Under the pieces are notes generated by a model, which did not search any database, was not told the DNA's origin, and worked only from the letters and a program-made list of their open reading frames with translations. Positions 1 through 54,236 of a stretch of DNA of 54,236 nucleotides are shown in pieces (position 1 is the stretch's first letter; the number at the start of each line of letters is the position of its first letter). The stretch comes from Chromera velia (lineage: Eukaryota). Location of the stretch: positions 1 to 54,236 of the forward strand of contig JAHBMJ010000195.1 of NCBI GenBank assembly GCA_018398765.1. The letters run 5' to 3'. A program made the translations under genes and the position numbers.

Positions 1-670
1 GGTAGTCTGGAGGGGGGAACTGTGTGCTGGTGGGAGGGGGGATACTTTGGCCGGGGGGACACTGGGGGGGGGGAGGGGGAATCAGAGGGGAGCGTGGGGA
101 CGGGTGGTATGGGTGGGTACCGTGGCTCCTCCCTGGTGCATGGAGGGCATGGCATATGTGGTCACCGGGGGGGGGACTCTGATGGAATGTTTGAGGGTTC
201 GGGTACTGAGGGGGGGCATCTGGATGTTGGTTCCGGGGGGGATTCTGGAGGGAGCTGCGTTGACTTTGGGGGGTCAGTGGATGAAGAGAATGAGTCTGGG
301 TCCGAGTCGTCAGAGGGAGAGGAGGGAGGGGAGGACGATGGAGATGCAGACTCTGACGATTGAAAAATGTGCACCAAATTCTGCTAAAATATTTTGAGGA
401 GTCTTTTACCACAAATTTTTTGTATGACGAGTTTCTTACTATTTCTTAGCTGCATGTTTATATAAGTTAATTTTGATTTACGAACAGAGGATAACTCAAA
501 TATATATTTATTTGATATTTATTTGAATTTATTTTACTATAATCAGCTTAGGTCTAAATCTAGTTTCAAATTTAAGCTTTCTCTCATTATAATTTATTGA
601 TACCAAGAGTGAGCCAGACGTGCTTGGAACAGATCTCAAATGCATTTCCCCCCTTGGTGCGCGGTATAAT

Positions 671-975
671 CTAGGGGTTATTTTCAAAAAAAAAAAAGTG
701 GTCCCCAGGACAAATTTATTTTTATTTTTTTTGCTTTTCAATGATAATCTCCATCAAGATATAACAAGCATATGCAACACCTTGCAACACAAAAGCAACA
801 GTTGTATAACAGTGCAACAACATTTATTTATCATTATAATAAAGAAACAATAGTATAACAATACTTAAATAACACTTGTTGATTCGTGCAACACATAATG
901 TTTTAGTTTGACATCAGAAAAAAAAAAGAAAGTGAAAATGACCATTTTTTTTTTATTTATTTAAATAACCCCTAG
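671..975. mobile_element. Non-autonomous TIR element (MITE) with CTAGG termini, degenerate
   Basis: Left end CTAGGGGTTATTT..(A)n..TGGTC is the inverse of right end GACCA..(T)n..AAATAACCCCTAG. Internal TGCAACAC repeats. Flanks ggtataat/gggacaat match 6/8 (possible decayed TSD). Confidence 0.6.
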
Positions 976-1195
976 GGGACAATAGATATTAATAGATGAA
1001 AACTAGGTTGGATTCCGTTGGAACACTCAGTTAAAACAATGTACAAGCTAGGATAAACGCGGCAGACTGAGCGTGGTTAGCCGGCGCGCCGGTATGCGGC
1101 CTCCTAGGTGGCCTCATGCTTCTACTAGCTCGATCGTGCGCCCGCGCACGCGGCCCTCCCTGGCCGGGCGCCACTGCATGAAACTAGGTATCAAG

Positions 1196-1775
1196 CTAGG
1201 CGTCGGCTAAAGAAGAAAAAAAAAAAACATCCCTCCAAATCCTAGCTAGCTTTACTTTTTTTTTTTCTTTTTTTCTTTTTCAGTTAAACAACTGTTTTTC
1301 AAATGTTGCGCAGGTGTTGTTCATGTGTTGCATAACCGTTGTTAAGTGTTGTTGAGGGTAAAAAACTAGGTATGATATGTGAAGTTATTTTTATAATAAA
1401 GCCCGACCCAAAACTTTAAACTTTAAAACTTTTTTAACTTTATTATAGTCTTTATAACTTTAGAACTAAGACGCTCTTAGTAAGAGACGCTTTACTTTAA
1501 CGATTTTTTTTCACATTTTTTACCAGGGGAATTTTACCTTTTCATAACTTCTAAAAATCTGTACCCAGTATTACCCACAAACTTTTAAAAATTCTTTTAA
1601 AGTGAATTTCAAAAGTTTTATTTCATAATCCATGGTCTGAAATCAGATTTTAAACTTTATTTCACTTAATTTAAAAATTTACATATCACACCTAGGTGAA
1701 AAAGTAAAAAAGAAAGGAAAAAAAAAAGATGTCCTCAGATCGCTTATTTATTTTTTTTTTTTAGCTGACGCCTAG
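1196..1775. mobile_element. Non-autonomous TIR element with CTAGG termini and 8-bp TSD; hosts a nested element
   Basis: TIRs CTAGGCGTCGGCTAAA / TTTAGCTGACGCCTAG. Perfect TSD GTATCAAG at 1188-1195 and 1776-1783. Confidence 0.85.
1366..1695. mobile_element. Nested MITE (same family as 14467-14724)
   Basis: TIRs CTAGGTATGATATGT / ACATATCACACCTAG. TSD GTAAAAAA vs GTGAAAAA (one transition). Internal similarity to 14467-14724. Confidence 0.8.
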
Positions 1776-1839
1776 GTATCAAGATAGACTAATAATGCCC
1801 TGCTAGCTCTGGTGACAGATAGACATAGCGGGAAGGCCT

Positions 1840-1893
1840 TAGGGCGGAACATATCAATCAATCAATCAATCATTCAATCAATCAATCAATCAA
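1840..1893 (+). repeat. TAGGGCGGAACAT-(ATCA)n tag, probable 3' tail of a truncated LINE/SINE
   Basis: The same 13-nt motif followed by an (ATCA)n tract recurs at 3797-3837 with unrelated flanks. Confidence 0.5.
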
Positions 1894-2439
1894 AACTGTG
1901 ACTTAAAGACAAAATGGCTTTGTAGTTATTGATAATTGTCTTCAAAACACGTATTGAAGCCTACTAAGAATCACGTACACTTTTGAAATTTATAAAAATA
2001 ATCCTAGAAATAATCAAAATATTCAATCATAAATTCATAATCAATCAACTTCTGACAAAAGTGATTATATTTAATCAAATATGATTAGACAGCCTTGTAT
2101 AAACTCGACTAAAAACTCGATCGATCTACTAAAATCACAGCTAAAATCTTATAAACTTCTATAAGAATCATATAGGATAACCTGGATAAGATCCAACCTT
2201 ATAATCCTGTAAATGCTCCTCTTTACGTAGCTCTTCACTCAAGCTCTTGAATGCTCTGCCCTCCATCCCCCCCCCCTCCCTCATTCCCACGTTTCTTCAC
2301 TCTTTTTTCTGCCCCTTTGCACGAAGAGTCCTGATCTCCTCTGCTATCTCCTCCCTCTGTTCTTGCTAGGTTTTACAGAGAAAATACGCGATCTGGGGCT
2401 CCTTCCCTAGCTCATCATTAAGCTCCTCCCCCTGCCATT

Positions 2440-3640
2440 TAACAAAATGGGAGGCCCAGAAGAAAAGAGGCCGACCCGCATCGTCCTCTGCATTCACATC
2501 GATGCCGCGAGACAGGAGTGCTCATGCTATCTGCACCTGGTTGCTCTCGTACCATGGCAGACGGTCTGTCGGCCAAGGCTGTGCACACAGCAGGTGAAGC
2601 ACGGAGGCTTCTTGCAAGTTTACTGTGTGGCACGTTGGCACCGTTGTTAAGGAGATAGTTAACGATGGGTGGTGCTGTGTACTACACAGCCAGGTGGAGG
2701 GGAGTGGTGCCATCTGAAGCGACGGCATTCACATCCGCCCCAGCCTCGACCAAAGCTTACGCAATGTCGAGATCGGGCTCCGTCATCTTGTTGTGGGTGT
2801 TGATCCGTACGAATTCATTGTCGAATGACTCGAATCCGTGTCCGATCTGATGGAGGGGCGTGAGCCCCTGCACGCTCCGGTCACGTCTCCAGAGGAAGTG
2901 GCCGTATTTGTGTGCATTCTACTGATTCACATCAGCACCACGCGAGATGAGGAGACGCACGACCTCGTGCTGGTTTCTCCTGACGGCGTAAGTCAGTTCA
3001 GACTTACCGTTTTCATCGAGAGCATCTCTGTTAAGACCGTGGTCAAGAAAGAACTCAACCAGGTCAACAGAGCCCCAGTAGGATGCGTAATGAAGCAGCG
3101 GCTCTCCGCCCTCTTCCACATGGTGGACGTACGCCCCTTAAGAGACACGCCCCTTGAGAGACAAAGAAGCGTACCGTGTCAACAATGTCACGAATCTCTT
3201 GAGGAGAATGCCGTTCCCTGCTCCCGTAGCATAAACTTCACAAAAGCGTCATCCCCTACACCTGAGGCCTCTCTGCACCCTCGAGCACAAAGAGTGTCAC
3301 CATTCCCCACTGCTTTTTTCTTGCGGCGAATACCACTAACTGCTCAAACCACTTCACGCCTGCACGCACCAGGACTCTGGCTACATCTAGATTCTTCTTG
3401 GAGACAGCCCGCCATAGTGACTTAGTGGCCACTTTTGCCCCCGCACTCACGAAAATATTCACAGCCTCTAGATTCTCAGTCGAGACCGCGCGCTCTAGCG
3501 CTGCCTCCTTCTCTTCATTAAGCCCAGAGGACACAGCATCCACATCGGCACCGGCCTCCAACAACATTTTCAGCGTGGTGCTGTTCTTCAGAGAGTCTGA
3601 CCGGGTAAAGGCAGTCTTGCTGGTCTAAATCTCCTGCTGC
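2440..3640 (-). pseudogene. Ankyrin-repeat protein pseudogene (boundaries approximate)
   Basis: Ankyrin motifs LLEAGADVDA, LLHYASYWGSVDLVEFFLDHG, LLISRGADVN and ALVEAGADVNAVASDGTTPLHLAV, interrupted by in-frame TAA/TAG stops and frameshifts. Confidence 0.85.
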
Positions 3641-3796
3641 CCCTGTCCTCAAAGCGCAAAGTTCTTCTTCATAATGCCATGTAAATCGGCACCTACACGG
3701 AGCACAAGGGCGAGGTCGTCTTCCTGCCTTGTCGTGCTGAAAGTGGCAAGGGCCTCTATAACCATCTCGGGAGAGACCGGCTGGTACTTTTGAATC

Positions 3797-3837
3797 TAGG
3801 GCGGAACATATCAATCAATCAATCAAATCAATCAATC
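3797..3837 (+). repeat. Second TAGGGCGGAACAT-(ATCA)n tag
   Basis: Matches 1840-1893. Confidence 0.5.
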
Positions 3838-4677
3838 TGATCCTCTCACATATCGGTAAAAAGTTGTGATAAGTCTATTTTGCAATTTTTACTGTGCATC
3901 TGATCAAGTTCTCTCAAAAGAAAACGTTTGAATCCAGCTGCTTTGTGCGTAATTCGAAACAGGGCTCAAGAGTCGAGGGAGGAAAGATTTTTATTAATTC
4001 CCTTGGGGCTGACAGCCCATGTTCAGGCGCGAGAGGATTCCACCACTGCAGCGAGGGTATCTTTCCTGTACCTAAAAACACTCAGAACTCCACATAAAAA
4101 AGTGTCGAGGGAGTGAAGACCCTCCAGAAGGGAGTTTGGAACTTCAATCAGAACATTCTTTTTTTATTTCAAGAGACAGCTGCTTGGCTTGAACACGGAC
4201 AACGGCTACCAGTGAGAAGAAAAACGAAGTCACAGAACACATAATTATCAATAAAGAGTCTTTGCCTTGTCTAACGCAAGCAACCGATACGTAGACTTCA
4301 GCAGTGACAGAAAGATCGATTGTGTGCTCCAGTACATATCGTCTGGAGAATTCTGGAGATGTCTGGAGAACCATTGAAGAAATTTGGAGAACCGTTGCAT
4401 GGAAACTCCCGGCATGGCCCAGAAAGCGTAGCTGCATGAGGGGCACTTACCGAGACCGAGACTTACAAAGAGTTGAGGTGGAAGGCCTTGGATGTCGACG
4501 TACGTGCTGAATCTCCGATTAAAAAACTGCATGACGCACATAATTTTCATCATTGCCCCGGAAATATCGCTAAGAGGGCACTTAACAAAACTCGAACACT
4601 TCCGACTCCAGTTAATTCCGAGTCTAAAGTTAATTTCGCTTTCTAGGCCATTTGCATGGAGTGCGTCAGATCGATAT

Positions 4678-4997
4678 CGTCAGATTTCCTCCTAGACTAA
4701 GAACGTAGTCTAGTTGGAGATTTATCATACCTTACCTCCTTAAGTCTGTCAGTCAGAGTTCATTTCTAAGGACTCCATTCAAGCGATACCGGTGGACGAA
4801 GACTGTACGGCATGCTTCTATTTCTTTCTGTATTGCAAGTCTACTATTTTTTTCTCTGTATTGTCAGTCTGTCACTTAATTCTCTTAGTGCACTTAATTA
4901 ATGCCGGCCAGGCTTAGTATTGCGAAGTTAGTTTCCCAATCCCAGTTCTAGCAAGTTTGGTGGGTGATCAAGTCGCCGTACAGGCCACAACGTAACG
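4678..4997 (-). repeat. 3' LTR (320 bp)
   Basis: ~95% identical to 10109-10428. On the + strand it starts CGTCAG and ends GTAACG. Confidence 0.97.
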
Positions 4998-4999
4998 TG

Positions 5000-5013
5000 C
5001 CCTCTCCTCCCCC
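5000..5013 (-). other. Polypurine tract GGGGGAGGAGAGGG
   Basis: Purine run on the minus strand 2 nt before the 3' LTR. Confidence 0.9.
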
Positions 5014-5031
5014 ATGGCCTGTGCACCTCAC

Positions 5032-8000
5032 TTAGGCCGAAGCATAGAAATTGACAATCGCTTGTTTTGTATTCTTCAATGACGACAGGGGCTCCCATGA
5101 TGCGTCTTCCAATGGATATCCCCTCCAGAGAACCTTGTACTGCTTGGTCTTGCCCCTCCCTCGGACTACAAGGATTTTCTCGACTTCATACTCCTCCTCG
5201 GCCCAAGCGAGCATGCGGACAGACGGGGGGCGAGTCTCCCTACTCTGCTGACGGTAAGGCTTGCACAACGATATGTGAATGATAGGGTGCTTCCTGCTCT
5301 CAGCAGGCAAAACAACCTCCAGATTGTTTCAAGGCAGAATGGTCTCGACTTCGAATGGACCGAACCAAACTGAATCAAGCTTCCTAACATATTCCTCTCC
5401 CTTCCCCATAGGACGTGGCCACCATGTGCGGTGCACCAGGATGTAATCTCTTACTTGGATGTTTTCGGCGGGATGCCGACGGCGATTGGCGTTTCGGGTC
5501 ATGACTTGTTGGGCTGAGCGGAGTAAATCTCTCACTGCAGCGATCATCTGGCTGTACTCCTCCAGATATTCCCCTGTGTTGAAAGAAGGTTCGACTGAGA
5601 CTGGGAGATTGAGAGTAGGGGGGATAAGCGGGGACTTCCCACCATCAAGAGTGAGGGGTGCAAAACCAGTCCCCTCATAGACAGAGGAGTTGTATGCAAA
5701 CTTCACATCATACAGAAATTCAGACCACCGGGAGTGCTTCGTGTCTACCAGACACCATAAAGCCTCCTCAAGGGTGCGATTCATTCTCTCTGCGGCACCT
5801 GCTATATCGTGGTGCAATGCAGTCGCGAAATCGACTTCTGAACCGCTGGAGGCATGGAAGGTCTGCCAAAAGCGGGCGACAAAACGGGGGTCACGGTCGC
5901 AGACGATATGACGCTGGAAGCCTTTCTTGCATGAAACGTGCTGGCGGTAGATTTGCGCGGTCTCCTCTGCTCCTGCTGTACTGTGAGTGGGAATCAAGAC
6001 GACTGCCTTGATGAGCCGGCAAAGCACCATAAGAATCGCATCAAACCCCTCATCACTGGAAGGCGGCAAGTCAGTAAGGCGGTCAATGCAAATCGACTCC
6101 CAAGGGCATGAAAGGATAGAGAGGGGCTGCAGAAGCCCGAGGCGGGCCGCAGTGGGACTCTTGCTTCTCTGACACCGATCGCACGCACGAACAAAAGAAG
6201 CGACTGACCTCCACATCTTGGGCCAGTAGTACAATGACGCCACCTTCCGATAGGTCTTCCCCATCTCAAAGTGAGCAGCGTGCAGAGGGGAGTGCACCCC
6301 AGCCATCACAGTCCCCTGCTGAGATTTAGGGACATAGAGACGATTCCTCTCAAAATACAGGAGACCGGCGTGAAGCGACATGCCTCGCAAACGAAGGGCA
6401 AAATTAGGGGTGGGGGCGGGTGGGTACTGCTGTGACAGATGCTGAAGGACAGGGTGGAAGAAGGGATCGGCTGAGTATCCCCTCCTGCAGGAATGCATTC
6501 GTGAAGACCGTCAAACTCTGCAACTCCATCCCTACCCGAGACTGCTGTCCATCTCCCTTCCTAACTGGAGTCTGGCTCTCCTCAATCTCAGGAACCAAAT
6601 CGGGTAGATCAGCGTACTCTGCCCCTAAAGACCCAACGGGCTGGACAGACACTGGGACAGCCTCTGGCAGAGGCCTGGGACGTACAGGCAGACGCTGAGC
6701 GCAACCCATGCGAGAAAGCTTGGCGGAAGACGGTATAAGCTGCCGTGCGGCAGGAAGGTTTCGGGAAAGGGCGTCTGCCACAACGTTTGCTCTCCCTGAG
6801 ATGTACTTTGGAGTGATGCCGAGCTCCTGCATGAACTTAATCCAGTGTCGGACTCACAGGGAGCAAAATTCGAACGATCGGTGGCTAAATTTGTGAGGCT
6901 CTGGTGATCGGTCCATATTTCGGAGTCTGAAGACAGGAAGTGTCTCCATACCTTTACGAAATGCACAATCGCTAGAAATTCCAACTCTCGGACGGGGTAC
7001 TTGGCTTCCGTAGATGTTAGACAGCGGGAGCCGAAAGCAAGGGGGCAGTATCTCCTGGTTGCGCAGTCCTTTTAGAGGGCGACAGCTCTAATAGCTCCTA
7101 CAGACTGCAACACATCAGGTACCAGAATGACTGGCTTGCTGGGATCGGGGAGGGCAAGGGTGGCGTGCTCCTGTACTGCCTTCTTCAGCTCAGCAAACGT
7201 ACGTGACTGTGCAGTCTTCCATTCGAAGGGGACATTCCCCTGGAGGAGGAATGTGAGAGGCCCCACAAGAAACGAGAACCTCGGGACAAACCGGCGGAAC
7301 CAATTGGCCAGTCCCAGAAACTGGTGTAGAGAAGTGCGGTCTGTGGGTTGTGTGAACTCAGTGAGCCCTTGTATTTTCTCATGGCTCGGTCTGACCCCCT
7401 TCCCATCAACCACTAACCCCAAAAATTTCGCCTCTGTCCGAAGCCATGCGCATTTAGAGACCTTAACGTAGAGCTGGTGTTCCCTCAAAAGGGAAAGGAC
7501 TTGGTTGATGTGCTTGATATGCTCCTCCGGAGTGCGGCTAAAAACAAGAACATCATTAATAAACATAACAACACACTTGTTAAGGAGTGGTCTGAGCACA
7601 TCCGTGATGAGACGCATGCTGATAGAAGGTGCGTTACACAAATCAAACGGCATCACCAGCCATTCAAAACTGCCGTACCTTGTGACGAATGCCGTCTTCT
7701 CCTCATCTCTCTCCCTGATCCTTGTCTGATGGAAGTATTGCCGTAAGTCCAGAGACGAGAAAAATTTCGCGCCGTGGAGGCGAATCAGCAGCTCCTCTGG
7801 GTGAGGAATGGGGAATTTGTCGCGGACTGTAATCTTGTTGAGTCCCGTGAAGTCGATGTACATCCGTTGCGTCCTGTCTGCCTTCTGCATAAACAGGACT
7901 GGTACAGTATATGGACTTGTCGAAGGGCAGATGTGCCCTTTCTCGAGGTATGAGTCCAACTGCCGTCTCAGCTCATCAAGCTGACCGTATGACAGTCGGT

Positions 8001-8850
8001 AGGGTGCTCTCGCAGGAGGAGCGTGCCCTGCCTCGAGCTTGATCTCACACTCGATTTTTCGGTGGGGCGGGGGACCCGGAAGCTCGTCTGAGAACCGATC
8101 AAAATATTTTTCGAGAACCGGTCGGACGCTGAGCAGGACCTCTTTGCTCTGGAGGTGCTTTCAGAATCCTGTGTAGGTCGAAGAATTGATGGGATGGTCA
8201 GGAAGGAAAGACGAAAGGGGCGGTGGGTCTCCGGGCTTACCGGCAGACTGTAGGGAATGCACCCCCAACGTATCACTCACCCCCCCCTTCCGCACTGCTT
8301 CGAGGCGGAACAGATACATATGGGAACTGGGTCTCTTCATCAGCCGATGGAGCTCTCTCTGGCTAAAGAAGTCCTCCCCCTCCCCTTCCGCCGGGTACTC
8401 CTCGCTGTCAAACAGGAGTAAGTCTCTCCCGGTTGGCAACTCACACGCGGGGATCGTGAGGGCCTTCTCATGGTAATATAAGATAGGAATGTACTCCTCA
8501 CAGAAGGGTATCCCCAACACAACATCGTAATCATCGTCCAGATCGACTACTGTGAGATCCAGAGGCGTGCTGAAGCCCTGGATACAGAGGGGAAGGCCTT
8601 TGACCTCCTGAGAAATCGGAAGCTACGGTCTCCCGTTCAACCTGCCCTTGCATGCGGTCGGCTCATCGAGATCCCAGAGAGTGAAGCGGTTTGACTCGGC
8701 AACGGAATGGGCAAAGAAGTTCGAATCTGCCCCAGGATCGTACAAACAGCGAACAGGGACCCCTGCCAACCGACCGTGGAAGCGGATGAGCTTCCCCGGT
8801 GCGTGGGAGGTTTTCATAGAGTAGTATCTGCGAAACAGGTAGCCGTTTTG
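5032..8850 (-). pseudogene. pol: pol polyprotein remnant: protease, RT, RNase H, integrase, chromodomain
   Basis: Protease CLYDPGADSNF. RT RDKFPIP..SLDLRQYFHQ..KTAFVTRYGSFEWLVMPF..FINDVLVFS. RH EFLAIVHFVKVWRHFL..TDHQSL and NVVADALSR. IN HSPLHAAH..CDRCQ..CDRDPRF..AERMNRTL. Chromodomain YEVEKIL..YKVLWRGYPLEDASWEP. Broken by stops and frameshifts. Confidence 0.95.
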
Positions 8851-10029
8851 CATGCCTGCATTCTGATTCTGCTGTCGCGACCCCTACAACCCCGGCAGGA
8901 AGTCAGTGACTGGGCGTGCGGCAAGCTGCCACATCTGCTGGTGCTGCATGGGTGAAGGTGCAAGGCCTGAGGGCACCACCAGACCCTGAGGTTGCATGAA
9001 AGGGTTGCTGACCCCCATATGCCTGAAATTCCGATTGTCAGGGCGGGGAGGGGCATTTCGATGCTGCTGTTGTTGCTGCTGAAATGACTGATATGGGAAG
9101 TTTTGGTGCTACTGGGGGAGGAGACGGTTGTTAGACTTTGGGCACCTGTTCGCCCGGTGGCCCTGTTAGTGGCAGCTGAGATATTTGTCTTCTCTGATGT
9201 GCCTCTGCACCTGCTCGTACGACAGCGCATATAGGTGTGACAATCTTTCTATTTTTATTGGTACAGGCCCATCCATGTTGCGCTGTTACACCGTATGCCC
9301 GCCCCCATCGGCGCGCTCGCCTCTGATCAATTGGTCTTCCTCGTCTGCCACTGTCATGACGGCCTCAAGTCCTGTGACTCTCCGACACTAGCCCCGACGC
9401 TTTACAGCGAGACGAATGTCAGTTGGCAATCCCCTGAGGTAGTCGTGTAGCAGGTCGGCTTCTGTGACATCCTCAATTTGCATGGCCTTCTTTATGAAGT
9501 CATCGGTGTACTTTTATACTGTCTTGTTCCCACATTTCATCGCTCAGACTTCCTCTCGCAAACATGTCTGAGCATTTAGGTCTTTGAATTTCTTCCTAAT
9601 CCTCTCTTTGAAATTCTCCCACCCCTGGAACGGCGTTCGAAGGTTTTTAAGCTCGTACCACCTCTGCAGGGGACAGGATAGATACTGATATGCTGCTTCG
9701 CATTTCTCAGCTTCCGATGCTCGCGATAAGCGAAGCCATCTCTCTATCGTACGGAGCCGATCTAGGAGTTGTTTGCGACTGCCTGCGTACGTGAACGGCT
9801 CTTTGGGTTTCAAATTTGACTTCACGACCGCTGGGAGGCTGTTCACCGCGGTGCCCTGTTGTGCTGTCACGACTGTCTACTGGTAGTTGATCAGCTCTTG
9901 GTGCAGCTGTTGATTCTGTTGGGTTAACTGCCCATTTTGGACCTGCAGTGCCTGGATCTCAGCTTACTGCTGCTGTTGAGTTTGAATGAGCTGCTGGATG
10001 AGCTCAGGAGTGATACTGGACAGATCCAT
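8850..10029 (-). pseudogene. gag: gag remnant with coiled-coil N-terminus and degenerate CCHC knuckle
   Basis: ATG 10029: MDLSSITPELIQQLIQTQQQQ*AEIQALQ..NYQ*TVV, then KPKEPFTYAG..WENFKERIRKKF. Knuckle YLSCH*QGHRANRC at 9183-9142. Confidence 0.85.
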
Positions 10030-10090
10030 CCTGCCCGCACGTCAAACAACGGTTGAGAGGCAGAGCAGGGTCTCCCTGAGGTGGAGGACC

Positions 10091-10108
10091 GGGGCTCTCC
10101 TGCTACCA
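10091..10108 (-). other. Primer binding site TGGTAGCAGGAGAGCCCC (tRNA-Met-like)
   Basis: TGG-starting sequence directly abutting the 5' LTR. TGGTAGCAG resembles the complement of initiator tRNA-Met 3' ends. Confidence 0.75.
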
Positions 10109-10428
10109 CGTCAGATTTCCTCCTAGACTAAGAATGTAGTCTAGTTGGAGACTTATCATACCTTACCTCCTTAAGTCTGTCAGTCAGAGTTCACTTCCAA
10201 GGACTCCATTCAAGCGATACCAGTGGACGAAGACTGTATGGCATGCTTCTATTTATTTCTGTATTGCAAGTCTATTATTTTTTTCTCTGTATTGTCAGTC
10301 TATCACTTAATTCTCTTAATGCACTTAATTAATGCCAGCCAGGCTTAGTATTGTGAAGTTAGTTTCCCAATCCCAGTTCTAGCAAGTTTGGCGGGTAATC
10401 AAGTCGCCGTACAAGCCACAATGTAACG
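10109..10428 (-). repeat. 5' LTR (320 bp)
   Basis: Direct repeat of 4678-4997. Confidence 0.97.
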
Positions 10429-10797
10429 GATATTCCGTATGCAGGGCCGCGGAACCGGCTTTTTTAAATTAATTGAAGCTCTGGGTGAGCCGCGCCCTGC
10501 CGCGGCGCGGCGAGTAGCTCTGACAAATGAGTGACAATTAATTATAATCTCTGTGCTATGCATCCACGAACCCTTATTTAAAAAATTATAATTGCCGACA
10601 TAAATGCATGGCCCCGGAAAGTGAAGCGGGGGGCACTTACAAAACAGAAATACCCCAGCCCGCAGTGTCTTTCACCAAAAACCCGGCCCCGAAAGGCTGA
10701 ATTTGCGAGATGCGTGCGTCAGATGGGTTTCAGATCTCTACTTACCCCCGGGCTTTTTTCCCGGGGGAGGGGGGGGTTCCGCGCATGCTTTTTTCTC

Positions 10798-10992
10798 NNN
10801 NNNNNNNNNNNNNNNNNNNNNNNNNNNNNNNNNNNNNNNNNNNNNNNNNNNNNNNNNNNNNNNNNNNNNNNNNNNNNNNNNNNNNNNNNNNNNNNNNNNN
10901 NNNNNNNNNNNNNNNNNNNNNNNNNNNNNNNNNNNNNNNNNNNNNNNNNNNNNNNNNNNNNNNNNNNNNNNNNNNNNNNNNNNNNNNNNNNN
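10798..10992. other. Assembly gap
   Basis: Run of N. Confidence 1.
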
Positions 10993-11069
10993 GGGGGGGG
11001 TCCGGCGCGGCGTGCGTCAATCGTGCAGTTCTCATTTTTCTTGCTTTCCGGGGCCGTTCGCAAGCTTGC

Positions 11070-11135
11070 TTGCGTCAGAATCTTGCGTCAGATGCATGAA
11101 TGGATGCCATGCATGAATGCATGCATGCGTCTGAC
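11070..11135. promoter_or_regulatory. Putative promoter motif cluster (GCGTCAGA, TGCATG repeats)
   Basis: Two GCGTCAGA and several TGCATG(CA) copies ~250 bp upstream of the 11350 ATG. TGCATGCA is a known ApiAP2-bound motif in apicomplexans. Confidence 0.4.
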
Positions 11136-11349
11136 CTTCGTGCAATTAATGATCGCGATCGAGGGCCGGCTGGATTTCTGACCTGATTCCTGAATGAGTC
11201 CCACAGTGGCAAATACCCGTCGTCAGGCTGTCAGTCAGATTCACTTACGCGAGTGTGGGTCCGCTAGTTATCGTCCATCGCGAAACTTTTCGGAGCCGTA
11301 TGAAGGGAATTACATATATGACACTCGACAAGTCTCCTTTTCTTTGAGC

Positions 11350-11988
11350 ATGCCTGGAAGATCCTCCTCCGCGGTTACCGCCAACGGTGCAAACGCAAAG
11401 AAGACCAAGAAAGAGGCGCACAACCCCCCTCCGGAGAGCAAGAAGACCTCTGCTGCCCATGCAAAGAAGAAACCCGACTCCGCCAGGGCCAGTGGCACGA
11501 ACCTCAAGAAGATGACGCTGAAGGACGCAATCGCACATTTCTTGGGCACACAGACAGACGTGGTGGGACTTGCCACGATCAAGAAAGCCATGAGTGACAC
11601 GTACGGGTTCGCTGCGGGAAGCGCTTTCAACAAGCGCCTCGCAAAGACGCTCACCGAAATGGTGGACTCGGAGACGATCGGAAAGAATCGTGGAAGTTAT
11701 CACGCAGGGAAGGATTCTGTTGCGGGGATCAACATAGCACTGCGTGAGGAAAAGAGGGCGGAAGCGGAGAGACGGGAAGCAGCTGGAGACATCAAATGTC
11801 CCTTCTGCGAGCGGTGGTGTTCAGGCCTCACCTGCTTCGTTGGAGAGGACAGCATTGCCCGTGGGGGGGAGTATCGGTGTGAGCACGCTGGCTGCAGGAA
11901 GACCCTCTGGACCTGGATCTCTGACGGCTACACGATCGGACGCCCAGTCGAGTACAAGGTCGCGTACAAGGGGCTTTACAAAAACTAG
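11350..11988 (+). CDS. Intronless 212-aa protein: Lys-rich N-tail, linker histone H1/H15-like winged helix, C-terminal Cys4 Zn-ribbon-like domain
   Basis: Clean ORF. DAIAHFLG..GLATIKKAMSDTYG..AFNKRLAKTLTEMVDSETIGKNRGSYH follows the H15 pattern (AI..SL.AIKK....Y...F...L..AL..LV..G.....GSY/F). CPFC..CEHAGC at the C-terminus. Confidence 0.75.
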   Translation: MPGRSSSAVTANGANAKKTKKEAHNPPPESKKTSAAHAKKKPDSARASGTNLKKMTLKDAIAHFLGTQTDVVGLATIKKAMSDTYGFAAGSAFNKRLAKTLTEMVDSETIGKNRGSYHAGKDSVAGINIALREEKRAEAERREAAGDIKCPFCERWCSGLTCFVGEDSIARGGEYRCEHAGCRKTLWTWISDGYTIGRPVEYKVAYKGLYKN

Positions 11989-12677
11989 ATAGGGGGCAGG
12001 CAGGGTGACTCTGCAAGCTGGCAAGTGCACCTTAATTGTCCCACAGGTTGGAGCCCCGTCATTGTTAGACCTGTTGCAAAAAGAGCCCAATGTAGAGGTT
12101 CTCTGAAAGCCGTAAAGCCCGGAAGAGTTGTTCGAAGCCCAAGGGGGAGTGTCTGTTGCCACCCATGCAAGCAATCGCCGACCTTTCAGCCTAGCCTCCG
12201 CCGGCACTCCGGGCACTGTTCTAAGCACTGTCTTATGTTTCCGTTCACTTCTCTCCCAATCCATTCCTCTTTTTTTCAACGATTGCATGCTGCTATCATT
12301 AGTCAGTTTTTTTGTGTCTTTTGCAAAGACTCTTTTTTTAATGCGTACTATAGTTTTATATGTTTTAGGTTTTTTTTTGTACATACCGTCTATGATACTC
12401 ATCATCATGTTTCATCCCCATCGGTCTCTATAGCGCGTCTAGCGTTTGGTGTTAGACAGACTCGGAGTGCGTTTTTTATATAAGAATCATATAAGAAAAT
12501 CTAGAGAACCGTTCTTATTTTCAGTTGTTTTTAACTAGGTTTTTAAACTATTGACTAGACTATTGAATGATGCAACCTTGCTAGCAACCTTGCTGTTGGC
12601 CTTAAGACTGCATAACAATCTAGATAACAACCTTACGCATCGGACGCTAAATCAGCTAGACGTAAGTATAAATTATA

Positions 12678-14186
12678 CTAGGCGACCAATACAAAAAAAA
12701 AACAAAAAAAAATAAGAGCATTTACCCTGTTTAGTTTTTTTTTTTTTTGTTTCTAAACGTGTTCACGCTGACAAAAAAAATCGATTCGGAAGTCAACACC
12801 TAGGTTAAAACTAACATGATTTCACTTAGTCTCTAAGTCAGTCCGAGAGTCAATGACGTATCAAGTCCGAGGTTCTAGCCTAGGTTAAGTCAAAAAACGG
12901 GCAATAATAAATATGCAGAAGAAAGAGAGAGATAAGAGAGACAGCGCGCCCAGTCTAGCAGCCAGTGAAGTACAACAGACACCGCTATTCTTCCCTTCCT
13001 TAAGTCGCTCCCCTACCTGCCCCCCGCCTAGCCCTCCACCCAGATTTGCATCCAAGATGCCGTCATGCCCCTGACCACCCCCAGCCCCTCCTCCTACGCC
13101 TCCCGCTCCGAAAGGTATGAAGGACCAGGGAAGAAAAGACACGCTGGTGAGAAGAATGTGTCGTCTGATTCCTTGCCGACTCTTCGTTACGCTATCATTA
13201 ATATTTATTAATCATTTTTTCTGTAGTTCAATTTTCGTTTCTTTCCTCCTTCTTCATGTCTTAGAGGAGGGGATGAGGGACTTGAAAAAACAAAGAAGCT
13301 AGTGGGGAAGACAACAGAGAATGGTAAGAGAAATGTGTCTCCATGGGCGTCTCTTCGCTTCCTGCTTATGCTCTTTAGGGTTTCCCCTCCAGAGTTAAAC
13401 TCATTTCTCCGAGTTGCCGTCCCTTCCTTTCCAGCCTCTTACTTATCTTTCTCCTAGATCTTTCTTTTGCGTTCTCTTTCTTTGGGGGCAGCGGCCGCGG
13501 CTTTATAGCTAGGAGAGGACTTCTGCATCTTTCCTGAACTCTCTAGAAAAAATTTTTCAGAGGAAGAGAACTTCTAGCAGTGTCAAACTCTCCAGAAGAA
13601 ACATTCTGCTTAAGTAAAGCAATTATGAGCTGCAAACGGCTCAAGAAGAGGAGATAAAGCTTCTGAGATACAACCATTAGTGAGTAGAAAAACACAGGCG
13701 CTTGTAGACGGGAGTTTCGAGCGGTTCTGAATTAGAAATCTGAAGCCTGATCAAATGTCAACCTCTTTTTTGACCTTATGAATTCCAAGGCCGCTGAAAC
13801 GCCTTTCTACCCTTTTGAACGTGAAGGCAGCCTTAAGTAAAGGTGTATAGCAAGACAGATAGCATGGCACGCTAAGCAGCTTGCAGTAGGCTACTAGATC
13901 GAAGCTGGTGTTTGAGGTAAAAAGGCCGTAAGGTCAGATAAACCGCTGCAGGTGTTCGACTGAATTTGAGCGAAGTTGCCGGCTGAAGATGCACGTATAC
14001 AACCGGCCAGTTTGCATGCATGCGCGGCACGCAGCACGCGGGGGTCCTGCGGTGAGGACTCGATCGGGTACCTACGGGCCGCTGGCCAGAGCGTACGACA
14101 TAATCATATATATGCAGAGCTTTCTAAAAAAAAAAAGAAAACCAAAAATGAGATTTTAGCTTTTTTTTTTTGTAGTGGTCGCCTAG
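12678..14186. mobile_element. 1.5-kb TIR element with CTAGG termini and 8-bp TSD
   Basis: TIRs CTAGGCGACCAATACAAAAA / TTTTTGTAGTGGTCGCCTAG. Perfect TSD AAATTATA at 12670-12677 and 14187-14194. Confidence 0.88.
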
Positions 14187-14466
14187 AAATTATATTATAA
14201 AAAATATAAGTTTTTGAAGCTCGGTTTTCACTTGATAAATTTGTAATTGGTTTTATTGATCGATATACAAAACTTAAGGCTAACTGTAGCTGACCCTAGA
14301 GTTGACCGACAATGTATGGACTAGGGTGGAACTCGAAACATAAATCCTAATCCTAAGGTTCATCAACATTCTTTATAAAAAGTATTAAAAACTATATAAA
14401 GAGAAAAAAAATGTGAACACATATGTTATAAACACTTAGGCGGGAGAAAGGACTTAAAGCAACGCC

Positions 14467-14724
14467 CTAAGTATGATTTATAAAGTTATTTTTAAAATAA
14501 AGTCCGACCACAGACTTTAGACTTTAAAACTTCTTTGGTTTTAAAACTTTAAGAATAAAAAGCTTGAACACATTGATATGTTGTTTAGGATTGTTTAGCC
14601 TTTTAAAACATCGGTATGTCAAAAAAAATTTAAAGTGCGTTTCAAAAGTTATATTATAGAGTCCACAGACTCAAACGAGACTTTAAACTTTATTTCACTT
14701 TAAAACTTTACAGATCACACCTAG
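14467..14724. mobile_element. MITE, second copy of the 1366-1695 family
   Basis: Ends CTAAGTATGATTTATAAAGTT / AACTTTACAGATCACACCTAG. TSD GCAACGCC vs GTAACGCC. Confidence 0.8.
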
Positions 14725-15683
14725 GTAACGCCCCATTACCGAGATGTGAAAGCTATTCAAAATTTAACAAGCAGAGACGAGCAGGCTAGGACAGCTTTCC
14801 ATCAAGAATAAATCACTGACTCACTTGAAGGATCATTGAAGATTCCGACAAGTAGATGAATAAAAAGTTGGCTGGAAAGTTGATCTGTGAAGACGGTCCC
14901 TGGGAGAATTCCAATCTATGAGGCTAGCAAGAAAGCGAAAATCTATCGATCGATCGACTCGCTAGCTATCGCATGCTCAAATGAATCGCGCAGCGCAATC
15001 CGTCATTCTACGCGCTGCGGGAACCCCAGAAAGGCAGACAAGAGTCAGTAGTACTGCACTCTTACTGTCATCCTTGGAATATAAGCAGTGACAAGACCGG
15101 CATTGGTGCCTAAAGGAACGGAAAGACCCAGGCAAAGGTGAACAACTGTTGTTTTAGTCTACAACACATTGATTGCAAGAAATGTGCGCAGCATTTCTCA
15201 GTCTGACACAATCGTTTGAATCGCATCGGTGCGCCAATCTTGACGTATGCATGAATACCGCATTGATCGACGGCGCGCCACTTCGACGCGCGTACATGAA
15301 TGCCGCTGCATGACCCGTCACCGCACGCCACACTCGAAAAATCAGGAACTTGAATGTGATGCATTATGATTACAGCAAGGGCTGCAAGGCACTAAAAAGA
15401 TGCCCCATTACGCCCCTTCCCTCCCCCCCCCACATCATTTATTAATAGCATTAATCATCAATCACTTCTGATAAAATTTAATAAAATTATTAGCAATGAT
15501 TCCTAAACAATGATGAAGAATTGAAGATTACATATAATTAAGATTACATGATCAAAGATTCAAAATATGTTAGTCAAAATGAGAAAGAATACCGCACAGA
15601 AAATATTACAAAATCCATATGACGTTAATTGCTTAAACCACTACTACAGCAATCGAGAGCGATCGATCGAATCATGCAGTCGA

Positions 15684-18020
15684 TCAGGACACCCGCCTGA
15701 TGTCAATCCAGCCCTCCGCGACGCCCGGACTCAAGTCAACAGAAAGAGAAAAACCCCCGCCCCCGCCATCTGCCCCCTCCTCTCCCCCCTCGATCAATTG
15801 AATGTCTTCGCCGTCTCTCCCACACTCTGAAGCAAAACTAAACAATTCTGCCGTTCCCAAAGGAACTGCACAAGAAGACCCTCTACCCTCTTTTACAAGG
15901 CCACTCGCACCCTTGTTCCTTCTCTCCCCTAAATTCACACCGTTCACTTCCGCCTGACTCTCTCCCCCCCCATTCTCTCGGAGACTCCCACTCTCCTCAA
16001 ACGCCCCCCCATCAGGACTCTCTGGTGCCTGCTGCTGCCGTCCACTCACTGACAATTCGTATAAACAAACTCGAGGTCGAACAACCGAGGCAGAAGAAGA
16101 GGAAGAGGCCCCCGGAATCAGACGCCCTACCGCGTCTCTCCAGGACGATGACCCCCCCCCGCTCCCCTTTGACACCCCATCTCTGTCCCTTTCACCTGAC
16201 ACACCCACACTCATTGCCTTCCAAATTTGCCTCCCCCCACTCCCCTTTCCCCCAACCGAGTCATCCCCCTCCCCCGCACCGCATGCAGATAGGCACACCG
16301 CGCACACGTGACGCTCCACCCCCTGCCCAGTCACCGTAGCCAACACCCCGACCAAAACGTATTCTACCAAATTGGGGTGCGTGAGGAGCGTTCTCCGGAG
16401 TTTCGGACTGAAGGAAGCGAGAGAAGGGGCTGGAGGCAAATCAGGAAGAGTGTCCGGGGTCCCCCCTAGGCCACCGGCCTGTTCAAAGAAAAGAGCAGAG
16501 GCGTCCCTTATGCGAATGGGAGGGTCCCCCTGTGATGCCGCGACTCCCCCTCCCTTTTTGCCTTTGTCTTTTTCACCAGTCGCACTTGGCGGCACAAGAT
16601 GGATCAACAGGAAAGGTGGAAGGGAAGGAAAGGATGTTCGTGGAAGAAAATTTTCAAGAACGGGCACCTGTGGAAATTCACTCACAGCCAACCCCCAACT
16701 AAACAACAAAACCCACCCGCTAGCGTCTGTGCGGATCCACCTCTGGAGCGAAAAGAGACGGGATATGGGGGACGAGAGGGAACATACGGCCTGGTTGTGC
16801 ACGAGAGAAATCAGTGCACGAAAACCACTGGAAAAGGCGGTCCCCGATACTCCCCCCTTCCCCACACTCCCATAAAGCCGTTCGAACGCCTCCACCCCCC
16901 CCCTATCCTCTGAGCCTGCATGCACAACATTCACACCCTGAGGCGCCTCCAGACCCCAACAAAGTTCTCCGTGCAGAGCGGACAAAAGAGAAAGAAGAAG
17001 CCGAGACTGGCGGGGACCCGTCTTGTTCAGGGAAATCTCTAAGTCGGCCTGCAGCAAAGACGCAAGCAAAGCAAAGCACAGCGCATTTTCATATGTTTTG
17101 ATACATGCAGAAAGTGAAGATGCGTTAACGATCTGAGCGAATATGAGGAAGAAATGGAGATCTGATATATGTGCTGATCATCGCAGCTTTCGCAGCACTC
17201 ACATACCTGCTTTCTTTATCTCGCCTCGGCCTCCTTTTCGGATACACACATACACACACACACACATACACATAGACATACACACACACACACGCCCACA
17301 CAAACCCCTCCCTACCCACCCACCTGCTTGACTGCCGCCTCCGGTGTCGCCACAGTCGCAGCGGAATTCCCAGGGACGGACTGGAGGACCGCAAACGCAA
17401 AGCTCAGCGCATCAGCAGACGACGAAGACGAACTAGACGCTTCCCAAATAACAGAAGAAGACGAAGAGGAAGAATCTGCCCCCCCTCCCCCTGGCGTTAC
17501 TGACAACAACCCCCCACCCCCACTGGAAGAAGAAGACGAAGAGGAAGAGGAAGCCCCCCCTCCCCCTCCCCCAGGCGACCCGCTGTAGCTGTACGGTTTT
17601 GCATCTTGGAGGAGTCGGGCCAGCGACAGGTGGGTCTTGCGGCTTCTGGTCGCCTCCGTCCCGTCAGGCACTGCGCTCGTTTGGCTGATTAAATTCAGCA
17701 CCGGCAGAGGCTCTAAGGGGGGGAGGGGGCCGAAGAAACTCAAAGGTCTGAGTGCGAGGGGGCATCTGAGGAGAAGCCAGAGGGCGGCGGAGAGCACGGA
17801 GGCAAAGCTGGGAGGGACGCTGGGAGTGCGGAGGTCCACTGGAAGAAGAAATCGAAGAGGACGGCCCAGAGGACGCACACTCAGCTTGGAAGCGACGTCC
17901 TGCACGCACAGGCAGGCAGGCAGAGCGAACACGACAGAGGAAGCAATGAATGTACAAACAAGACAGACAGAAAGAAGATGGAGAGAGGCGCAGACAGAGG
18001 GTGGGGTCTCTTTCTTGAAG

Positions 18021-18054
<34 letters not shown>

Positions 18055-18977
18055 AAAGGCAGGCAAGAATGAATCGAGGAAGAATCGGCATTGCTTGTGT
18101 GCGTGTTCTCCACGAGGGGAAAAATGAATGAGGGAGAAGAGTTCTCCACGAGGGGAAAAATGAATGAGGGAGAAGAGTTCTCCACGAGGGGAAAAATGAA
18201 TGAGGGAGAAGAGTTCTCCACGAGGGGAAAAAATGAATGAGGGAGAAGAGTTCTCCACGAGGAGAAAAATGAATGAGGGAGAAGAGAGACATTGCCGTAA
18301 GTGCCCACACACATAGAAATAAAGGAGAGACCCATGCACCCTCTCTCTTCACACACTCACATATAGAAGAGCGGGTTTTGCGTCCACTCCCGACTCGAAC
18401 AGGTCGAGCAATCTGGTGTCCCCCTCCCGAAGTTTGTCTGCGGTCAGCCGCCCTGCTTGCTCAGCTGCGTAGAGGAAAAACTGCACGGAGACATGTACAC
18501 ACACATACACATGCAGAGACGTGTATGGAGGCAGGCAATGAATGCACGGAAGGAAAAGGCAAAGAAAAGGATCCCTCCCGCTCGGCAGCAAAAGAGGAAA
18601 AGGGAAGAGGTACCCTTGCAGAGTACCTGCAAAGCACAAAAAACCTTCAACAGACCCCAACAGCTCAGTGAGGTCACAAGCTTACGATCAGTCAATCATT
18701 CATTCCGTCATTCACATTCGATCTGCAAGTCAATCAACCAAAAAGTCAATCAGGCAGACGGGGAAGCCGCACACTGACCATGACCGCCAGATTAGAGTCT
18801 GCAATTTTCCGCAGCGCAGAAGGAAGCGGCACTGAGGGCACCCTTCTTCCGTCTGCATGCATGCGTGCAGGTAATCAAGCAGTGATCGGAGCACGCAAGA
18901 AGGACGGTAGGTACATGCAGGGGGGTACACATATGCACAGAGAGAGATGCATGCACAGACAGATAGAGACACAAACA

Positions 18978-19010
<33 letters not shown>

Positions 19011-19097
19011 AGAGAGAGAGGGAGAGAGGGAGAGAGCAAGGGCACATGCAGTTACATGCAGACGAGAAGCCCAAACGGACAAAAAGAGAGAGAACAT

Positions 19098-19137
<40 letters not shown>

Positions 19138-20559
19138 CGAGGGAGAGAGGCAGAGACAGACAGACAGACAGACAAAAAGGGTGCGGAGGCGAACGAATCT
19201 GTTCCGAACGATCTCAGGTGCGTACAGTCTTCAAAATACCTCCTGGGACAGGTACAAAAAGGAGTGACTCCACAAAGCTATCGGTAGAATTAAAAAAAAA
19301 AAAAAACAGATGAATAGGTGAGCAGCGAAAAACAAAAACGGGTCGAATAAGAAGTAGAGACATGCGCATGAGTACGCACGCACACATACACGAACACCCA
19401 CACCCACACATACACACTCTGACCTTCGCCCCTCGAATCTGCAGATCTCTCAAAAAGTGGCGACGCAGCAATAGCTACCCCTCCTCCCCCCGCGACTCCA
19501 CTAGCCACACCACCAAGCTCCCTCTCCCTCTCACTCCCCCCCCTCTCTCTTTCCCTTGCAGGCGTCAAACTTGAAGACGTCCCCGTCCCACCCGCTGATC
19601 CCTTTGTGCCTGTACCCCCCACACTCAAAACAGAAGCGGCAGATCCAGAAGAATCCTTCTCCTGCTCCTTTTCCCTCCACACTCTCTCTAACTCCGCCCT
19701 CACGCTCTCATCTCGCTGAGGCGACTGAAACCGCCCCCCCAACTTATCCTTGCTGTCTGCTACCGTCTCCTTCAAGCTCCCCTTGACAGCAGCACTAGAC
19801 GAGGACGAAGAGGAAGACTCTGGTGTCCCCCCTATCCCTCTTCTGATTTGGTTCTGGCCACTTAAATGATCGGACGCCCCCCTGACAATTCCCCCATTCT
19901 CCGCGCCCAGTGAGGAAGAAACAACCGAAGCAAGACCGGACTGAATTGTCGTCAAAGCGGGAAAAGAAGAAGGCGAAGAACTAGGGGGTGGCACATTCGT
20001 GCTGCCTCTCACAGCCCCCGATCTCAGCCCCGGAATTTTGGCGATCTTCTCCTCGGCCTCGTCCAGGATAGACTCCAGAAACGCCTTGGCCTCTGCCTCC
20101 GACGTGTGCACAGGGGGCGGGTCCTGTTGCTGGGTGGCCTCGATCAGCTGGAGGCACACTGCCTGGGGGGGGCTCTTCGCGTTGACCGCAAAGGAGACCG
20201 GCCGCCCCTTCCAAGTAAACTGCACAAGCAAGCAAGGGGGGGGGCACAAGGAAGGAGAGAGAGATGCGGAGGCATGGATAGGAAGGAAGGTAGAGAGACA
20301 GATGGACGAAAGAAAAACTTCCAGCACGGATGCGGAGGCAGGAAGATCAGCAGCGTCTAAGCTCAGATCAGATCATCCAGCTAGGTCAGTCACGAGAGAG
20401 GACAATTTTGAGGAAGAAGGAATGATGGATGGATGGATGGAAGGAAGGAAGGAAGAAAACGCGCGGTCTGGTCGGGGTTGCTTTCCATATCGGTCCGGAA
20501 ATTCAAGTGAAAATGGGCTGGCTGCTTTGCGCTGGCGTGGCTTTCTGAATTCGTCCTTT

Positions 20560-20590
<31 letters not shown>

Positions 20591-22691
20591 ACTCGCGCAC
20601 CGATAGCAAAGGGAGGGAGGCGAAAGAATGGACAGACAGGTAGTGGAGACGGCAAGAGATCAAAGCACAGAGACACAAACAGAAAAAAACGAAAGAAACC
20701 GAACGAAGAGGTGAAGAAGCCAGACAGACAGACAGACAGACAGACAGACTGACGATGGTGTTCTGTTCCCTCTTTGCGGGTCTGTACGAGAATCTGCCTT
20801 CCTTCCTGAGGAGATCTAGAGCCCGCACGGTGCCCCTCAGGGTATCGAACTGCAGCTGCGACACTGCAGGGGGGAGGTGTCTGTCTCTGTCCTTCTGCCC
20901 AGGAGCAGGCTGCTGGGGCGCATGGCTGACCAGCTGGAGGGCCTGGGCGTCCACTCCTGCAGCGATGCAGCGGCACAAACACGAGTGAGGTGCAATTGAG
21001 GTGTGCGTGCACAATGAATGCATTGTTGATAGTACAGTGTCCAGAGTCAGCTACAGGATTCCAATCTGAATTCAACTTGGGGATATGGCGGACAGTCATT
21101 CTGTCCGTTTTGCCGCGCCCGAGTTCCGCGCCCGAGTTTCGCGCTCGAGTTTCACGCTCGAGTTTCTCGGGCGCCGAGGTCCCATTTCTCGGGCGTCAGG
21201 CGTCAAAAACTCAGGCGCGTCGGGATCTCCGAAATCTCACCATGACGCAACTCAGTCGTCAAAAATCCAGATCTCGAGCACCGACAACGAGCAACTCGAG
21301 CGCATGCCGCCCACTGAAAACTCGGGCGCGCCCGAGTTTCACCGCGCCCGAGTTGGCCTTTTTGCGAAGGAAAAACTCGAGCGCGAAACTCGGGCGCGGA
21401 ACTCGGGCGCGGCAAAACGGACAGAATGACTGTCCGCCAGAATACTAGAGAGAAAGGATATCTATCTTTTCTTTTCTGGGCAGGCATGCACCCAGCCAGC
21501 CCCCAAGCAGGTGCACTGACCACCGACGGACCGACCGTTTTTCTTCAAGAATCCGTTCATGTGCTGGACGAACTCCTTCGCCTCCTTCTTGCTCATATGG
21601 GGGAGGCCGTACGTGTACAGACTCAGCTGGTAGGCTGGAGAGACAGCAACAGGCAGGCAGGGGGGCAGGCGGAGATGCAGAGAGGTTCATTCATGTACTG
21701 GATGTATGTATCATTCATGCACTGGATGTATGTATCATTCATGCACTGGATGGATGTATGTAGGTACGACGGGGGGCGATCGAAGAGAAAGGTGCGAGTT
21801 GAGACAGGAGGAGATGAGCGAAGAGGGAGAAAGAGCGGAAGGAAGAAGAAGGAGAGAACGAAGCCAGGGTTGAAGAATGAAGTTTGACACCCTCCTTGGT
21901 TTCTCTCTCGTTGTCTGTTGACAATCACAAATACTCTCTCTCTCTCTCTCTGTCTCTTTTCGTGCCTCCTCACCTCTCTGCTCTTGTGCCGCCTTCGTCT
22001 CTGCCGGACGGATCAGGTGGTCTGCAGGCAGGCAGAAAGACAGAGAGAGAGATAGGCATCGTGCAACCGTGCAATGATAATATGATATCCGTACAGCCAC
22101 CCAGTCATGCGCGCATTGCAATCTGCACAGGATTGCCTTTCAAGAAGAAACTGGGACTTCCTTCCCTTTCTGTCTCCACCGACCCCCACGCCTTCACTGC
22201 ATGAATGCATGCATGCATGCTTATATCGTTACAACACAACGAAAGCTTCAGGGAGGCAGGCCTTGACTGCTTCCATTGAATTGGATTGACGCTTCCCTCT
22301 TCCCTCCATAGCAACAACAAGGAAGGCCGCAAGCAAGGAAGGAAGGAGGCAAATGGACAAAGGAACAGGAGACAGACAGACAGACAGACAGACTGACTGA
22401 CTGACTGCGTCTATCGATTTCCTTCAGGAGTGTGTTGTACATCCGGCAGGCTTTCTCGACGTCCCACCCTGGCTTGTCCTTGTTGCCTCCCCTCCCGCCC
22501 CCCTCCTTCTCCTTGAAAGAAAGTAACGCTATGCGAACAATACTGCAAGAAAGAACGCAAAGAGAAGCGAGAAATGCGAAAGACACGTCAGAGGCTTCCA
22601 GAAGCTGTTTCTCAAATGAACTTTTTTTGAGTAGGCGAGAGAGAATACAGATTTCCTTCTCTGTTTTGAAGTGCTTCTTGGGATGAACGCA

Positions 22692-22739
<48 letters not shown>

Positions 22740-22753
22740 CAGAGACAGAGACA

Positions 22754-22792
<39 letters not shown>

Positions 22793-24047
22793 GCCCCGGA
22801 GAGGAGAGACAGTCTCTCTCGATTCGGTGTGGGTGTGGATATTGTCTGTCTGTCGGTCGGTCTGCCCCCCTGCCTATCTGAGGGTACTGGCGGATTTGGA
22901 CTCTGCATCTGCTGACTTGGAAGGAAGGAAGGAAGGAAGAGTTCAACAAAAGACAAGAAAAGAAAAGAAAAGAAAAGAAAAGAAAGGGAAATGCAGGGCG
23001 CCCTTCCTCTCCTCTCCTCTCCTCTTCTCTCCTCTCCTCTTCTCTCCTCTCCTCTTCTCTTCTCTCCTCTTCTCTCCTGTCCTCTTCTCTCCTCTCCTCT
23101 CCTCTCCTCTTCTCTCCTCTCCTCTCCTCTTCTCTCCTCTTCTCTCCTCTCCTCTCCTCTTCTCTCCTCTCCTCTTCTCTCCTCGCCTTTTCTCTCCTCT
23201 CCTCTTCTCTCCTCTCCTCTTCTCTCCTCTCCTCTCCTCTCCTCTCCTCTTCTCTCCTCTCCTCTTCTCTTCTCTCCTCTTCTCTCCTCTCCTCTTCTCT
23301 CCTCTTCTCTCCTCTTCTCTCCTCTCCTCTCCTCTTCTCTCCTCTCCTCTTCTCTCCTCTTCTCTCCTCTCCTCTTCTCTCCTCTCCTCTTCTCTCCTCT
23401 CCTCTTCTCTCCTCTCGTCTTCTCTCCTCTCGTCTTCTCTCCTCTCCTCTCCTCTCCTCTTCTCTTCTCTCCTCTCCTCTCCTCTCCTCTCCTCTTCTCT
23501 CCTCTCCTCTTCTCTCCTCTCCTCTCCTCTCCTCTCCTCTTCTCTCCTCTCCTCTTCTCTCCTCTCCTCTTCTCTCCTCTTCTCTCCTCTTCTCTCCTCT
23601 CCTCTCCTCTCCTCTTCTCTTCTCTCCTCTCCTCTTCTCTCCTCTTCTCTCCTCTCCTCTCCTCTTCTCTCCTCTCCTCTTCTCTCCTCTTCTCTCCTCT
23701 CCTCTCCTCTTCTCTCCTCTCCTCTCCTCTTCTCTCTGCACAGGATGGGTCCTCCACGACCGCTTCATTCAATTCATTCATCCATCCATCGATCCAGCCA
23801 TCCATCACACTTGTTTGTTTGTTTGTTGATTTTTCATTTTTGCCCTACTCCCTCCCTCCCTCATTCGTGACTGACTGACTGACTTCAAGTCAGCAAACTG
23901 CGAGACGGCTCTTCTCCACTGCTTCTCCCTCTCCTTCCTTGCGACTTCAAACCACGCCCCCGCAGCTCCCGTCAGAGCCCTGTGACGCTCCCCGTTCGGC
24001 CCCACGAGGTCGGCCCCCTCCGGGTGATTCACGAGTGCAATCAGCAT
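15684..24047 (-). CDS. Large multi-exon hypothetical protein (possible degenerate RRM-like domain); exon structure only partly resolved
   Basis: GC-rich coding blocks bounded by YAG/GT at about 24047-23884, 22510-22408, 22020-21972, 21625-21520, 20956-20753, 20219-19423, 18852-18779, 17899-17320 and 17050-15684, separated by microsatellite-rich introns. [24 protein letters not shown] resembles RNP2/RNP1. Confidence 0.6.
18104..18285. repeat. Intronic ~36-bp minisatellite, ~5 copies
   Basis: GTTCTCCACGAGGGGAAAAATGAATGAGGGAGAAGA repeated. Confidence 0.95.
21086..21439. mobile_element. Intact intronic MITE/foldback with perfect 67-bp TIRs
   Basis: TGGCGGACAGTCATTCTGTCCG...CGGACAGAATGACTGTCCGCCA. 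Internal CGCGCCCGAGTT subrepeats. Flanks GGATA/GAATA (possible 5-bp TSD). Confidence 0.92.
23004..23737. repeat. ~730-bp near-pure polypyrimidine tract of CTCCT/CTTCT pentamers
   Basis: Directly visible; only a few G interruptions. Confidence 0.98.
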
Positions 24048-24483
24048 CTTCGGCAGGGAGGGCGCGGGTCCGGGCGGCCGTCGCGTCCTCGGAAGCTCCG
24101 ACCGGGACTTGATGCGATCGCATACGCGCCTGCAGCAGCCAGTGTAAATGTGTGTCAAGCCGTGCGTATTTGCTTCGATCTGTGTCGGCTTTGAGAGAAA
24201 GAAATTGTTTCCCTTCCCGCACATCACATGAGGGCCCTCCCTTTCTCAATTCGTCACAGCAGCTGTCGAAGAAGTGAAGAGGCCGCAGAAGGATGGAGTT
24301 TTGTCTTCAAAAGAGAAAGAAGACTTGTACGTCTGTGAAGGATACATAACTATGGCACTTGAGAAAAGACCGCGAAAGGCCGAGCTTCCACAGCCATACA
24401 GCCAGTCTCCCCATTTAGACGAGACGAGACCTGCAGCAAACCTACTCACCTGAAAACTTCACAGGCGTCCTCTATAGCTGGTC

Positions 24484-26770
24484 TCATTGACAAAAGTTCC
24501 TCTCCGTCCCCGCTTCGCGTGAAGGCAAAAAAGAGCATATAGCAATTCCCCGTCTTTCCAGGACCAACGCTGTCACTCAACGGCCCGTCATTGTCTCCGT
24601 AGAGGTCCAAGTCGCTCTGCATTCACTCACTCATAGGAACACAAACAATCAGACTCAGCCACATACACAGATAGATGCGCGTGCCTGTATGCACATGAAG
24701 ACACGCTCACAGGCATCAACACACGCGCCCGCACCTACACGTGCACTTAATTCTGTAAAAAACGCATACACATGCAACGAGCATGCAAGAGAGAGATAAA
24801 CCGGCAGCCAGACAGACAGGCAGGCAGGCAGGCAGGCAGGCAGAGAGAAACACAACACATGCGAGAAGGAGAGCAACGGGACCAAACCAAGGAAGAGGCA
24901 CGCAGCCAAACAAACAAACAAACGAAAAACAAATATGACAATGAAATGAACGTCTGTCTGACCAATCCGAAGGGGCCCCCAGGCATCATCATTAAAAAAA
25001 AAAATGCAATAAAAAATCAAAAAATTATTTTAAAAAATCAAACGGACCAATCCGAAGGGGCCCCCAGGCATCATCATCCACACCAGCTGCCAGCACGTCC
25101 ACTTGAACAGGACCTTGGGCGCCGTCTCCTTCTCTTTCTCCTTCTCCCCCTTTTCATTCTCCGAGTGTCCCCCCTTCTCTTTCTTCGCGGCTGCCTCGAC
25201 CAACTCCACCTCCCCCTCTATCTCCTCCATCAGGTCCCTCACCGTCGGGCAGTTGTTGACAGCCAGAAGGAGACGGCAGAGCGCAGGGAGACGAAGCAGC
25301 GTCTCTAAAGACGGACACACTTTCGATTGCCGTCTCTGCTTCGGCTGTTGAGGGGTCTCTGCCCCCATCTTCCGCTGCGGTGCCTCCACAGTGCCCCCTC
25401 CTCCGCCTGCTGGGTGTGGGTGCAGCGTTGCGGGCCCATTGGCTGCCTGCGGGCCGTCTCCTCCTCCTCCCAGCAGCACAACGGGTTGATTCGAAGAAGA
25501 GATAGGGGAACGCGCTGACTGGGAGGTTGATGAGGAGGGGGCTCCCCCTCCAGCTGCTCCTCCTCCTTGGGGCGGCACCCCTTTTGCATTGAGCATCATC
25601 TCGGCAAGAGACAACCCCCTCCCGTCTGCAGCTGCCACTGCCGCAAGGACGGCATGTAACTCGGGGTCAATAACTTCTGCTTGTGCTGCTGCTCCTGACT
25701 CGGCTTGGGGGGGTGCAACAGATGTCCCCTCCCCGACATTGGAAGATTCGGCGGTAGTGGTCGGGACCCGTAAACCGGTCTGCAGTCCTCCCACAATCCC
25801 ACTAACGGAATCAGATTCGTCCCCCCACCCGACGGGGTTCAGAGCATCTGACGCAGAGGCAGAAGCCGAACGGGAGTGAGAAGAAGGAGAGACATTTCCA
25901 CCGAGACCCTCCATATCTTCGGCCCCCCACTCACTTTCTCTGTCTCCCCCCCTCGTGTCCCCGTCCCCATGCCCATCAGGCGGAAGCCCCGACCCCTCAG
26001 GCCCCCCACCGGAGACGGCCCCTTTTTTTGAAGAATTCCGATGGAGAACAGTGAGGCCTTCCCGACTCTGGTGCTCGGGTTCCTCCGGTAGGGCCTCTTC
26101 CTGGGCAGCTAGGGGAAGCTCAGGGGACTGCTTGGAAAGGGAGTCCTCCTTCGTGTATGGGGGTACAGCGGCCGTAGTTTGGTTGTGTGTATGCTGCTGC
26201 TGAGTGGAGTTTTGGGAGAGGCTTCTGTGTAACGGCGCGTTGAGAACTGCCCTCATCTGGTTACGAGAGGACGTGCGGGCGGGTGGAGGAGCCGCGTGGC
26301 TTTGTTGCTGTTGCTGCTGTTGCAGGTGCACCTCTCCCTGCTGCGGCGATGCTTTGAGGAGACCGGCGGGGTAGGGGGTGGAGGAGGGGGACATGGCTGC
26401 CCCCGGCACGTCAGCCAAGACGGGAGGAGGGTAAGGGAGGTTGGTAGAGTTCGTTCTGGACACCCCCCCAAGAGAATGGGAAGGGGAGGCAGAGGGCATC
26501 ACAGGATTCGTTGGCAGAGGAGGAAGAGCAGCGTCCGCAGCAGAAGGGGACAAGCCATATTGAGCGTTCGGCTGTGATGTTTGTTGTTGAGGTGGGTATT
26601 GTTGGCTGTTTGTCTGGCCGGGCATCTGGAAGCTTTCTGCTGTCTGATTGAGACCCCCAGCCATGGGGTTCATGTGGGGATACTGAGGGGAGGGGGCACG
26701 GACGGAGGCGGAGTGACTCGAGGAAGTGGCGGTGCCGGCATAGGCGGTCGCACGCTGCAGAAGGGGAACG

Positions 26771-26808
<38 letters not shown>

Positions 26809-27560
26809 CGCGCATATGCACGCATATACACACATGAACACGATCTGTTTCTGTCACACCACTCCAGCAGTTCTTCATACACATACCCGGACACTTACAG
26901 GCATCTCCATGCATAGGGGAGAACGAGAGACTTAGCTTTATGCACGGGAGAAAGAGAAAGAGACGCTTCTGCTATTCCACAGAGAAGAGCTAGGATGAAC
27001 AGTCAATCGACCTGTCTACCCCTCAATCAACTCTGTCTCTCTGACTGACTGACTGACTCTCACTCTCTTCCCTGATTTGGGCTTGCGTTTACTTTCATAC
27101 AGTATGAAAGTATTCTGTATGAAAGTAAACGCATGCTCTGACTGACTGACTCTCAGTCTCCTCCCTGATTTGGGCTTGCACCGCCTCTGTTGCAGCCCCC
27201 GAGGCCACAGTCTCCTGCGGGATGAGTCTCCAGAGTCCCGCCACGCTCTGCAGGGCGGCCTCAAGTTTGGCCTCCAGGACCCTTCGGCCCTCGTCTGCCT
27301 CCTTGATCTGCGCGTTCAACTGCAGCAGTCATTGGTTCAACCAGACACACTGATTGAAAGAGAAGGGAAATGGACAGCTGCCTATGAAAATTTATTTATT
27401 TCGTCTGCCTCCTTGATCTGCGCGTTCAACTGCAGCAATCATTGGTTCGACCAGACACACCGTGTGCAAAGAAAAGAAAGCAACAAAGAAATGCGGTGAA
27501 CGTACTGCACTCAGAGTTAGTTGCTATCTATGTACATGGAAGGAATGAGGCGCCTGTGTG

Positions 27561-27659
<99 letters not shown>

Positions 27660-28930
27660 TCCTTTGTGTTTTCTTTGGCGGATGCGGGATCCGTACTTTG
27701 TGAGGAATCACACAGACAGGCAGACAGACAGATAGACAGACAGACAGACAGACAGATAGACAGACAGATAGACAGACTATATGTTTGTTCTTCTTCTCCC
27801 TCTTTCTCTTCATGAACACCACAGACAAAAAGAAAGAAAGAACAAAGACAAAGGAACAGCACCAACAATCAAACAGCGTGGGCAGACAGACAGACAGACT
27901 ATATGTTTCTTCTTCTTCTCCCTCTTTTTCTTCGTGAACACAACAGACAAAAAGAAAGAAAGAAAGAAAGAACAAAGACAAAAGAACAGCACCAACAATC
28001 AAACAACGTGGGCAGGGGGCCCGAAAGGTGAGAGTTAAGCGCCCCTTGCCTCTCCACCTCCCGACAGACTTTCACGTGATCACTGGTTTCACACGCTACT
28101 CCTCTGCTGCTTCCACTCAAGACAAGGAAGAGAAAAAAAGGGAAGACAAGAAAACTCAACAAGTAAAAAAAGAAAAAAGAAAAAAAGAAGGAAAACTGCA
28201 CGTGGGGACCGGCACCGTCAGACAGACAGACAGAATGCCTAACTAACTGACCTTGTCCAGACGTGTGAGGAAGTTCTCAGAGACAGAATTCAAAAATTCC
28301 TCCAGACAGGGCACCTTGTCCACATCGGGTTGAGTCGGGTCGATCCCCTTGTCGCACACGAACGTGGACACCTTCCGCAGCTGTACGTTCTTCCGGGGGC
28401 AGCACGCGCACTTCCCGTCGGGTATTATTTCGGGAAGAGAGGGAGAGGGAACGGGGGGGGGGNGGTTGTACTGAGGGGGGGGGGCTCCAAGAAGGCACTA
28501 CTTGGGCGGAGGGGTGGGTCAGAAGAGGGGGCGGTGGAATTGCCCCCCGCGATGCCGAAGACCCCGGGGGCGGTTGTTGCGCCTGCAGGGGCATTCCTCC
28601 TAAGTAGGGCCCTGGCATGCTTTCACTGAATTGGGCCCCGGGGGGGGCCTGGGGCTGCTGCTGCTGCTGATACCAAGACGAGGATGTCCTGGAATCGAAG
28701 TGTAAAAGCCCGGGGGGGGGACCCTCAGGAGGGGCAGGGGAACGGCCAGCGAGACCGGAGACGGAGGCTGAAGATGGAAGCCCCATTGCCCCCGCACCTC
28801 TGTGGTAGGTCCCTGGCTGATTAGTGTGTGTGAGCCCCCCTCCTTGGCTGTACGTGGGTGCCCCCGATGAATCGTATGGAGACCTCCTAGGGCCCCCCTG
28901 TGCGTTCTTCTGCTGGGTCTCGTCTGACAT
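24484..28930 (-). CDS. Multi-exon hypothetical Pro/Gln/Ser-rich protein with a coiled-coil segment
   Basis: ATG 28930, with an apparent frameshift at the N/G-run near 28463 (likely assembly error). Exons about 28930-28252, 27319-27150, 26770-25048 and 24616-24484 (ends NFCQ-TGA). Confidence 0.65.
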
Positions 28931-29759
28931 TGGGGCAAGAAAGAGGAGAGGCTATCAAGGGAGAGACCGTCCCTTCTGCTCTCTTCTCTTCTCCGGTGGA
29001 GGCCCCCTCTCCTCTCCTCTCCTGGCTATGCGACAATCAGCCTGCATGGAGTAAGCACCCACAGGACAAAATGGAAATGGAAGCTGAGGCCTTTTCTTCA
29101 TGAACGGAAGTGAACGTGTAAACAGGGGGGAAGGAGGTGAGAGTGATTTTTGTTGGAGAAAGGAAGAGAGTGAGAACGGAAGAGATGAATGAGTTTCCAG
29201 AAGAAGCACCTGCTGACCTCCGCTGTTTGAAGAGTGCCCACGACCGTCAACCTGCTGTCGTTTCTTCCAAAAGGCCCCAGCCCAACAAAAGCAACGCAAG
29301 AGAGAAGCGAACCCGGCAACTGAAATAGCTATCTGTACATTTTCGGCGCCAGGGAAGAAGACCAATATAGAACGCAGAAACGGTCCCCGGAACGAACTTC
29401 GACTTACAGTCACTCTCTCTCCAGCTTGAATGGATCCAACACCACCCTATTCCTTCTTTGAGCACAAAGGAAGCACAGACATGCACAAGAAACAAAATAC
29501 AAAATGGTGAGCTCAGTCTGAGCTGGCTCTGGAACTCTTAAAGCTTTCTTGCAAGCTTGGGACGGAAAATCGGGACAGAGCAGACAAATGCCTCTCAAGC
29601 ATGTGCGCGAGAGGGGACGTATGATTTCTGCTGGGACGGAGAATTGTGGAGGAGACAGTCAGACACCGATAGTTTTCGGGAAGTGAAAGAGCTCTTACAT
29701 GCTCTTACAGCTTGAGCAATGAGCAGTCTCCAAAAAGTGTGTGTGACAGCCCCGCGACA

Positions 29760-29840
29760 GGCAGAATTCGAGCCGGCGCGCGCGGCCGGGGGGGCGTGCA
29801 TGCATGCATGGGGCGGGCCGCCCCGCGGCCTGCGGTGCAG
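29760..29840. promoter_or_regulatory. GC-rich divergent promoter region with TGCATGCATGCATG
   Basis: Lies between divergent ATGs at 28930 (-) and 29969 (+). Confidence 0.45.
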
Positions 29841-29968
29841 ACCAAGTCGCGGATCGAGGGGACGGACAGTCACGGACTCAGAGCTTCCGCCGGACTCGGC
29901 GAAGAGACAAAGAGACCAACAGAGCATAGAACGAAGAGAGGAGAGCCACATAGTCGGAAAACCCCACG

Positions 29969-32433
29969 ATGCAGTCTCTTCTTCTACTCCCGGCTTTTGC
30001 TGTTTGCCTTCTTTTAGGTTGGCCGTCTCCGTCTCTTGCCTCTCGGGGCTCTGAGACGGCGGGTGGGGGGCCTCTCGAAAGATTTCCTCCCAAGGTCCAG
30101 TTCTTTTGGACGGACATCGACCATTTCAATTTCGTCTCCAAGGTCAGAGACAGCTTCTGGTGCCTCACCTGTCCATGAGCTCATTTTCTTTCCTCTTTCC
30201 TTTCTCCAGTCGCTGCCGTCTCCGCCTTCACATCAAGATTTCCTTTCTGCCTGTCTTGTCATCTTTTCCTCCTGAGCCCCTCTCTGCAATTTGCTACACC
30301 CTCCTCTGCTCACCCTTTTCTGACCCTTCGGAGGAGAAAACAGCTTTCTGTTTTCTCTTTCCGAGGTGCCTCTACGAGTTCATTCGGAGTGAAAAATAAG
30401 TCTCCGTCTCCGTGCACTACCTGGTGTCTCGTCGTGCATCTTCACTGTAGCTCTGCTCTGAATTCCTTCTTTTTCTCCACGTTGTCATCTACTCTCCCAC
30501 ACCCCTCCCTCCCTTTCCCTGTTTCTTTTCTTTCCTTCCGCCTCTTTCTCTCTCTCTCCCCTCCATCTCCCCCTTTGACCCGCCCTTGCTTCCCTCAACC
30601 CCTCCCTCCCACCCTCTGTGTGTGTGTGTACGTGAGTGTGAGTACAAGTGTCTACACCGATGCTGGCTGTGTGCATAATGATGGCACATCCCCGTCTCGT
30701 CTCTTTGGCCTACACTGAAATGAACTGTCAGCAGAGTCCCGCCCAGAAGTTTGCCGTGAAAGTGCTGACGTACGATGGCTTCTACAACCGTCTCCCCGAG
30801 TCCCCCCTCTTGGTCTATTTGGGCAACGAGGGGGTGATCGAGAGTTTCTACAACAATACCGGGGCAATGTTCGAGATAGCAGAGGAAATGGGGGCGCTGG
30901 TTGTCTTCATCGAACATAGGTGGGTCTTGGTCTCTTCCCCGTTCCTCCTTTGTCTGTCTCTGGTTCTTTTTTCTGTCGTTTCCCCCTCCCTCCCTCCTCT
31001 TTGATGTCCTGCCGTACGCTCTATTCTGCTGTGAAACATCTCCACAACTCTATTCTTTTTTTTCTGAGAGAGCTGCGGTCTTCTTGAAAGACGACTCGAG
31101 TGAGTAAATTGGGACTTGAAGTCTGGAAATCGTTCTTTTTTTCCCCTCTTATTTTCTTGCTTCGCTTTTCTTCTTCCCCTTTTTTGCTGCGAATGTCTAA
31201 AAATGTTCCCGAAGCAACACACCCTTGGGAGCCCATGTATGCGTGTCTCTAAATGTGTTTGTGGATGTTTTTCATACGCATGAGATCTATATATCGATAT
31301 GATAATAAATGAATTGCAAGTCTGCATGCAGGTATTACGGTAACGGCACCTCCCTTCCTTGGGGGGGGAATTCTTTCACCGAAGAGCACTTGGCCTTCCT
31401 CACTGTCGAACAGGCAATGGGGGATTTTGCGGAGGTGCTCTCTCAGATGCGCACAGATCTGGAATGCACGGGGGCCAAGGCATGTCCCACTATTCTGTTT
31501 GGAGGCTCTTACGGTGCCATGCTTGTCGTGTGGTTTCGGCAGAAATACCCACACCTCTCTGTGGGGGGTGTTGCTGCATCTGCCCCTGTGAACACTTTTG
31601 CTGATGATTTGGATCTTGGGGCTCTGTTTTGGAATGCTTCCCTGTCTGTGTTCGGGTCTGAGGGTAAGATTGTGGGGTGGCCTCAGTGTGAGCAGACTGT
31701 GAAGAAGGGAATGGATGAGATACAGAAAAAGTCGTTGCGGCAGCTTTCAGGCACATTCCCTGTCTGCAAGAAGATGGAGACCGAGACGGACAGACTGCGT
31801 CTGGAGGCGTATGTGCGGGGTGCGCTGTCGACTCTGGCGATGAGTGACTACTCAGTTCAGGCAGACCTGATGCAGCCCCTGCCTCCCTTTCCTGTCAGAG
31901 AGGCCTGCAAAAGGATGCGGCAGCATGTGCGCAAAGGGAAAGGTTCGTCTCCCCTCCTGAAGGATCTGGTTGGAGCAGTGAACCTGATGGTGAACAGCAC
32001 GGAGAAGCTGGAGTGCTGGGATTTGGGAAGAGAGTTGATTGAAGAAGAAGGAGGGAGAGAAAGAGGGAATGCAGGAGAGGACTTCTCTGGGAATTTCCCG
32101 CCGTCTCTCTCTATGGGGGGCAATTCTCTTGGAGACATCTGGAAGGTCTGGTCTTTTCAGGTAATTGGGAGGGGGGGGTCTTTTCAGGTAACTAAGCGTC
32201 TGTGGTGGGGGCGGGGAGGGATGCATTAGTTTTGTCGAGCAGACAGACTTGCATGAATGCATGCGGACTTCGAGTGTACGCTCTTTTTTTTGTTCAGCAG
32301 AGAGTGTTAACAAGAAGAAGAAAGCTGCATTGGTTGTTATCCGAAAGAAAGAAAGATGCGGTCTTCTATTGATTCTCGACATTTCGATCAGGGCAACGGG
32401 TCAGATACACACACTGGCATCAATAGACAGAAA

Positions 32434-32471
<38 letters not shown>

Positions 32472-32496
32472 CACGGATACACTGTATGCTGCTTGA

Positions 32497-32538
<42 letters not shown>

Positions 32539-32583
32539 TGTGTGTCTGTCTGTCTGTCTGTCTGTGTCTGTCTGTCTATGTGT

Positions 32584-32615
<32 letters not shown>

Positions 32616-33115
32616 AGGTCTGCACAGAGCTCCCCATGCAGCCTCTGACTTCTGAGGATTTCGGCTTCCTCATTCCCTTCTCTGAGGACCATTCCCGCGC
32701 CCTGAAGGCCGCATGTGCCCGTCTGTTCCCCCACACCAAGTGGAGGCCGTTGTGGATGCGCACAGCCACGGGAGGCGACTCTCTGGGTTCCGTGTCGAAT
32801 CTCATCTTCAGCGATGGAGCCAAGGACCCCTGGGGGGCGGGGGGTCCGAACAGGGCGTGCTACGAGAGAATCGTTCAGGGAAAGTCCACAGAAGGCTGCG
32901 AGGAGATGAAGCCCCAAACGGGGTCTCCTCAGAGCTTTGCACTCCACCCCTCAGCTGTGCGTTTGTTCATCAGAGACGGCGCGCACCACGCAGACCTGCG
33001 CGCATCCGACCCGAATGACAGTGAGGAACTCCGGAGAGCGCGAAGGAAGGAGAGGGAGGTGATGAGGAAGTGGATTGACGAGGCATTGGGGAAAGAGGTT
33101 TTGAATGTCGCATGA
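29969..33115 (+). CDS. Serine peptidase family S28 (lysosomal Pro-X carboxypeptidase / DPP-II like), 4 exons: 29969-30142, 30732(or 30735)-30919, 31332-32160, 32618-33115
   Basis: Signal peptide. Motifs [36 protein letters not shown] (catalytic Ser), WFRQKYP, ASAPV, FQVCTE, DPW (Asp) and GAHHADL (His). Splice phases are consistent. Confidence 0.95.
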
Positions 33116-33604
33116 GGGGATCGATCGAGGCCGGGAGGATTGTCACTAAGTCGGTCGATCGAGCCTGATAATTTTAGCCTTCGATGATGCAGGTTACAGG
33201 TTGCAGGCTATCAATGGGTCCGCCTGTTCTTCTTTCATTTAATTAGACTTTTTGTCGTGCTTCTCGTATCACTGCCAAGACCTGATCATCCACCTTCTAA
33301 ATGATTTATTTACAATATGCTAATCTGATTCACTAAAGAAAAAAATGTAGAAGAAACACCTTTTTAAATCCAGTTTTTAATTGTATAAACTAAGTTAAAC
33401 TCTAGCTTAAACCTTAGAAAGAAGACTTACTAAATAGACTTATCATAAATAAATTTTCATTGAAAAAGTTTTTAAATTATTGTTAATTGCTAGATTTATA
33501 ATATTGGTTGCATTGTCTGTAGGATATCATAGTACATTCAATAATTTGTCTAGTATAGTGTATACATTAGCATAGTATACATGCTAGTATACATGCATGG
33601 TTTA

Positions 33605-34660
33605 CACTGAAACTATAGTGTGACACAATTCAAATTATGACACAATACCCTATACACTAGTACTAGTGACACAATGTTAAGTGCTAGTGATACAAATAAT
33701 TGTGTCACAATAGGTGTTACAATAGTTAGTGTGACGTAAGTATAGATTGTGTATAAGACTGCGTGGTGTGAGCGCAAACGAGCACCTTGCATGATCCTTG
33801 CATGCTTTCTGGGACCACATCAAAAAAGAGCGTGCGTCTCAGCCAGAGCAACTGGAATTAGATGTCGCATCTGAATTGTAGCAAAGTCAGTCTGACAGTG
33901 CAGGTACTAACTGATTGAACGATGGAACGATGACGTATGTCTAGATTGACAGACCTTCCGTCCTGATGTTATGAATATGATGAGCCCTGTGTATGTGTTA
34001 CAGTTAGAGTAAGTTAGGTATGATGAAATTGTCAGACAAAAATTGAAGTGATCCTAAACTTTTAAAGTTGACTAGCTTGAAATCTTTAGAGTCGTTGAAG
34101 TTTAGACTCACCTCATTCACTCGATCACTCACCTCACTCACTCATTCACTCATATCCCTTACTCACTCCACCCACTCATCTACTCACCCCACCCATTTAC
34201 CCACTCACCTCACTCACTCACTCACTCGCTCACTCACTCAACACTGGAGAAGAGCAAGGAAGGGGTGCGCAGCGGTTCATAGAGCGGTTCAGGCACAAAC
34301 TGCTGCTCGGGAGTGTTGCTATCCTAAGGGAGATGCTAGTAGTCTACAATGAGGTGGGACATGGCTTGACAGTTTCGGCTTGTATGGCTAAGGTTGCACT
34401 GCATAGTTTGTACGAGTTTGCCTACGAGTTTGCGCACCGCTGTACGTTTTTTTCGTGGGGTCATGCATGCACGCTTTGTTCATACATGCATGCAGTCCAC
34501 GCAGCCCGCAGCGGCTATGACGCTGCCCCATGACGCGTATCAAGCCGTGATCTATAACTATTTTTTCATACATAAGTGTGATTTAATTAAATCTATCAAA
34601 AGTTCTTAAAATTACAGTTATTATTTCACAATCTCCTTGTGACACACTATAGTTCTAGTG
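33605..34660. mobile_element. Non-autonomous CACT-ended TIR element (CACTA/CMC-like), copy 1
   Basis: TA-CACTGAAACTATAGTGTGACACAA ... TTGTGACACACTATAGTTCTAGTG-TA, with GTGACACAA subterminal repeats. Confidence 0.7.
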
Positions 34661-36758
34661 TAGCATACCATGGTGGAGTAGGCGGGAATATACTATGTAA
34701 TGCCCAAGAATGCCTACCGAGAGTACTGTTTCATTTTAGGCTTTTCTCATACAATTAGACAAGAAAGAAACTCTACCAGCTAAGTTGAAATGCACTTCAA
34801 ATTTTTAACCTGGGCGCATCCAAGCCTGAATTAATTTATAATCATGATTGATCATGATGTTCCCTCCAAGAACCATTTGTTATATATATAGTCCGATCGC
34901 GAAATGACGCTAAACGGCCGCAGCGATTTCGGACCCCTAAACCAAACAGCCAGATTCTAACTCTAAACAAATGAGACATACAAACAGATGTAAGCGGCTT
35001 ACATAAGAGGCACAGGTATAAACAACACCCCAAAAAGAGGATAGATAAAAACACACTCCAAAAAATTGTATGATTTCATTGGAAAAAAAGCGTGATTGAA
35101 AGGATCGATTGATTTCCATGGCCTCGGGATTCGCCCGATTTCCCTTAAACCGCTCGAACTCAAGTACACTGTCTTTCATTACAAATCCCCCCCCCGGTAT
35201 CATAAACAACATAGTACAATCAATGCATAATTTCAGGCTCGTTTAAGTTTCCGTAAAAGTGATGATTTTTTTTTTTAATATAAAGATCTATCCGTCTTAT
35301 AGAATTCAACAAGACAAACATACAAAAAGCAAAAAAAAATTGGGATGGATCTAGGGATGGCTTTGCAAAGACCAGATCGGCAGGTTCCATCAGAAGGAAA
35401 AAGGGACTCTTCACAGATCTACAACAGCCACAAACAACACAATAACACCATCTCTTTGGCGACTAAGCGGCACACTCATATGCGCAGTCATCAAGCTCAT
35501 ACAGCTGCAGGCAGCTACCGTCAGCCTACATACCCCCTAGCATATACCCCACACAGCACTCACCCGTGCTGGCCTGTCAGGGCAAGCATAGCGGGTTCAA
35601 TCAGAACTTATTCAGAAGGAAGAAGGGACTCTTAACACCTCTCCAACAACCACAAACGACACAATAACAACCTCTCTCTGGCGACCAACCAGCATACTCA
35701 TATACTTAGTCATCAAGCTTGTACAGCTACAGACAGCTGCCGCCAGCGTATATACATCCCACAGAGCACTCACCCATGCTGGCCTGTCAGGGCAAAGATG
35801 GCGGGTTCAATCATAAAAAAGAAGGGACTCTTAACCTAGCTCTTAACACCTCTCCAGCAACCACAAATGACACAATGATAACCTCTCTCTGGCAACCAAC
35901 CGGTATACTTATATACCTAGTTATCAAACTTGTACAGCCGTAGACAGCTGGCAGTGCCGCCAGCGTACACACACACCACACAGCACTTACCCGTGCTAGC
36001 CTGTCAGGGCAAGGATGGCGGGTTCAATCATATTAAGAAAGAAGGGACTCTTGACACCTCTCTAGCAACCACAAATGACACAATGACAACCTCTCTCTGG
36101 CGACCAACCGGCATACTCACATACCTAGTCAATGACATCAAACTTGTACAGCCGCAGACAGCTGTCACCAGCGTATACACACCCCACACAGCACTTACCC
36201 ATGCTGGCCTGTCAGGGCAAGGATGACGGGTTCAATCATAAGAAAGAAGGGACTCTTAACCTAGCTCTTAACACCTTTCTAGCAACCACAAATGACACAA
36301 TGACAACCTCTCTGTGGCGACCAACCAGCATACTCATATACTCAGTCATCAAGCTTGTACAGCCGCAGACAGCTGCCGCCAGCGTATACACAACCTACAC
36401 AGCACTCACCCGTGCTAGCCTGTCAGGGCAAGCATAGCGGGTTCAATCATAAGAAAGAAGGGACTCTTGACACCTCTCCAGCAACCATAAATGACACAAT
36501 GACAACCTCTTTGTGCTGACGAACCGGTATACTCATATACCTAGTCATCAAACTTGTACAGCCGCAGACAGCTGCCGCCAGTGTACATACACCCCACACA
36601 GCACTTACCCATGCTGGCCTGTCAGGGCAAGGATGGCGGGTTCAATCATAAGAAAGAAGGGACTCTTGACACCTCTCTAGCAACCACAAATAACACAATG
36701 ACAACCTCTCTTTGATAAGTAACCGGCATACTCACATACCCAGTCATCAAACTTATAC

Positions 36759-37959
36759 CAGGGTTGCTTTTCTAGTCGGTAACAGGTCTAGTCTACCGGC
36801 AATTGCCGGTAACTGGTAATCGCCTCAGTCTGCCTTCCTTTTTCCGACAAAAAAAATGATAAAAATTAGGGTCCCAAAAAAAAAATTTCACCTGCGGCGC
36901 CAACCTTCAAAAACATATTTTTAAGTGTTTATTGGCATTTGAAAAGCCTATTCACACACAAAAAAAAATTAAAAAAATATTTAAAAAATATAAATTTTTA
37001 ACTGCTTCACGGTAGCCTTCACTCCTATAAGTAGCAAAAAGTTCCAACAGCTCTAGAGTTTCTCTGAAGTGCTCTGGCCCACTTTTTTTTTAGTCCAGCC
37101 TATCATACTACAAGAGAAAGAGAGAGAAAGAGAGAGAGAATAAAAGAGAGTCGCTCTCCCTACCACAGGACCAAACAGTTTCCGTTCATGCTATTGCTTT
37201 CCTTATCTCTGTTTGCTTATATGTACAGGCCCAAATTGCCACCCAATCGACTTAATTATAATTAATATACACAAAGGTCCACTCGCCTTTCGCTCCTGTA
37301 CTCGCTCTCCCTGTCTCTGTCTGCTCATACATAAACCCAATTGCCTTTCATTCACATACTTGCCCTCCCTGTCTCTACAAACACCCAACCGCCTTTCGTT
37401 CCCTGTCTCTGTTCGCTTATTTACTTATAATTCTTTCATGTCTGCTTGCTTGCAGATGGCAAATCTTCACCCCCCTGGGTCTCCGGAGTCAGAGGCCCTT
37501 CGAGGCCTCAGATATCAGCTTTTAGCGGCGGGTCTTTCTTTGGAGGCTGGAGCACTAGATTGGGAGGACCACCCAAACTTTGAGGCGGACTCAGAGTCTT
37601 TCCGTTGTTGGAATCGCGCGGATGCATCTGTCTGGGCCAGCTGTGGTCATTGCGGCCAGCGGTTTTCTGTTTTTGGGCGCCAAGTGCAAGACGGGACCCA
37701 TTGCTTCGACCTGCGGCATCTTCAAGCACATTGGCCGCATAGCTGTCCCTACAGATGACGCATTGACTTTTTGAATTAACCTTAAGTCTAGCCTTAAGTG
37801 ATTGATTGATTGACCTATAACCTAGGACTTAGATTATTGAAAAGTGTTAGTGACTATTAGAATTCTGCCAAGTCTTTGCCAACTGCCAGCAAACTCTGCC
37901 GGTAATTACCAGTTACCGGTAATGAAGCTTGTCTACCGCCGAAAAAATCGGCAACCCTG
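36759..37959 (+). mobile_element. Non-autonomous hAT-type DNA transposon, copy 1
   Basis: TIR CAGGGTTGC/GCAACCCTG. 8-bp TSD ACTTATAC/ACTTGTAC. Subterminal TACCGG/CCGGTAA repeats. Confidence 0.92.
37456..37758 (+). CDS. 100-aa BED-like zinc finger ORF inside the hAT element
   Basis: ATG directly after a TGCAG acceptor. WEDHPNF..ASCGHCGQRF..GTHCFDLRHLQAHWPHSC. Confidence 0.55.
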   Translation: MANLHPPGSPESEALRGLRYQLLAAGLSLEAGALDWEDHPNFEADSESFRCWNRADASVWASCGHCGQRFSVFGRQVQDGTHCFDLRHLQAHWPHSCPYR

Positions 37960-39159
37960 ACTTGTACAGCCGCAGACAGTTGCCACCAACATACACACAC
38001 CCCACACAGCACTCACCCATGCTGGCCTGTCAGGGTAAGGATGGCGGATTCAATCATAAGAACAAAGGGACTCTTAACACCTCTTGAGCAACCACAAATG
38101 ACACAATGATAACCTCTCTATGGCGACCAAGCGACATACTCACATACCTAGTTATCAAACTTGTACAGCCGCAGACAGCTGTCGCCAGCGTACACACACC
38201 CCACACAGCACTTACCCGTGCTAGCCTATCAGGGCAAGGATAACGGGTTCAATCATAAGAAAGAAGGGACTCTTAACCTAGCTCTTAACACCTTTCTAGC
38301 AACCACAAACGACACAATGACAACCTCTCTGTGGCGACCAACCGGCATACTCACATACTTAGTCATCAAGCTTGTACAGCCGCAGACAGCTGCCGCCAGC
38401 GTATACATTCCCTACACAGCACTCACCCGTGCTGGCCTATCAGGGCAAGGATAGCGGGTTCAATCATAAGAAAGAAGGGACTCTTGACACCTCTCCAGCA
38501 ACCACAAACGACACAATGATAACCTCTCTGTGGCGACCAACCGGCATACTCACATACCCAGTCAATGACATCAAACTTGTACAGCCGCAGACAGCTGCCG
38601 CCAGCGTACACACATCCCACACAGCACTTACCCGTGCTGGCCTATCAGGGTAAGGATGGCGGGTTCAATCATAAGAAAGAAGGGACTCTTAACACCTCTC
38701 CAGCAACCACAAATAACACAATGACAACCTCTCTTTGGTGAGTAACCGACATACTCACATACCTAGTCATCAAACTTGTACAGCCGTAGACAGCTGCCAC
38801 CAGCGTGCACACACCCCACACAGCACTCACCAGTGCTAATGCCGTACGCTCTATTCTGCTGTGAAACATCTCTACAACTCTATTCTTTTTTCTGAGAGAG
38901 CTGCGGTCTTCTTGAAAGACGATTCGAGTGAGTAAATTGGGACTTGAAGTCTGGAAATCGTTCTTTTTTTCCTCTCTTATTTTCTTGCTTCGCTTTTCTT
39001 CTTCCCCTTTTTTGCTGCGAATGTCTAAAAATGTTCCCGAAGCAACACACCCTTGGGAGCCCATGTATGCGTGTCTCTAAATGTGTTTGTGGATGTTTTT
39101 CATATGCATGAGATCTATATATCGATATGATAATAAATGAATTGCAAGTCTGCATGCAG

Positions 39160-40338
39160 GTATTACGGTAACGGCACCTCCCTTCCTTGGGGGGGGAATT
39201 CTTTCACCGAAGAGCACTTGGCCTTCCTCACTGTCGAACAGGCAATGGGAGATTTTGCGGAGGTGCTCTCTCAGATGCGCACAGATCTGGAATGCACGGG
39301 GGCCAAGGCATGTCCCACTATTCTGTTTGGAGGCTCTTACGGTGCCATGCTTGTCGTGTGGTTTCGGCAGAAATACCCACACCTCTCTGTGGGGGGTGTT
39401 GCTGCATCTGCCCCTGTGAACACTTTTGCTGATGATTTGGATCTTGGTGCTCTGTTTTGGAATGCTTCCCTGTCTGTGTTTGGGTCTGAGGGTAAGATTA
39501 TGGGGTGGCCTCAGTGTGAGCAGACTGTGAAGAAGGGAATGGATGAGATACAGAAAAAGTCGTTGCGGCAGCTTTCAGGCATATTCCCTGTCTGCAAGAA
39601 GATGGAGACCGAGACGGACAGACTGCGTCTGGAGGCGTATGTGCGGGGTGCGCTGTCGACTCTAGCGATGAGTGACTACTCAGTTCAGGCAGACCTGATG
39701 CAGCCCCTGCCTCCCTTTCCTATCAGAGAGGCCTGCAAAAAGATGCGGCAGCATGTGCACAAAGGGAAAGGTTCGTCTCCCCTCCTGAAGGATCTGGTTG
39801 GAGCAGTGAACCTGATGGTGAACAGCACGGAGAAGCTGGAGTGCTGGGATTTGGGAAGAGAGTTGATTGAAGAAGAAGGAGGGAGAGAAAGAGGGAATGC
39901 AAGAGAGGACTTCTCTGGGAATTTCCCACCGTCTCTCTCTATGGGGGGCAATTCTCTTGGAGACATCTAGAAGGTCTGGTCTTTTCAGGTAATTGGGAGG
40001 GGGGGGTCTTTTCAGGTAACTAAGCGTCTGTGGTGGGGGCGGGGAGGGATGCATTAGTTTTGTCGAGCAGACAGACTTGCATGAATGCATGCGGACTTCG
40101 AGTGTACGCTCTTTTTTTTGTTCAGCAGAGAGTGTTAACAAGAAGAAGAAAGCTGCATTGGTTATTATCTAAAAGAAAGAAAGATGCGGTCTTCTATTGA
40201 TTCTCAACATTTCAATCAGGGCAACGGGTCAGATACACACACTGGCATCAATAGACAGAAAAGCACACACACACACATACACACACACACACACACATAG
40301 ACAGACAGACAGACAGACACAGACAGACAGACAGACAG

Positions 40339-40381
<43 letters not shown>

Positions 40382-40464
40382 AAGCAGCATACAGTGTATC
40401 CGTAGCACACACACATACATACACACACACACACAGAGTCACGGATACACTGTATGCTGCTTGA

Positions 40465-40501
<37 letters not shown>

Positions 40502-41087
40502 CTGTCTGTCTGTCTGTCTGTGTCTGTCTGTCTGTCTGTCTATGTGTGTGTGTGTGTGTGTGTGTATGTGTGTGTTCTCTTCTTTGCAGGTCTGCACAGA
40601 GCTCCCCATGCAGCCTCTGACTTCTGAGGGTTTCAGCTTCCTCATTTCCTTCTCTGAGGACCATTCCCGCGCCCTGAAGGCCGCATGTGCCCGTCTGTTC
40701 CCCCACATCAAGTGGAGGCCGTTGTGGATGCACACAGCCACGGGAGGCGACTCTCTGGGTTCCGTGTCGAATCTCATCTTCAGCGATAGAGCCAAAGACC
40801 CCTGGGAGGCGGGGGGTCCGAACAGGGCGTGCTACGAGAGAATCGTTCAGGGAAAGTCCACAGAAGGCTGCGAGGAGATGAAGCCCCAAACGGGGTCTCC
40901 TCAGAGCTTTGCACTCCACCCCTCAGCTGTGCGTTTGTTCATCAGAGACGGCGCGCACCACGCAGACCTACGCGCATCCGACCCGAATGACAGTGAGGAA
41001 CTCCGGAGAGTGCGAAGGAAGGAGAGGGAGGTGATGAGGAAGTGGATTGACGAGGCATTGGGGAAAGAGGTTTTGAATGTCGCATGA
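39160..41087 (+). pseudogene. 5'-truncated S28 peptidase pseudogene (exons 3-4 only)
   Basis: No promoter or exons 1-2. TGG>TAG stop at 39968-39970. G>R and G>E changes flank the DPW motif. Confidence 0.93.
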
Positions 41088-41576
41088 GGGGATCGATCGA
41101 GGCCGGGAGGATTGTCACTAAGTTGGTCGATTGAGCCTGATAATTTTAGCCTTCGATAATGCAGGTTACAGGTTGTAGGCTATCAATGGGTCCGCCTGTT
41201 CTTCTTTCATTTAATTAGACTTTTTGTCGTGCTTCTTGTATCACTGCCAAGACCTGATCATCCACCTTCTAAATAATTTATTTACAATATGCTAATCTGA
41301 TTCACTAAAAAAAAAAATGTAGAAGAAACACTTTTTTAAATCCAGTTTTTAATTGTATAAACTAAGTTAAACTCTAGCTTAAACCTTAGAAAGAAGACTT
41401 ACTAAATAGACTTATCATAAATAAATTTTCATTGAAAAAGTTTTTAAATTATTGTTAATTGCTAGATTTATAATATTGGTTGCATTGTCTGTAGGATATC
41501 ATAGTACATTCAATAATTTGTCTAGTATAGTGCATACATTAGTATAGTATACATGCTAGTATACATGCATGGTTTA

Positions 41577-42664
41577 CACTGAAACTATAGTGTGACACAA
41601 TTCAAATTATGACACAATACCCTATACACTAGTACTAGTGATACAATGTTAAGTGCTAGTGACACAAATAATTGTGTCACAATAGGTATTACAATAGTTA
41701 GTGTGACGTAAGTATAGATTGTGTATAAGACTGCGCGGTGTGAGCGCAAACGAGCACCTTGCATGATCCTTGCATGCTTTCTGGGACCACATCAAAAAAG
41801 AGCGTGCGTCTCAGCCAGAGCAACTGGAATTAGATGTCGCATCTGAATTGTAGCAAAGTCAGTCTGACAGTGCAGGTACTAACTGATTGAACGATGGAAC
41901 GATGACGTATGTCTAGATTGACAGACCTTCCGTCCTAATGTTGTGAATATGATGAGCCCTATGTATGTGTCACAGTTAGAGTAAGTTAGGTATGATGAAA
42001 TTGTCAGACAAAAATTGAAGTGATCCTAAACTTTTAAAGTGACTAGCTTGAAATCTTTAGAGTCGTTGAAGTTTAGACTCACCTCATTCACTCGATCACT
42101 CACCTCACTCACTCATTCACTCACATCCCTTACTCACTCCACCCACTTATCTACTCACCCCACCCACTTACCCACTCACCTCACTCACTCACTCACTCAC
42201 TCGCTCACTCACTCAACACTGGAGAAGAGCAAGGAAGGGGTGCGCAGCGGTTCATAGAGCGGTTCAGGCACAAACTGCTGCTCGGGTGTGTTGCTATCCT
42301 AAGGGAGATGCTAGTAATCTACAATGAGGTAGGACATGGCTTGACGGTTTCGGCTTGTATGGCTAAGGTTGCGCTGCATAGTTTGTACGAGTTTGCCTAG
42401 GAGTTTGCGCACCGCTGTACGTTTTTTTCGTGGGGTCATGCATGCACGCTTTGTTCATACATGCATGCAGTCCACGCAGCCCGCAATAGCTATGACGCTG
42501 CCCCGTGACGCGTATCAAGCCGTGATCTATAACTATTTTTTCATACATAAGTGTGATTTAATTAAATCTATCAAAAGTTCTTAAAATCACAGTTATTATT
42601 TCATAAATCATTGTGACACAAAAGATTCTAAAAATTCTCCTTGTGACATACTATAGTTCTAGTA
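41577..42664. mobile_element. CACT-ended TIR element, copy 2
   Basis: Duplicate of 33605-34660; terminal G mutated to A. Confidence 0.7.
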
Positions 42665-45160
42665 TAGCATACCAAGGTGGAGTAGGCGGGAATGTACTAT
42701 GTAATGCCCAAGAATGCCTACCGAGAGTACTGTTTCATTTTAGGCTTTTCTCATATAATTAGACAAGAAAGAAACTCTACTAGCTAAGTTGAAATGCACT
42801 TCAAATTTTTAACTTGGGCACATCCAAGCCTGAATTAATTTATAATCATGATTGATCATGATGTTCCCTCCAAAAACCGTTTGTTATATATATAGTCCGA
42901 TCGCGAAATGACGCTAAACGGCCGCATCGATTCCGGACCCCTAAACCAAACAGCTAGATTCTAACTCTAGACAAATGAGACATACAAACAGATGTAAGCG
43001 GCTTACATAAGAGGCACAGGTATAAACAGCACCCCAAAAAGAGGATAGATAAAAACATACTCCAAAAAATTGTATGATTTCATTGAAAAAAAAGCGTGAT
43101 TGAAAGGATCGATTGATTTCTATGGCCTCGGGATTCGCCCGATTTCCCTTAAACCGCTCGAACTCAAGTACACTGTCTTTTATTACAAATCCCCCCCCCG
43201 GTATCATAAACAACATAGTACAATCAATGCATAATTTCAGGCTCGTTTAGGTTTCCGTAAAAGTGATGAATTTTTTTTTTAATATAAAGATCTATCCGTC
43301 TTATGAAATTCAACAAGACAGACATACAAAAAACAAAAAAGAATTGGGATGGATCTAGGGATGGCTTTGCAAAGACCAGATCGGCAGGTTCCATCAGAAG
43401 GAAAAAGGGACTCTTCACAGATCTACAACAGCCATAAACAACACAATAACACCATCTCTTTGGCGACTAAGCAGCACACTCATATGTGCAGTCATCAAAC
43501 TCATACAGCTGCAGGCAGCTACCGCCAGCCTACATACCCCCTAGCATATACCCCACACAGCACTCACCCGTGCTGGCCTATCAGGGCAAAGATGGCGGGT
43601 TCAATCAGAACTTATTTAGAAGGAAGAAGGGACTCTTGATACCTCTCCAACAACCACAAACGACACAATAACAACCTCTCTCTGGCAACCAACCAGCATA
43701 CTCATATACTTAGTCATCAAGCTTGTACAACTACAGACAGCTGCCACCAGCGTATATACATCCCACAGAGCACTCACCCGTGCTGGCCTGTCAGGGCAAG
43801 GATGGCGGGTTCAATCATAAAAAAGAAGGGACTCTTAACCTAGCTCTTAACACCTCTCCAGCAACCACAAATGACACAATGACAACCTCTCTCTGGCGAC
43901 CAACCGGCATACTTATATACCTAGTCATCAAACTTGTACAGCCGCAGACAGCTGCCGCCAGCGTACACACACCACACACAGCAGTTACCCGTGCTGGCCT
44001 ATTAGGGCAAGGATGGCGGGTTCAATCATAATAAGAAAGAAGGGACTCTTGACACCTCTCCAGCAACCATAAATGACACAATGACAACCTCTCTCTGGCG
44101 ACCAACCGGCATACTTATATACCTAGTCATCAAACTTGTACAGCCGCAGACAGCTGCCGCCAGCGTACACACACCACACACAGCAGTTACCCGTGCTGGC
44201 CTATTAGGGCAAGGATGGCGGGTTCAATCATAATAAGAAAGAAGGGACTCTTGACACCTCTCCAGCAACCATAAATGACACAATGACAACCTCTCTCTGG
44301 CGACCAACCGGCATACTCACATACCCAGTCAATGACATCAAACTTGTACAGCCGCAGACAGCTGTCGCCAGCGTACACACACCCCACACAGCACTTACCC
44401 ATGCTGGCCTATCAGGGCAAGGACGGCGGGTTCAATCATATTAAGAAAGAAGGGACTCTTGACACCTCTCTAGCAACCACAAACGACACAATAACAACCT
44501 CTCTGTGGCGACCAAGCGATATACTCACATACCTAGTCATCAAACTTGTACAGCCGCAGACAGCTGCCGCCAGCGTACACACACCCCATACAGCACTTAC
44601 CCGTGCTGGCCTATCAGGGCAAGGATGACAGGTTCAATCAGAAGGAAGAAGGGACTCTTAACCTAGCTCTTAACACCTTTCTAGCAACCACAAATGACAC
44701 AATGACAACCTCTCTCTAGCGACCAACCGGCATACTTATATACTCAGTCATCGAGCTTGTACAGCCGCAGACAGCTGCCACCAGCGTATACACAACCTAC
44801 ACAGCACTCACCCGTACTGGCCTGTCAGGGCAAGCATAGCGGGTTCAATCATAAGAAAGAAGGGACTCTTGACACCTCTCTAGCAACCATAAATGACACA
44901 ATGACAACCTCTTTGTGCTGACGAACCGGTATACTCATATACCTAGTCATCAAACTTGTACAGCCGCAGACAGCTGCCGCCAGTGTACATACACCCCACA
45001 CAGCACTTACCCGTGCTGGCCTGTCAGGGCAAGGATGGCGGGTTCAATCATAAGAAAGAAGGGACTCTTGATACCTCTCTAGCAACCACAAATAACACAA
45101 TGACAACCTCTCTTTGGTGAGTAACCGGCATACTCACATACCCAGTCATCAAACTTATAC

Positions 45161-45511
45161 CAGGGTTGCTTTTTTAGTCGGTAACAGGTCTAGTCTACCG
45201 GCAATTGCCGGTAACCGGTAATCGCCTCAGTCTGCCTTCCTTTTTCCGACAAAAAAAATGATAAAAATTAGGGTTCCCAAAAAAAAAATCCACCTGCGGC
45301 GCCAACCTTCAAAAACATATTTTTAAGTGTTTATTGGCATTTGAAAAGCCTATTCACACACAAAAAAAAATTAAAAAAATATTTAAAAAATATAAATTTT
45401 TAACTGCTTCACGGTAGCCTTCACTCCTATAAGTAGCAAAAAGTTCCAACAGCTCTAGAGTTTCTCTGAAGTGCTCTGGCCCACTTTTTTTTTAGTCCAG
45501 CCTATCATACT

Positions 45512-45568
<57 letters not shown>

Positions 45569-46387
45569 TAAAAGAGAGTCGCTCTCCCTGCTACAGGACC
45601 AAACAGCTTCCGTTCATGCTATTGCTTTCCTTGTCTCTGTTTGCTTATATGTACAGGCCCAAATTGCCACCCAATCGACTTAATTATAATTAATATACAC
45701 AAAGGTCCACTCGCCTTTCGCTCCTGTACTCGCTCTCCCTGTCTCTGTCTGCTCATACATAAACCCAATTGCCTTTCATTCACATACTTACCCTCCCTGT
45801 CTCTACAAACGCCCAACTGCCTTTCGTTCCCTGTCTCTGTTCGCTTATTTACTTATGATTCTTTCATGTCTGCTTGCTTGCAGATGGCAAATCTTCACCC
45901 TCCTGGGTCTCCGGAGTTAGAGGCCCTTCAAGGCCTCAGACATCAGCTTTTAGCGGCGGGTCTTTCTTTGGAGGCTGGAGCACTGGATTGGGAGGACCAC
46001 CCAAACTTTAAGGCGGACTCAAAGTCTTTCCGTTGTTGGAATCGCACGGATGCATCTGTCTGGGCCAGCTGTGGTCATTGCGGCCAGCGGTTTTCTGTTT
46101 TTGGGCGCCAAGTGCAAGACGGGACCCATTGCTTCGACCTACGGCATCTTCAAGCACATTGGCCACATAGCTGTCCCTACAGATGACGCATTGACTTTTT
46201 GAATTAACCTTAAGTCTAGCCTTAAGTGATTGATTGATTGACCTATAACCTAGGACTTAGATTATTGAAAAGTGTTAGTGACTATTAGAATTCTGCCAAG
46301 TCTTTGCCAACTGCCAGCAAACTCTGCCGGTAATTACCAGTTACCAGTAATGAAGCTTGTCTACCGCCGAAAAAATCGGCAACCCTG
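45161..46387 (+). mobile_element. Non-autonomous hAT-type element, copy 2
   Basis: Same TIR and TSD (45153-45160, 46388-46395). Confidence 0.92.
45884..46186 (+). CDS. BED-like zinc finger ORF, copy 2
   Basis: Duplicate of 37456-37758, still open. Confidence 0.5.
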   Translation: MANLHPPGSPELEALQGLRHQLLAAGLSLEAGALDWEDHPNFKADSKSFRCWNRTDASVWASCGHCGQRFSVFGRQVQDGTHCFDLRHLQAHWPHSCPYR

Positions 46388-49300
46388 ACTTGTACAGCCG
46401 CAGACAGCTGCCACCAACGTACACACACCCCACACAGCACTCACCCATGCTGGCCTGTCAGGGCAAGGATGGCGGGTTCAATCATAAGAACGAAGGGACT
46501 CTTAACACCTCTTGAGCAACCACAAATGACACAATGATAACCTCTCTGTGGCGACCAAGCGACATACTCACATACCTAGTTATCAAATTTGTACAGCCGC
46601 AGACAGCTGCCGCCAGCGTACACACACCCCACACAGCACTCACCCGTGCTAGCCTATCAGGGCAAGGATGACGGGTTCAATCATAAGAAAGAAGGGACTC
46701 TTAACCTAGCTTTTAACACCTCTCCAGCAACCACAAATGACACAATGACAACCTCTCTGTGGCGACCAACCGGCATACTCACATACTCAGTCATCAAGCT
46801 TGTACAGCCGCAGACAGCTGCCGCCAGCGTATACATTCCCCACACAGCACTCACCCGTGCTGGCCTATCAGGGCAAGGATAGCGGGTTCAATCAGAAGGA
46901 AGAACGGACTCTTGACACCTCTCCAGCAACCACAAACGACACAATGACAACCTCTCTGTGGCAACCAAGCGACATACTCACATACCTAGTCATCAAACTT
47001 GTACAGCCGCAGACAGCTACCGCCAGCGTACACACACACCACACAGCACTTACCCGTGCTGGCCTATCAGGGCAAGGATGGCGGGTTCAATCATAAGAAA
47101 GAAGGGACTCTTGACACCTCTCCAGCAACCACAAACGACACAATGACAACCTCTCTGTGGCGACCAAGTGACATACTCACATACCTAGTCATCAAACTTG
47201 TACAGCCGTAGACAGCTGCCGCCAGCGTGCACACACCCCACACAGCACTCACTAGTGCTAATGCCGTACTAGGAAAAGGTTTAACTAAGTCTACCGAGGT
47301 ATTATCTAGTAAATTTTTTTCTAGCGCATCTAGTAGGCTTGCTGAAGCCGTGATCACTTGCGTGTTAGCGGCTACAAACGGCACAAGGTGAAAAGGGATA
47401 ACAAGACTGCTGGTATTGAGGGCAGTGGTGGCCTAGGAAGTCGGCGATAAGCGCTCGGATAGGAGCGGGGAAGATCGTTTCGATTTTTGTTGCTTTCATT
47501 TTTTTATTTCTAGAAAACGTTGCGATGGCCATTAGAGCCCGCAGATCGATCAATCGTTTGCCGCTTGGTTTGATGCAATGCAGGCCGGTTCGGGAGTCTC
47601 ACATACGGTTCTGCTTGGTTTTGGCATGTAAGGAGCCAAGCAGAATGACGGTGTTGCAGTCATGGGAGGTTCTTCAACATCATTGACAACACCGGGTCCT
47701 TGTTCTGAAAGGCCATCAGCGTTCGGAGGGCCGCTCCCAAGTGTTGCCCTCGCTGTGGCGCCTCCCGAAGACGCTGTGTGCTGGCTCGGAGGCACACCGC
47801 CCTGCGTTTGTGGAGCTGTAGGGTCAGCTGGAGAAGCAACCGTATGTCCGGGAGAAGAAACTCCGGATGGGGACGATCGCTGCGCGAGCGGACTGCGTTG
47901 TGATTGTCCAGATGGTCTGGAGCTCGGGGTCTGTGCCATAGCCTGGAGACCTGCCACTACTTCCTCAAGGGCCCTTGTGACCGCGTCGAGCCGTCTCGCA
48001 TCAACAGAACCTGCCGTGTATGAACAGAGAAAAACACGCAACGACAAAAAAAGATCCAGGTCATCGCACAGACAGACCAAAAAAATACCACGTATGCAGG
48101 GCACAGGCAAGCCAGCCACCGTTCACACGCGACGTCAAAAAGTATGCTGGAGAAATTTTCAGCGCGGGCGACGAAAAAAGTGATCCTGACGGGAGCCGGG
48201 CGGACCCGCAGACAGTCAAGGTTCGAGACGGTGCAACCTCTACGGACGAACGACCAGCCCAGTCGTCTCACAGCAGGCGAACTCACGCATGCTGGAGTAA
48301 TTTTTGGTCGCAGAAGCCAGCCTGGAGAAATTTTCGTTCGCACGACGAGAAAAAACCGGGGACAGACACTCAAAGCTCAACAGACCACGCAAACCCGCAG
48401 CAGACGTCTGACACAGGCACACACGCACTTCTCTCACGGCACGCATGCTCAGGCTGCCTGATCGTATACACCCACCCCCGAACAGCCGGACAACAGTCAC
48501 ACACAACATTCGGACGTCAATTTAAAGAGATGGAGGTGCCGAGTATATGATGGAGAATTTTTTGTTCGAGCGACGAAAAAAAGAAACGGGGGGGGGAAGC
48601 CCGCAGACACGGCGCTCAGGCGTCTCACACAGCCAGCCACTCACACACAGAGCACTCGCGCACTTCCATCTGGCGACGTCGAACGCATGCTGGAGATTCC
48701 GGGGAAAGCCCGCAGACACTCAAATGTCGACAGACCAAGACCAAGCCTCTTGACGCAGGCACACACGCTCTCACGCACGCATGCTCAGGCTGTCTGAGCG
48801 TTCCATCCATCACGACACACCCAACCAACAGCCGCACACAGCCCGCGCATGTCAACTTAAAGAGATGGAGACACCGAATGTATGATAGAGAATTTTTTGT
48901 TCAGGCGAGGTCGCGACGGAAAAAGAAAAGGACCGGGAAGGGGAAGCCAGGTCAAGCCAGACGAGTCACACGCGACTCAGGAGAAAAGCAGAGAGCCGAG
49001 GTCTCTGACGGTGACGGATGGCACACGAAAAGAGCGCACACAGCCGAGGCACGAAGGCCTTCCTGACGGTCTAGGTCGTCAGCCAAGCAGACACACAGGA
49101 AAACAAGTGGGTACAGACAGAGAAACGGGGTATATGCAGGCGAAAGGGCGACCAACCTTGCGGAGCCGGGCGCGGAAAAAGACCCTCTACAAACTCTCTT
49201 CTCCTCTGGTCGTCTGCAAGCCCAGTGAATCCTGTGAAGCTGCTGTCTAGCTTTTCGTTCAGAGGCCCGAGCGCAAAAGCCAGATCCTGATTCGCCATCA

Positions 49301-50842
49301 CGAAAGCGCGGCAGGCGTCCTTGTCCGGTGACGGCTTCCCGTTGTACGCGTGGGCACGTCGATTCCTCACCTTGCTTGACAAGGCCCAGTCTGCACCGCG
49401 CACATACACACACGGTCAGCACCCACAGGACGAAAGCAGAAAGCAGGGGAAAAAAAAGACGAAGCAACACAGAGCACGAACGAGCGAGCCCAAGGAAGCC
49501 AAGCCAGAAAATCAAAAAACCAACGCAAGGGCATCAAGTGAGTAGACAGACAGCCTGGACACAGAAAAAAAAAGAAGCAGTACAGACGCACCTGCAGGAC
49601 GAATCTGACTGCCCTTGGAAGGGCCCCGCTCGTCCGCCAGCACACTGGAGGTCTGGAGAGCCTGCATACAGACACACACGATGGCGAAGATCTTGCTTAG
49701 AACGACACTACGCAGTCAACGGATCCTGAGACCACCAGGGGCAGGCATGCTCTACTCACCGCTTGAAGAAGCTCTTGGGCTGCACCCAGGCTCGACCCGG
49801 CCACCTTCTTCCCCACGGGGCTTCTATCAATACGCCCGCGGGGACCTGCAAAGAGCCAAGACAAAACGGTTCGGAGCAGGAACGCGAGAAGAGACGGCCA
49901 GCACACAAGAGGAAGCGGCATGGGTACGCAAGCTCACGAAACTGGAAGGCGGACGGACGGACGGACGGACAGAACGACAGGAAGAGAGGGCCAAAGGAGG
50001 GGGAAAAGCAGAGAGGGAGACAAAAAGCCAAGGCCGAAGGAGGGCGGGACGGCTGGCATGCAGACCCACCTGCAGGACTCGCGTGGCCATCCAAACGAGC
50101 GCCAGCAATGGCTAGAGGCTGCACGCAGGGTACCAGGGGGGGCAAAAGGATAGAGACACGCAAGGGGGGGGCGGAGACACGCGAATAAAGATGGGACAGA
50201 AAAACGGTCCTGGCACGCCTGGCTCACCTCTTGTCGTGGGGTTGCGAACAGGCAGGGGCAGACGTCGTCCTTTGGCCCCATGTTTTGCAGGGCAAAGGTC
50301 TCCTCAGGACGCTCCCAGGGATCTGCATCAAGGACACAAAACAAAGTCGAACGCGCTGAGAAGAAAGCAAAGGGCCATAGAGAGAAGAAACACGCGTTCC
50401 CGCAAAGGAAAAGGTGCGAGAAGCGGGCATCGCTAGAGGCAGCTAAAAAAAGGGCGGGAAAAGAGCAGACAGGACACAAGAAGAGAAAGAGCGGAAAGGA
50501 CCAGACAGAACAGAAGAGAGCTCAGGGTCACAGAGAACGGAAGAAGGAGGGACATGAGCAGTCCGGGATCGCAACAGGAGGAGAGGGGAAGCAGGGGGCG
50601 GACAGCAGGGAGAGGAGAAGGAGAAGTGGGGAGAAGGAGGAGGTGGGGGAGAAGGGGGGCGGCAGGAGGCCCGGAAGAGAGGAGGAAGGGTTCCTACCGC
50701 AAGACCGTTGGAGAAGGCAGACGGAAAAGCAAAAAGAAATAAGAAAGAAACTCGAAGGCTCGAGCCTGATGAAGAGGCCAGACAGACATGCAAGAGAGAG
50801 AGGTGACACTTCCAACCGCGGGTGACAGTCTTCGAACCGAAG

Positions 50843-51029
50843 TGTCACCCACCCAAGAAGGTGAAAGCACCTCACCGTGACACTTGTGACACTAGTGACA
50901 CCTTTTTAGAAAAAGTATGTAGAGAAAAAAAAGAGGGGGCTGCATAGAAAAGAAAAGCTTTGGAAAACGGTGTCGCAACTGTCACCACTGTCACCTATCC
51001 CCTGCTTTCACCTTCAAATGGTGGTGACA
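50843..51029. mobile_element. Degenerate intronic inverted repeat/MITE with GTGACA subrepeats
   Basis: TGTCACC..GAAGGTGAAAGCA..(GTGACA)x3 mirrored by (TGTCAC)..TGCTTTCACCTTC..GGTGACA. No TSD seen. Confidence 0.55.
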
Positions 51030-51484
51030 GCCGGATGACGCTTCTTTTTCGGACGGTGACACCCCGAAAGAAAAGGAACTGCAGCGTCAACTCGAACCGA
51101 TGAAAAGGAGAACTGAGAGAACTGCCTGGCCAGGCAGAAAACCAAAAAGCGACAAAAACATCCATCGGGGACGTACCTGCAGAAGGAGACGCGTCCCGGT
51201 CGACTTCCCGTGGGGCGATGGGAGTCTCGAGAGGCTGCACGCAGACGGGGAAAGACGTCAGTCCACCAACGGAGGAAACGCGTCGACAGGCCGGACACGC
51301 GTAACCCACCACTTCTCGTTGGGCTGCAGACAGGTGTTCCAGGTTGCGCAGGTTAAAGGTCCTCCCGAGATCCCTCCAGGCACCTGCAGGAAAGGGAGGG
51401 GAAGAACTGATTTGGCCTTTGGAGAAAGACCCAGCTCGAGGGACACAAGAAGAAGTGGGGAAGGCAGTGATCAGCTACGGAGGT

Positions 51485-52205
51485 CCCAAGAGGTAAGGAC
51501 AGGACGGAACTGCGAAGGGGGCGCAAGAGCTAGGTGAGGACGGAACAGCGGAACGAAGGGCATAGGAGGCAAGAGGTGAGACAGATGGCAGGGGGAACGA
51601 AGGGTAGGGCTGGAAGAGAAACAGGGGACAACAGAACGGCAGGGGGGAACGAAGGGTAGGGCTGGAAGAGTAAGAGGTGAGGACAGAATGGGGCGGGGCT
51701 GGAAGAGAAACAGAGGGCAACAGAACGGCAGGAAGGAACGAGCGGCGGGGCTGGAAGAGAAACAGGGGAAAACAGAACGGCAGGAAGGAACGAGCGGCGG
51801 GTCTGGAAGAGAAACAGGGGAAAACAGAACGGCAGGAAGGAACGAGCGGCGGGGCTGGAAGAGAAACAGGGGGCAAGATGTGAGGAAGAACGGCAGTGGG
51901 AGCGAAGGGCATAGAAGGCAAGAGGTGAGGAAGAACGGCAGGGGGGAGCGAAGGGCATAGAAGGCAAGAGGTGAGGACAGAATGGCAGGGGGAACGAGGG
52001 GCGAGGCTGGAAGAGACACAGGGGGCAACAGAACGGTAGAGGGGAACGAAGGGTAGGGCTGGAAGAGAAAGAGGGGGCAACAGAACGGCAGGGGGGAACG
52101 CCGGAAGAGCAAGAGGTGAGCACAGAACGGCAGGGGGGAACGAAGGGCATGGCTGAACCGAGGACGTAAGCAGGGGAGAGAACGGCAGGGGGGACGAAGG
52201 AACTA
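51485..52205. repeat. Purine-rich complex minisatellite in intron
   Basis: Modules GGCTGGAAGAGAAACAGGGG, AACAGAACGGCAGG and CGAAGGGCATAG shuffled in ~45-60-bp units. Confidence 0.9.
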
Positions 52206-54236
52206 CGGGCGTGGAGGTAAGCGCAGAAAGGGAGGAGACTGTGGAGGCAGAAGAACAGGGCACAAAAAGAACCTAGAGGCGAGGGGAGGTCGGAAAGAAG
52301 ACTAGGAACCAAAGGGATTCAGAGTTGGGTGAAGACTGTCAGGGAGGAGCAGACAAAGCGAAAGGGGGAAGCACAAGGCGGGGACCCCAACGGGCAGAAG
52401 GGGTAGGCGCAAAAGGGCAGGTCTTTGACCTTGAGGTCCAGGACAGAAGAACGGGAAGGGGGAAAACAGCTTGGGCGAGTGAGCGCACAGCAGCTGGGAA
52501 GACAACAGGCAGGCTTCACGACGGACCTGCCTCGTCAACATGTCGCGAGCCAGGCAGTCTCTGCTCGTCCAAGAGCACCTGCTCTCTTCTTCCGGACTCC
52601 GCCTCCTGAACAACATCCTGACCCATGAACTCGTGGCTGCCCTCCTCATGAAGCCTCGACCCACTGTGTTGGTTGCAGTTCAAGCACCAGGCTGTCCACT
52701 CCTCCCCGACTTCCTCCTGCCCCCCACTGCATATTCTCGCCGTCCCCCGAGTTCCCCGAGTCGCTGCCCACCGAGAAGCCGCCACTCGGGGCCCATCAAC
52801 CCCAGTTGGAAGCACAAGCACCAGACACCCAGCTGCAGGAAGGGAACCAATGGATCTAGTCTTGCTTCGATCCCAGCGTGCTGGAGTCGTCTCGAGACAC
52901 CACTGCAGCCGTTTCCGTGAGTCAGCGAATCGGCGTCTTGCGCGTACGCCTATCTAAAGAACATGGGAGTTCTATGTATATGTATATGTACATGGCTTTC
53001 GAGACCGACACCGCCAACGATCCCCCAAAAGGGGGCCGAAGGAGGAAACGCGAAGGGGAAGTCGGGCACAGAAGGCCGCACGGCGAGAGCAGCACGAGCG
53101 ACGGACCTGTCTCCTCCCGCTGCTTCCGTCCAGAAGTCGCCTCCTCCCGACCCATGCACTCGTGGCTGGCCTCAGCGGAAATGGAAGTCGTCGAACCAAA
53201 GAAAGCCCTGGGAGAATCGCAGAGGCCCCCGTGAAGCCTCGGAGAGAGACGGGAGCAGACTGAACTCCCAACATCACAGCGCATTCTCGTCCTCCCGCCA
53301 GTTCCGGCCCCTTCACAAGTCGTCGAGGACCAAGAGGCTGCTTCTCAGGACGAGCGACGCCTCCTGGCTCCCATCACCCCACCAATAAGCAAGATCAACA
53401 ACGAACACCAGACAACACCCAGGCTCACCGCGCCAAAATGAACGATCCAGTCTCACTCTCAAGCTATATTCATATATACTGGTGAGCACTGCGCTTCGCT
53501 CCGTGCTCAATGGACCCGGTCGGGCGTTTGTACCTTAGGTGACTGTTGTGGTGAGGAAACGCCAAAGTTGGACTTTGTTAGGTAAAGATTCTTTGTATCG
53601 CTCATGCAGTCGCTTTTTCTTCCTGAGGCTTTGAGTGGCGCGTCCACGAATGAAGAACTCGAGAAGCACTCCGACTTTTCAGCCTGGCAAACCAAGTGTC
53701 ATCTTTTGCTTCCTGAAAGACAGCTCATTGATTAAGGAGACGGCAGCAATCAATTGCTTGGCCTTTTGAGGACAATCTGATTTTGTCAGCAGTCCCGAAG
53801 CGACATCGATTGAGAGGTCTACTGCACCGTAAGCTCTATTCTCTGGTGCAGGAGCACGGTGACAAGCTGCTGCGTACAACGTCTTGTTCTTTTGCCTTGC
53901 GTGCTTCTGTAGAGATCTGATTCACGCAAGATGCACTGGGTTCTGCACGATGCGAGAGACGCATGCTGAAGAGCTGCTTTTCGTGGAGCACACAGGAGGG
54001 ATGGAGGTCAGTTCCTTTGTCTGTGTAAGCAGTCAAGCAGAAGCACCAGGCTGCTGTTCGCTAAGGTGTCACAACTTGTGCGTTGATCATGGGGAGGTGG
54101 GACTGCATTGTGTACTCTTCTCTTCTGCAGATCGGCAGAGAAGGGCATGAAAGAAGACACCAAGGGGCGAACAGGGTTCCCTGCCAGTGGAAAGACGACG
54201 AGGCGGCGCGTATCAGGGTGAGTCTCTTTCCCCACT

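What the first reader, a model, noticed from the sequence alone, without database searches (positions are those of the whole stretch)
4673..10433. Chromovirus LTRs end in 5'-CG...CG-3' instead of TG...CA
Seen: LTR-LTR homology and the GATAT TSD both fix the boundaries exactly. In element orientation both LTRs read CGTTAC...CTGACG, so all four ends are CG. Known: LTR/retroviral integrases almost always join a CA-3' end. Inference: local mutation runs C>T/G>A, which would turn CG into TG/CA and not the reverse. The CG ends are therefore probably the native integrase substrate, implying altered end specificity. De novo LTR finders that require TG..CA would miss the family.
Basis: partly seen in the sequence, partly recalled or inferred. 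Interest (0 to 1): 0.8.

Follow-up and report, generated by a model that had tools for sequence, protein, structure and literature searches.

The report
Retrotransposon with CG ends, altered integrase
A family of jumping genes, likely from the alga Chromera, ends in CG instead of the near-universal TG...CA, and its integrase carries a lineage-specific change in the loop that grips the DNA end in related enzymes, which likely lets it join a G-ended DNA.

Summary
Confirmed and extended. A dead 5.75-kb Ty3/gypsy element with a chromodomain has 320-bp LTRs (95% identical), a GATAT duplication, and CG at all four LTR ends. Contigs from public runs show other copies breaking off at the same bases (up to 6 flanks at one end, 4 at the other), so CG is a family trait. 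Local decay runs C>T/G>A, away from CG. The ends are the usual chromovirus motif with only the terminal base pair switched; 8 relatives with both ends readable are TG...CA type, none CG. New here: the integrase loop that wedges into the DNA end in foamy virus (Pro214-Gln215) reads His-Asp in 19 of 19 Chromera-type integrases and 0 of 210 others. These form one clade, so it is one event: correlation, not proof. I found no paper describing CG...CG ends; other non-canonical ends are published. The scan noted CG...CG before, in diatom Copia elements on other DNA (unchecked here), which hints at convergence. New variant of a known kind; the specificity switch is inferred and directly testable.

The parts
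4673..4677 (.). Target-site duplication GATAT (left copy)
4678..4997 (-). 3' LTR, 320 bp, CGTTAC...CTGACG on the element strand
   Evidence: boundaries shared by other copies
4998..4999 (-). 2-nt CA spacer between polypurine tract and LTR; would be trimmed by 3' processing (inferred)
   Evidence: relative L025 has the same CA spacer before TGTTA
5000..5013 (-). Polypurine tract
5047..5190 (-). Chromodomain at the integrase C-terminus
   Evidence: PF00385, E 2.8e-12
5332..6510 (-). Integrase: zinc-binding domain, D-D-E core, GPF motif (5353-5367)
   Evidence: PF17921; family member P0005 matches Ty3 Gag-Pol at E 1e-48 and PFV integrase at E 4e-20
5788..5814 (-). Integrase active-site loop HHDIAGAAE; the His-Asp at 5806-5811 aligns to PFV Pro214-Gln215
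6760..7220 (-). RNase H, broken by a stop and a frame change
   Evidence: PF17917/PF17919
7410..7890 (-). Reverse transcriptase core
   Evidence: PF00078, E 8e-28
8626..8883 (-). Aspartic protease (weak match)
   Evidence: PF13650 E 0.011, below cut-off; motif at 8728-8742
8890..10029 (-). Gag-like region in frame with pol, with a degenerate CCHC knuckle at 9142-9183 and several stops
   Evidence: no Pfam match for the three pieces scanned
10095..10108 (-). Primer-binding site abutting the 5' LTR; likely initiator-Met tRNA (recalled acceptor-stem pattern, no tRNA library searched)
   Evidence: family variant at 10099
10109..10428 (-). 5' LTR, 320 bp, CGTTAC...CTGACG
   Evidence: boundaries shared by other copies
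10429..10433 (.). Target-site duplication GATAT (right copy)

Best explanation
This is a dead copy of a multi-copy chromodomain-bearing Ty3/gypsy family whose LTRs end in CG at both ends, and whose integrase likely co-evolved with those ends to join a CG-3' hydroxyl to target DNA. Shown: the ends, their sharing across copies, the 5-bp duplication, the domain order, and a fixed Pro-Gln to His-Asp change in the integrase loop. Inferred steps: reverse transcription primed by initiator tRNA leaves a U5 end that is blunt or nearly blunt at ...GACG; the polypurine-tract primer leaves a U3 end with two extra bases that integrase trims to expose ...AACG-3'; the His-Asp loop occupies the place where PFV Pro214-Gly218 pry the strands apart and stack on the terminal adenine, and accommodates or reads a terminal G:C pair instead; strand transfer with a 5-base stagger gives the duplication. 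The penultimate C is kept, so only the terminal pair was recoded.
For: Ends. Family-wide: loose ends pile up exactly at the CG. Outer U5 side (10109): 4 contigs in X1, 6 in X2, mixed flanks (agreement 0.47-0.55). Outer U3 side (4997): 4 in X1, 4 in X2, 1 in the sediment run X5. No shown row puts a boundary one base inside, and the uncut variant table lists no other letter at 10109, 10110, 10427 or 10428. Register: the published Sushi chromovirus motif is TGTYANR...CNTNACA (PMC3601003, Table 3 passage); here CGTTACR...TCTGACG. Relative L104 starts TGTTACG against CGTTACG here. Of 176 related loci, 8 had both termini readable; all start TG and end CA (in L048 one of the two LTRs ends TA); none has CG. 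Loop: ungapped alignment to PFV and Ty3; His-Asp in 19 of 19 Chromera-type proteins covering the loop (18 labelled Chromera plus the window's own) against 0 of 210 others, 0 of 79 and 0 of 97 loci, and 1 of 133 further representatives, that one labelled Chromera. Three of the 11 conserved columns that this lineage replaced, out of 89, fall in the five-residue loop (hypergeometric p=0.013, computed after noticing it). PFV Pro214-Gly218 intrude between the strands and stack on the adenine (PMC6784120, passage). Both ends are copied from different LTRs during reverse transcription (established knowledge), so symmetric CG needs two separate changes.
Against: The His-Asp integrases are one clade on a long branch (100/99), so loop and ends co-occur once: n=1. 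Eight other conserved columns also changed. CG ends are shown only for this subfamily, not for the two sister subfamilies (P0005, P0012 groups). The Pro position is not strictly tied to CA: RSV has Ser there (PMC7955051, passage), and Ala, Gln or Ser occur in a few outgroup proteins. The structural passages read describe stacking and van der Waals contacts, not a hydrogen-bond read-out of the terminal base (PMC3395085, PMC6784120). Contig tables were partly hidden (68 and 8 loose-end rows; 29 variant rows), X1 and X2 probably hold the same loci, and contigs drop rare variants. The locus scans selected on the conserved loop pattern, so they are biased, and the outgroup holds many near-copies.
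Confidence: 0.7

Rival explanations
1. The integrase is merely tolerant. CG ends drifted to fixation in a founder, and the His-Asp loop is unrelated lineage divergence or serves another role (target or host-factor contact).
For: One clade, long branch, 11 conserved columns replaced. RSV keeps CA with a non-Pro residue (PMC7955051). Plant Copia families with different ends intermingle on the integrase tree (PMC9804982, passages), which suggests tolerance.
Against: Both ends changed to the same base, against a mutation pressure that destroys CpG. The replaced residues cluster in the end-binding loop. His-Asp is kept across three subfamilies down to 49% identity.
Confidence: 0.22
2. The CG ends are post-insertion mutation, an assembly error, or a misplaced boundary in this one copy.
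For: The copy is old and broken (5% LTR divergence, 13 premature stops, two frame changes). The 8 bases CGTCAGAT also occur 14 bp upstream in the left flank. No listed contig bridged this copy's own outer junctions.
Against: Four matching ends; inner ends fixed by primer-binding site and polypurine tract; other copies share the boundaries in several runs; only 2 of 14 polarised changes run T>C/A>G.
Confidence: 0.03
3. CG is fixed for a reason outside integrase, for example primer removal or polypurine-tract cleavage by this RT/RNase H, and integrase followed passively.
For: The primer-binding site abuts the terminal G with no spacer, and both ends are followed by TG on the joined strand, so primer handling sets the unprocessed ends.
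Against: Relatives with the same CA spacer still start TG (L025). No RT or RNase H feature was examined that would favour G.
Confidence: 0.05

Closest known systems
Chromoviruses (Ty3/gypsy with integrase chromodomain; Sushi-type LTR motif TGTYANR...CNTNACA, PMC3601003) and yeast Ty3 (PDB 7q5b)
   Same: Domain order protease-RT-RNase H-integrase-chromodomain, GPF motif, 5-bp duplication, sub-terminal LTR motif.
   Different: Terminal pair is C:G, not T:A, at both ends; integrase loop is His-Asp where Ty3 and PFV have Pro-Gln.
Zam-clade errantiviruses of insects (AGTTA...TAAYT; PMC3601003, passage and Table 3)
   Same: A Ty3/gypsy lineage with a symmetric change of the terminal base at both ends.
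   Different: Terminal base is T, not G; a different lineage. Their integrase loop was not examined here.
Plant non-TGCA elements (Tos17 TG..GA, TARE1 TA..CA, lotus TGCT and others, pear TGTT and AACA; 10.1101/137141, PMC9804982, PMC5659011, passages)
   Same: Non-canonical ends that are competent for transposition; short LTRs of about 300 bp.
   Different: Mostly Copia and mostly asymmetric. In the lotus set the first base is always T and the last A or T; no end in these passages is C-first or G-last.
Diatom Copia families CoDi3.2, 4.2, 4.3 (PMC2806351, passage: TG/CA missing) and this scan's unchecked notes of CG...CG diatom Copia elements
   Same: If the notes hold, the same CG...CG ends.
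   Different: Another superfamily and host, 4-bp duplication, about 88-bp LTRs. The paper's main text does not state what the ends are; its supplement could not be read and may list them.

Membership tests
Ty3/gypsy LTR retrotransposon | Two direct LTRs with primer-binding site, polypurine tract and target-site duplication | tested here: met
Ty3/gypsy LTR retrotransposon | Pol order protease-RT-RNase H-integrase | tested here: met
   (protease match weak)
Ty3/gypsy LTR retrotransposon | D-D-E integrase related to Ty3 | tested here: met
   on family member P0005 (61% identical to the window's integrase): Ty3 E 1e-48
Chromovirus | Chromodomain at the integrase C-terminus, after a GPY/F motif | tested here: met
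   PF00385 E 2.8e-12; WFGPF
Chromovirus | RT phylogeny inside the chromovirus clade with named references | not tested
   The integrase tree held 14 Chromera-type and 45 of 209 other rows and no named chromovirus references
Canonical TG...CA LTR elements | 5'-TG...CA-3' termini | tested here: not met
   CG...CG
Canonical Ty3/PFV-type integrase | Pro-Gln (or Pro-Glu) in the active-site loop before the catalytic Glu | tested here: not met
   His-Asp
Integrase with CG end preference | Biochemical preference for CG-3' ends | not testable with these tools
   Needs an assay or a protein-DNA structure; the complex tool takes no DNA

The most novel reading that the evidence does not exclude
The Pro-Gln to His-Asp swap in the active-site loop is the switch that recodes the 'invariant' CA rule to CG. 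All three Chromera subfamilies would then end in CG, the loop alone would flip end preference in an assay, and CG-ended diatom Copia elements would show a parallel loop change. That would make a natural, repeated experiment on how integrases read the terminal base.
Probability: 0.35. Interest if true: 0.85.

Novelty: new variant of a known kind. Interest (0 to 1): 0.72.

Why it matters
The CA-3' end is treated as invariant for retroviral and LTR integrases, and the structural passages read here show stacking rather than a clear base read-out. A natural family with a clean terminal A-to-G switch at both ends, and a matching two-residue change in the end-binding loop, names specific residues to test. 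It also shows that motif-gated LTR searches can overlook whole families in protists, and that CpG decay can disguise old CG-ended copies as canonical.

Tried and rejected
No whole genome was held, so no census of copies and duplications. No other LTR copy or pol fragment lies in the window. An exact 22-base LTR pattern found 0 matches in metagenome contigs. The RT scan of viral contigs gave 8 distant loci (26-28%), not used. No RNA holder was listed. No listed contig covered 10440-10490; this proves nothing. The loop-focused protein search gave 6 hits among 15 candidates, all Chromera. The Atlas returned only generic integrase clusters. A structure prediction of P0005 was still unfinished at the last try; nothing rests on it. 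Alignment A2 was too patchy to seed locus scans; A1 was used. The polypurine-tract scan found a purine run in 30 of 51 sequences but many were false; it is used only for L025. Most of the 176 related loci had no readable LTR pair; L052 and L157 start TG with an unclear end. Rejected: a 6- or 7-bp duplication absorbing C/G; CG as a target-site preference (it is also present at both inner ends); the flank motif as the true boundary. Literature: searches found no description of CG...CG LTR ends or of Chromera LTR termini; searches returned 0 papers, and exact-phrase searches are weak. The library lacks most subscription journals, and Repbase was not available. The original PFV intasome paper was not held. 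The supplement of PMC2806351 could not be read; 4 of 16 supplement files of PMC4501334 were not searched; supplements of the bioRxiv papers were not seen. PMC12477816, PMC13524379, PMC4139406, PMC4976072 and the Ty3 preprint (passages) and PMC2946245 (part 1 of 2) added nothing on CG ends.

Full report
Observation. The element lies on the minus strand between two GATAT copies (4673-4677, 10429-10433). Its LTRs (4678-4997, 10109-10428) are 320 bp, differ at 16 sites and have no indels; identity stops at once outside them. On the element strand both read CGTTAC...CTGACG. The inner ends are pinned separately: the primer-binding site starts with TGG directly after the 5' LTR, and a 14-nt polypurine tract plus CA precedes the 3' LTR. 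All four ends are CG.

What it is. The interior encodes a Gag-like region with a degenerate zinc knuckle, a weak protease match, RT, RNase H, integrase and a chromodomain, in Ty3/gypsy order. The copy is dead, with 13 premature stops and two frame changes. The 15 best integrase hits after the window's own are labelled Chromera velia (50-88% identical); the best hits from elsewhere follow at about 35%. The host is therefore likely Chromera (inferred). The Chromera genome paper reports 4.33 Mb of Gypsy; the passages and supplement rows I saw give no termini (PMC4501334).

Family trait or accident. No genome was held, so I laid contigs of public runs on each LTR. On the right LTR, contigs with unrelated flanks begin exactly at 10109 (4 in X1, 6 in X2); others leave at 10428-10430 and one at 10434; the uncut variant table has no row at the four terminal bases. 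On the left LTR, contigs with flanks other than the polypurine tract leave at 4997 (4 in X1, 4 in X2, 1 in the sediment run X5), and 6 contigs each in X1 and X2 start at 4678, some of them from the primer-binding side. No shown row places a boundary one base inside, as a TG or CA variant would. Limits: 68 and 8 loose-end rows were hidden, X1 and X2 probably share loci, contigs drop rare variants, and no listed contig bridged this copy's own outer junctions.

Direction of mutation. With the family majority as reference, 11 of 14 polarised LTR differences are C>T/G>A, 2 are the reverse and 1 is a transversion; 2 could not be polarised. CpG positions differ at 7 of 26 against 8 of 115 other C/G positions (p=0.008). 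Decay removes CG, so it cannot explain four CG ends, and old copies should drift towards TG or CA.

Register. The published Sushi chromovirus end motif is TGTYANR...CNTNACA (PMC3601003). The element matches it at 6 of 7 positions at the start and 5 of 7 at the end, with the terminal base switched at both. Among 176 related loci from three collections, 8 had both termini readable (L048, L059, L069, L085, L104, L127, L136, L159). All are TG...CA, one with a TA in one LTR, and five show a 5-bp duplication. L104 starts TGTTACG, and L025 has a purine run, CA, then TGTTA, where this element has a purine run, CA, then CGTTA.

The integrase. Aligning natural family members showed that the loop before the catalytic Glu, HPQTDG in Ty3 and HPQSSG in PFV, reads HHD-x-x-G here. 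His-Asp at the Pro-Gln positions is found in 19 of 19 Chromera-type proteins covering the loop and in 0 of 210 others; 7 of 236 proteins did not cover it. It is absent from 79 and 97 loci (scans biased to the conserved loop). Among 135 new representatives from a profile search of 1.84 billion, 133 covered the loop: one had His-Asp (labelled Chromera), one unnamed protein had His-Thr, one distant protein Tyr-Asp. In PFV, Pro214-Gly218 intrude between the strands and stack on the adenine (PMC6784120); contacts to the scissile bases are van der Waals (PMC3395085). In RSV the Gln stacks on the G opposite the penultimate C and the Pro position is Ser (PMC7955051). Of 89 columns conserved in the outgroup, 11 were replaced in this lineage, 3 of them in the five-residue loop (p=0.013, post hoc). 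The Chromera integrases form one clade (100/99) with three subfamilies, 49-95% identical (14 Chromera-type and the 45 best of 209 other rows).

Mechanism. Shown: CG ends, family-wide boundaries, 5-bp duplication, loop change. Inferred: initiator-tRNA priming gives a U5 end at or near ...GACG; the CA spacer gives a U3 end needing a two-base trim, the mirror of foamy virus, where only U5 is trimmed (PMC6784120); the His-Asp loop accommodates a terminal G:C pair. From general chemistry (recalled), Asp can read the pairing edge of an unpaired guanine as Gln can read adenine, but no structure supports that here. The two ends come from different LTRs during reverse transcription, so symmetric CG needed two changes against the local mutation pressure; that favours preference over mere tolerance. 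The link to the loop rests on one evolutionary event.

Comparison and novelty. Non-canonical ends are known: Zam-clade AGTTA...TAAYT (PMC3601003), plant TG..GA, TA..CA, TGCT, TGTT and AACA (10.1101/137141, PMC9804982, PMC5659011; passages). In the lotus survey the first base is always T and the last A or T. Three diatom Copia families lack TG/CA, ends unstated in the passage read (PMC2806351; supplement unreadable). Eight searches found no CG...CG description, within the library's limits. This scan has four unchecked notes of CG...CG Copia elements in diatoms, and none for this genome or protein. If they hold, CG ends arose in both superfamilies.

Verdict. Observation confirmed; first reading supported. 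A new variant of a known kind, with a concrete candidate determinant. Confidence that CG is the family's native end is about 0.93; that the integrase prefers it, about 0.7; that the His-Asp pair is the switch, about 0.35. Interest 0.72.

Noticed in passing
window 4560-4672: The left flank is itself a multi-copy repeat; 15-16 contigs per run leave it at 4671 with mixed flanks. It ends in a motif whose last 8 bases equal the first 8 of the LTR on the + strand. The motif recurs at 10716, 11085 and 25846. Coincidence or link unresolved.
   Followed up: partly
protein P0243 (unnamed Logan contig): Integrase with loop HHTTAGQAE, 37% identical to P0005: shares His, Ala and Ala with the Chromera loop but not Asp. 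A possible intermediate or parallel case; its DNA could not be fetched.
   Followed up: partly
window 4678-4997 and 10109-10428: CpG-biased decay (about 4-fold) plus non-CpG C>T/G>A in the LTRs suggests cytosine methylation or deamination of repeats in this host.
   Followed up: partly
window 31010-47270: Tandem segmental duplication (about 8 kb period, 93-98%) holding two serine carboxypeptidase S28 pieces (PF05577) and arrays of about 200-bp units.
   Followed up: no
window 2400-3800 (-): Broken ankyrin-repeat-like coding sequence, judged by eye from the translation; no family scan completed.
   Followed up: no
window 11350-11988 (+): ORF of about 210 aa with a Lys-rich start, a segment resembling a linker-histone globular domain (by eye) and a Cys-rich end; no Pfam hit at E 0.01 in the overlapping frame scanned.
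   Followed up: no
window 10798-10992: Assembly gap of 195 N, 365 bp right of the element.
   Followed up: no
loci L105-L184: 80 contigs in prokaryote genome records encode eukaryote-type gypsy integrases, some inside full LTR elements (L136 lies in a 6.65-Mb MAG chromosome); likely contamination or mis-assembly.
   Followed up: no
L157:1719-1798 and 9867-9946: An 80-bp direct repeat reading TG...CT around a gypsy element with a normal loop; no duplication found, ends uncertain.
   Followed up: no

Follow-up and report, generated by a model that had tools for sequence, protein, structure and literature searches.

The window is the whole stretch of 54,236 nucleotides analysed here, from contig JAHBMJ010000195.1 of the Chromera velia assembly GCA_018398765.1. 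Positions 4678..10428 hold a full-length chromodomain Ty3/Gypsy element, now dead, which is flanked by a 5-bp target site duplication, GATAT (4673..4677, and again at 10429..10433). The element lies on the minus strand, as do all of its parts. It consists of a 5' LTR of 320 nt (10109..10428), an adjoining primer-binding-site-like sequence that starts with TGGTAG (10097..10108), a decayed gag-pol frame (5032..10029) comprising gag, zinc knuckle, protease, reverse transcriptase (RT), RNase H, integrase and chromodomain, a polypurine tract (4998..5013), and the adjoining 3' LTR, also of 320 nt (4678..4997); the primer site and the purine tract were recognised from the letters themselves. Within the frame we locate a broken CCHC zinc knuckle (9142..9183), the RT domain (7411..7887; Pfam RVT_1, E 8e-28), the integrase zinc-binding domain (6157..6333; Integrase_H2C2, E 1e-16) and, at the C-terminus of the integrase, the chromodomain (5047..5190; Chromo, E 8e-13, 48.5 bits against a cut-off of 25.1). 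Gag through integrase forms one protein in the sister gene model P0134, and the order is protease, RT, RNase H, integrase, the protease match being weak (RVP_2, E 0.002, in P0134).

Direct LTRs, a target duplication, a primer-binding site, a polypurine tract and a chromodomain ending the integrase are chromovirus features. The likeness to chromoviruses lies in the gag-PR-RT-RH-IN-chromo order, the primer site, the purine tract and the 5-bp target duplication, and the nearest RT matches outside Chromera (38-49%) come from Gypsy elements of plants, algae and fungi. The element differs from them, however, in its 5'-CG...CG-3' LTR ends: CG is found in 4 of 4 cases, and the usual TG...CA, which is common but not defining for chromoviruses, is absent. 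The joint between LTR and primer site carries no extra letters in the contigs of any of four runs. A survey of 50 plant genomes describes the first T of the LTR as invariable (10.1101/137141), and the exceptions given in another source are TG..TT, AA..CA, TA..CA, TG..GA and TG..TA (PMC5659011). The family would escape LTR finders that require TG...CA. Earlier work already noted that elements fused to a chromodomain have expanded in C. velia (10.1101/2021.11.30.470311). Searches of the whole window for tRNAs and for Rfam families found none.

The two LTRs (4678..4997 and 10109..10428) align without gaps over 320 nt and differ at 16 sites, 15 by transition and one by transversion, exactly as an earlier note on this DNA had counted. 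A/T alleles occur in both LTRs, as it also claimed, at 4 sites in the LTR at 4678 and at 11 in that at 10109 (p=0.12). By itself the transition count is weak, since 15 of 16 corresponds to p=0.014 when two-thirds transitions are expected and to p=0.14 at 80%; the bias becomes decisive because of the added family data, in which 265 of 277 places are transitions (run X1).

Five broken motifs named in the earlier note are present where it placed them, and sister copies keep the intact residues. The RT catalytic motif reads FIND (7552..7563), where sisters have D; FGL reads FDL and MCID reads MYID, where sisters have G and C; HFG reads HFE in the integrase zinc-binding domain (6265..6273), where sisters have G; and the zinc knuckle reads YLSCH*QGHRANRC, where P0128 and P0134 have C and Q. 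The three stops it named were an undercount, the gag-pol frame having 14 premature ones. That the element was killed almost entirely by transitions holds by count, but pol also contains two deletions that shift the frame relative to other copies, either of which would break it: 17 nt near 6488..6502 (contigs of runs X3 and X4) and 1 nt in RNase H at 6886..6887 (contigs of 4 of 4 runs). A 12-nt insertion in gag relative to the other copies (9380..9392, contigs of 4 of 4 runs) contains one of the stops. The element's TpA/ApT ratio (0.62, not a RIP-like value) and CpG observed/expected ratio (0.70) are like those of neighbouring genes; RIP-type indices are uninformative here because only about 7% of the element's G/C sites have changed.

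As a comparison set, we use sister gene models and the contigs of the four runs aligned to the element; no RNA data set was among those listed as carrying it. Against its sisters the window copy has 111 changed codons of 1303 scored: 96 GC>AT (with 7 ambiguous), 3 AT>GC, 4 transversions and 1 multi-step change. In 24 other gene models there are 312 GC>AT, 38 AT>GC and 28 transversions (with 17 ambiguous and 14 multi-step), and the rates per opportunity are 0.035, 0.0044 and 0.00065, respectively. At the DNA level, comparison with the contigs of run X1 gives A>G 110, T>C 111, C>T 24, G>A 20 and 12 transversions, that is, 221 places of G:C>A:T split 110:111 between the strands; the other three runs agree. 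An ordinary transition/transversion ratio without GC>AT direction, which the earlier note had named as evidence against its view, was looked for family-wide and not seen, the ratio being about 22:1 and the direction 221:44.

The same tendency extends to other Gypsy families. The ratio of transition-only to transversion-only columns is 10.4, 5.9, 12:0 and 9.8 in the four Chromera families, including that of the element, against 0.9-3.1 in all nine control clusters (341:35 against 354:194, p=5e-21, the columns being non-independent). Singletons toward A/T number 29:4 in family 2 and 26:6 in family 4. Two old AT-rich matches within the window, 1596-1697/14629-14726 and 1366-1435/14467-14536, have transitions and transversions at 7:9 and 7:4, without bias; both are short, 80-84% identical and poor in G/C.

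The second locus is a tandem duplication on the plus strand. Copy 1 of an S28 serine carboxypeptidase gene (29969..33115) is intact, has four exons and is spared from C-to-T change. Duplication unit 1 (31010..38839) begins inside intron 2 of this gene, where contig depth doubles (at 31010), and unit 2 (38840..47269) contains a promoterless 3' part of the gene, its flank and arrays. The junction is present in both of the two runs that cover it; runs X3 and X4 have no contigs on the peptidase gene. A spliced protein, P0262, agrees with the gene across its four exons and carries the copy-1 residue at 15 of 15 differing sites, and we infer that copy 2 is silent from its absent promoter and first exons. 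Copy 2 has a premature stop at 39968..39970. Pfam bits do not separate the two copies consistently (exon 3, 93.6 vs 95.3; exon 4, 27.6 vs 22.6).

Copy 2 has accumulated 37 G:C>A:T changes (15 C>T and 22 G>A), the expressed copy 1 at most one (no C>T and at most one G>A), and the ratio of 37:1, which comes from one duplication (n=1), has a lower 95% bound of about 6. At intron and synonymous sites the count is 15:0 (p=6e-5), and with downstream sites added it is 23:0. At 13 of 15 sites the outgroups have the copy-1 residue, and copy 2 decays neutrally, with 14 non-synonymous or stop changes and 6 synonymous ones for opportunities of 467:283. Both strands of copy 1 are protected, exons and introns alike, and so is the DNA to about 300 bp downstream, with an edge near 33400-33560 (the boundary at 33400 was chosen post hoc, with the data in view), whereas its twin 8 kb away is not. 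Outside the gene both copies have mutated (25:20 and 14:10). The gene region contains one transversion, too few to separate C-to-T-specific protection from overall low mutation in copy 1. Note that a microsatellite (32431..32617) was excluded for unreliable alignment; its 8 differences are 5 transversions, 2 changes in copy 2 and 1 in copy 1, and the raw gene-body counts before exclusion are 31:2 with 6 transversions. Rate comparisons leave out the tandem arrays (21:23 and 7:21), in which unequal exchange may have occurred.

The changed share by context is CG 6.4%, CA 4.4%, CT 2.5% and CC 1.6% in the element family and follows the same order in the gene duplicate (7.5%, 3.9%, 1.9% and 1.7%); the context values are CG 1.82, CA 1.27, CT 0.70 and CC 0.47. 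CG is hit only about four times as often as CC, and 60-64% of events fall outside CG. C:G->T:A change exceeds the per-path transversion rate about 50-fold, and still 25-fold in the CC context. No preference for a 5' base was found (p=0.68); the trinucleotide values (TCG 1.76, ACG 2.62, GCG 1.72, CCG 1.47) give none for T, and a CpA-only or TpCpG-only context was looked for and is absent. The strands are symmetric among the 24 other gene models (152:160) and without heterogeneity among 19 copies (p=0.50). Strand runs number 215 against 214.2 expected (z=0.08), although many small rounds could blur such runs. The changes are Poisson-scattered, with a variance/mean of 0.84 and no bursts. The earlier note took the LTRs and broken motifs as support for hypermutation; this stands for the directional G:C>A:T change, but not if fungal RIP was meant, given the lack of strand runs and bursts and the spared expressed duplicate.

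Taken together, these data make us confident that C-to-T decay in this genome is specific to silent DNA: the element, other repeats and the promoterless duplicate are hit, and the expressed copy is spared. A mutator that acts on silenced DNA is the likely cause. Once an element has inserted or a segment has been duplicated, C:G->T:A changes arise one at a time, on both strands and in every dinucleotide context, and their target is probably defined by the state of the chromatin or of expression, not by homologous pairing or reverse transcription. Transposon frames are thereby destroyed, Gln, Arg and Trp codons becoming stops, and intergenic DNA is probably pushed toward A+T.

The least certain part is the chemistry, for which we give roughly even chances to 5-methylcytosine in silenced DNA followed by deamination. 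Deamination of 5-methylcytosine in methylated heterochromatin is expected to change silent DNA only, gradually, equally on both strands and at CG before other sites, and the spectrum found here has these traits. A candidate enzyme would lay the mark loosely, first at CG and then at CA, and the methylated base would turn to thymine in normally dividing cells, much as happens under Dim2 in Zymoseptoria. DNMT2-family proteins are the first candidates, because they are the only C5-methyltransferases listed for C. velia. DNMT2 is normally a tRNA methyltransferase. A methyltransferase survey lists four DNMT2 and no RID, Dim2 or DNA-type methyltransferase for C. velia, and it reports undetectable 5-methylcytosine in DNMT2-only or DNMT6-only species, which counts against methylation, although its table has gaps, for example 0 DNMT2 for Plasmodium falciparum (PMC12344493). 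For Vitrella the survey lists no DNMT of any kind. Searches for published methylation data on C. velia found none. A mild CG excess with mostly non-CG events could also come from unrepaired deamination of plain cytosine. More tentatively, C. velia may defend its genome with a mutator of its own, separate from fungal RIP, in which an expanded DNMT2 or an unrecognised enzyme marks silenced DNA for C-to-T change; it is possible, at the same low level of belief, that this mutator kills transposons and pseudogenes and leaves expressed genes, including their introns, intact.

Among known systems, the Dim2 mutator of Zymoseptoria tritici, as described in PMC8016269, is likewise gradual, nearly restricted to C-to-T in repeats, able to hit non-CG sites, and linked to a chromatin domain, not to meiosis; that source gives more than 10-fold more mutations, over 95% of them C-to-T, in methylated repeats during mitosis. 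It differs in context, with more than 98% of changes at CA and CG spared, whereas C. velia follows CG > CA > CT > CC. Ascomycete RIP, which depends on RID/DNMT4, also hits both strands of repeats, destroys transposon frames and affects linked duplications in the account of PMC12543289, but C. velia, an alveolate, has no listed RID, no CpA-only context and no strand-coordinated bursts. The TpCpG hypermutation of Pucciniomycotina and the passive CpG decay of other basidiomycetes (both from PMC3318451) share context-specific rates in transposon copies with CG at the top; in C. velia, however, there is no 5' T preference and most events lie outside CG.

The rival that survives best, though we consider it unlikely, dispenses with methylation: C-to-U damage would occur everywhere, and efficient repair would operate only in active chromatin. 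Scattered changes without bursts, the effect on all four contexts (even CC at its 25-fold excess) and a survey without a DNA-type methyltransferase for C. velia (PMC12344493) agree with it, but the repair gap must be specific to one lesion, as transversions and AT>GC changes are low in silent DNA, and protection of both strands means that transcription-coupled repair alone is insufficient. Yeasts show a mild CG excess without methylation, which also suits such a repair difference.

It is improbable that a homology-sensing, RIP-like process evolved independently and that the expressed copy was saved by selection or inaccessibility, even though every mutated sequence examined is repeated, both strands are hit, the linked 7.8-kb duplication is affected and its copies both mutate outside the gene. 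RIP makes many clustered, strand-coordinated changes per event, in contrast to the Poisson scatter, the lack of strand runs and the homogeneous strands found here, and fungal RIP mutates both partners of a duplication, expressed or not, whereas at this one locus the expressed duplicate is spared. If hits come singly and scattered, the 15:0 count at intron and synonymous sites cannot be the work of selection. Neither a CpA-only nor a TpCpG context is present, and RID/DNMT4 is reported from fungi only, with 0 in the survey for C. velia (PMC12344493).

The nearly pure C-to-T spectrum would also suit an AID/APOBEC-like cytidine deaminase acting on element cDNA or chromosomal single-stranded DNA, which we regard as very improbable. 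Strand symmetry (110:111 and 152:160) excludes minus-strand cDNA editing, the LTR differences postdate insertion, and an intron-containing DNA duplicate, never reverse-transcribed, has the same spectrum; the lack of a 5' base preference speaks against it too, except that a chromosomal deaminase without such a preference would still fit. One-strand G-to-A change, a 5' preference and restriction to retroelements, the marks of APOBEC-type cDNA editing, are thus not what is found. An ordinary genome-wide GC>AT bias with purifying selection on the working gene is scarcely credible: transitions and GC>AT outnumber other changes in most eukaryotes, and control clusters reach 3:1, but selection cannot remove the intron and synonymous changes (15:0) and the Chromera families stand apart from all nine controls. 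We therefore set aside classical RIP, cDNA editing, and plain bias with selection as readings of the decay.

To our knowledge, targeted C-to-T destruction of repeats has been treated as a fungal speciality that requires RID or Dim2. That the closest photosynthetic relative of apicomplexans shows it strongly, though neither enzyme is listed there, suggests an unrecognised methyltransferase, deaminase or repair partition. It also provides a clean case for the debated question of whether expressed genes mutate far less than their silent twins, and a lead on transposon control and AT-rich intergenic DNA in the Chromera lineage, where transposons amount to about 30 Mb in Chromera against 1.5 Mb in Vitrella (PMC4501334). 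Finally, the earlier note held that LTR dating would overestimate the age of the element (K2P 0.053 in total, 0.003 for transversions), which is correct only if the clock is calibrated on expressed genes. An absolute mutation rate for C. velia was looked for and not found, and no single clock is usable for both repeat ages and duplicate-gene divergence in the C. velia genome.

A complete LTR retrotransposon occupies window 4678-10428 on the minus strand. It is bounded by two 320-nt LTRs (5', 10109-10428; 3', 4678-4997) and a 5-bp target duplication; the 5' LTR is followed by a primer-binding-site-like sequence, and a polypurine tract precedes the 3' LTR. Pfam matches the reverse transcriptase (RT), RNase H, and integrase zinc domain in this copy, as well as a terminal chromodomain; the element is therefore of the chromodomain Ty3/Gypsy type. 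A UniRef protein of Chromera velia CCMP2878 matches its RT frame at 100% identity, the next matches being same-species sister models at 81-89%. An assembly gap of Ns (10799-10992) lies 370 bp to its right.

All four LTR ends (4678-4679, 4996-4997, 10109-10110, and 10427-10428) read CG rather than TG/CA, which implies that the integrase can work on CG-3' ends. The clean target duplication is compatible only with a CG...CG boundary, and the end beside the primer site is common to other copies, with one variant contig per run. This type is absent from the lists in the accessible parts of two plant LTR surveys (10.1101/137141, PMC5659011). Such ends occur here in a genome whose most mutable dinucleotide is CG. 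A 9-mer matching the LTR end occurs five times in the window (0.48 expected), at 4662-4670, 10715-10723, 11071-11079, 11084-11092, and 25847-25855. One of these is separated from the insertion site by 7 nt, and three are upstream of the gene at 11341; the 9-mer is possibly a host promoter motif that the LTR also carries. This gene, a single-exon 215-aa ORF adjoining the element (11341-11988, plus strand), matches linker histone H1/H5 weakly (E 0.009, below the cut-off).

The earlier note had proposed that the element was killed almost entirely by transitions. The LTRs indeed differ at 16 of 320 sites, 15 of them by transitions, and the G/C allele precedes G, T, A, and C at 7, 5, 3, and 0 differences (available sites: CG 26, CT 52, CA 36, CC 27). 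The five conserved motifs reported as broken are all present as described, with the expected residues in sister copies. There are 14 premature stops: ten are Gln, Arg, or Trp codons in sister copies, three are beyond the upstream limit of the sister models, and one is inside a 12-nt insertion. The changes are mostly transitions, but two frameshifting deletions relative to other copies had been overlooked (1 nt at 6886; 17 nt near 6488-6502). The LTR distance is 0.053 (K2P), of which 0.003 comes from transversions. The warning that LTR dating overstates the age would hold only if the date is calibrated on expressed genes; no mutation rate for C. velia was found.

For the codon-level comparison, 27 sister gene models were aligned to the window copy, two pairs being merged as isoforms, and after a local-identity filter we scored the 1303 codons for which a clear majority existed and at least three other copies were available. 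In the window copy, 111 of these codons differ: 96 G:C>A:T, 3 A:T>G:C, 4 transversions, 7 ambiguous, and 1 multi-step. The other copies show the same tendency (312, 38, 28, 17, and 14, respectively). Per opportunity, G:C>A:T changes occur at 53 times the rate of a transversion path and 8 times that of A:T>G:C, although gene models avoid stops and 56 of 242 sites changed in more than one copy, partly by shared descent. The rate depends on the 3' neighbour (CG 1.82, CA 1.27, CT 0.70, CC 0.47; p=2e-18, with context read from the window's neighbours), and no effect of the 5' neighbour was found (p=0.68). The changes are scattered evenly and alternate randomly between strands (215 runs versus 214.2 expected).

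At the DNA level, contigs of four of seven sequencing runs (X1-X4) were compared with window 4600-10108, counting places where the window differs from at least a quarter of the contig depth; contexts were taken from the codon-level comparison only. The counts of A>G, T>C, C>T, G>A, and transversions are 110, 111, 24, 20, and 12 in X1; 111, 113, 19, 17, and 12 in X2; and 101, 104, 17, 21, and 13 in both X3 and X4. All four runs may stem from the same strain as the window, and they do not represent independent organisms. Among the 265 transition places of X1, 221 have the A/T allele in the window copy, on both strands equally, which bears out the claimed GC-to-AT directionality family-wide. Nor is the bias confined to one family. 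An unpolarised column test of four Chromera Gypsy families (mostly 47-64% mutually identical; families 1 and 3, 74-79%) gave transition-only to transversion-only columns of 249:24, 41:7, 12:0, and 39:4. In other organisms, nine clusters of related elements had ratios of 0.9-3.1; these clusters, mostly unnamed records of mixed quality and probably under more selection, are a rough yardstick.

A tandem duplication of 7.8-8.4 kb, 20 kb from the element (31010-38839 repeated as 38840-47269), allows expressed and promoterless copies of one gene to be compared. It is genuine: at 31010 the contig depth rises two-fold (13.2 to 25.2 in X1), both runs that cover the junction contain it, and of the 21 copy-2 alleles in the contig-covered stretch 15 were recovered, every one C>T or G>A. 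Its ends share an 8-nt microhomology (31010-31017, 38840-38847, 47262-47269). The unit starts partway through the second intron of a serine carboxypeptidase gene (29969-33115, plus strand), which leaves copy 2 without the promoter and the first exons that copy 1 has. Copy 1 is expressed: all four exons are joined in a 528-residue protein from a 1854-nt contig (P0262), which agrees with copy 1 at 15 of 15 differing sites. Outgroups side with copy 1 at 13 of these 15, one of them being a glycine conserved in 117 of 117. Within 31010-33400, microsatellite excluded, the A/T allele is in copy 2 37 times and in copy 1 once (3.3% versus 0.09% of G/C sites); intron and synonymous sites alone give 15:0, and 23:0 with the downstream 285 bp added. 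Copy 2 shows neutral decay, a Trp-to-stop change, and the context order of the element family. Past 33400 changes accrue in either copy to a similar extent (25:20 and 14:10). Arrays of a 199-222 bp unit (35379-36758, 37960-38837, 43383-45160, 46388-47260) gave no tRNA or Rfam match; their units differ mostly by transitions in CA/TG context.

Elsewhere, intergenic DNA (400-2200, 12200-15600, 33400-35378) has 32-41% G+C versus 52-59% in genes, as long-term C-to-T decay would give. A decayed ankyrin-repeat coding fragment (3256-3624, minus strand) lies within 1839-3830, where a short sequence containing TCAA repeats is present on either side of it, at about 1839 and 3797; this region may be a further dead element or captured gene. 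A 67-bp inverted repeat with 0 differences between its arms (21086-21152 and 21373-21439) lies in an intron; it is a young miniature element within a gene. An intron also holds a long TCCTC/TTCTC simple repeat (22998-23740).

Repeats, intergenic DNA, and the promoterless duplicate thus undergo a gradual, strand-symmetric C-to-T process, which is lower in the expressed gene by a factor of at least about six, and probably of more than thirty. Chromatin state may pick the target, and loose cytosine methylation followed by deamination would be the chemistry. The order CG>CA>CT>CC resembles the preference of de novo methyltransferases. The main rival is repair confined to active chromatin. Transcription-coupled repair alone is excluded because both strands are protected. 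Classical repeat-induced point mutation (RIP) does not fit, as there is no narrow context, no bursts, and no strand runs, and the expressed partner of the duplication is untouched. Plain mutation bias with selection fails at introns and silent sites, which selection does not clear. Editing of cDNA or RT error is excluded by equal change on both strands, by LTR differences that arose after insertion, and by the same spectrum in an intron-containing DNA duplicate.

For methylation-linked change, Dim2 in Zymoseptoria is a working precedent, according to the portion of that study available (PMC8016269). The enzyme is a difficulty for this reading: a supplementary table of PMC12344493 lists for C. 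velia no DNMT1, 3, 4, 5, 6, CMT, Dim2, or DRM and four DNMT2 (0-2 DNMT2 in the listed apicomplexans), and the accessible text reports no detectable 5mC in species that have DNMT2 or DNMT6 alone, and RID from fungi only. That table has gaps, so a missed methyltransferase is possible. A supplementary row of PMC12695648 also gives C. velia no AMT1, the adenine methyltransferase that marks active genes elsewhere. A literature search mostly outside subscription journals found no report of RIP, transposon methylation, or deaminases in Chromera, and only fungal work on RIP-like decay; the Chromera genome paper (PMC4501334), in the text parts and 12 of 16 supplementary files covered, gives transposon amounts only. 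The element itself is of the kind expected for Chromera. The new part is its mutational regime, a variant of known C-to-T decay in a host for which neither RID nor Dim2 is listed.

Follow-up and report, generated by a model that had tools for sequence, protein, structure and literature searches.

Is a protein that pairs the globular fold of linker histone H1 with a cysteine-rich C-terminal domain a linker histone, a different kind of chromatin protein, or a passenger stranded between transposons? The question is raised by a 212-residue protein, hereafter P0001, encoded in a 54,236-nt stretch of the Chromera velia genome (contig JAHBMJ010000195.1, assembly GCA_018398765.1; "the window" below). 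Canonical H1 is outlined as tripartite, with a long lysine-rich C-terminal tail, in a source by which euglenozoans and alveolates are also said to lack the H1 winged helix (PMC3380720), and the usual account of H1 origin, as presented in PMC9769792, starts from a lysine-rich tail, with the winged helix as a later acquisition.

The gene, its transcript and its genomic surroundings

The reading frame is intact, running through 212 codons to its stop codon without internal stops (Table 1), and the exact P0001 sequence is present in UniRef, EukProt and MetaClust. Five sequencing runs from two studies, none annotated as RNA, matched part of the window, and their contigs were aligned to positions 11000-16000. 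In a neighbouring S28 peptidase gene, contigs X1, X2 and X4 lack 412 nt whose borders form a GT..AG splice joint, which identifies the study that yielded X1-X4 as spliced RNA. Two contigs from this study cover the P0001 gene with neither gaps nor joints (X1, 11224-12298, 1075 nt; X3, 11224-12236, 1015 nt), and we therefore conclude that the gene is transcribed and unspliced. X5, which belongs to the second study, has two segments spanning 11582-11995, and X6 falls outside the gene. The intronless structure read from the sequence in the first-pass annotation is thus confirmed at the RNA level, along with the expression that it had proposed to check (X1 and X3). Five differences from the coding sequence were listed in the contigs, two of them silent and three altering a residue, namely A11V, R155W (one low-depth contig) and L186F; phenylalanine is the most frequent family residue at position 186 (34 of 46 rows). 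The transcribed leader contains a short upstream open reading frame which may control translation. A 5'-UTR intron suspected by eye (GT at 11298 to an AG before the ATG) is not supported, as the contigs contain no such joint. No second copy of the gene was found within the window.

The gene lies outside both flanking mobile elements, and its description as undamaged between transposons holds. Upstream is a degenerate LTR retrotransposon bounded by 300-nt direct repeats (4678-4977 and 10109-10408, 95% identical), and downstream is a 1.5-kb element with AT-rich flanks and no long open reading frame, likely a non-autonomous DNA transposon. GC3 of the P0001 gene is 0.69, against 0.61-0.72 in the exons of the neighbouring host peptidase, and no A-run that could represent a poly(A) remnant was found between its stop codon and the inverted-repeat element. 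Elsewhere in the window, a segment of about 8 kb carrying the S28 serine carboxypeptidase gene has recently been duplicated in tandem (30600-33350 and 38600-41100, also 37144-37758 and 45572-46186), with spliced RNA contigs on copy 1 and a large exon frame that stops earlier in copy 2. Also present are an ankyrin-repeat coding fragment on the reverse strand (3256-3624) and an AT-rich dispersed repeat (14467-14726 versus 1366-1697, 80-84% identity).

Table 1. Features of the P0001 gene and its flanks (positions within the window).
Feature	Position	Strand	Basis or detail
Degenerate Ty3/gypsy-type LTR retrotransposon	4678-10408	-	RT and integrase domains; several broken frames
Extent of unspliced RNA contigs	11224-12298	+ (inferred from ORF)	Ends are minimum bounds
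Upstream ORF, 15 codons, out of frame	11300-11347	+	Second ATG at 11318; ends 3 nt before main ATG
Intact single-exon CDS, 212 aa (P0001)	11350-11988	+	Translation and RNA contigs
K/A/P-rich N-tail, aa 1-53	11350-11508	+	pLDDT about 50
Predicted H1-globular-domain-type winged helix, short wing, aa 54-121	11509-11712	+	AlphaFold model, structure ranks, Pfam
E/K/R/A-rich long helix, aa 124-144	11719-11781	+	AlphaFold2 model; alignment
Predicted C4 zinc-ribbon-like domain, aa 148-203	11791-11958	+	C150, C153, C177, C182; EDSxARG, W-I-S-D...E-Y
Element with 25-nt inverted repeats	12678-14186	n/a	Repeats 12678-12702 and 14162-14186, 96% identical

Domain architecture and the P0001 family

The N-tail is rich in lysine (19%), alanine (19%) and proline (9%), as the first-pass annotation had it, with a net charge of +9, and likely serves as a nuclear import signal and a non-specific DNA contact. 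The H1-globular-like segment that had been noted next to it was supported by structural modelling. AlphaFold2, run on the 21-row family alignment A2, gave a model of the whole protein (pLDDT 80, pTM 0.60) that includes a beta-rich C-terminal domain and a winged helix with helices at residues 57-67, 74-85 and 91-106 and wing strands at 111-113 and 116-118. When this winged helix was compared to 998 Foldseek-preselected chains using VIA-align, H1 globular domains occupied all of ranks 1-10 (Z 9.4-10.5, rmsd 1.3-3.3), the best being human H1.4 (Z 10.5, rmsd 1.5 over 68 residues, 24% identity). Across 48,161 representative chains, ranks 1-3 likewise went to H1/H5 (Z 10.2, 9.8 and 9.7), with non-H1 winged helices less than 1 Z unit behind and ranks formally tied (Stn1 9.4, ZBP1 Zalpha 9.4, Zur 9.3). 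Despite this narrow margin we assign the fold to the H1 type because the sequence matches to the Pfam linker histone family PF00538 agree: of 52 aligned rows, 25 match PF00538 at E<=0.05 and 3 match the runner-up among winged-helix families. The PF00538 search suggested earlier does recover P0001 itself (E=0.0087, 16.7 bits for the whole protein; E=0.0012, 19.5 bits for the isolated domain), at scores under the gathering cut-off of 22.4 bits that the relatives P0086 (33.7) and P0050 (25.2) exceed. Other searches were less informative. The family profile matched solved H1 structures weakly (GH1, E 0.69 and 0.1), a PDB sequence search with the single protein returned nothing at E<=10, NCBIfam gave no match for P0001, and the ESM Atlas no usable feature match for the whole protein (best for the zinc domain, 0.80). 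A viral structure library contained no match at E<=0.001, the closest being a pithovirus H1-family protein (E 9e-3, rmsd 21). Overall, residues 54-121 are predicted to form a winged helix of the H1 type.

The charged helix that follows measures 21-30 residues in all 21 A2 rows and, by eye, has no clear hydrophobic repeat; it is likely a rigid single-helix spacer. Beyond it, the four cysteines preceding WTWISDGY were correctly recognized in the first-pass annotation, with a central spacing of 23 residues and not about 25 (C150-x2-C153-x23-C177-x4-C182). C177 and C182 are invariant, and C150 and C153 are kept in at least 90% of the 21 rows. Modelled alone, the C-terminal 68 residues are beta-rich (pLDDT 85.6), and the layout predicted for residues 148-203 is that of a C4 zinc ribbon, in which a small beta scaffold bears two cysteine knuckles, with a putative metal. 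None of the 48,161 chains resembled this domain at Z>=5 (best Z 4.1), which is no proof of a new fold; likeness was weak to the NrdR and LysW ribbons (Z 3.2-3.4) and to Tudor-type chains (Z<=3.0 only). Some cysteine-richer family members yielded weak matches to Fe-S families. Profile matches to uL18 and C2H2 fingers were dismissed as noise arising from composition or cysteine spacing.

A single-sequence search recovered three relatives and a first profile 21 proteins including P0001. When all 1.84 billion representatives were scanned with HMMER, 81 cluster representatives matched the family profile, one of which (P0085) is a spurious C2H2 protein. Because the complete architecture is retained in 20 further full-length homologues, the fusion is more than a chance event. 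When the 81 matches were sorted by split profiles, 26 had both the winged helix and the core zinc domain, and 17 combined the winged helix with a divergent C4 pattern. Another 27, many of them fragments, showed the winged helix alone, 7 (six fragments and P0063) showed the core zinc domain alone, and 4 fell into none of these classes. All members that could be named are eukaryotic, and include the oomycetes Aphanomyces and Saprolegnia, the cryptist Goniomonas pacifica, the amoebozoan Vermistella, the euglenids Neometanema and Ploeotia, and the choanoflagellates Didymoeca and Stephanoeca. Sources were obtained for 24 proteins by exact-sequence match, with the non-oomycete names coming from EukProt/MMETSP, mostly transcriptome assemblies in which prey or contaminants are possible. 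In Aphanomyces, consecutive locus tags indicate tandem paralogue pairs (P0006/P0008 and P0005/P0021). Three metagenome loci (L001-L003) lie on eukaryote-like contigs, and the gene is a single open frame in L001 and L002; L003 has a frame break within the winged helix (850-865), either a pseudogene or an assembly error. Viral contigs yielded 16 pattern matches, none of them a relative.

The C-terminal domain thus occurs in other protist lineages and is not restricted to one genome, and of the novel chromatin architecture first proposed, the fusion of winged helix and C4 domain stands while the idea of a lineage oddity does not, since the family spans several eukaryote supergroups. No description of the family was found in the literature searched, which covered few subscription papers, and the domain-architecture tables of bioRxiv 10.1101/2021.11.30.470311 could list the fusion. 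P0001 represents a small, conserved and apparently undescribed family.

Additional domains were identified by Pfam scans of 31 proteins taken singly. P0063 combines zf-PARP (E 2.4e-15) with the zinc domain, P0089 the winged helix with the start of zf-PARP (partial, E 6.7e-4), and SAP is present in P0079, as two domains, and in P0096; the SAP and zf-PARP fusions come from four single-contig environmental proteins. Longer fused forms (458-2000 aa) were absent from 7,992 scored candidates, which is weak evidence. By eye, a ubiquitin-like domain without Pfam support replaces the zinc domain after the winged helix in P0057 and P0064. In P0086, an acidic stretch and a C4 pattern of another type come after the clear PF00538 domain, and this protein is possibly a bridge between the P0001 family and ordinary H1 domains.

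Conservation is concentrated at the C-terminal end. Among the 14 columns invariant across 21 rows, 11 fall in the zinc domain (E166, D167, R171, G172, C177, C182, W189, I190, D192, E201 and Y202) and three in the winged helix (K78, K79 and K99), and mean conservation is 0.86 and 0.76 for the zinc-domain motifs, 0.59 for the winged helix and 0.26, the lowest, for the N-tail. Across 71 winged-helix rows, positions 58, 60, 78, 79, 99, 102 and 112 are lysine or arginine with a frequency of 70-97%, P0001 itself lacking the basic residue at 60 and 102, and the winged helix is weakly basic overall (net -2 to +9 across A2). The 43 full-length rows span net charges from -14 to +20, with a median of +4, and contain about 12% lysine; 33 of these rows open with a dibasic N-terminus, and the N-tails of several members contain acidic runs. 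P0001 has a net charge of +14, and its C-terminal half, consisting of the charged helix and C4 domain (net -2 and +3), has no lysine-rich tail.

Possible roles and evolutionary history

P0001 is not a canonical linker histone, because it lacks the lysine-rich C-tail and the median net charge of its family is only +4. We instead favor, with a probability of about 0.5, a role for the P0001 family as an adaptor that docks on nucleosomes or linker DNA and binds a partner through its conserved acidic-aromatic zinc domain. This reading is preferred because of the H1-type fold ranks, the conserved basic residues, the dibasic N-termini, the zinc-domain motifs as the best-conserved part of the protein, the DNA-binding nature of the fusion partners, and the precedent of MORF WH2. 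It is weakened by the formal tie with non-H1 winged helices, the Pfam score of P0001 below the cut-off, the weak profile matches to solved H1, the missing basic residues at 60 and 102, the weakly basic winged helix, the low Z of Tudor-type matches to the zinc domain, and the origin of the SAP and zf-PARP fusions in four single-contig environmental proteins. The basic N-tail would bring the protein to the nucleus and add DNA affinity, and the predicted winged helix may then contact, through its conserved lysines, the nucleosome entry/exit or linker DNA, as H1 and MORF WH2 do. The charged helix is predicted to keep the C-terminal domain about 30 A away, where E166, D167, R171, W189, D192, E201 and Y202 could form a putative partner site. 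The partner would most plausibly be a basic peptide, for instance a neighbouring histone tail, and the outcome would be chromatin that is marked or regulated rather than condensed.

Several other roles were considered. The family could act in DNA damage response or genome maintenance: linker DNA that is open or broken would be read by the winged helix, and a repair partner or poly(ADP-ribose) would be bound by the zinc domain. Each module is found separately with a PARP-type zinc finger (P0063 and P0089) and SAP domains occur in the family as well; however, zf-PARP is known in only 2 of the 81 matches, 31 of which were scanned singly with Pfam, and neither Pfam nor structure comparisons revealed any PADR1, PBZ or WWE match, which makes this role unlikely. 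P0001 could alternatively be a genuine linker histone with rearranged parts, its basic N-tail standing in for the C-tail and compacting chromatin, but this is somewhat harder to credit. The H1-type fold and the strongly positive charge of P0001 are in keeping with this possibility, and nucleosome binding is reported for an H1 whose N- and C-terminal domains had been exchanged (PMC4613717). The low median charge and lysine content of the full-length rows argue against it, however, as do an N-tail that is the least conserved region and acidic in places and a non-H1 zinc domain that is the most conserved one. We thus classify P0001 as an H1-domain protein, infer its role as a chromatin adaptor, and place it outside linker histone H1 because it has no basic C-tail and scores below the Pfam cut-off.

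LYAR combines zinc fingers with a winged helix, and a LYAR-like, RNA- or ribosome-associated (nucleolar) protein would be another possible identity. Chain CE of the LYAR-80S entry 6zmo matched at Z 8.4, and winged helices can bind RNA or protein; nevertheless, H1 chains rank above it and the fusion partners are DNA-binding modules, leaving this identity improbable. An RNA polymerase accessory factor combining winged helix and zinc ribbon, akin to TFIIE-alpha/TFE or Elf1, is very improbable. TFIIE-alpha is the top Foldseek match of the full model (E 8.3e-3) and ELOF1 provides the top Foldseek matches of the zinc domain (E 1.4), and Pfam Elf1 matches 2 of 21 members (best E 3e-4), with the A4 profile reaching E 0.03-0.05 against Elf1. 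These superpositions are poor, however (TFIIE rmsd 14.7, TM 0.22; ELOF1 rmsd 8.9, TM 0.31, and absent from the rows at Z>=2), and the Elf1 signal reflects cysteine spacing, because the same A4 profile scores generic C2H2 fingers higher. Least probable of all is a recent retrocopy or horizontally acquired passenger without a real role, an idea drawn from the single exon in an intron-rich genome, the two flanking mobile elements and the patchy distribution of the family, and countered by a transcribed, intact frame with all 14 invariant columns, a host-like GC3, the lack of both a poly(A) remnant and a close donor, and a grouping with oomycetes that is not rejected.

The retrocopy raised in the first-pass annotation, and a recent date for the gene transfer also raised there, remain unsupported, the former in view of the missing poly(A) remnant and the single open frames of the L001 and L002 relatives, the latter in view of the absence of close tree neighbours and of viral relatives. 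Family trees do not resolve the base, and P0001 either forms a weak pair with Didymoeca (91/82 and 85/84, unstarred) or stands alone, depending on the tree. In AU tests on 22 chosen rows, with groups picked once the first tree was known, a constraint joining P0001 and the oomycetes was not rejected (p-AU 0.18), one joining the two euglenids was rejected (p 0.0002), and one joining the two choanoflagellates was borderline (p 0.059). The trees separate two subfamilies (split 94/93), each with one euglenid and one choanoflagellate, which fits an old duplication followed by many losses; transfer or contamination may also lie behind the patchy distribution.

These proteins bear on the origin of the H1 globular domain, which is an open question. 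A tail-less H1-type winged helix is found in euglenids, choanoflagellates, oomycetes, a cryptist, an amoebozoan and the Chromera velia genome, tied here to an unclassified and strongly conserved zinc domain. A more far-reaching scenario, possible and still doubtful, would have the family date from close to the last eukaryotic common ancestor, with its two paralogous subfamilies present by then, and would see in it a relic of a time when the H1 globular domain docked on nucleosomes as a free module, paired with a reader domain of its own and independent of the lysine-rich tail; the C-terminal domain would then be a histone-tail or chromatin-mark reader of a new class, lost in animals, fungi and land plants. 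As P0001 is small and easily expressed, the docking and ligand ideas are directly testable.

Comparison with known systems

Among known systems, the closest likeness is to H1/H5 (PF00538; PDB 7k5y, 1hst and 1ust), with an rmsd of 1.3-1.9 A on most H1 chains, up to 24% identity, conserved basic positions in helix 2, helix 3 and the wing, and a basic N-tail of 53 aa. Unlike H1/H5, P0001 has a charged helix and C4 domain in place of the lysine-rich C-tail and falls under the Pfam cut-off, and its family has a low net charge and a shorter wing.

Functionally, the nearest analogy is provided by MOZ/MORF (KAT6A/B), where a winged helix also directly precedes a zinc-binding module, and where WH2 of MORF is described as docking at the nucleosome dyad beside a zinc-finger reader (PMC9908889). 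That module is a double PHD finger within a large acetyltransferase, whereas P0001 has a single C4 domain in a stand-alone protein of about 200 aa, and no PHD match to the zinc domain rose above noise (PHF8 E 4.1; E 0.0098, below generic C2H2 matches). TFIIE-alpha and archaeal TFE share the order of winged helix, helix and C4 zinc ribbon; superposition of the whole model on TFIIE-alpha is poor, in a model where the relative placement of the domains is itself uncertain (pTM 0.60), and the P0001 winged helix is nearer to H1. Pfam TFIIE matched neither P0001 nor the family rows scanned. Elf1/ELOF1 (PF05129) resembles the zinc domain in its CxxC-x20-23-CxxC spacing and weak profile matches, but fits poorly in structure, has other conserved motifs and lacks a winged helix; PF05129 did not match P0001, and P0033 reached 16.9 bits against a cut-off of 29.8. 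Finally, the H1-like proteins of Toxoplasma and trypanosomatids are likewise H1-related proteins of protists, and as portrayed in PMC9769792 they have the basic tail and no globular domain, an arrangement of which the P0001 family is the reverse.

Follow-up and report, generated by a model that had tools for sequence, protein, structure and literature searches.

Asymmetric C>T/G>A change between a transcribed gene, its promoterless duplicate and repeats in the alveolate alga Chromera velia

In the genome of Chromera velia, C>T changes have built up in silent DNA, namely in transposons, in satellites and in a gene duplicate that lacks a promoter; they affect both strands and lie chiefly at CpG and CpA, and the transcribed copy of the same gene has gained almost none. 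The window analyzed here is a stretch of 54,236 nucleotides (GenBank assembly GCA_018398765.1, contig JAHBMJ010000195.1) from this non-fungal alveolate alga, a free-living relative of malaria parasites. The explanation which we consider somewhat favoured is a slow, chromatin-directed modification and deamination of cytosines in silent DNA, which would resemble the action of Dim2 in Zymoseptoria. Chromera is not an established case of classical RIP.

The duplication and the peptidase gene

The window holds a tandem duplication (31010-38839 and 38840-47269) which includes the 3′ part of the S28 peptidase gene Cvel_15713. The features are as follows.

29969-33115, + strand: intact S28 serine carboxypeptidase gene, the active and spared copy (Pfam PF05577; cluster name Cvel_15713)
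29969-30142, 30735-30919, 31332-32160 and 32618-33115, + strand: exons of Cvel_15713, introns all GT-AG
31010-33345, + strand: copy 1, transcribed part, 1 change in 1,106 C/G sites; the X3 transcript contig ends at 33345
33346-38839, no strand assigned: copy 1, downstream part, 78 changes in 2,504 C/G sites, the first at 33561
38840-41317, + strand: copy 2, promoterless, starting within intron 2, 36 changes in 1,106 C/G sites, stop at 39969
41318-47269, no strand assigned: copy 2, downstream part, 71 changes in 2,504 C/G sites
38840-38847, + strand: junction microhomology of 8 bases, identical to 31010-31017 and 47262-47269

The spliced translation of Cvel_15713 equals P0121 (561 aa). Contigs of the runs X3 and X7 lack introns 1 and 2, and for this skipping of GT-AG introns both runs were treated as RNA; neither is on record as RNA.

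The duplication is real and is not a split haplotype, with the junction itself known from the assembly alone. Both DNA runs, X1 and X2, have a contig boundary at 31010, where contig depth about doubles (from 13.2 to 25.2 in X1; from 20.5 and 33.4 to 42.5-49.7 in X2), and both contain the letters of copy 2. The original prediction had named a mis-assembled haplotype as a possible source of copy 2; the depth doubling in two runs and the microhomology at all three duplication ends make this, or a reversed direction with copy 1 gaining G/C, highly improbable. It is also copy 2 that carries the stop and the altered residues at conserved Val, Gly and Trp positions, and this copy has no sign of selection: 14 of 467 non-synonymous and 6 of 282 synonymous sites have changed, similar rates as expected of a dead copy. 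An artefact would find some room in the junction at 38839/38840 being seen in the assembly only, in an assembly which may derive from one of the DNA runs, and in an intron-3 microsatellite which is apparently poorly assembled; X3 would moreover be invalid as an outgroup if the isolates split more recently than the duplication.

C>T/G>A changes in the two copies

Global alignment and codon analysis of the 1,327 duplicated exon bases gave 22 substitutions, 20 of them C>T or G>A with the A/T letter in copy 2 (6 synonymous, 13 missense and one stop, TGG>TAG at 32141/39969); the remaining two are a G>T and a change with A in copy 1. The original prediction had counted about 22 and 20 and had described the stop, and its exon contexts (CpA 7, CpG 6, CpC 4, CpT 3) were reproduced exactly. 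Over 31010-33345 the rate of C>T/G>A change is 3.3% of C/G sites in copy 2 (36/1,106; CI 2.3-4.5%) and 0.09% in copy 1 (1/1,106; CI 0-0.5%), and past 33345 the two copies have 71 and 78 changes respectively in 2,504 sites (Fisher p=3e-9 for the inside/outside contrast). The sparing of the transcribed gene had thus been seen rightly, up to about the transcript end, and so had the transitions which each copy carries downstream. The intron-3 microsatellite (32436-32617; 182 aligned sites, 19 differences) was excluded from all counts. Neutral classes alone (synonymous, intron and 3′ UTR) gave 22 changes in copy 2 and 0 in copy 1 (p=5e-7), and the gene part of copy 2 is as dense in changes as the adjoining repeats (3.3% vs 2.8-3.1% of C/G sites). 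In copy 1 the sparing gives way no more than about 220 bases from the transcript end.

Agreement with a second isolate, X3, and with distant homologues confirmed, at the level of sequence comparison, that the direction is C>T in copy 2; the sole change in transcribed copy 1, a G>A at 32658, was polarised by copy 2, X3 and the distant homologues. At all 24 diagnostic sites that they cover, the spliced contigs of X7 agree with copy 1, as does X3 at 12 of 12 exon-3 sites, which is no proof that copy 2 is silent because contigs drop rare variants. For the spectrum of single-copy genes between isolates there is one transcript, with 11 differences between X3 and the window, and the seven listed (5 transitions and 2 transversions) are too few to compare.

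It had also been argued that selection alone would not explain the asymmetry at synonymous sites. This stood in part: selection alone could produce it through linked bursts, because burst-hit active copies would be purged whole, and the lack of clustering makes such bursts less likely. Six tests showed neither more strand runs (p 0.11-0.61) nor more close pairs (p 0.74-1.0) than chance would give, although many light rounds would blur such a signal.

The 186 changes were sorted by 3′ base, which has a strong effect (p=3e-12): CpG 50/521 (9.6%), CpA 86/1188 (7.2%), CpT 31/1060 (2.9%) and CpC 19/841 (2.3%). As 136 of the 186 transitions lie outside CpG, decay confined to CpG is ruled out, in line with the earlier view that this is not simple CpG decay. 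CHG (5.7%) and CHH (4.0%) differ little. Known APOBECs have a 5′ base preference with strand clusters, and UV damage prefers dipyrimidines. The 5′ base has no effect here (p=0.93), no strand-coordinated clusters were seen, and dipyrimidine sites mutate less (117/2703, 4.3%) than others (69/907, 7.6%); known AID/APOBEC enzymes and UV are largely refuted by these values. An AID/APOBEC-like deaminase or UV as the source is therefore very improbable, in spite of the C>T dominance and of APOBEC-like genes reported in some protists (bioRxiv 10.64898/2026.01.13.699255).

A further reading needs no defence at all: spontaneous cytosine deamination would go unrepaired in all untranscribed chromatin, and transcribed genes would be kept free of its products by efficient repair or by GC-biased conversion. 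The transcript end marks the boundary, no methyltransferase is required, which fits the published gene counts, and TpA o/e is 0.74-0.79 across all intergenic classes vs 0.44 in introns. The gene part is also poorer in transversions (1 in 2,152 aligned sites vs 22 in 5,487, with 15 of the 22 in satellites). Effects of plant gene bodies on mutation are roughly two-fold, and a step from 3.3% to 0.09% exceeds them. Transcription-coupled repair alone would not spare both strands of copy 1, plain hydrolysis would hardly give a threefold preference of CpA over CpC and CpT, and the GC content of intergenic DNA is much higher than the equilibrium that the bias would imply. We regard this reading as unlikely.

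Satellites and gypsy elements

The repeats of the window gave further material, within and outside the duplication.

33603-34631 (counterpart 41575-42606), no strand assigned: high-copy zone of probable LTR origin, the two copies having 11 and 10 changes
35379-36758, also 37960-38847, 43383-45160 and 46388-47269, no strand assigned: tandem array of ~199 bp, decaying by C>T mainly at CpA/CpG
4678-10428, − strand: decayed Ty3/gypsy element, an independent test outside the duplication (Pfam RT and integrase zinc-binding domains)
4678-4997 and 10109-10428, − strand: LTRs of the gypsy element, with a 5-base target duplication

Summed contig depth in the repeat zone at 33603-34631 is 260-1,390 in X1 vs 13 in the flank, and the loose end behind 34003 resembles what we take to be a primer-binding site. 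In 20 satellite units the column changes are 56 C>T, 9 T>C and 18 transversions. The private amino-acid changes of the window gypsy are of C>T/G>A type in 23 of 24 cases, 21 of the 23 at CpA/CpG and none T>C, and 15 of 16 differences in its LTR pair are transitions. In the comparison of the close gypsy copies, a single poorly aligned stretch of P0132 holds 30 of its 31 non-C>T changes, and 4 of 13 of P0131 lie at the alignment edge; these were kept in. A metagenome scan with a repeat motif gave 0 matches; the scan with P0001 gave 8 distant loci, none from Chromera, which were left unused.

The comparison was extended genome-wide on gene-model proteins. Eleven further Chromera gypsy gene models have 163 of 206 private changes of C>T/G>A type vs 12 in reverse, and six non-Chromera families, which may be active elements under selection, have 103 of 359 vs 67 in reverse. 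Within the same eleven models the CpA class (21/347) exceeds the CpC class (15/867; p=2e-4). Seven two-member pairs were omitted. The original prediction of a repeat- or silencing-directed mutagenesis in a non-fungal genome is thus borne out for its host, its direction, its mixed contexts and its presence in repeats across the genome; duplication itself (homology sensing, the defining step of RIP) is a less probable trigger than silence.

Known systems and possible mechanism

A true RIP analogue would sense homology between copies and mutate their cytosines, the active copy being shielded by active chromatin or the burst-hit lineages purged. All the DNA seen mutated is repeated, including 34632-35378, apparently low-copy apart from the duplication (14 vs 9 changes in the two copies), the satellite has a C>T to T>C ratio of 56:9 and the gypsy copy one of 23:0, and CpA is among the preferred contexts. 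At such ratios, long action on all silent DNA would drive GC below about 15%, yet no 500-base window falls under 27%. RIP mutates both partners of a duplication, active genes included. Here the transcribed partner is spared (1 vs 36), though both downstream parts are hit (78 vs 71), and purging of hit alleles could mask hits on the partner. As in ascomycete RIP (PMC7882544, PMC7296669, PMC9246332), duplicated DNA and transposons carry directional C>T/G>A changes, both copies are mutated downstream of the gene, and the excess over spared sequence is about 36-fold vs 40-fold in Neurospora duplicates. Unlike RIP, the load is 3% of C/G and no same-strand clusters were seen in the six tests; in Neurospora, 91.9% of the RIP clusters are single-stranded (PMC7296669). 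The RIP indices proposed earlier as a check were also negative: none of 11 sequence classes reached both thresholds (TpA/ApT over 1.15, substrate index no higher than 0.75; PMC7882544), with TpA/ApT and substrate values of 1.12/1.20 in the satellite, 0.62/1.31 in the gypsy interior and 1.32/0.93 in the gypsy LTRs. With RID/DNMT4 also unlisted for Chromera in the available part of PMC12344493, a RIP analogue is rather improbable.

That survey bears on the earlier question on RID and DIM-2: its Supplementary Table 1 gives 0 for DNMT1/3/4/5/6/DIM2 and 4 for DNMT2 in Chromera, although Phaeodactylum, for which DNMT3/5/6 have been reported, also scores 0 in that table. Five PF00145 genes are recorded in PMC5890265, and no CMT, DRM or MBD gene is listed there or in the available part of PMC12344493. 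According to the latter, 5mC is undetectable in DNMT2-only species; activity of DNMT2 on DNA is weak and disputed (PMC5699548). For chromerids, no account of RIP or of methylation came up within the literature library searched, which ended short of subscription journals and some supplements.

Methylated transposons of plants and vertebrates decay passively. Chromera is similar in that silent repeats lose cytosines faster than genes and CpG is the top context; it differs in the large share outside CpG, in CpA changing nearly as fast as CpG and in CHG being close to CHH, and DNMT1, DNMT3, CMT, DRM and MBD are unlisted for it in the sources available. In Bigelowiella natans, TpA hypermutation of integrated viral DNA is reported and proposed as genome defence (bioRxiv 10.64898/2026.01.13.699255). 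In both of these non-fungal algae silent DNA is hypermutated locally. The Bigelowiella changes, however, are AT>GC at TpA, over 1000-fold, and aimed at single-copy viral insertions; those of Chromera are GC>AT, lie at CpG/CpA, and affect repeats and the duplicate of a host gene.

The closest likeness is with Dim2 of Zymoseptoria tritici, which causes mitotic C>T in methylated transposons (PMC8016269) with a 15-fold effect (PMC8497519). Shared are the C>T excess in silent repeats, the favouring of CpA, the sparing of genes, a size of more than tenfold, inactivated transposons and an action that is gradual rather than meiotic, which in Chromera is a probable feature. Unlike Dim2, for which more than 98% of C>T is at CpA and CpG is spared (PMC8016269), Chromera has 86 of 186 at CpA and 50 at CpG, with CpG highest per site; it is an alveolate in which DIM-2 is not listed by the survey, and the process is known in it from sequence alone.

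For the favoured chromatin-directed process the steps would be as follows. The tandem duplication, flanked by microhomology, gave rise to a copy that lacks the promoter and the first exons. This copy may then have taken on silent chromatin, in which an enzyme of C5-methyltransferase type would mark cytosines or deaminate them directly, with changes accruing gradually and not in RIP-like bursts; transcription would keep the enzyme off the active copy. It might be one of the 4-5 PF00145 proteins of Chromera (four classed as DNMT2), or be missing from the gene models, or have been lost recently. That this amounts to an independently evolved RIP- or Dim2-like defence mutating silenced or duplicated DNA via a non-canonical enzyme, most plausibly a DNMT2-class protein retooled from tRNA to DNA, is possible but doubtful. 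According to a 2022 review, RIP is the only known use of methylcytosine mutagenesis and may have evolved outside fungi (PMC9246332). If such a defence were real, the sister group of apicomplexan parasites would supply the first repeat mutator of C>T type beyond the fungi.

Chromera can serve as a test case, being culturable and having a genome-wide C>T footprint and an internal control of equal sequence and age (36 vs 1). By current reading its methyltransferase set should yield no 5mC. A mark, if found, would overturn the view of DNMT2-only genomes as unmethylated or reveal an unannotated enzyme; its absence would point to mutation rates that differ with transcription to an unusually large degree. 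Either outcome informs the fate of gene duplicates, and transposon control and loss on the way to apicomplexan genomes.

Some observations run against the favoured explanation. The survey lists only DNMT2 in its available part, and the gypsy LTR pair has no CpA excess over CpT (CpG 7/22, CpA 3/36, CpT 5/51, CpC 0/26). In one of three close gypsy copies C>T is just 1 of 4 private changes, and four small older or intragenic duplicate pairs have no strong bias (Ti/Tv 7/9, 27/16, 5/2 and 4/2). Gene bodies are poorer in CpG (o/e 0.63-0.67) than intergenic DNA (0.74-0.88), a difference for which this explanation does not account.

Host and tandem duplication

The duplicated gene was identified through Pfam as an S28 serine carboxypeptidase, and Cvel_15713 of Chromera velia CCMP2878 sits in the protein cluster of this peptidase. 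The translation of the four window exons is identical to the Cvel_15713 protein and the three best matches of the window retrotransposon are all from Chromera, which bears out the original prediction of a non-fungal host; a fungal host was rejected, Chromera being an alveolate alga. Self-comparison of the window gave a head to tail repeat of two copies (forward-strand coordinates):

31010-38839: copy 1, with the transcribed 3′ part of Cvel_15713
38840-47269: copy 2, beginning within intron 2, without promoter and two exons

The same 8 bases stand at the start, junction and end of the duplication, as would be expected of a microhomology-mediated tandem event. In two DNA runs (X1 and X2) a contig boundary falls at 31010, copy-2 letters are present and contig depth, a rough measure, becomes about twofold from 31010 (X1, 13.2 to 25.2; X2, 20.5 and 33.4 to 42.5-49.7), one run being possibly the source of the assembly. 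Copy 2 (40264-40590) contains an inverted duplicate of the intron-3 microsatellite, 140 bases long, and, ahead of exon 4, a pyrimidine tract, both absent from copy 1 (32436-32617); these differences are probably local mis-assembly of one or both copies. Public protein sets split the dead gene of copy 2 (within 39137-41087) into two separate gene-model fragments, P0123 and P0122.

Asymmetry and direction of change

The exon counts first put forward, 22 differences with 20 being C>T or G>A in copy 2 and one TGG>TAG stop, proved exact. The intron-3 microsatellite was left out of the change counts, and the transcribed stretch was taken up to 33345, the end of the transcript contig in X3 (like X7, a run treated as RNA). 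Up to this point copy 2 carries 36 changes and copy 1 a single one (1,106 C/G sites), whereas past it they carry 71 and 78 (2,504 C/G sites; p=3e-9 for the contrast). The neutral classes alone (synonymous, intron, 3′ UTR) gave 22 against 0, and change density is equal in the gene part of copy 2 and its downstream repeats (p=0.52). After 32658 copy 1 has no change until 33561, so its spared zone ends near the transcript end. These data show the mutation rate to be set by state and not by sequence: one and the same stretch is mutated where it lacks a promoter and is not where it is transcribed.

X3 appears to be another isolate and is valid as outgroup only if the duplication does not predate the isolate split. 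It shows the copy-1 letter at 12/12 exon-3 differences and at 13 or more of 16 additional C>T/G>A sites; where Trp, Val and Gly are conserved, distant homologues support the same direction. At 32658 X3 carries the letter of copy 2, so this site is G>A in copy 1. This sole change in the active copy turns a Gly conserved among homologues, and retained in X3, into Asp. Substitution rates are alike at non-synonymous (14/467) and synonymous (6/282) sites, which would fit a dead copy. At 24 diagnostic sites the spliced X7 contigs show copy-1 letters and no others; since contigs drop rare variants, copy 2 may still be expressed at a low level.

Sequence context and other repeats

Three causes fit these data: silencing-directed modification, homology sensing and unrepaired deamination. 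Over both copies (186 transitions) the per-site rates were CpG 50/521, CpA 86/1188, CpT 31/1060 and CpC 19/841, with an effect of the 3′ base (p=3e-12) and none detected of the 5′ base (p=0.93). Dipyrimidine sites mutate less than others, both strands are affected (84 C>T, 102 G>A), and neither strand runs nor clusters emerged in six tests; together with the 3′-only effect, this opposes UV and known APOBEC-type enzymes, which were rejected. The preference resembles that of C5-methyltransferases; DNMT3A ranks its contexts CpG, CpA, CpT, CpC. Spontaneous deamination left unrepaired in all untranscribed DNA would require no enzyme, but it has to account for the CpA preference and for an at least about fivefold contrast on both strands, and is considered unlikely. 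Genes (15684-29446, 29969-33115) have less CpG than intergenic DNA (o/e 0.63-0.67 against 0.74-0.88) and far less TpA (0.26-0.44 against 0.74-0.79), despite escaping the recent C>T load.

The 20 satellite units have a common history and do not count as independent; their column changes comprise 56 C>T against 9 T>C, besides 18 transversions, with CpA/CpG columns at 37/53 against 19/53 (p=9e-4). Of 16 differences within the gypsy LTR pair 15 are transitions, and there is no CpA excess. At the protein level, 23/24 private amino-acid changes of the window gypsy were inferred as C>T/G>A type, with 21 of them at CpA or CpG, and the three Chromera copies compared with it gave 6/13, 24/55 and 1/4. 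Eleven more Chromera gypsy gene models gave 163/206 against 12 reverse, and six non-Chromera families, possibly active elements, 103/359 against 67 reverse, likewise as protein-level inferences. Four pairs of small duplicates, older or intragenic, had no strong bias.

The gypsy element (4678-10428) has CG at all four LTR termini, within a perfect 5-base target duplication; LTR termini are usually TG...CA. The high-copy element at 33603-34631 has relatives among the RNA-type contigs of both X3 and X7, so transcription of some members of its family is possible.

Precedents and candidate enzyme

From the proposed RIP-like hypermutation, a process that works like the repeat-directed C>T mutagenesis of fungi is retained; RIP proper is only a possible reading, no clusters having been detected and the RIP indices, suggested as a check, having reached both standard thresholds in 0/11 sequence classes. 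Homology sensing as in RIP would agree with all DNA found mutated being repeated and with intergenic GC never below 27%, though the excess of C>T over T>C would imply far lower; Neurospora RIP, however, is described as leaving same-strand clusters (PMC7296669), of which none were detected here, and such sensing appears improbable. We somewhat favor silent chromatin as the recruiter: it would bring in a cytosine-modifying enzyme, and C>T would then accumulate gradually in silent DNA. The closest precedent for silencing-directed C>T is Dim2 of Zymoseptoria (PMC8016269, PMC8497519).

Searches of an open-access library, which excludes subscription journals, turned up nothing on mutation of RIP type or on methylated DNA in chromerids. 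RIP is termed fungus-specific in PMC7882544 and possibly present outside fungi in PMC9246332, and the single algal hypermutation found runs opposite in direction to the Chromera C>T (bioRxiv 10.64898/2026.01.13.699255).

For Chromera, Supplementary Table 1 of PMC12344493 lists four DNMT2 and no other DNMT class, and the supplement of PMC5890265 gives five genes with a methylase domain and none for MBD; for Vitrella, the PMC12344493 table has no DNMT. 5mC is given as undetectable in DNMT2-only species (PMC12344493), and DNMT2 activity on DNA as weak and disputed (PMC5699548). The former table has gaps, with Phaeodactylum all zero where PMC9998398 gives DNMT3, 5 and 6, so it is possible that a Chromera methyltransferase was missed by the survey or recently lost. 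Transposons occupy about 30 Mb in Chromera and 1.5 Mb in Vitrella (PMC4501334).

Elsewhere in the window, 47300-54236 is GC-rich and contains a 52-base array along with many short frames, of which five were scanned with no Pfam match. The region 11194-11988 forms one 264-aa open frame, rich in Lys and ending in a Cys-rich stretch, with no Pfam match; its product looks, as an impression only, like a linker-histone-like region plus a zinc finger.
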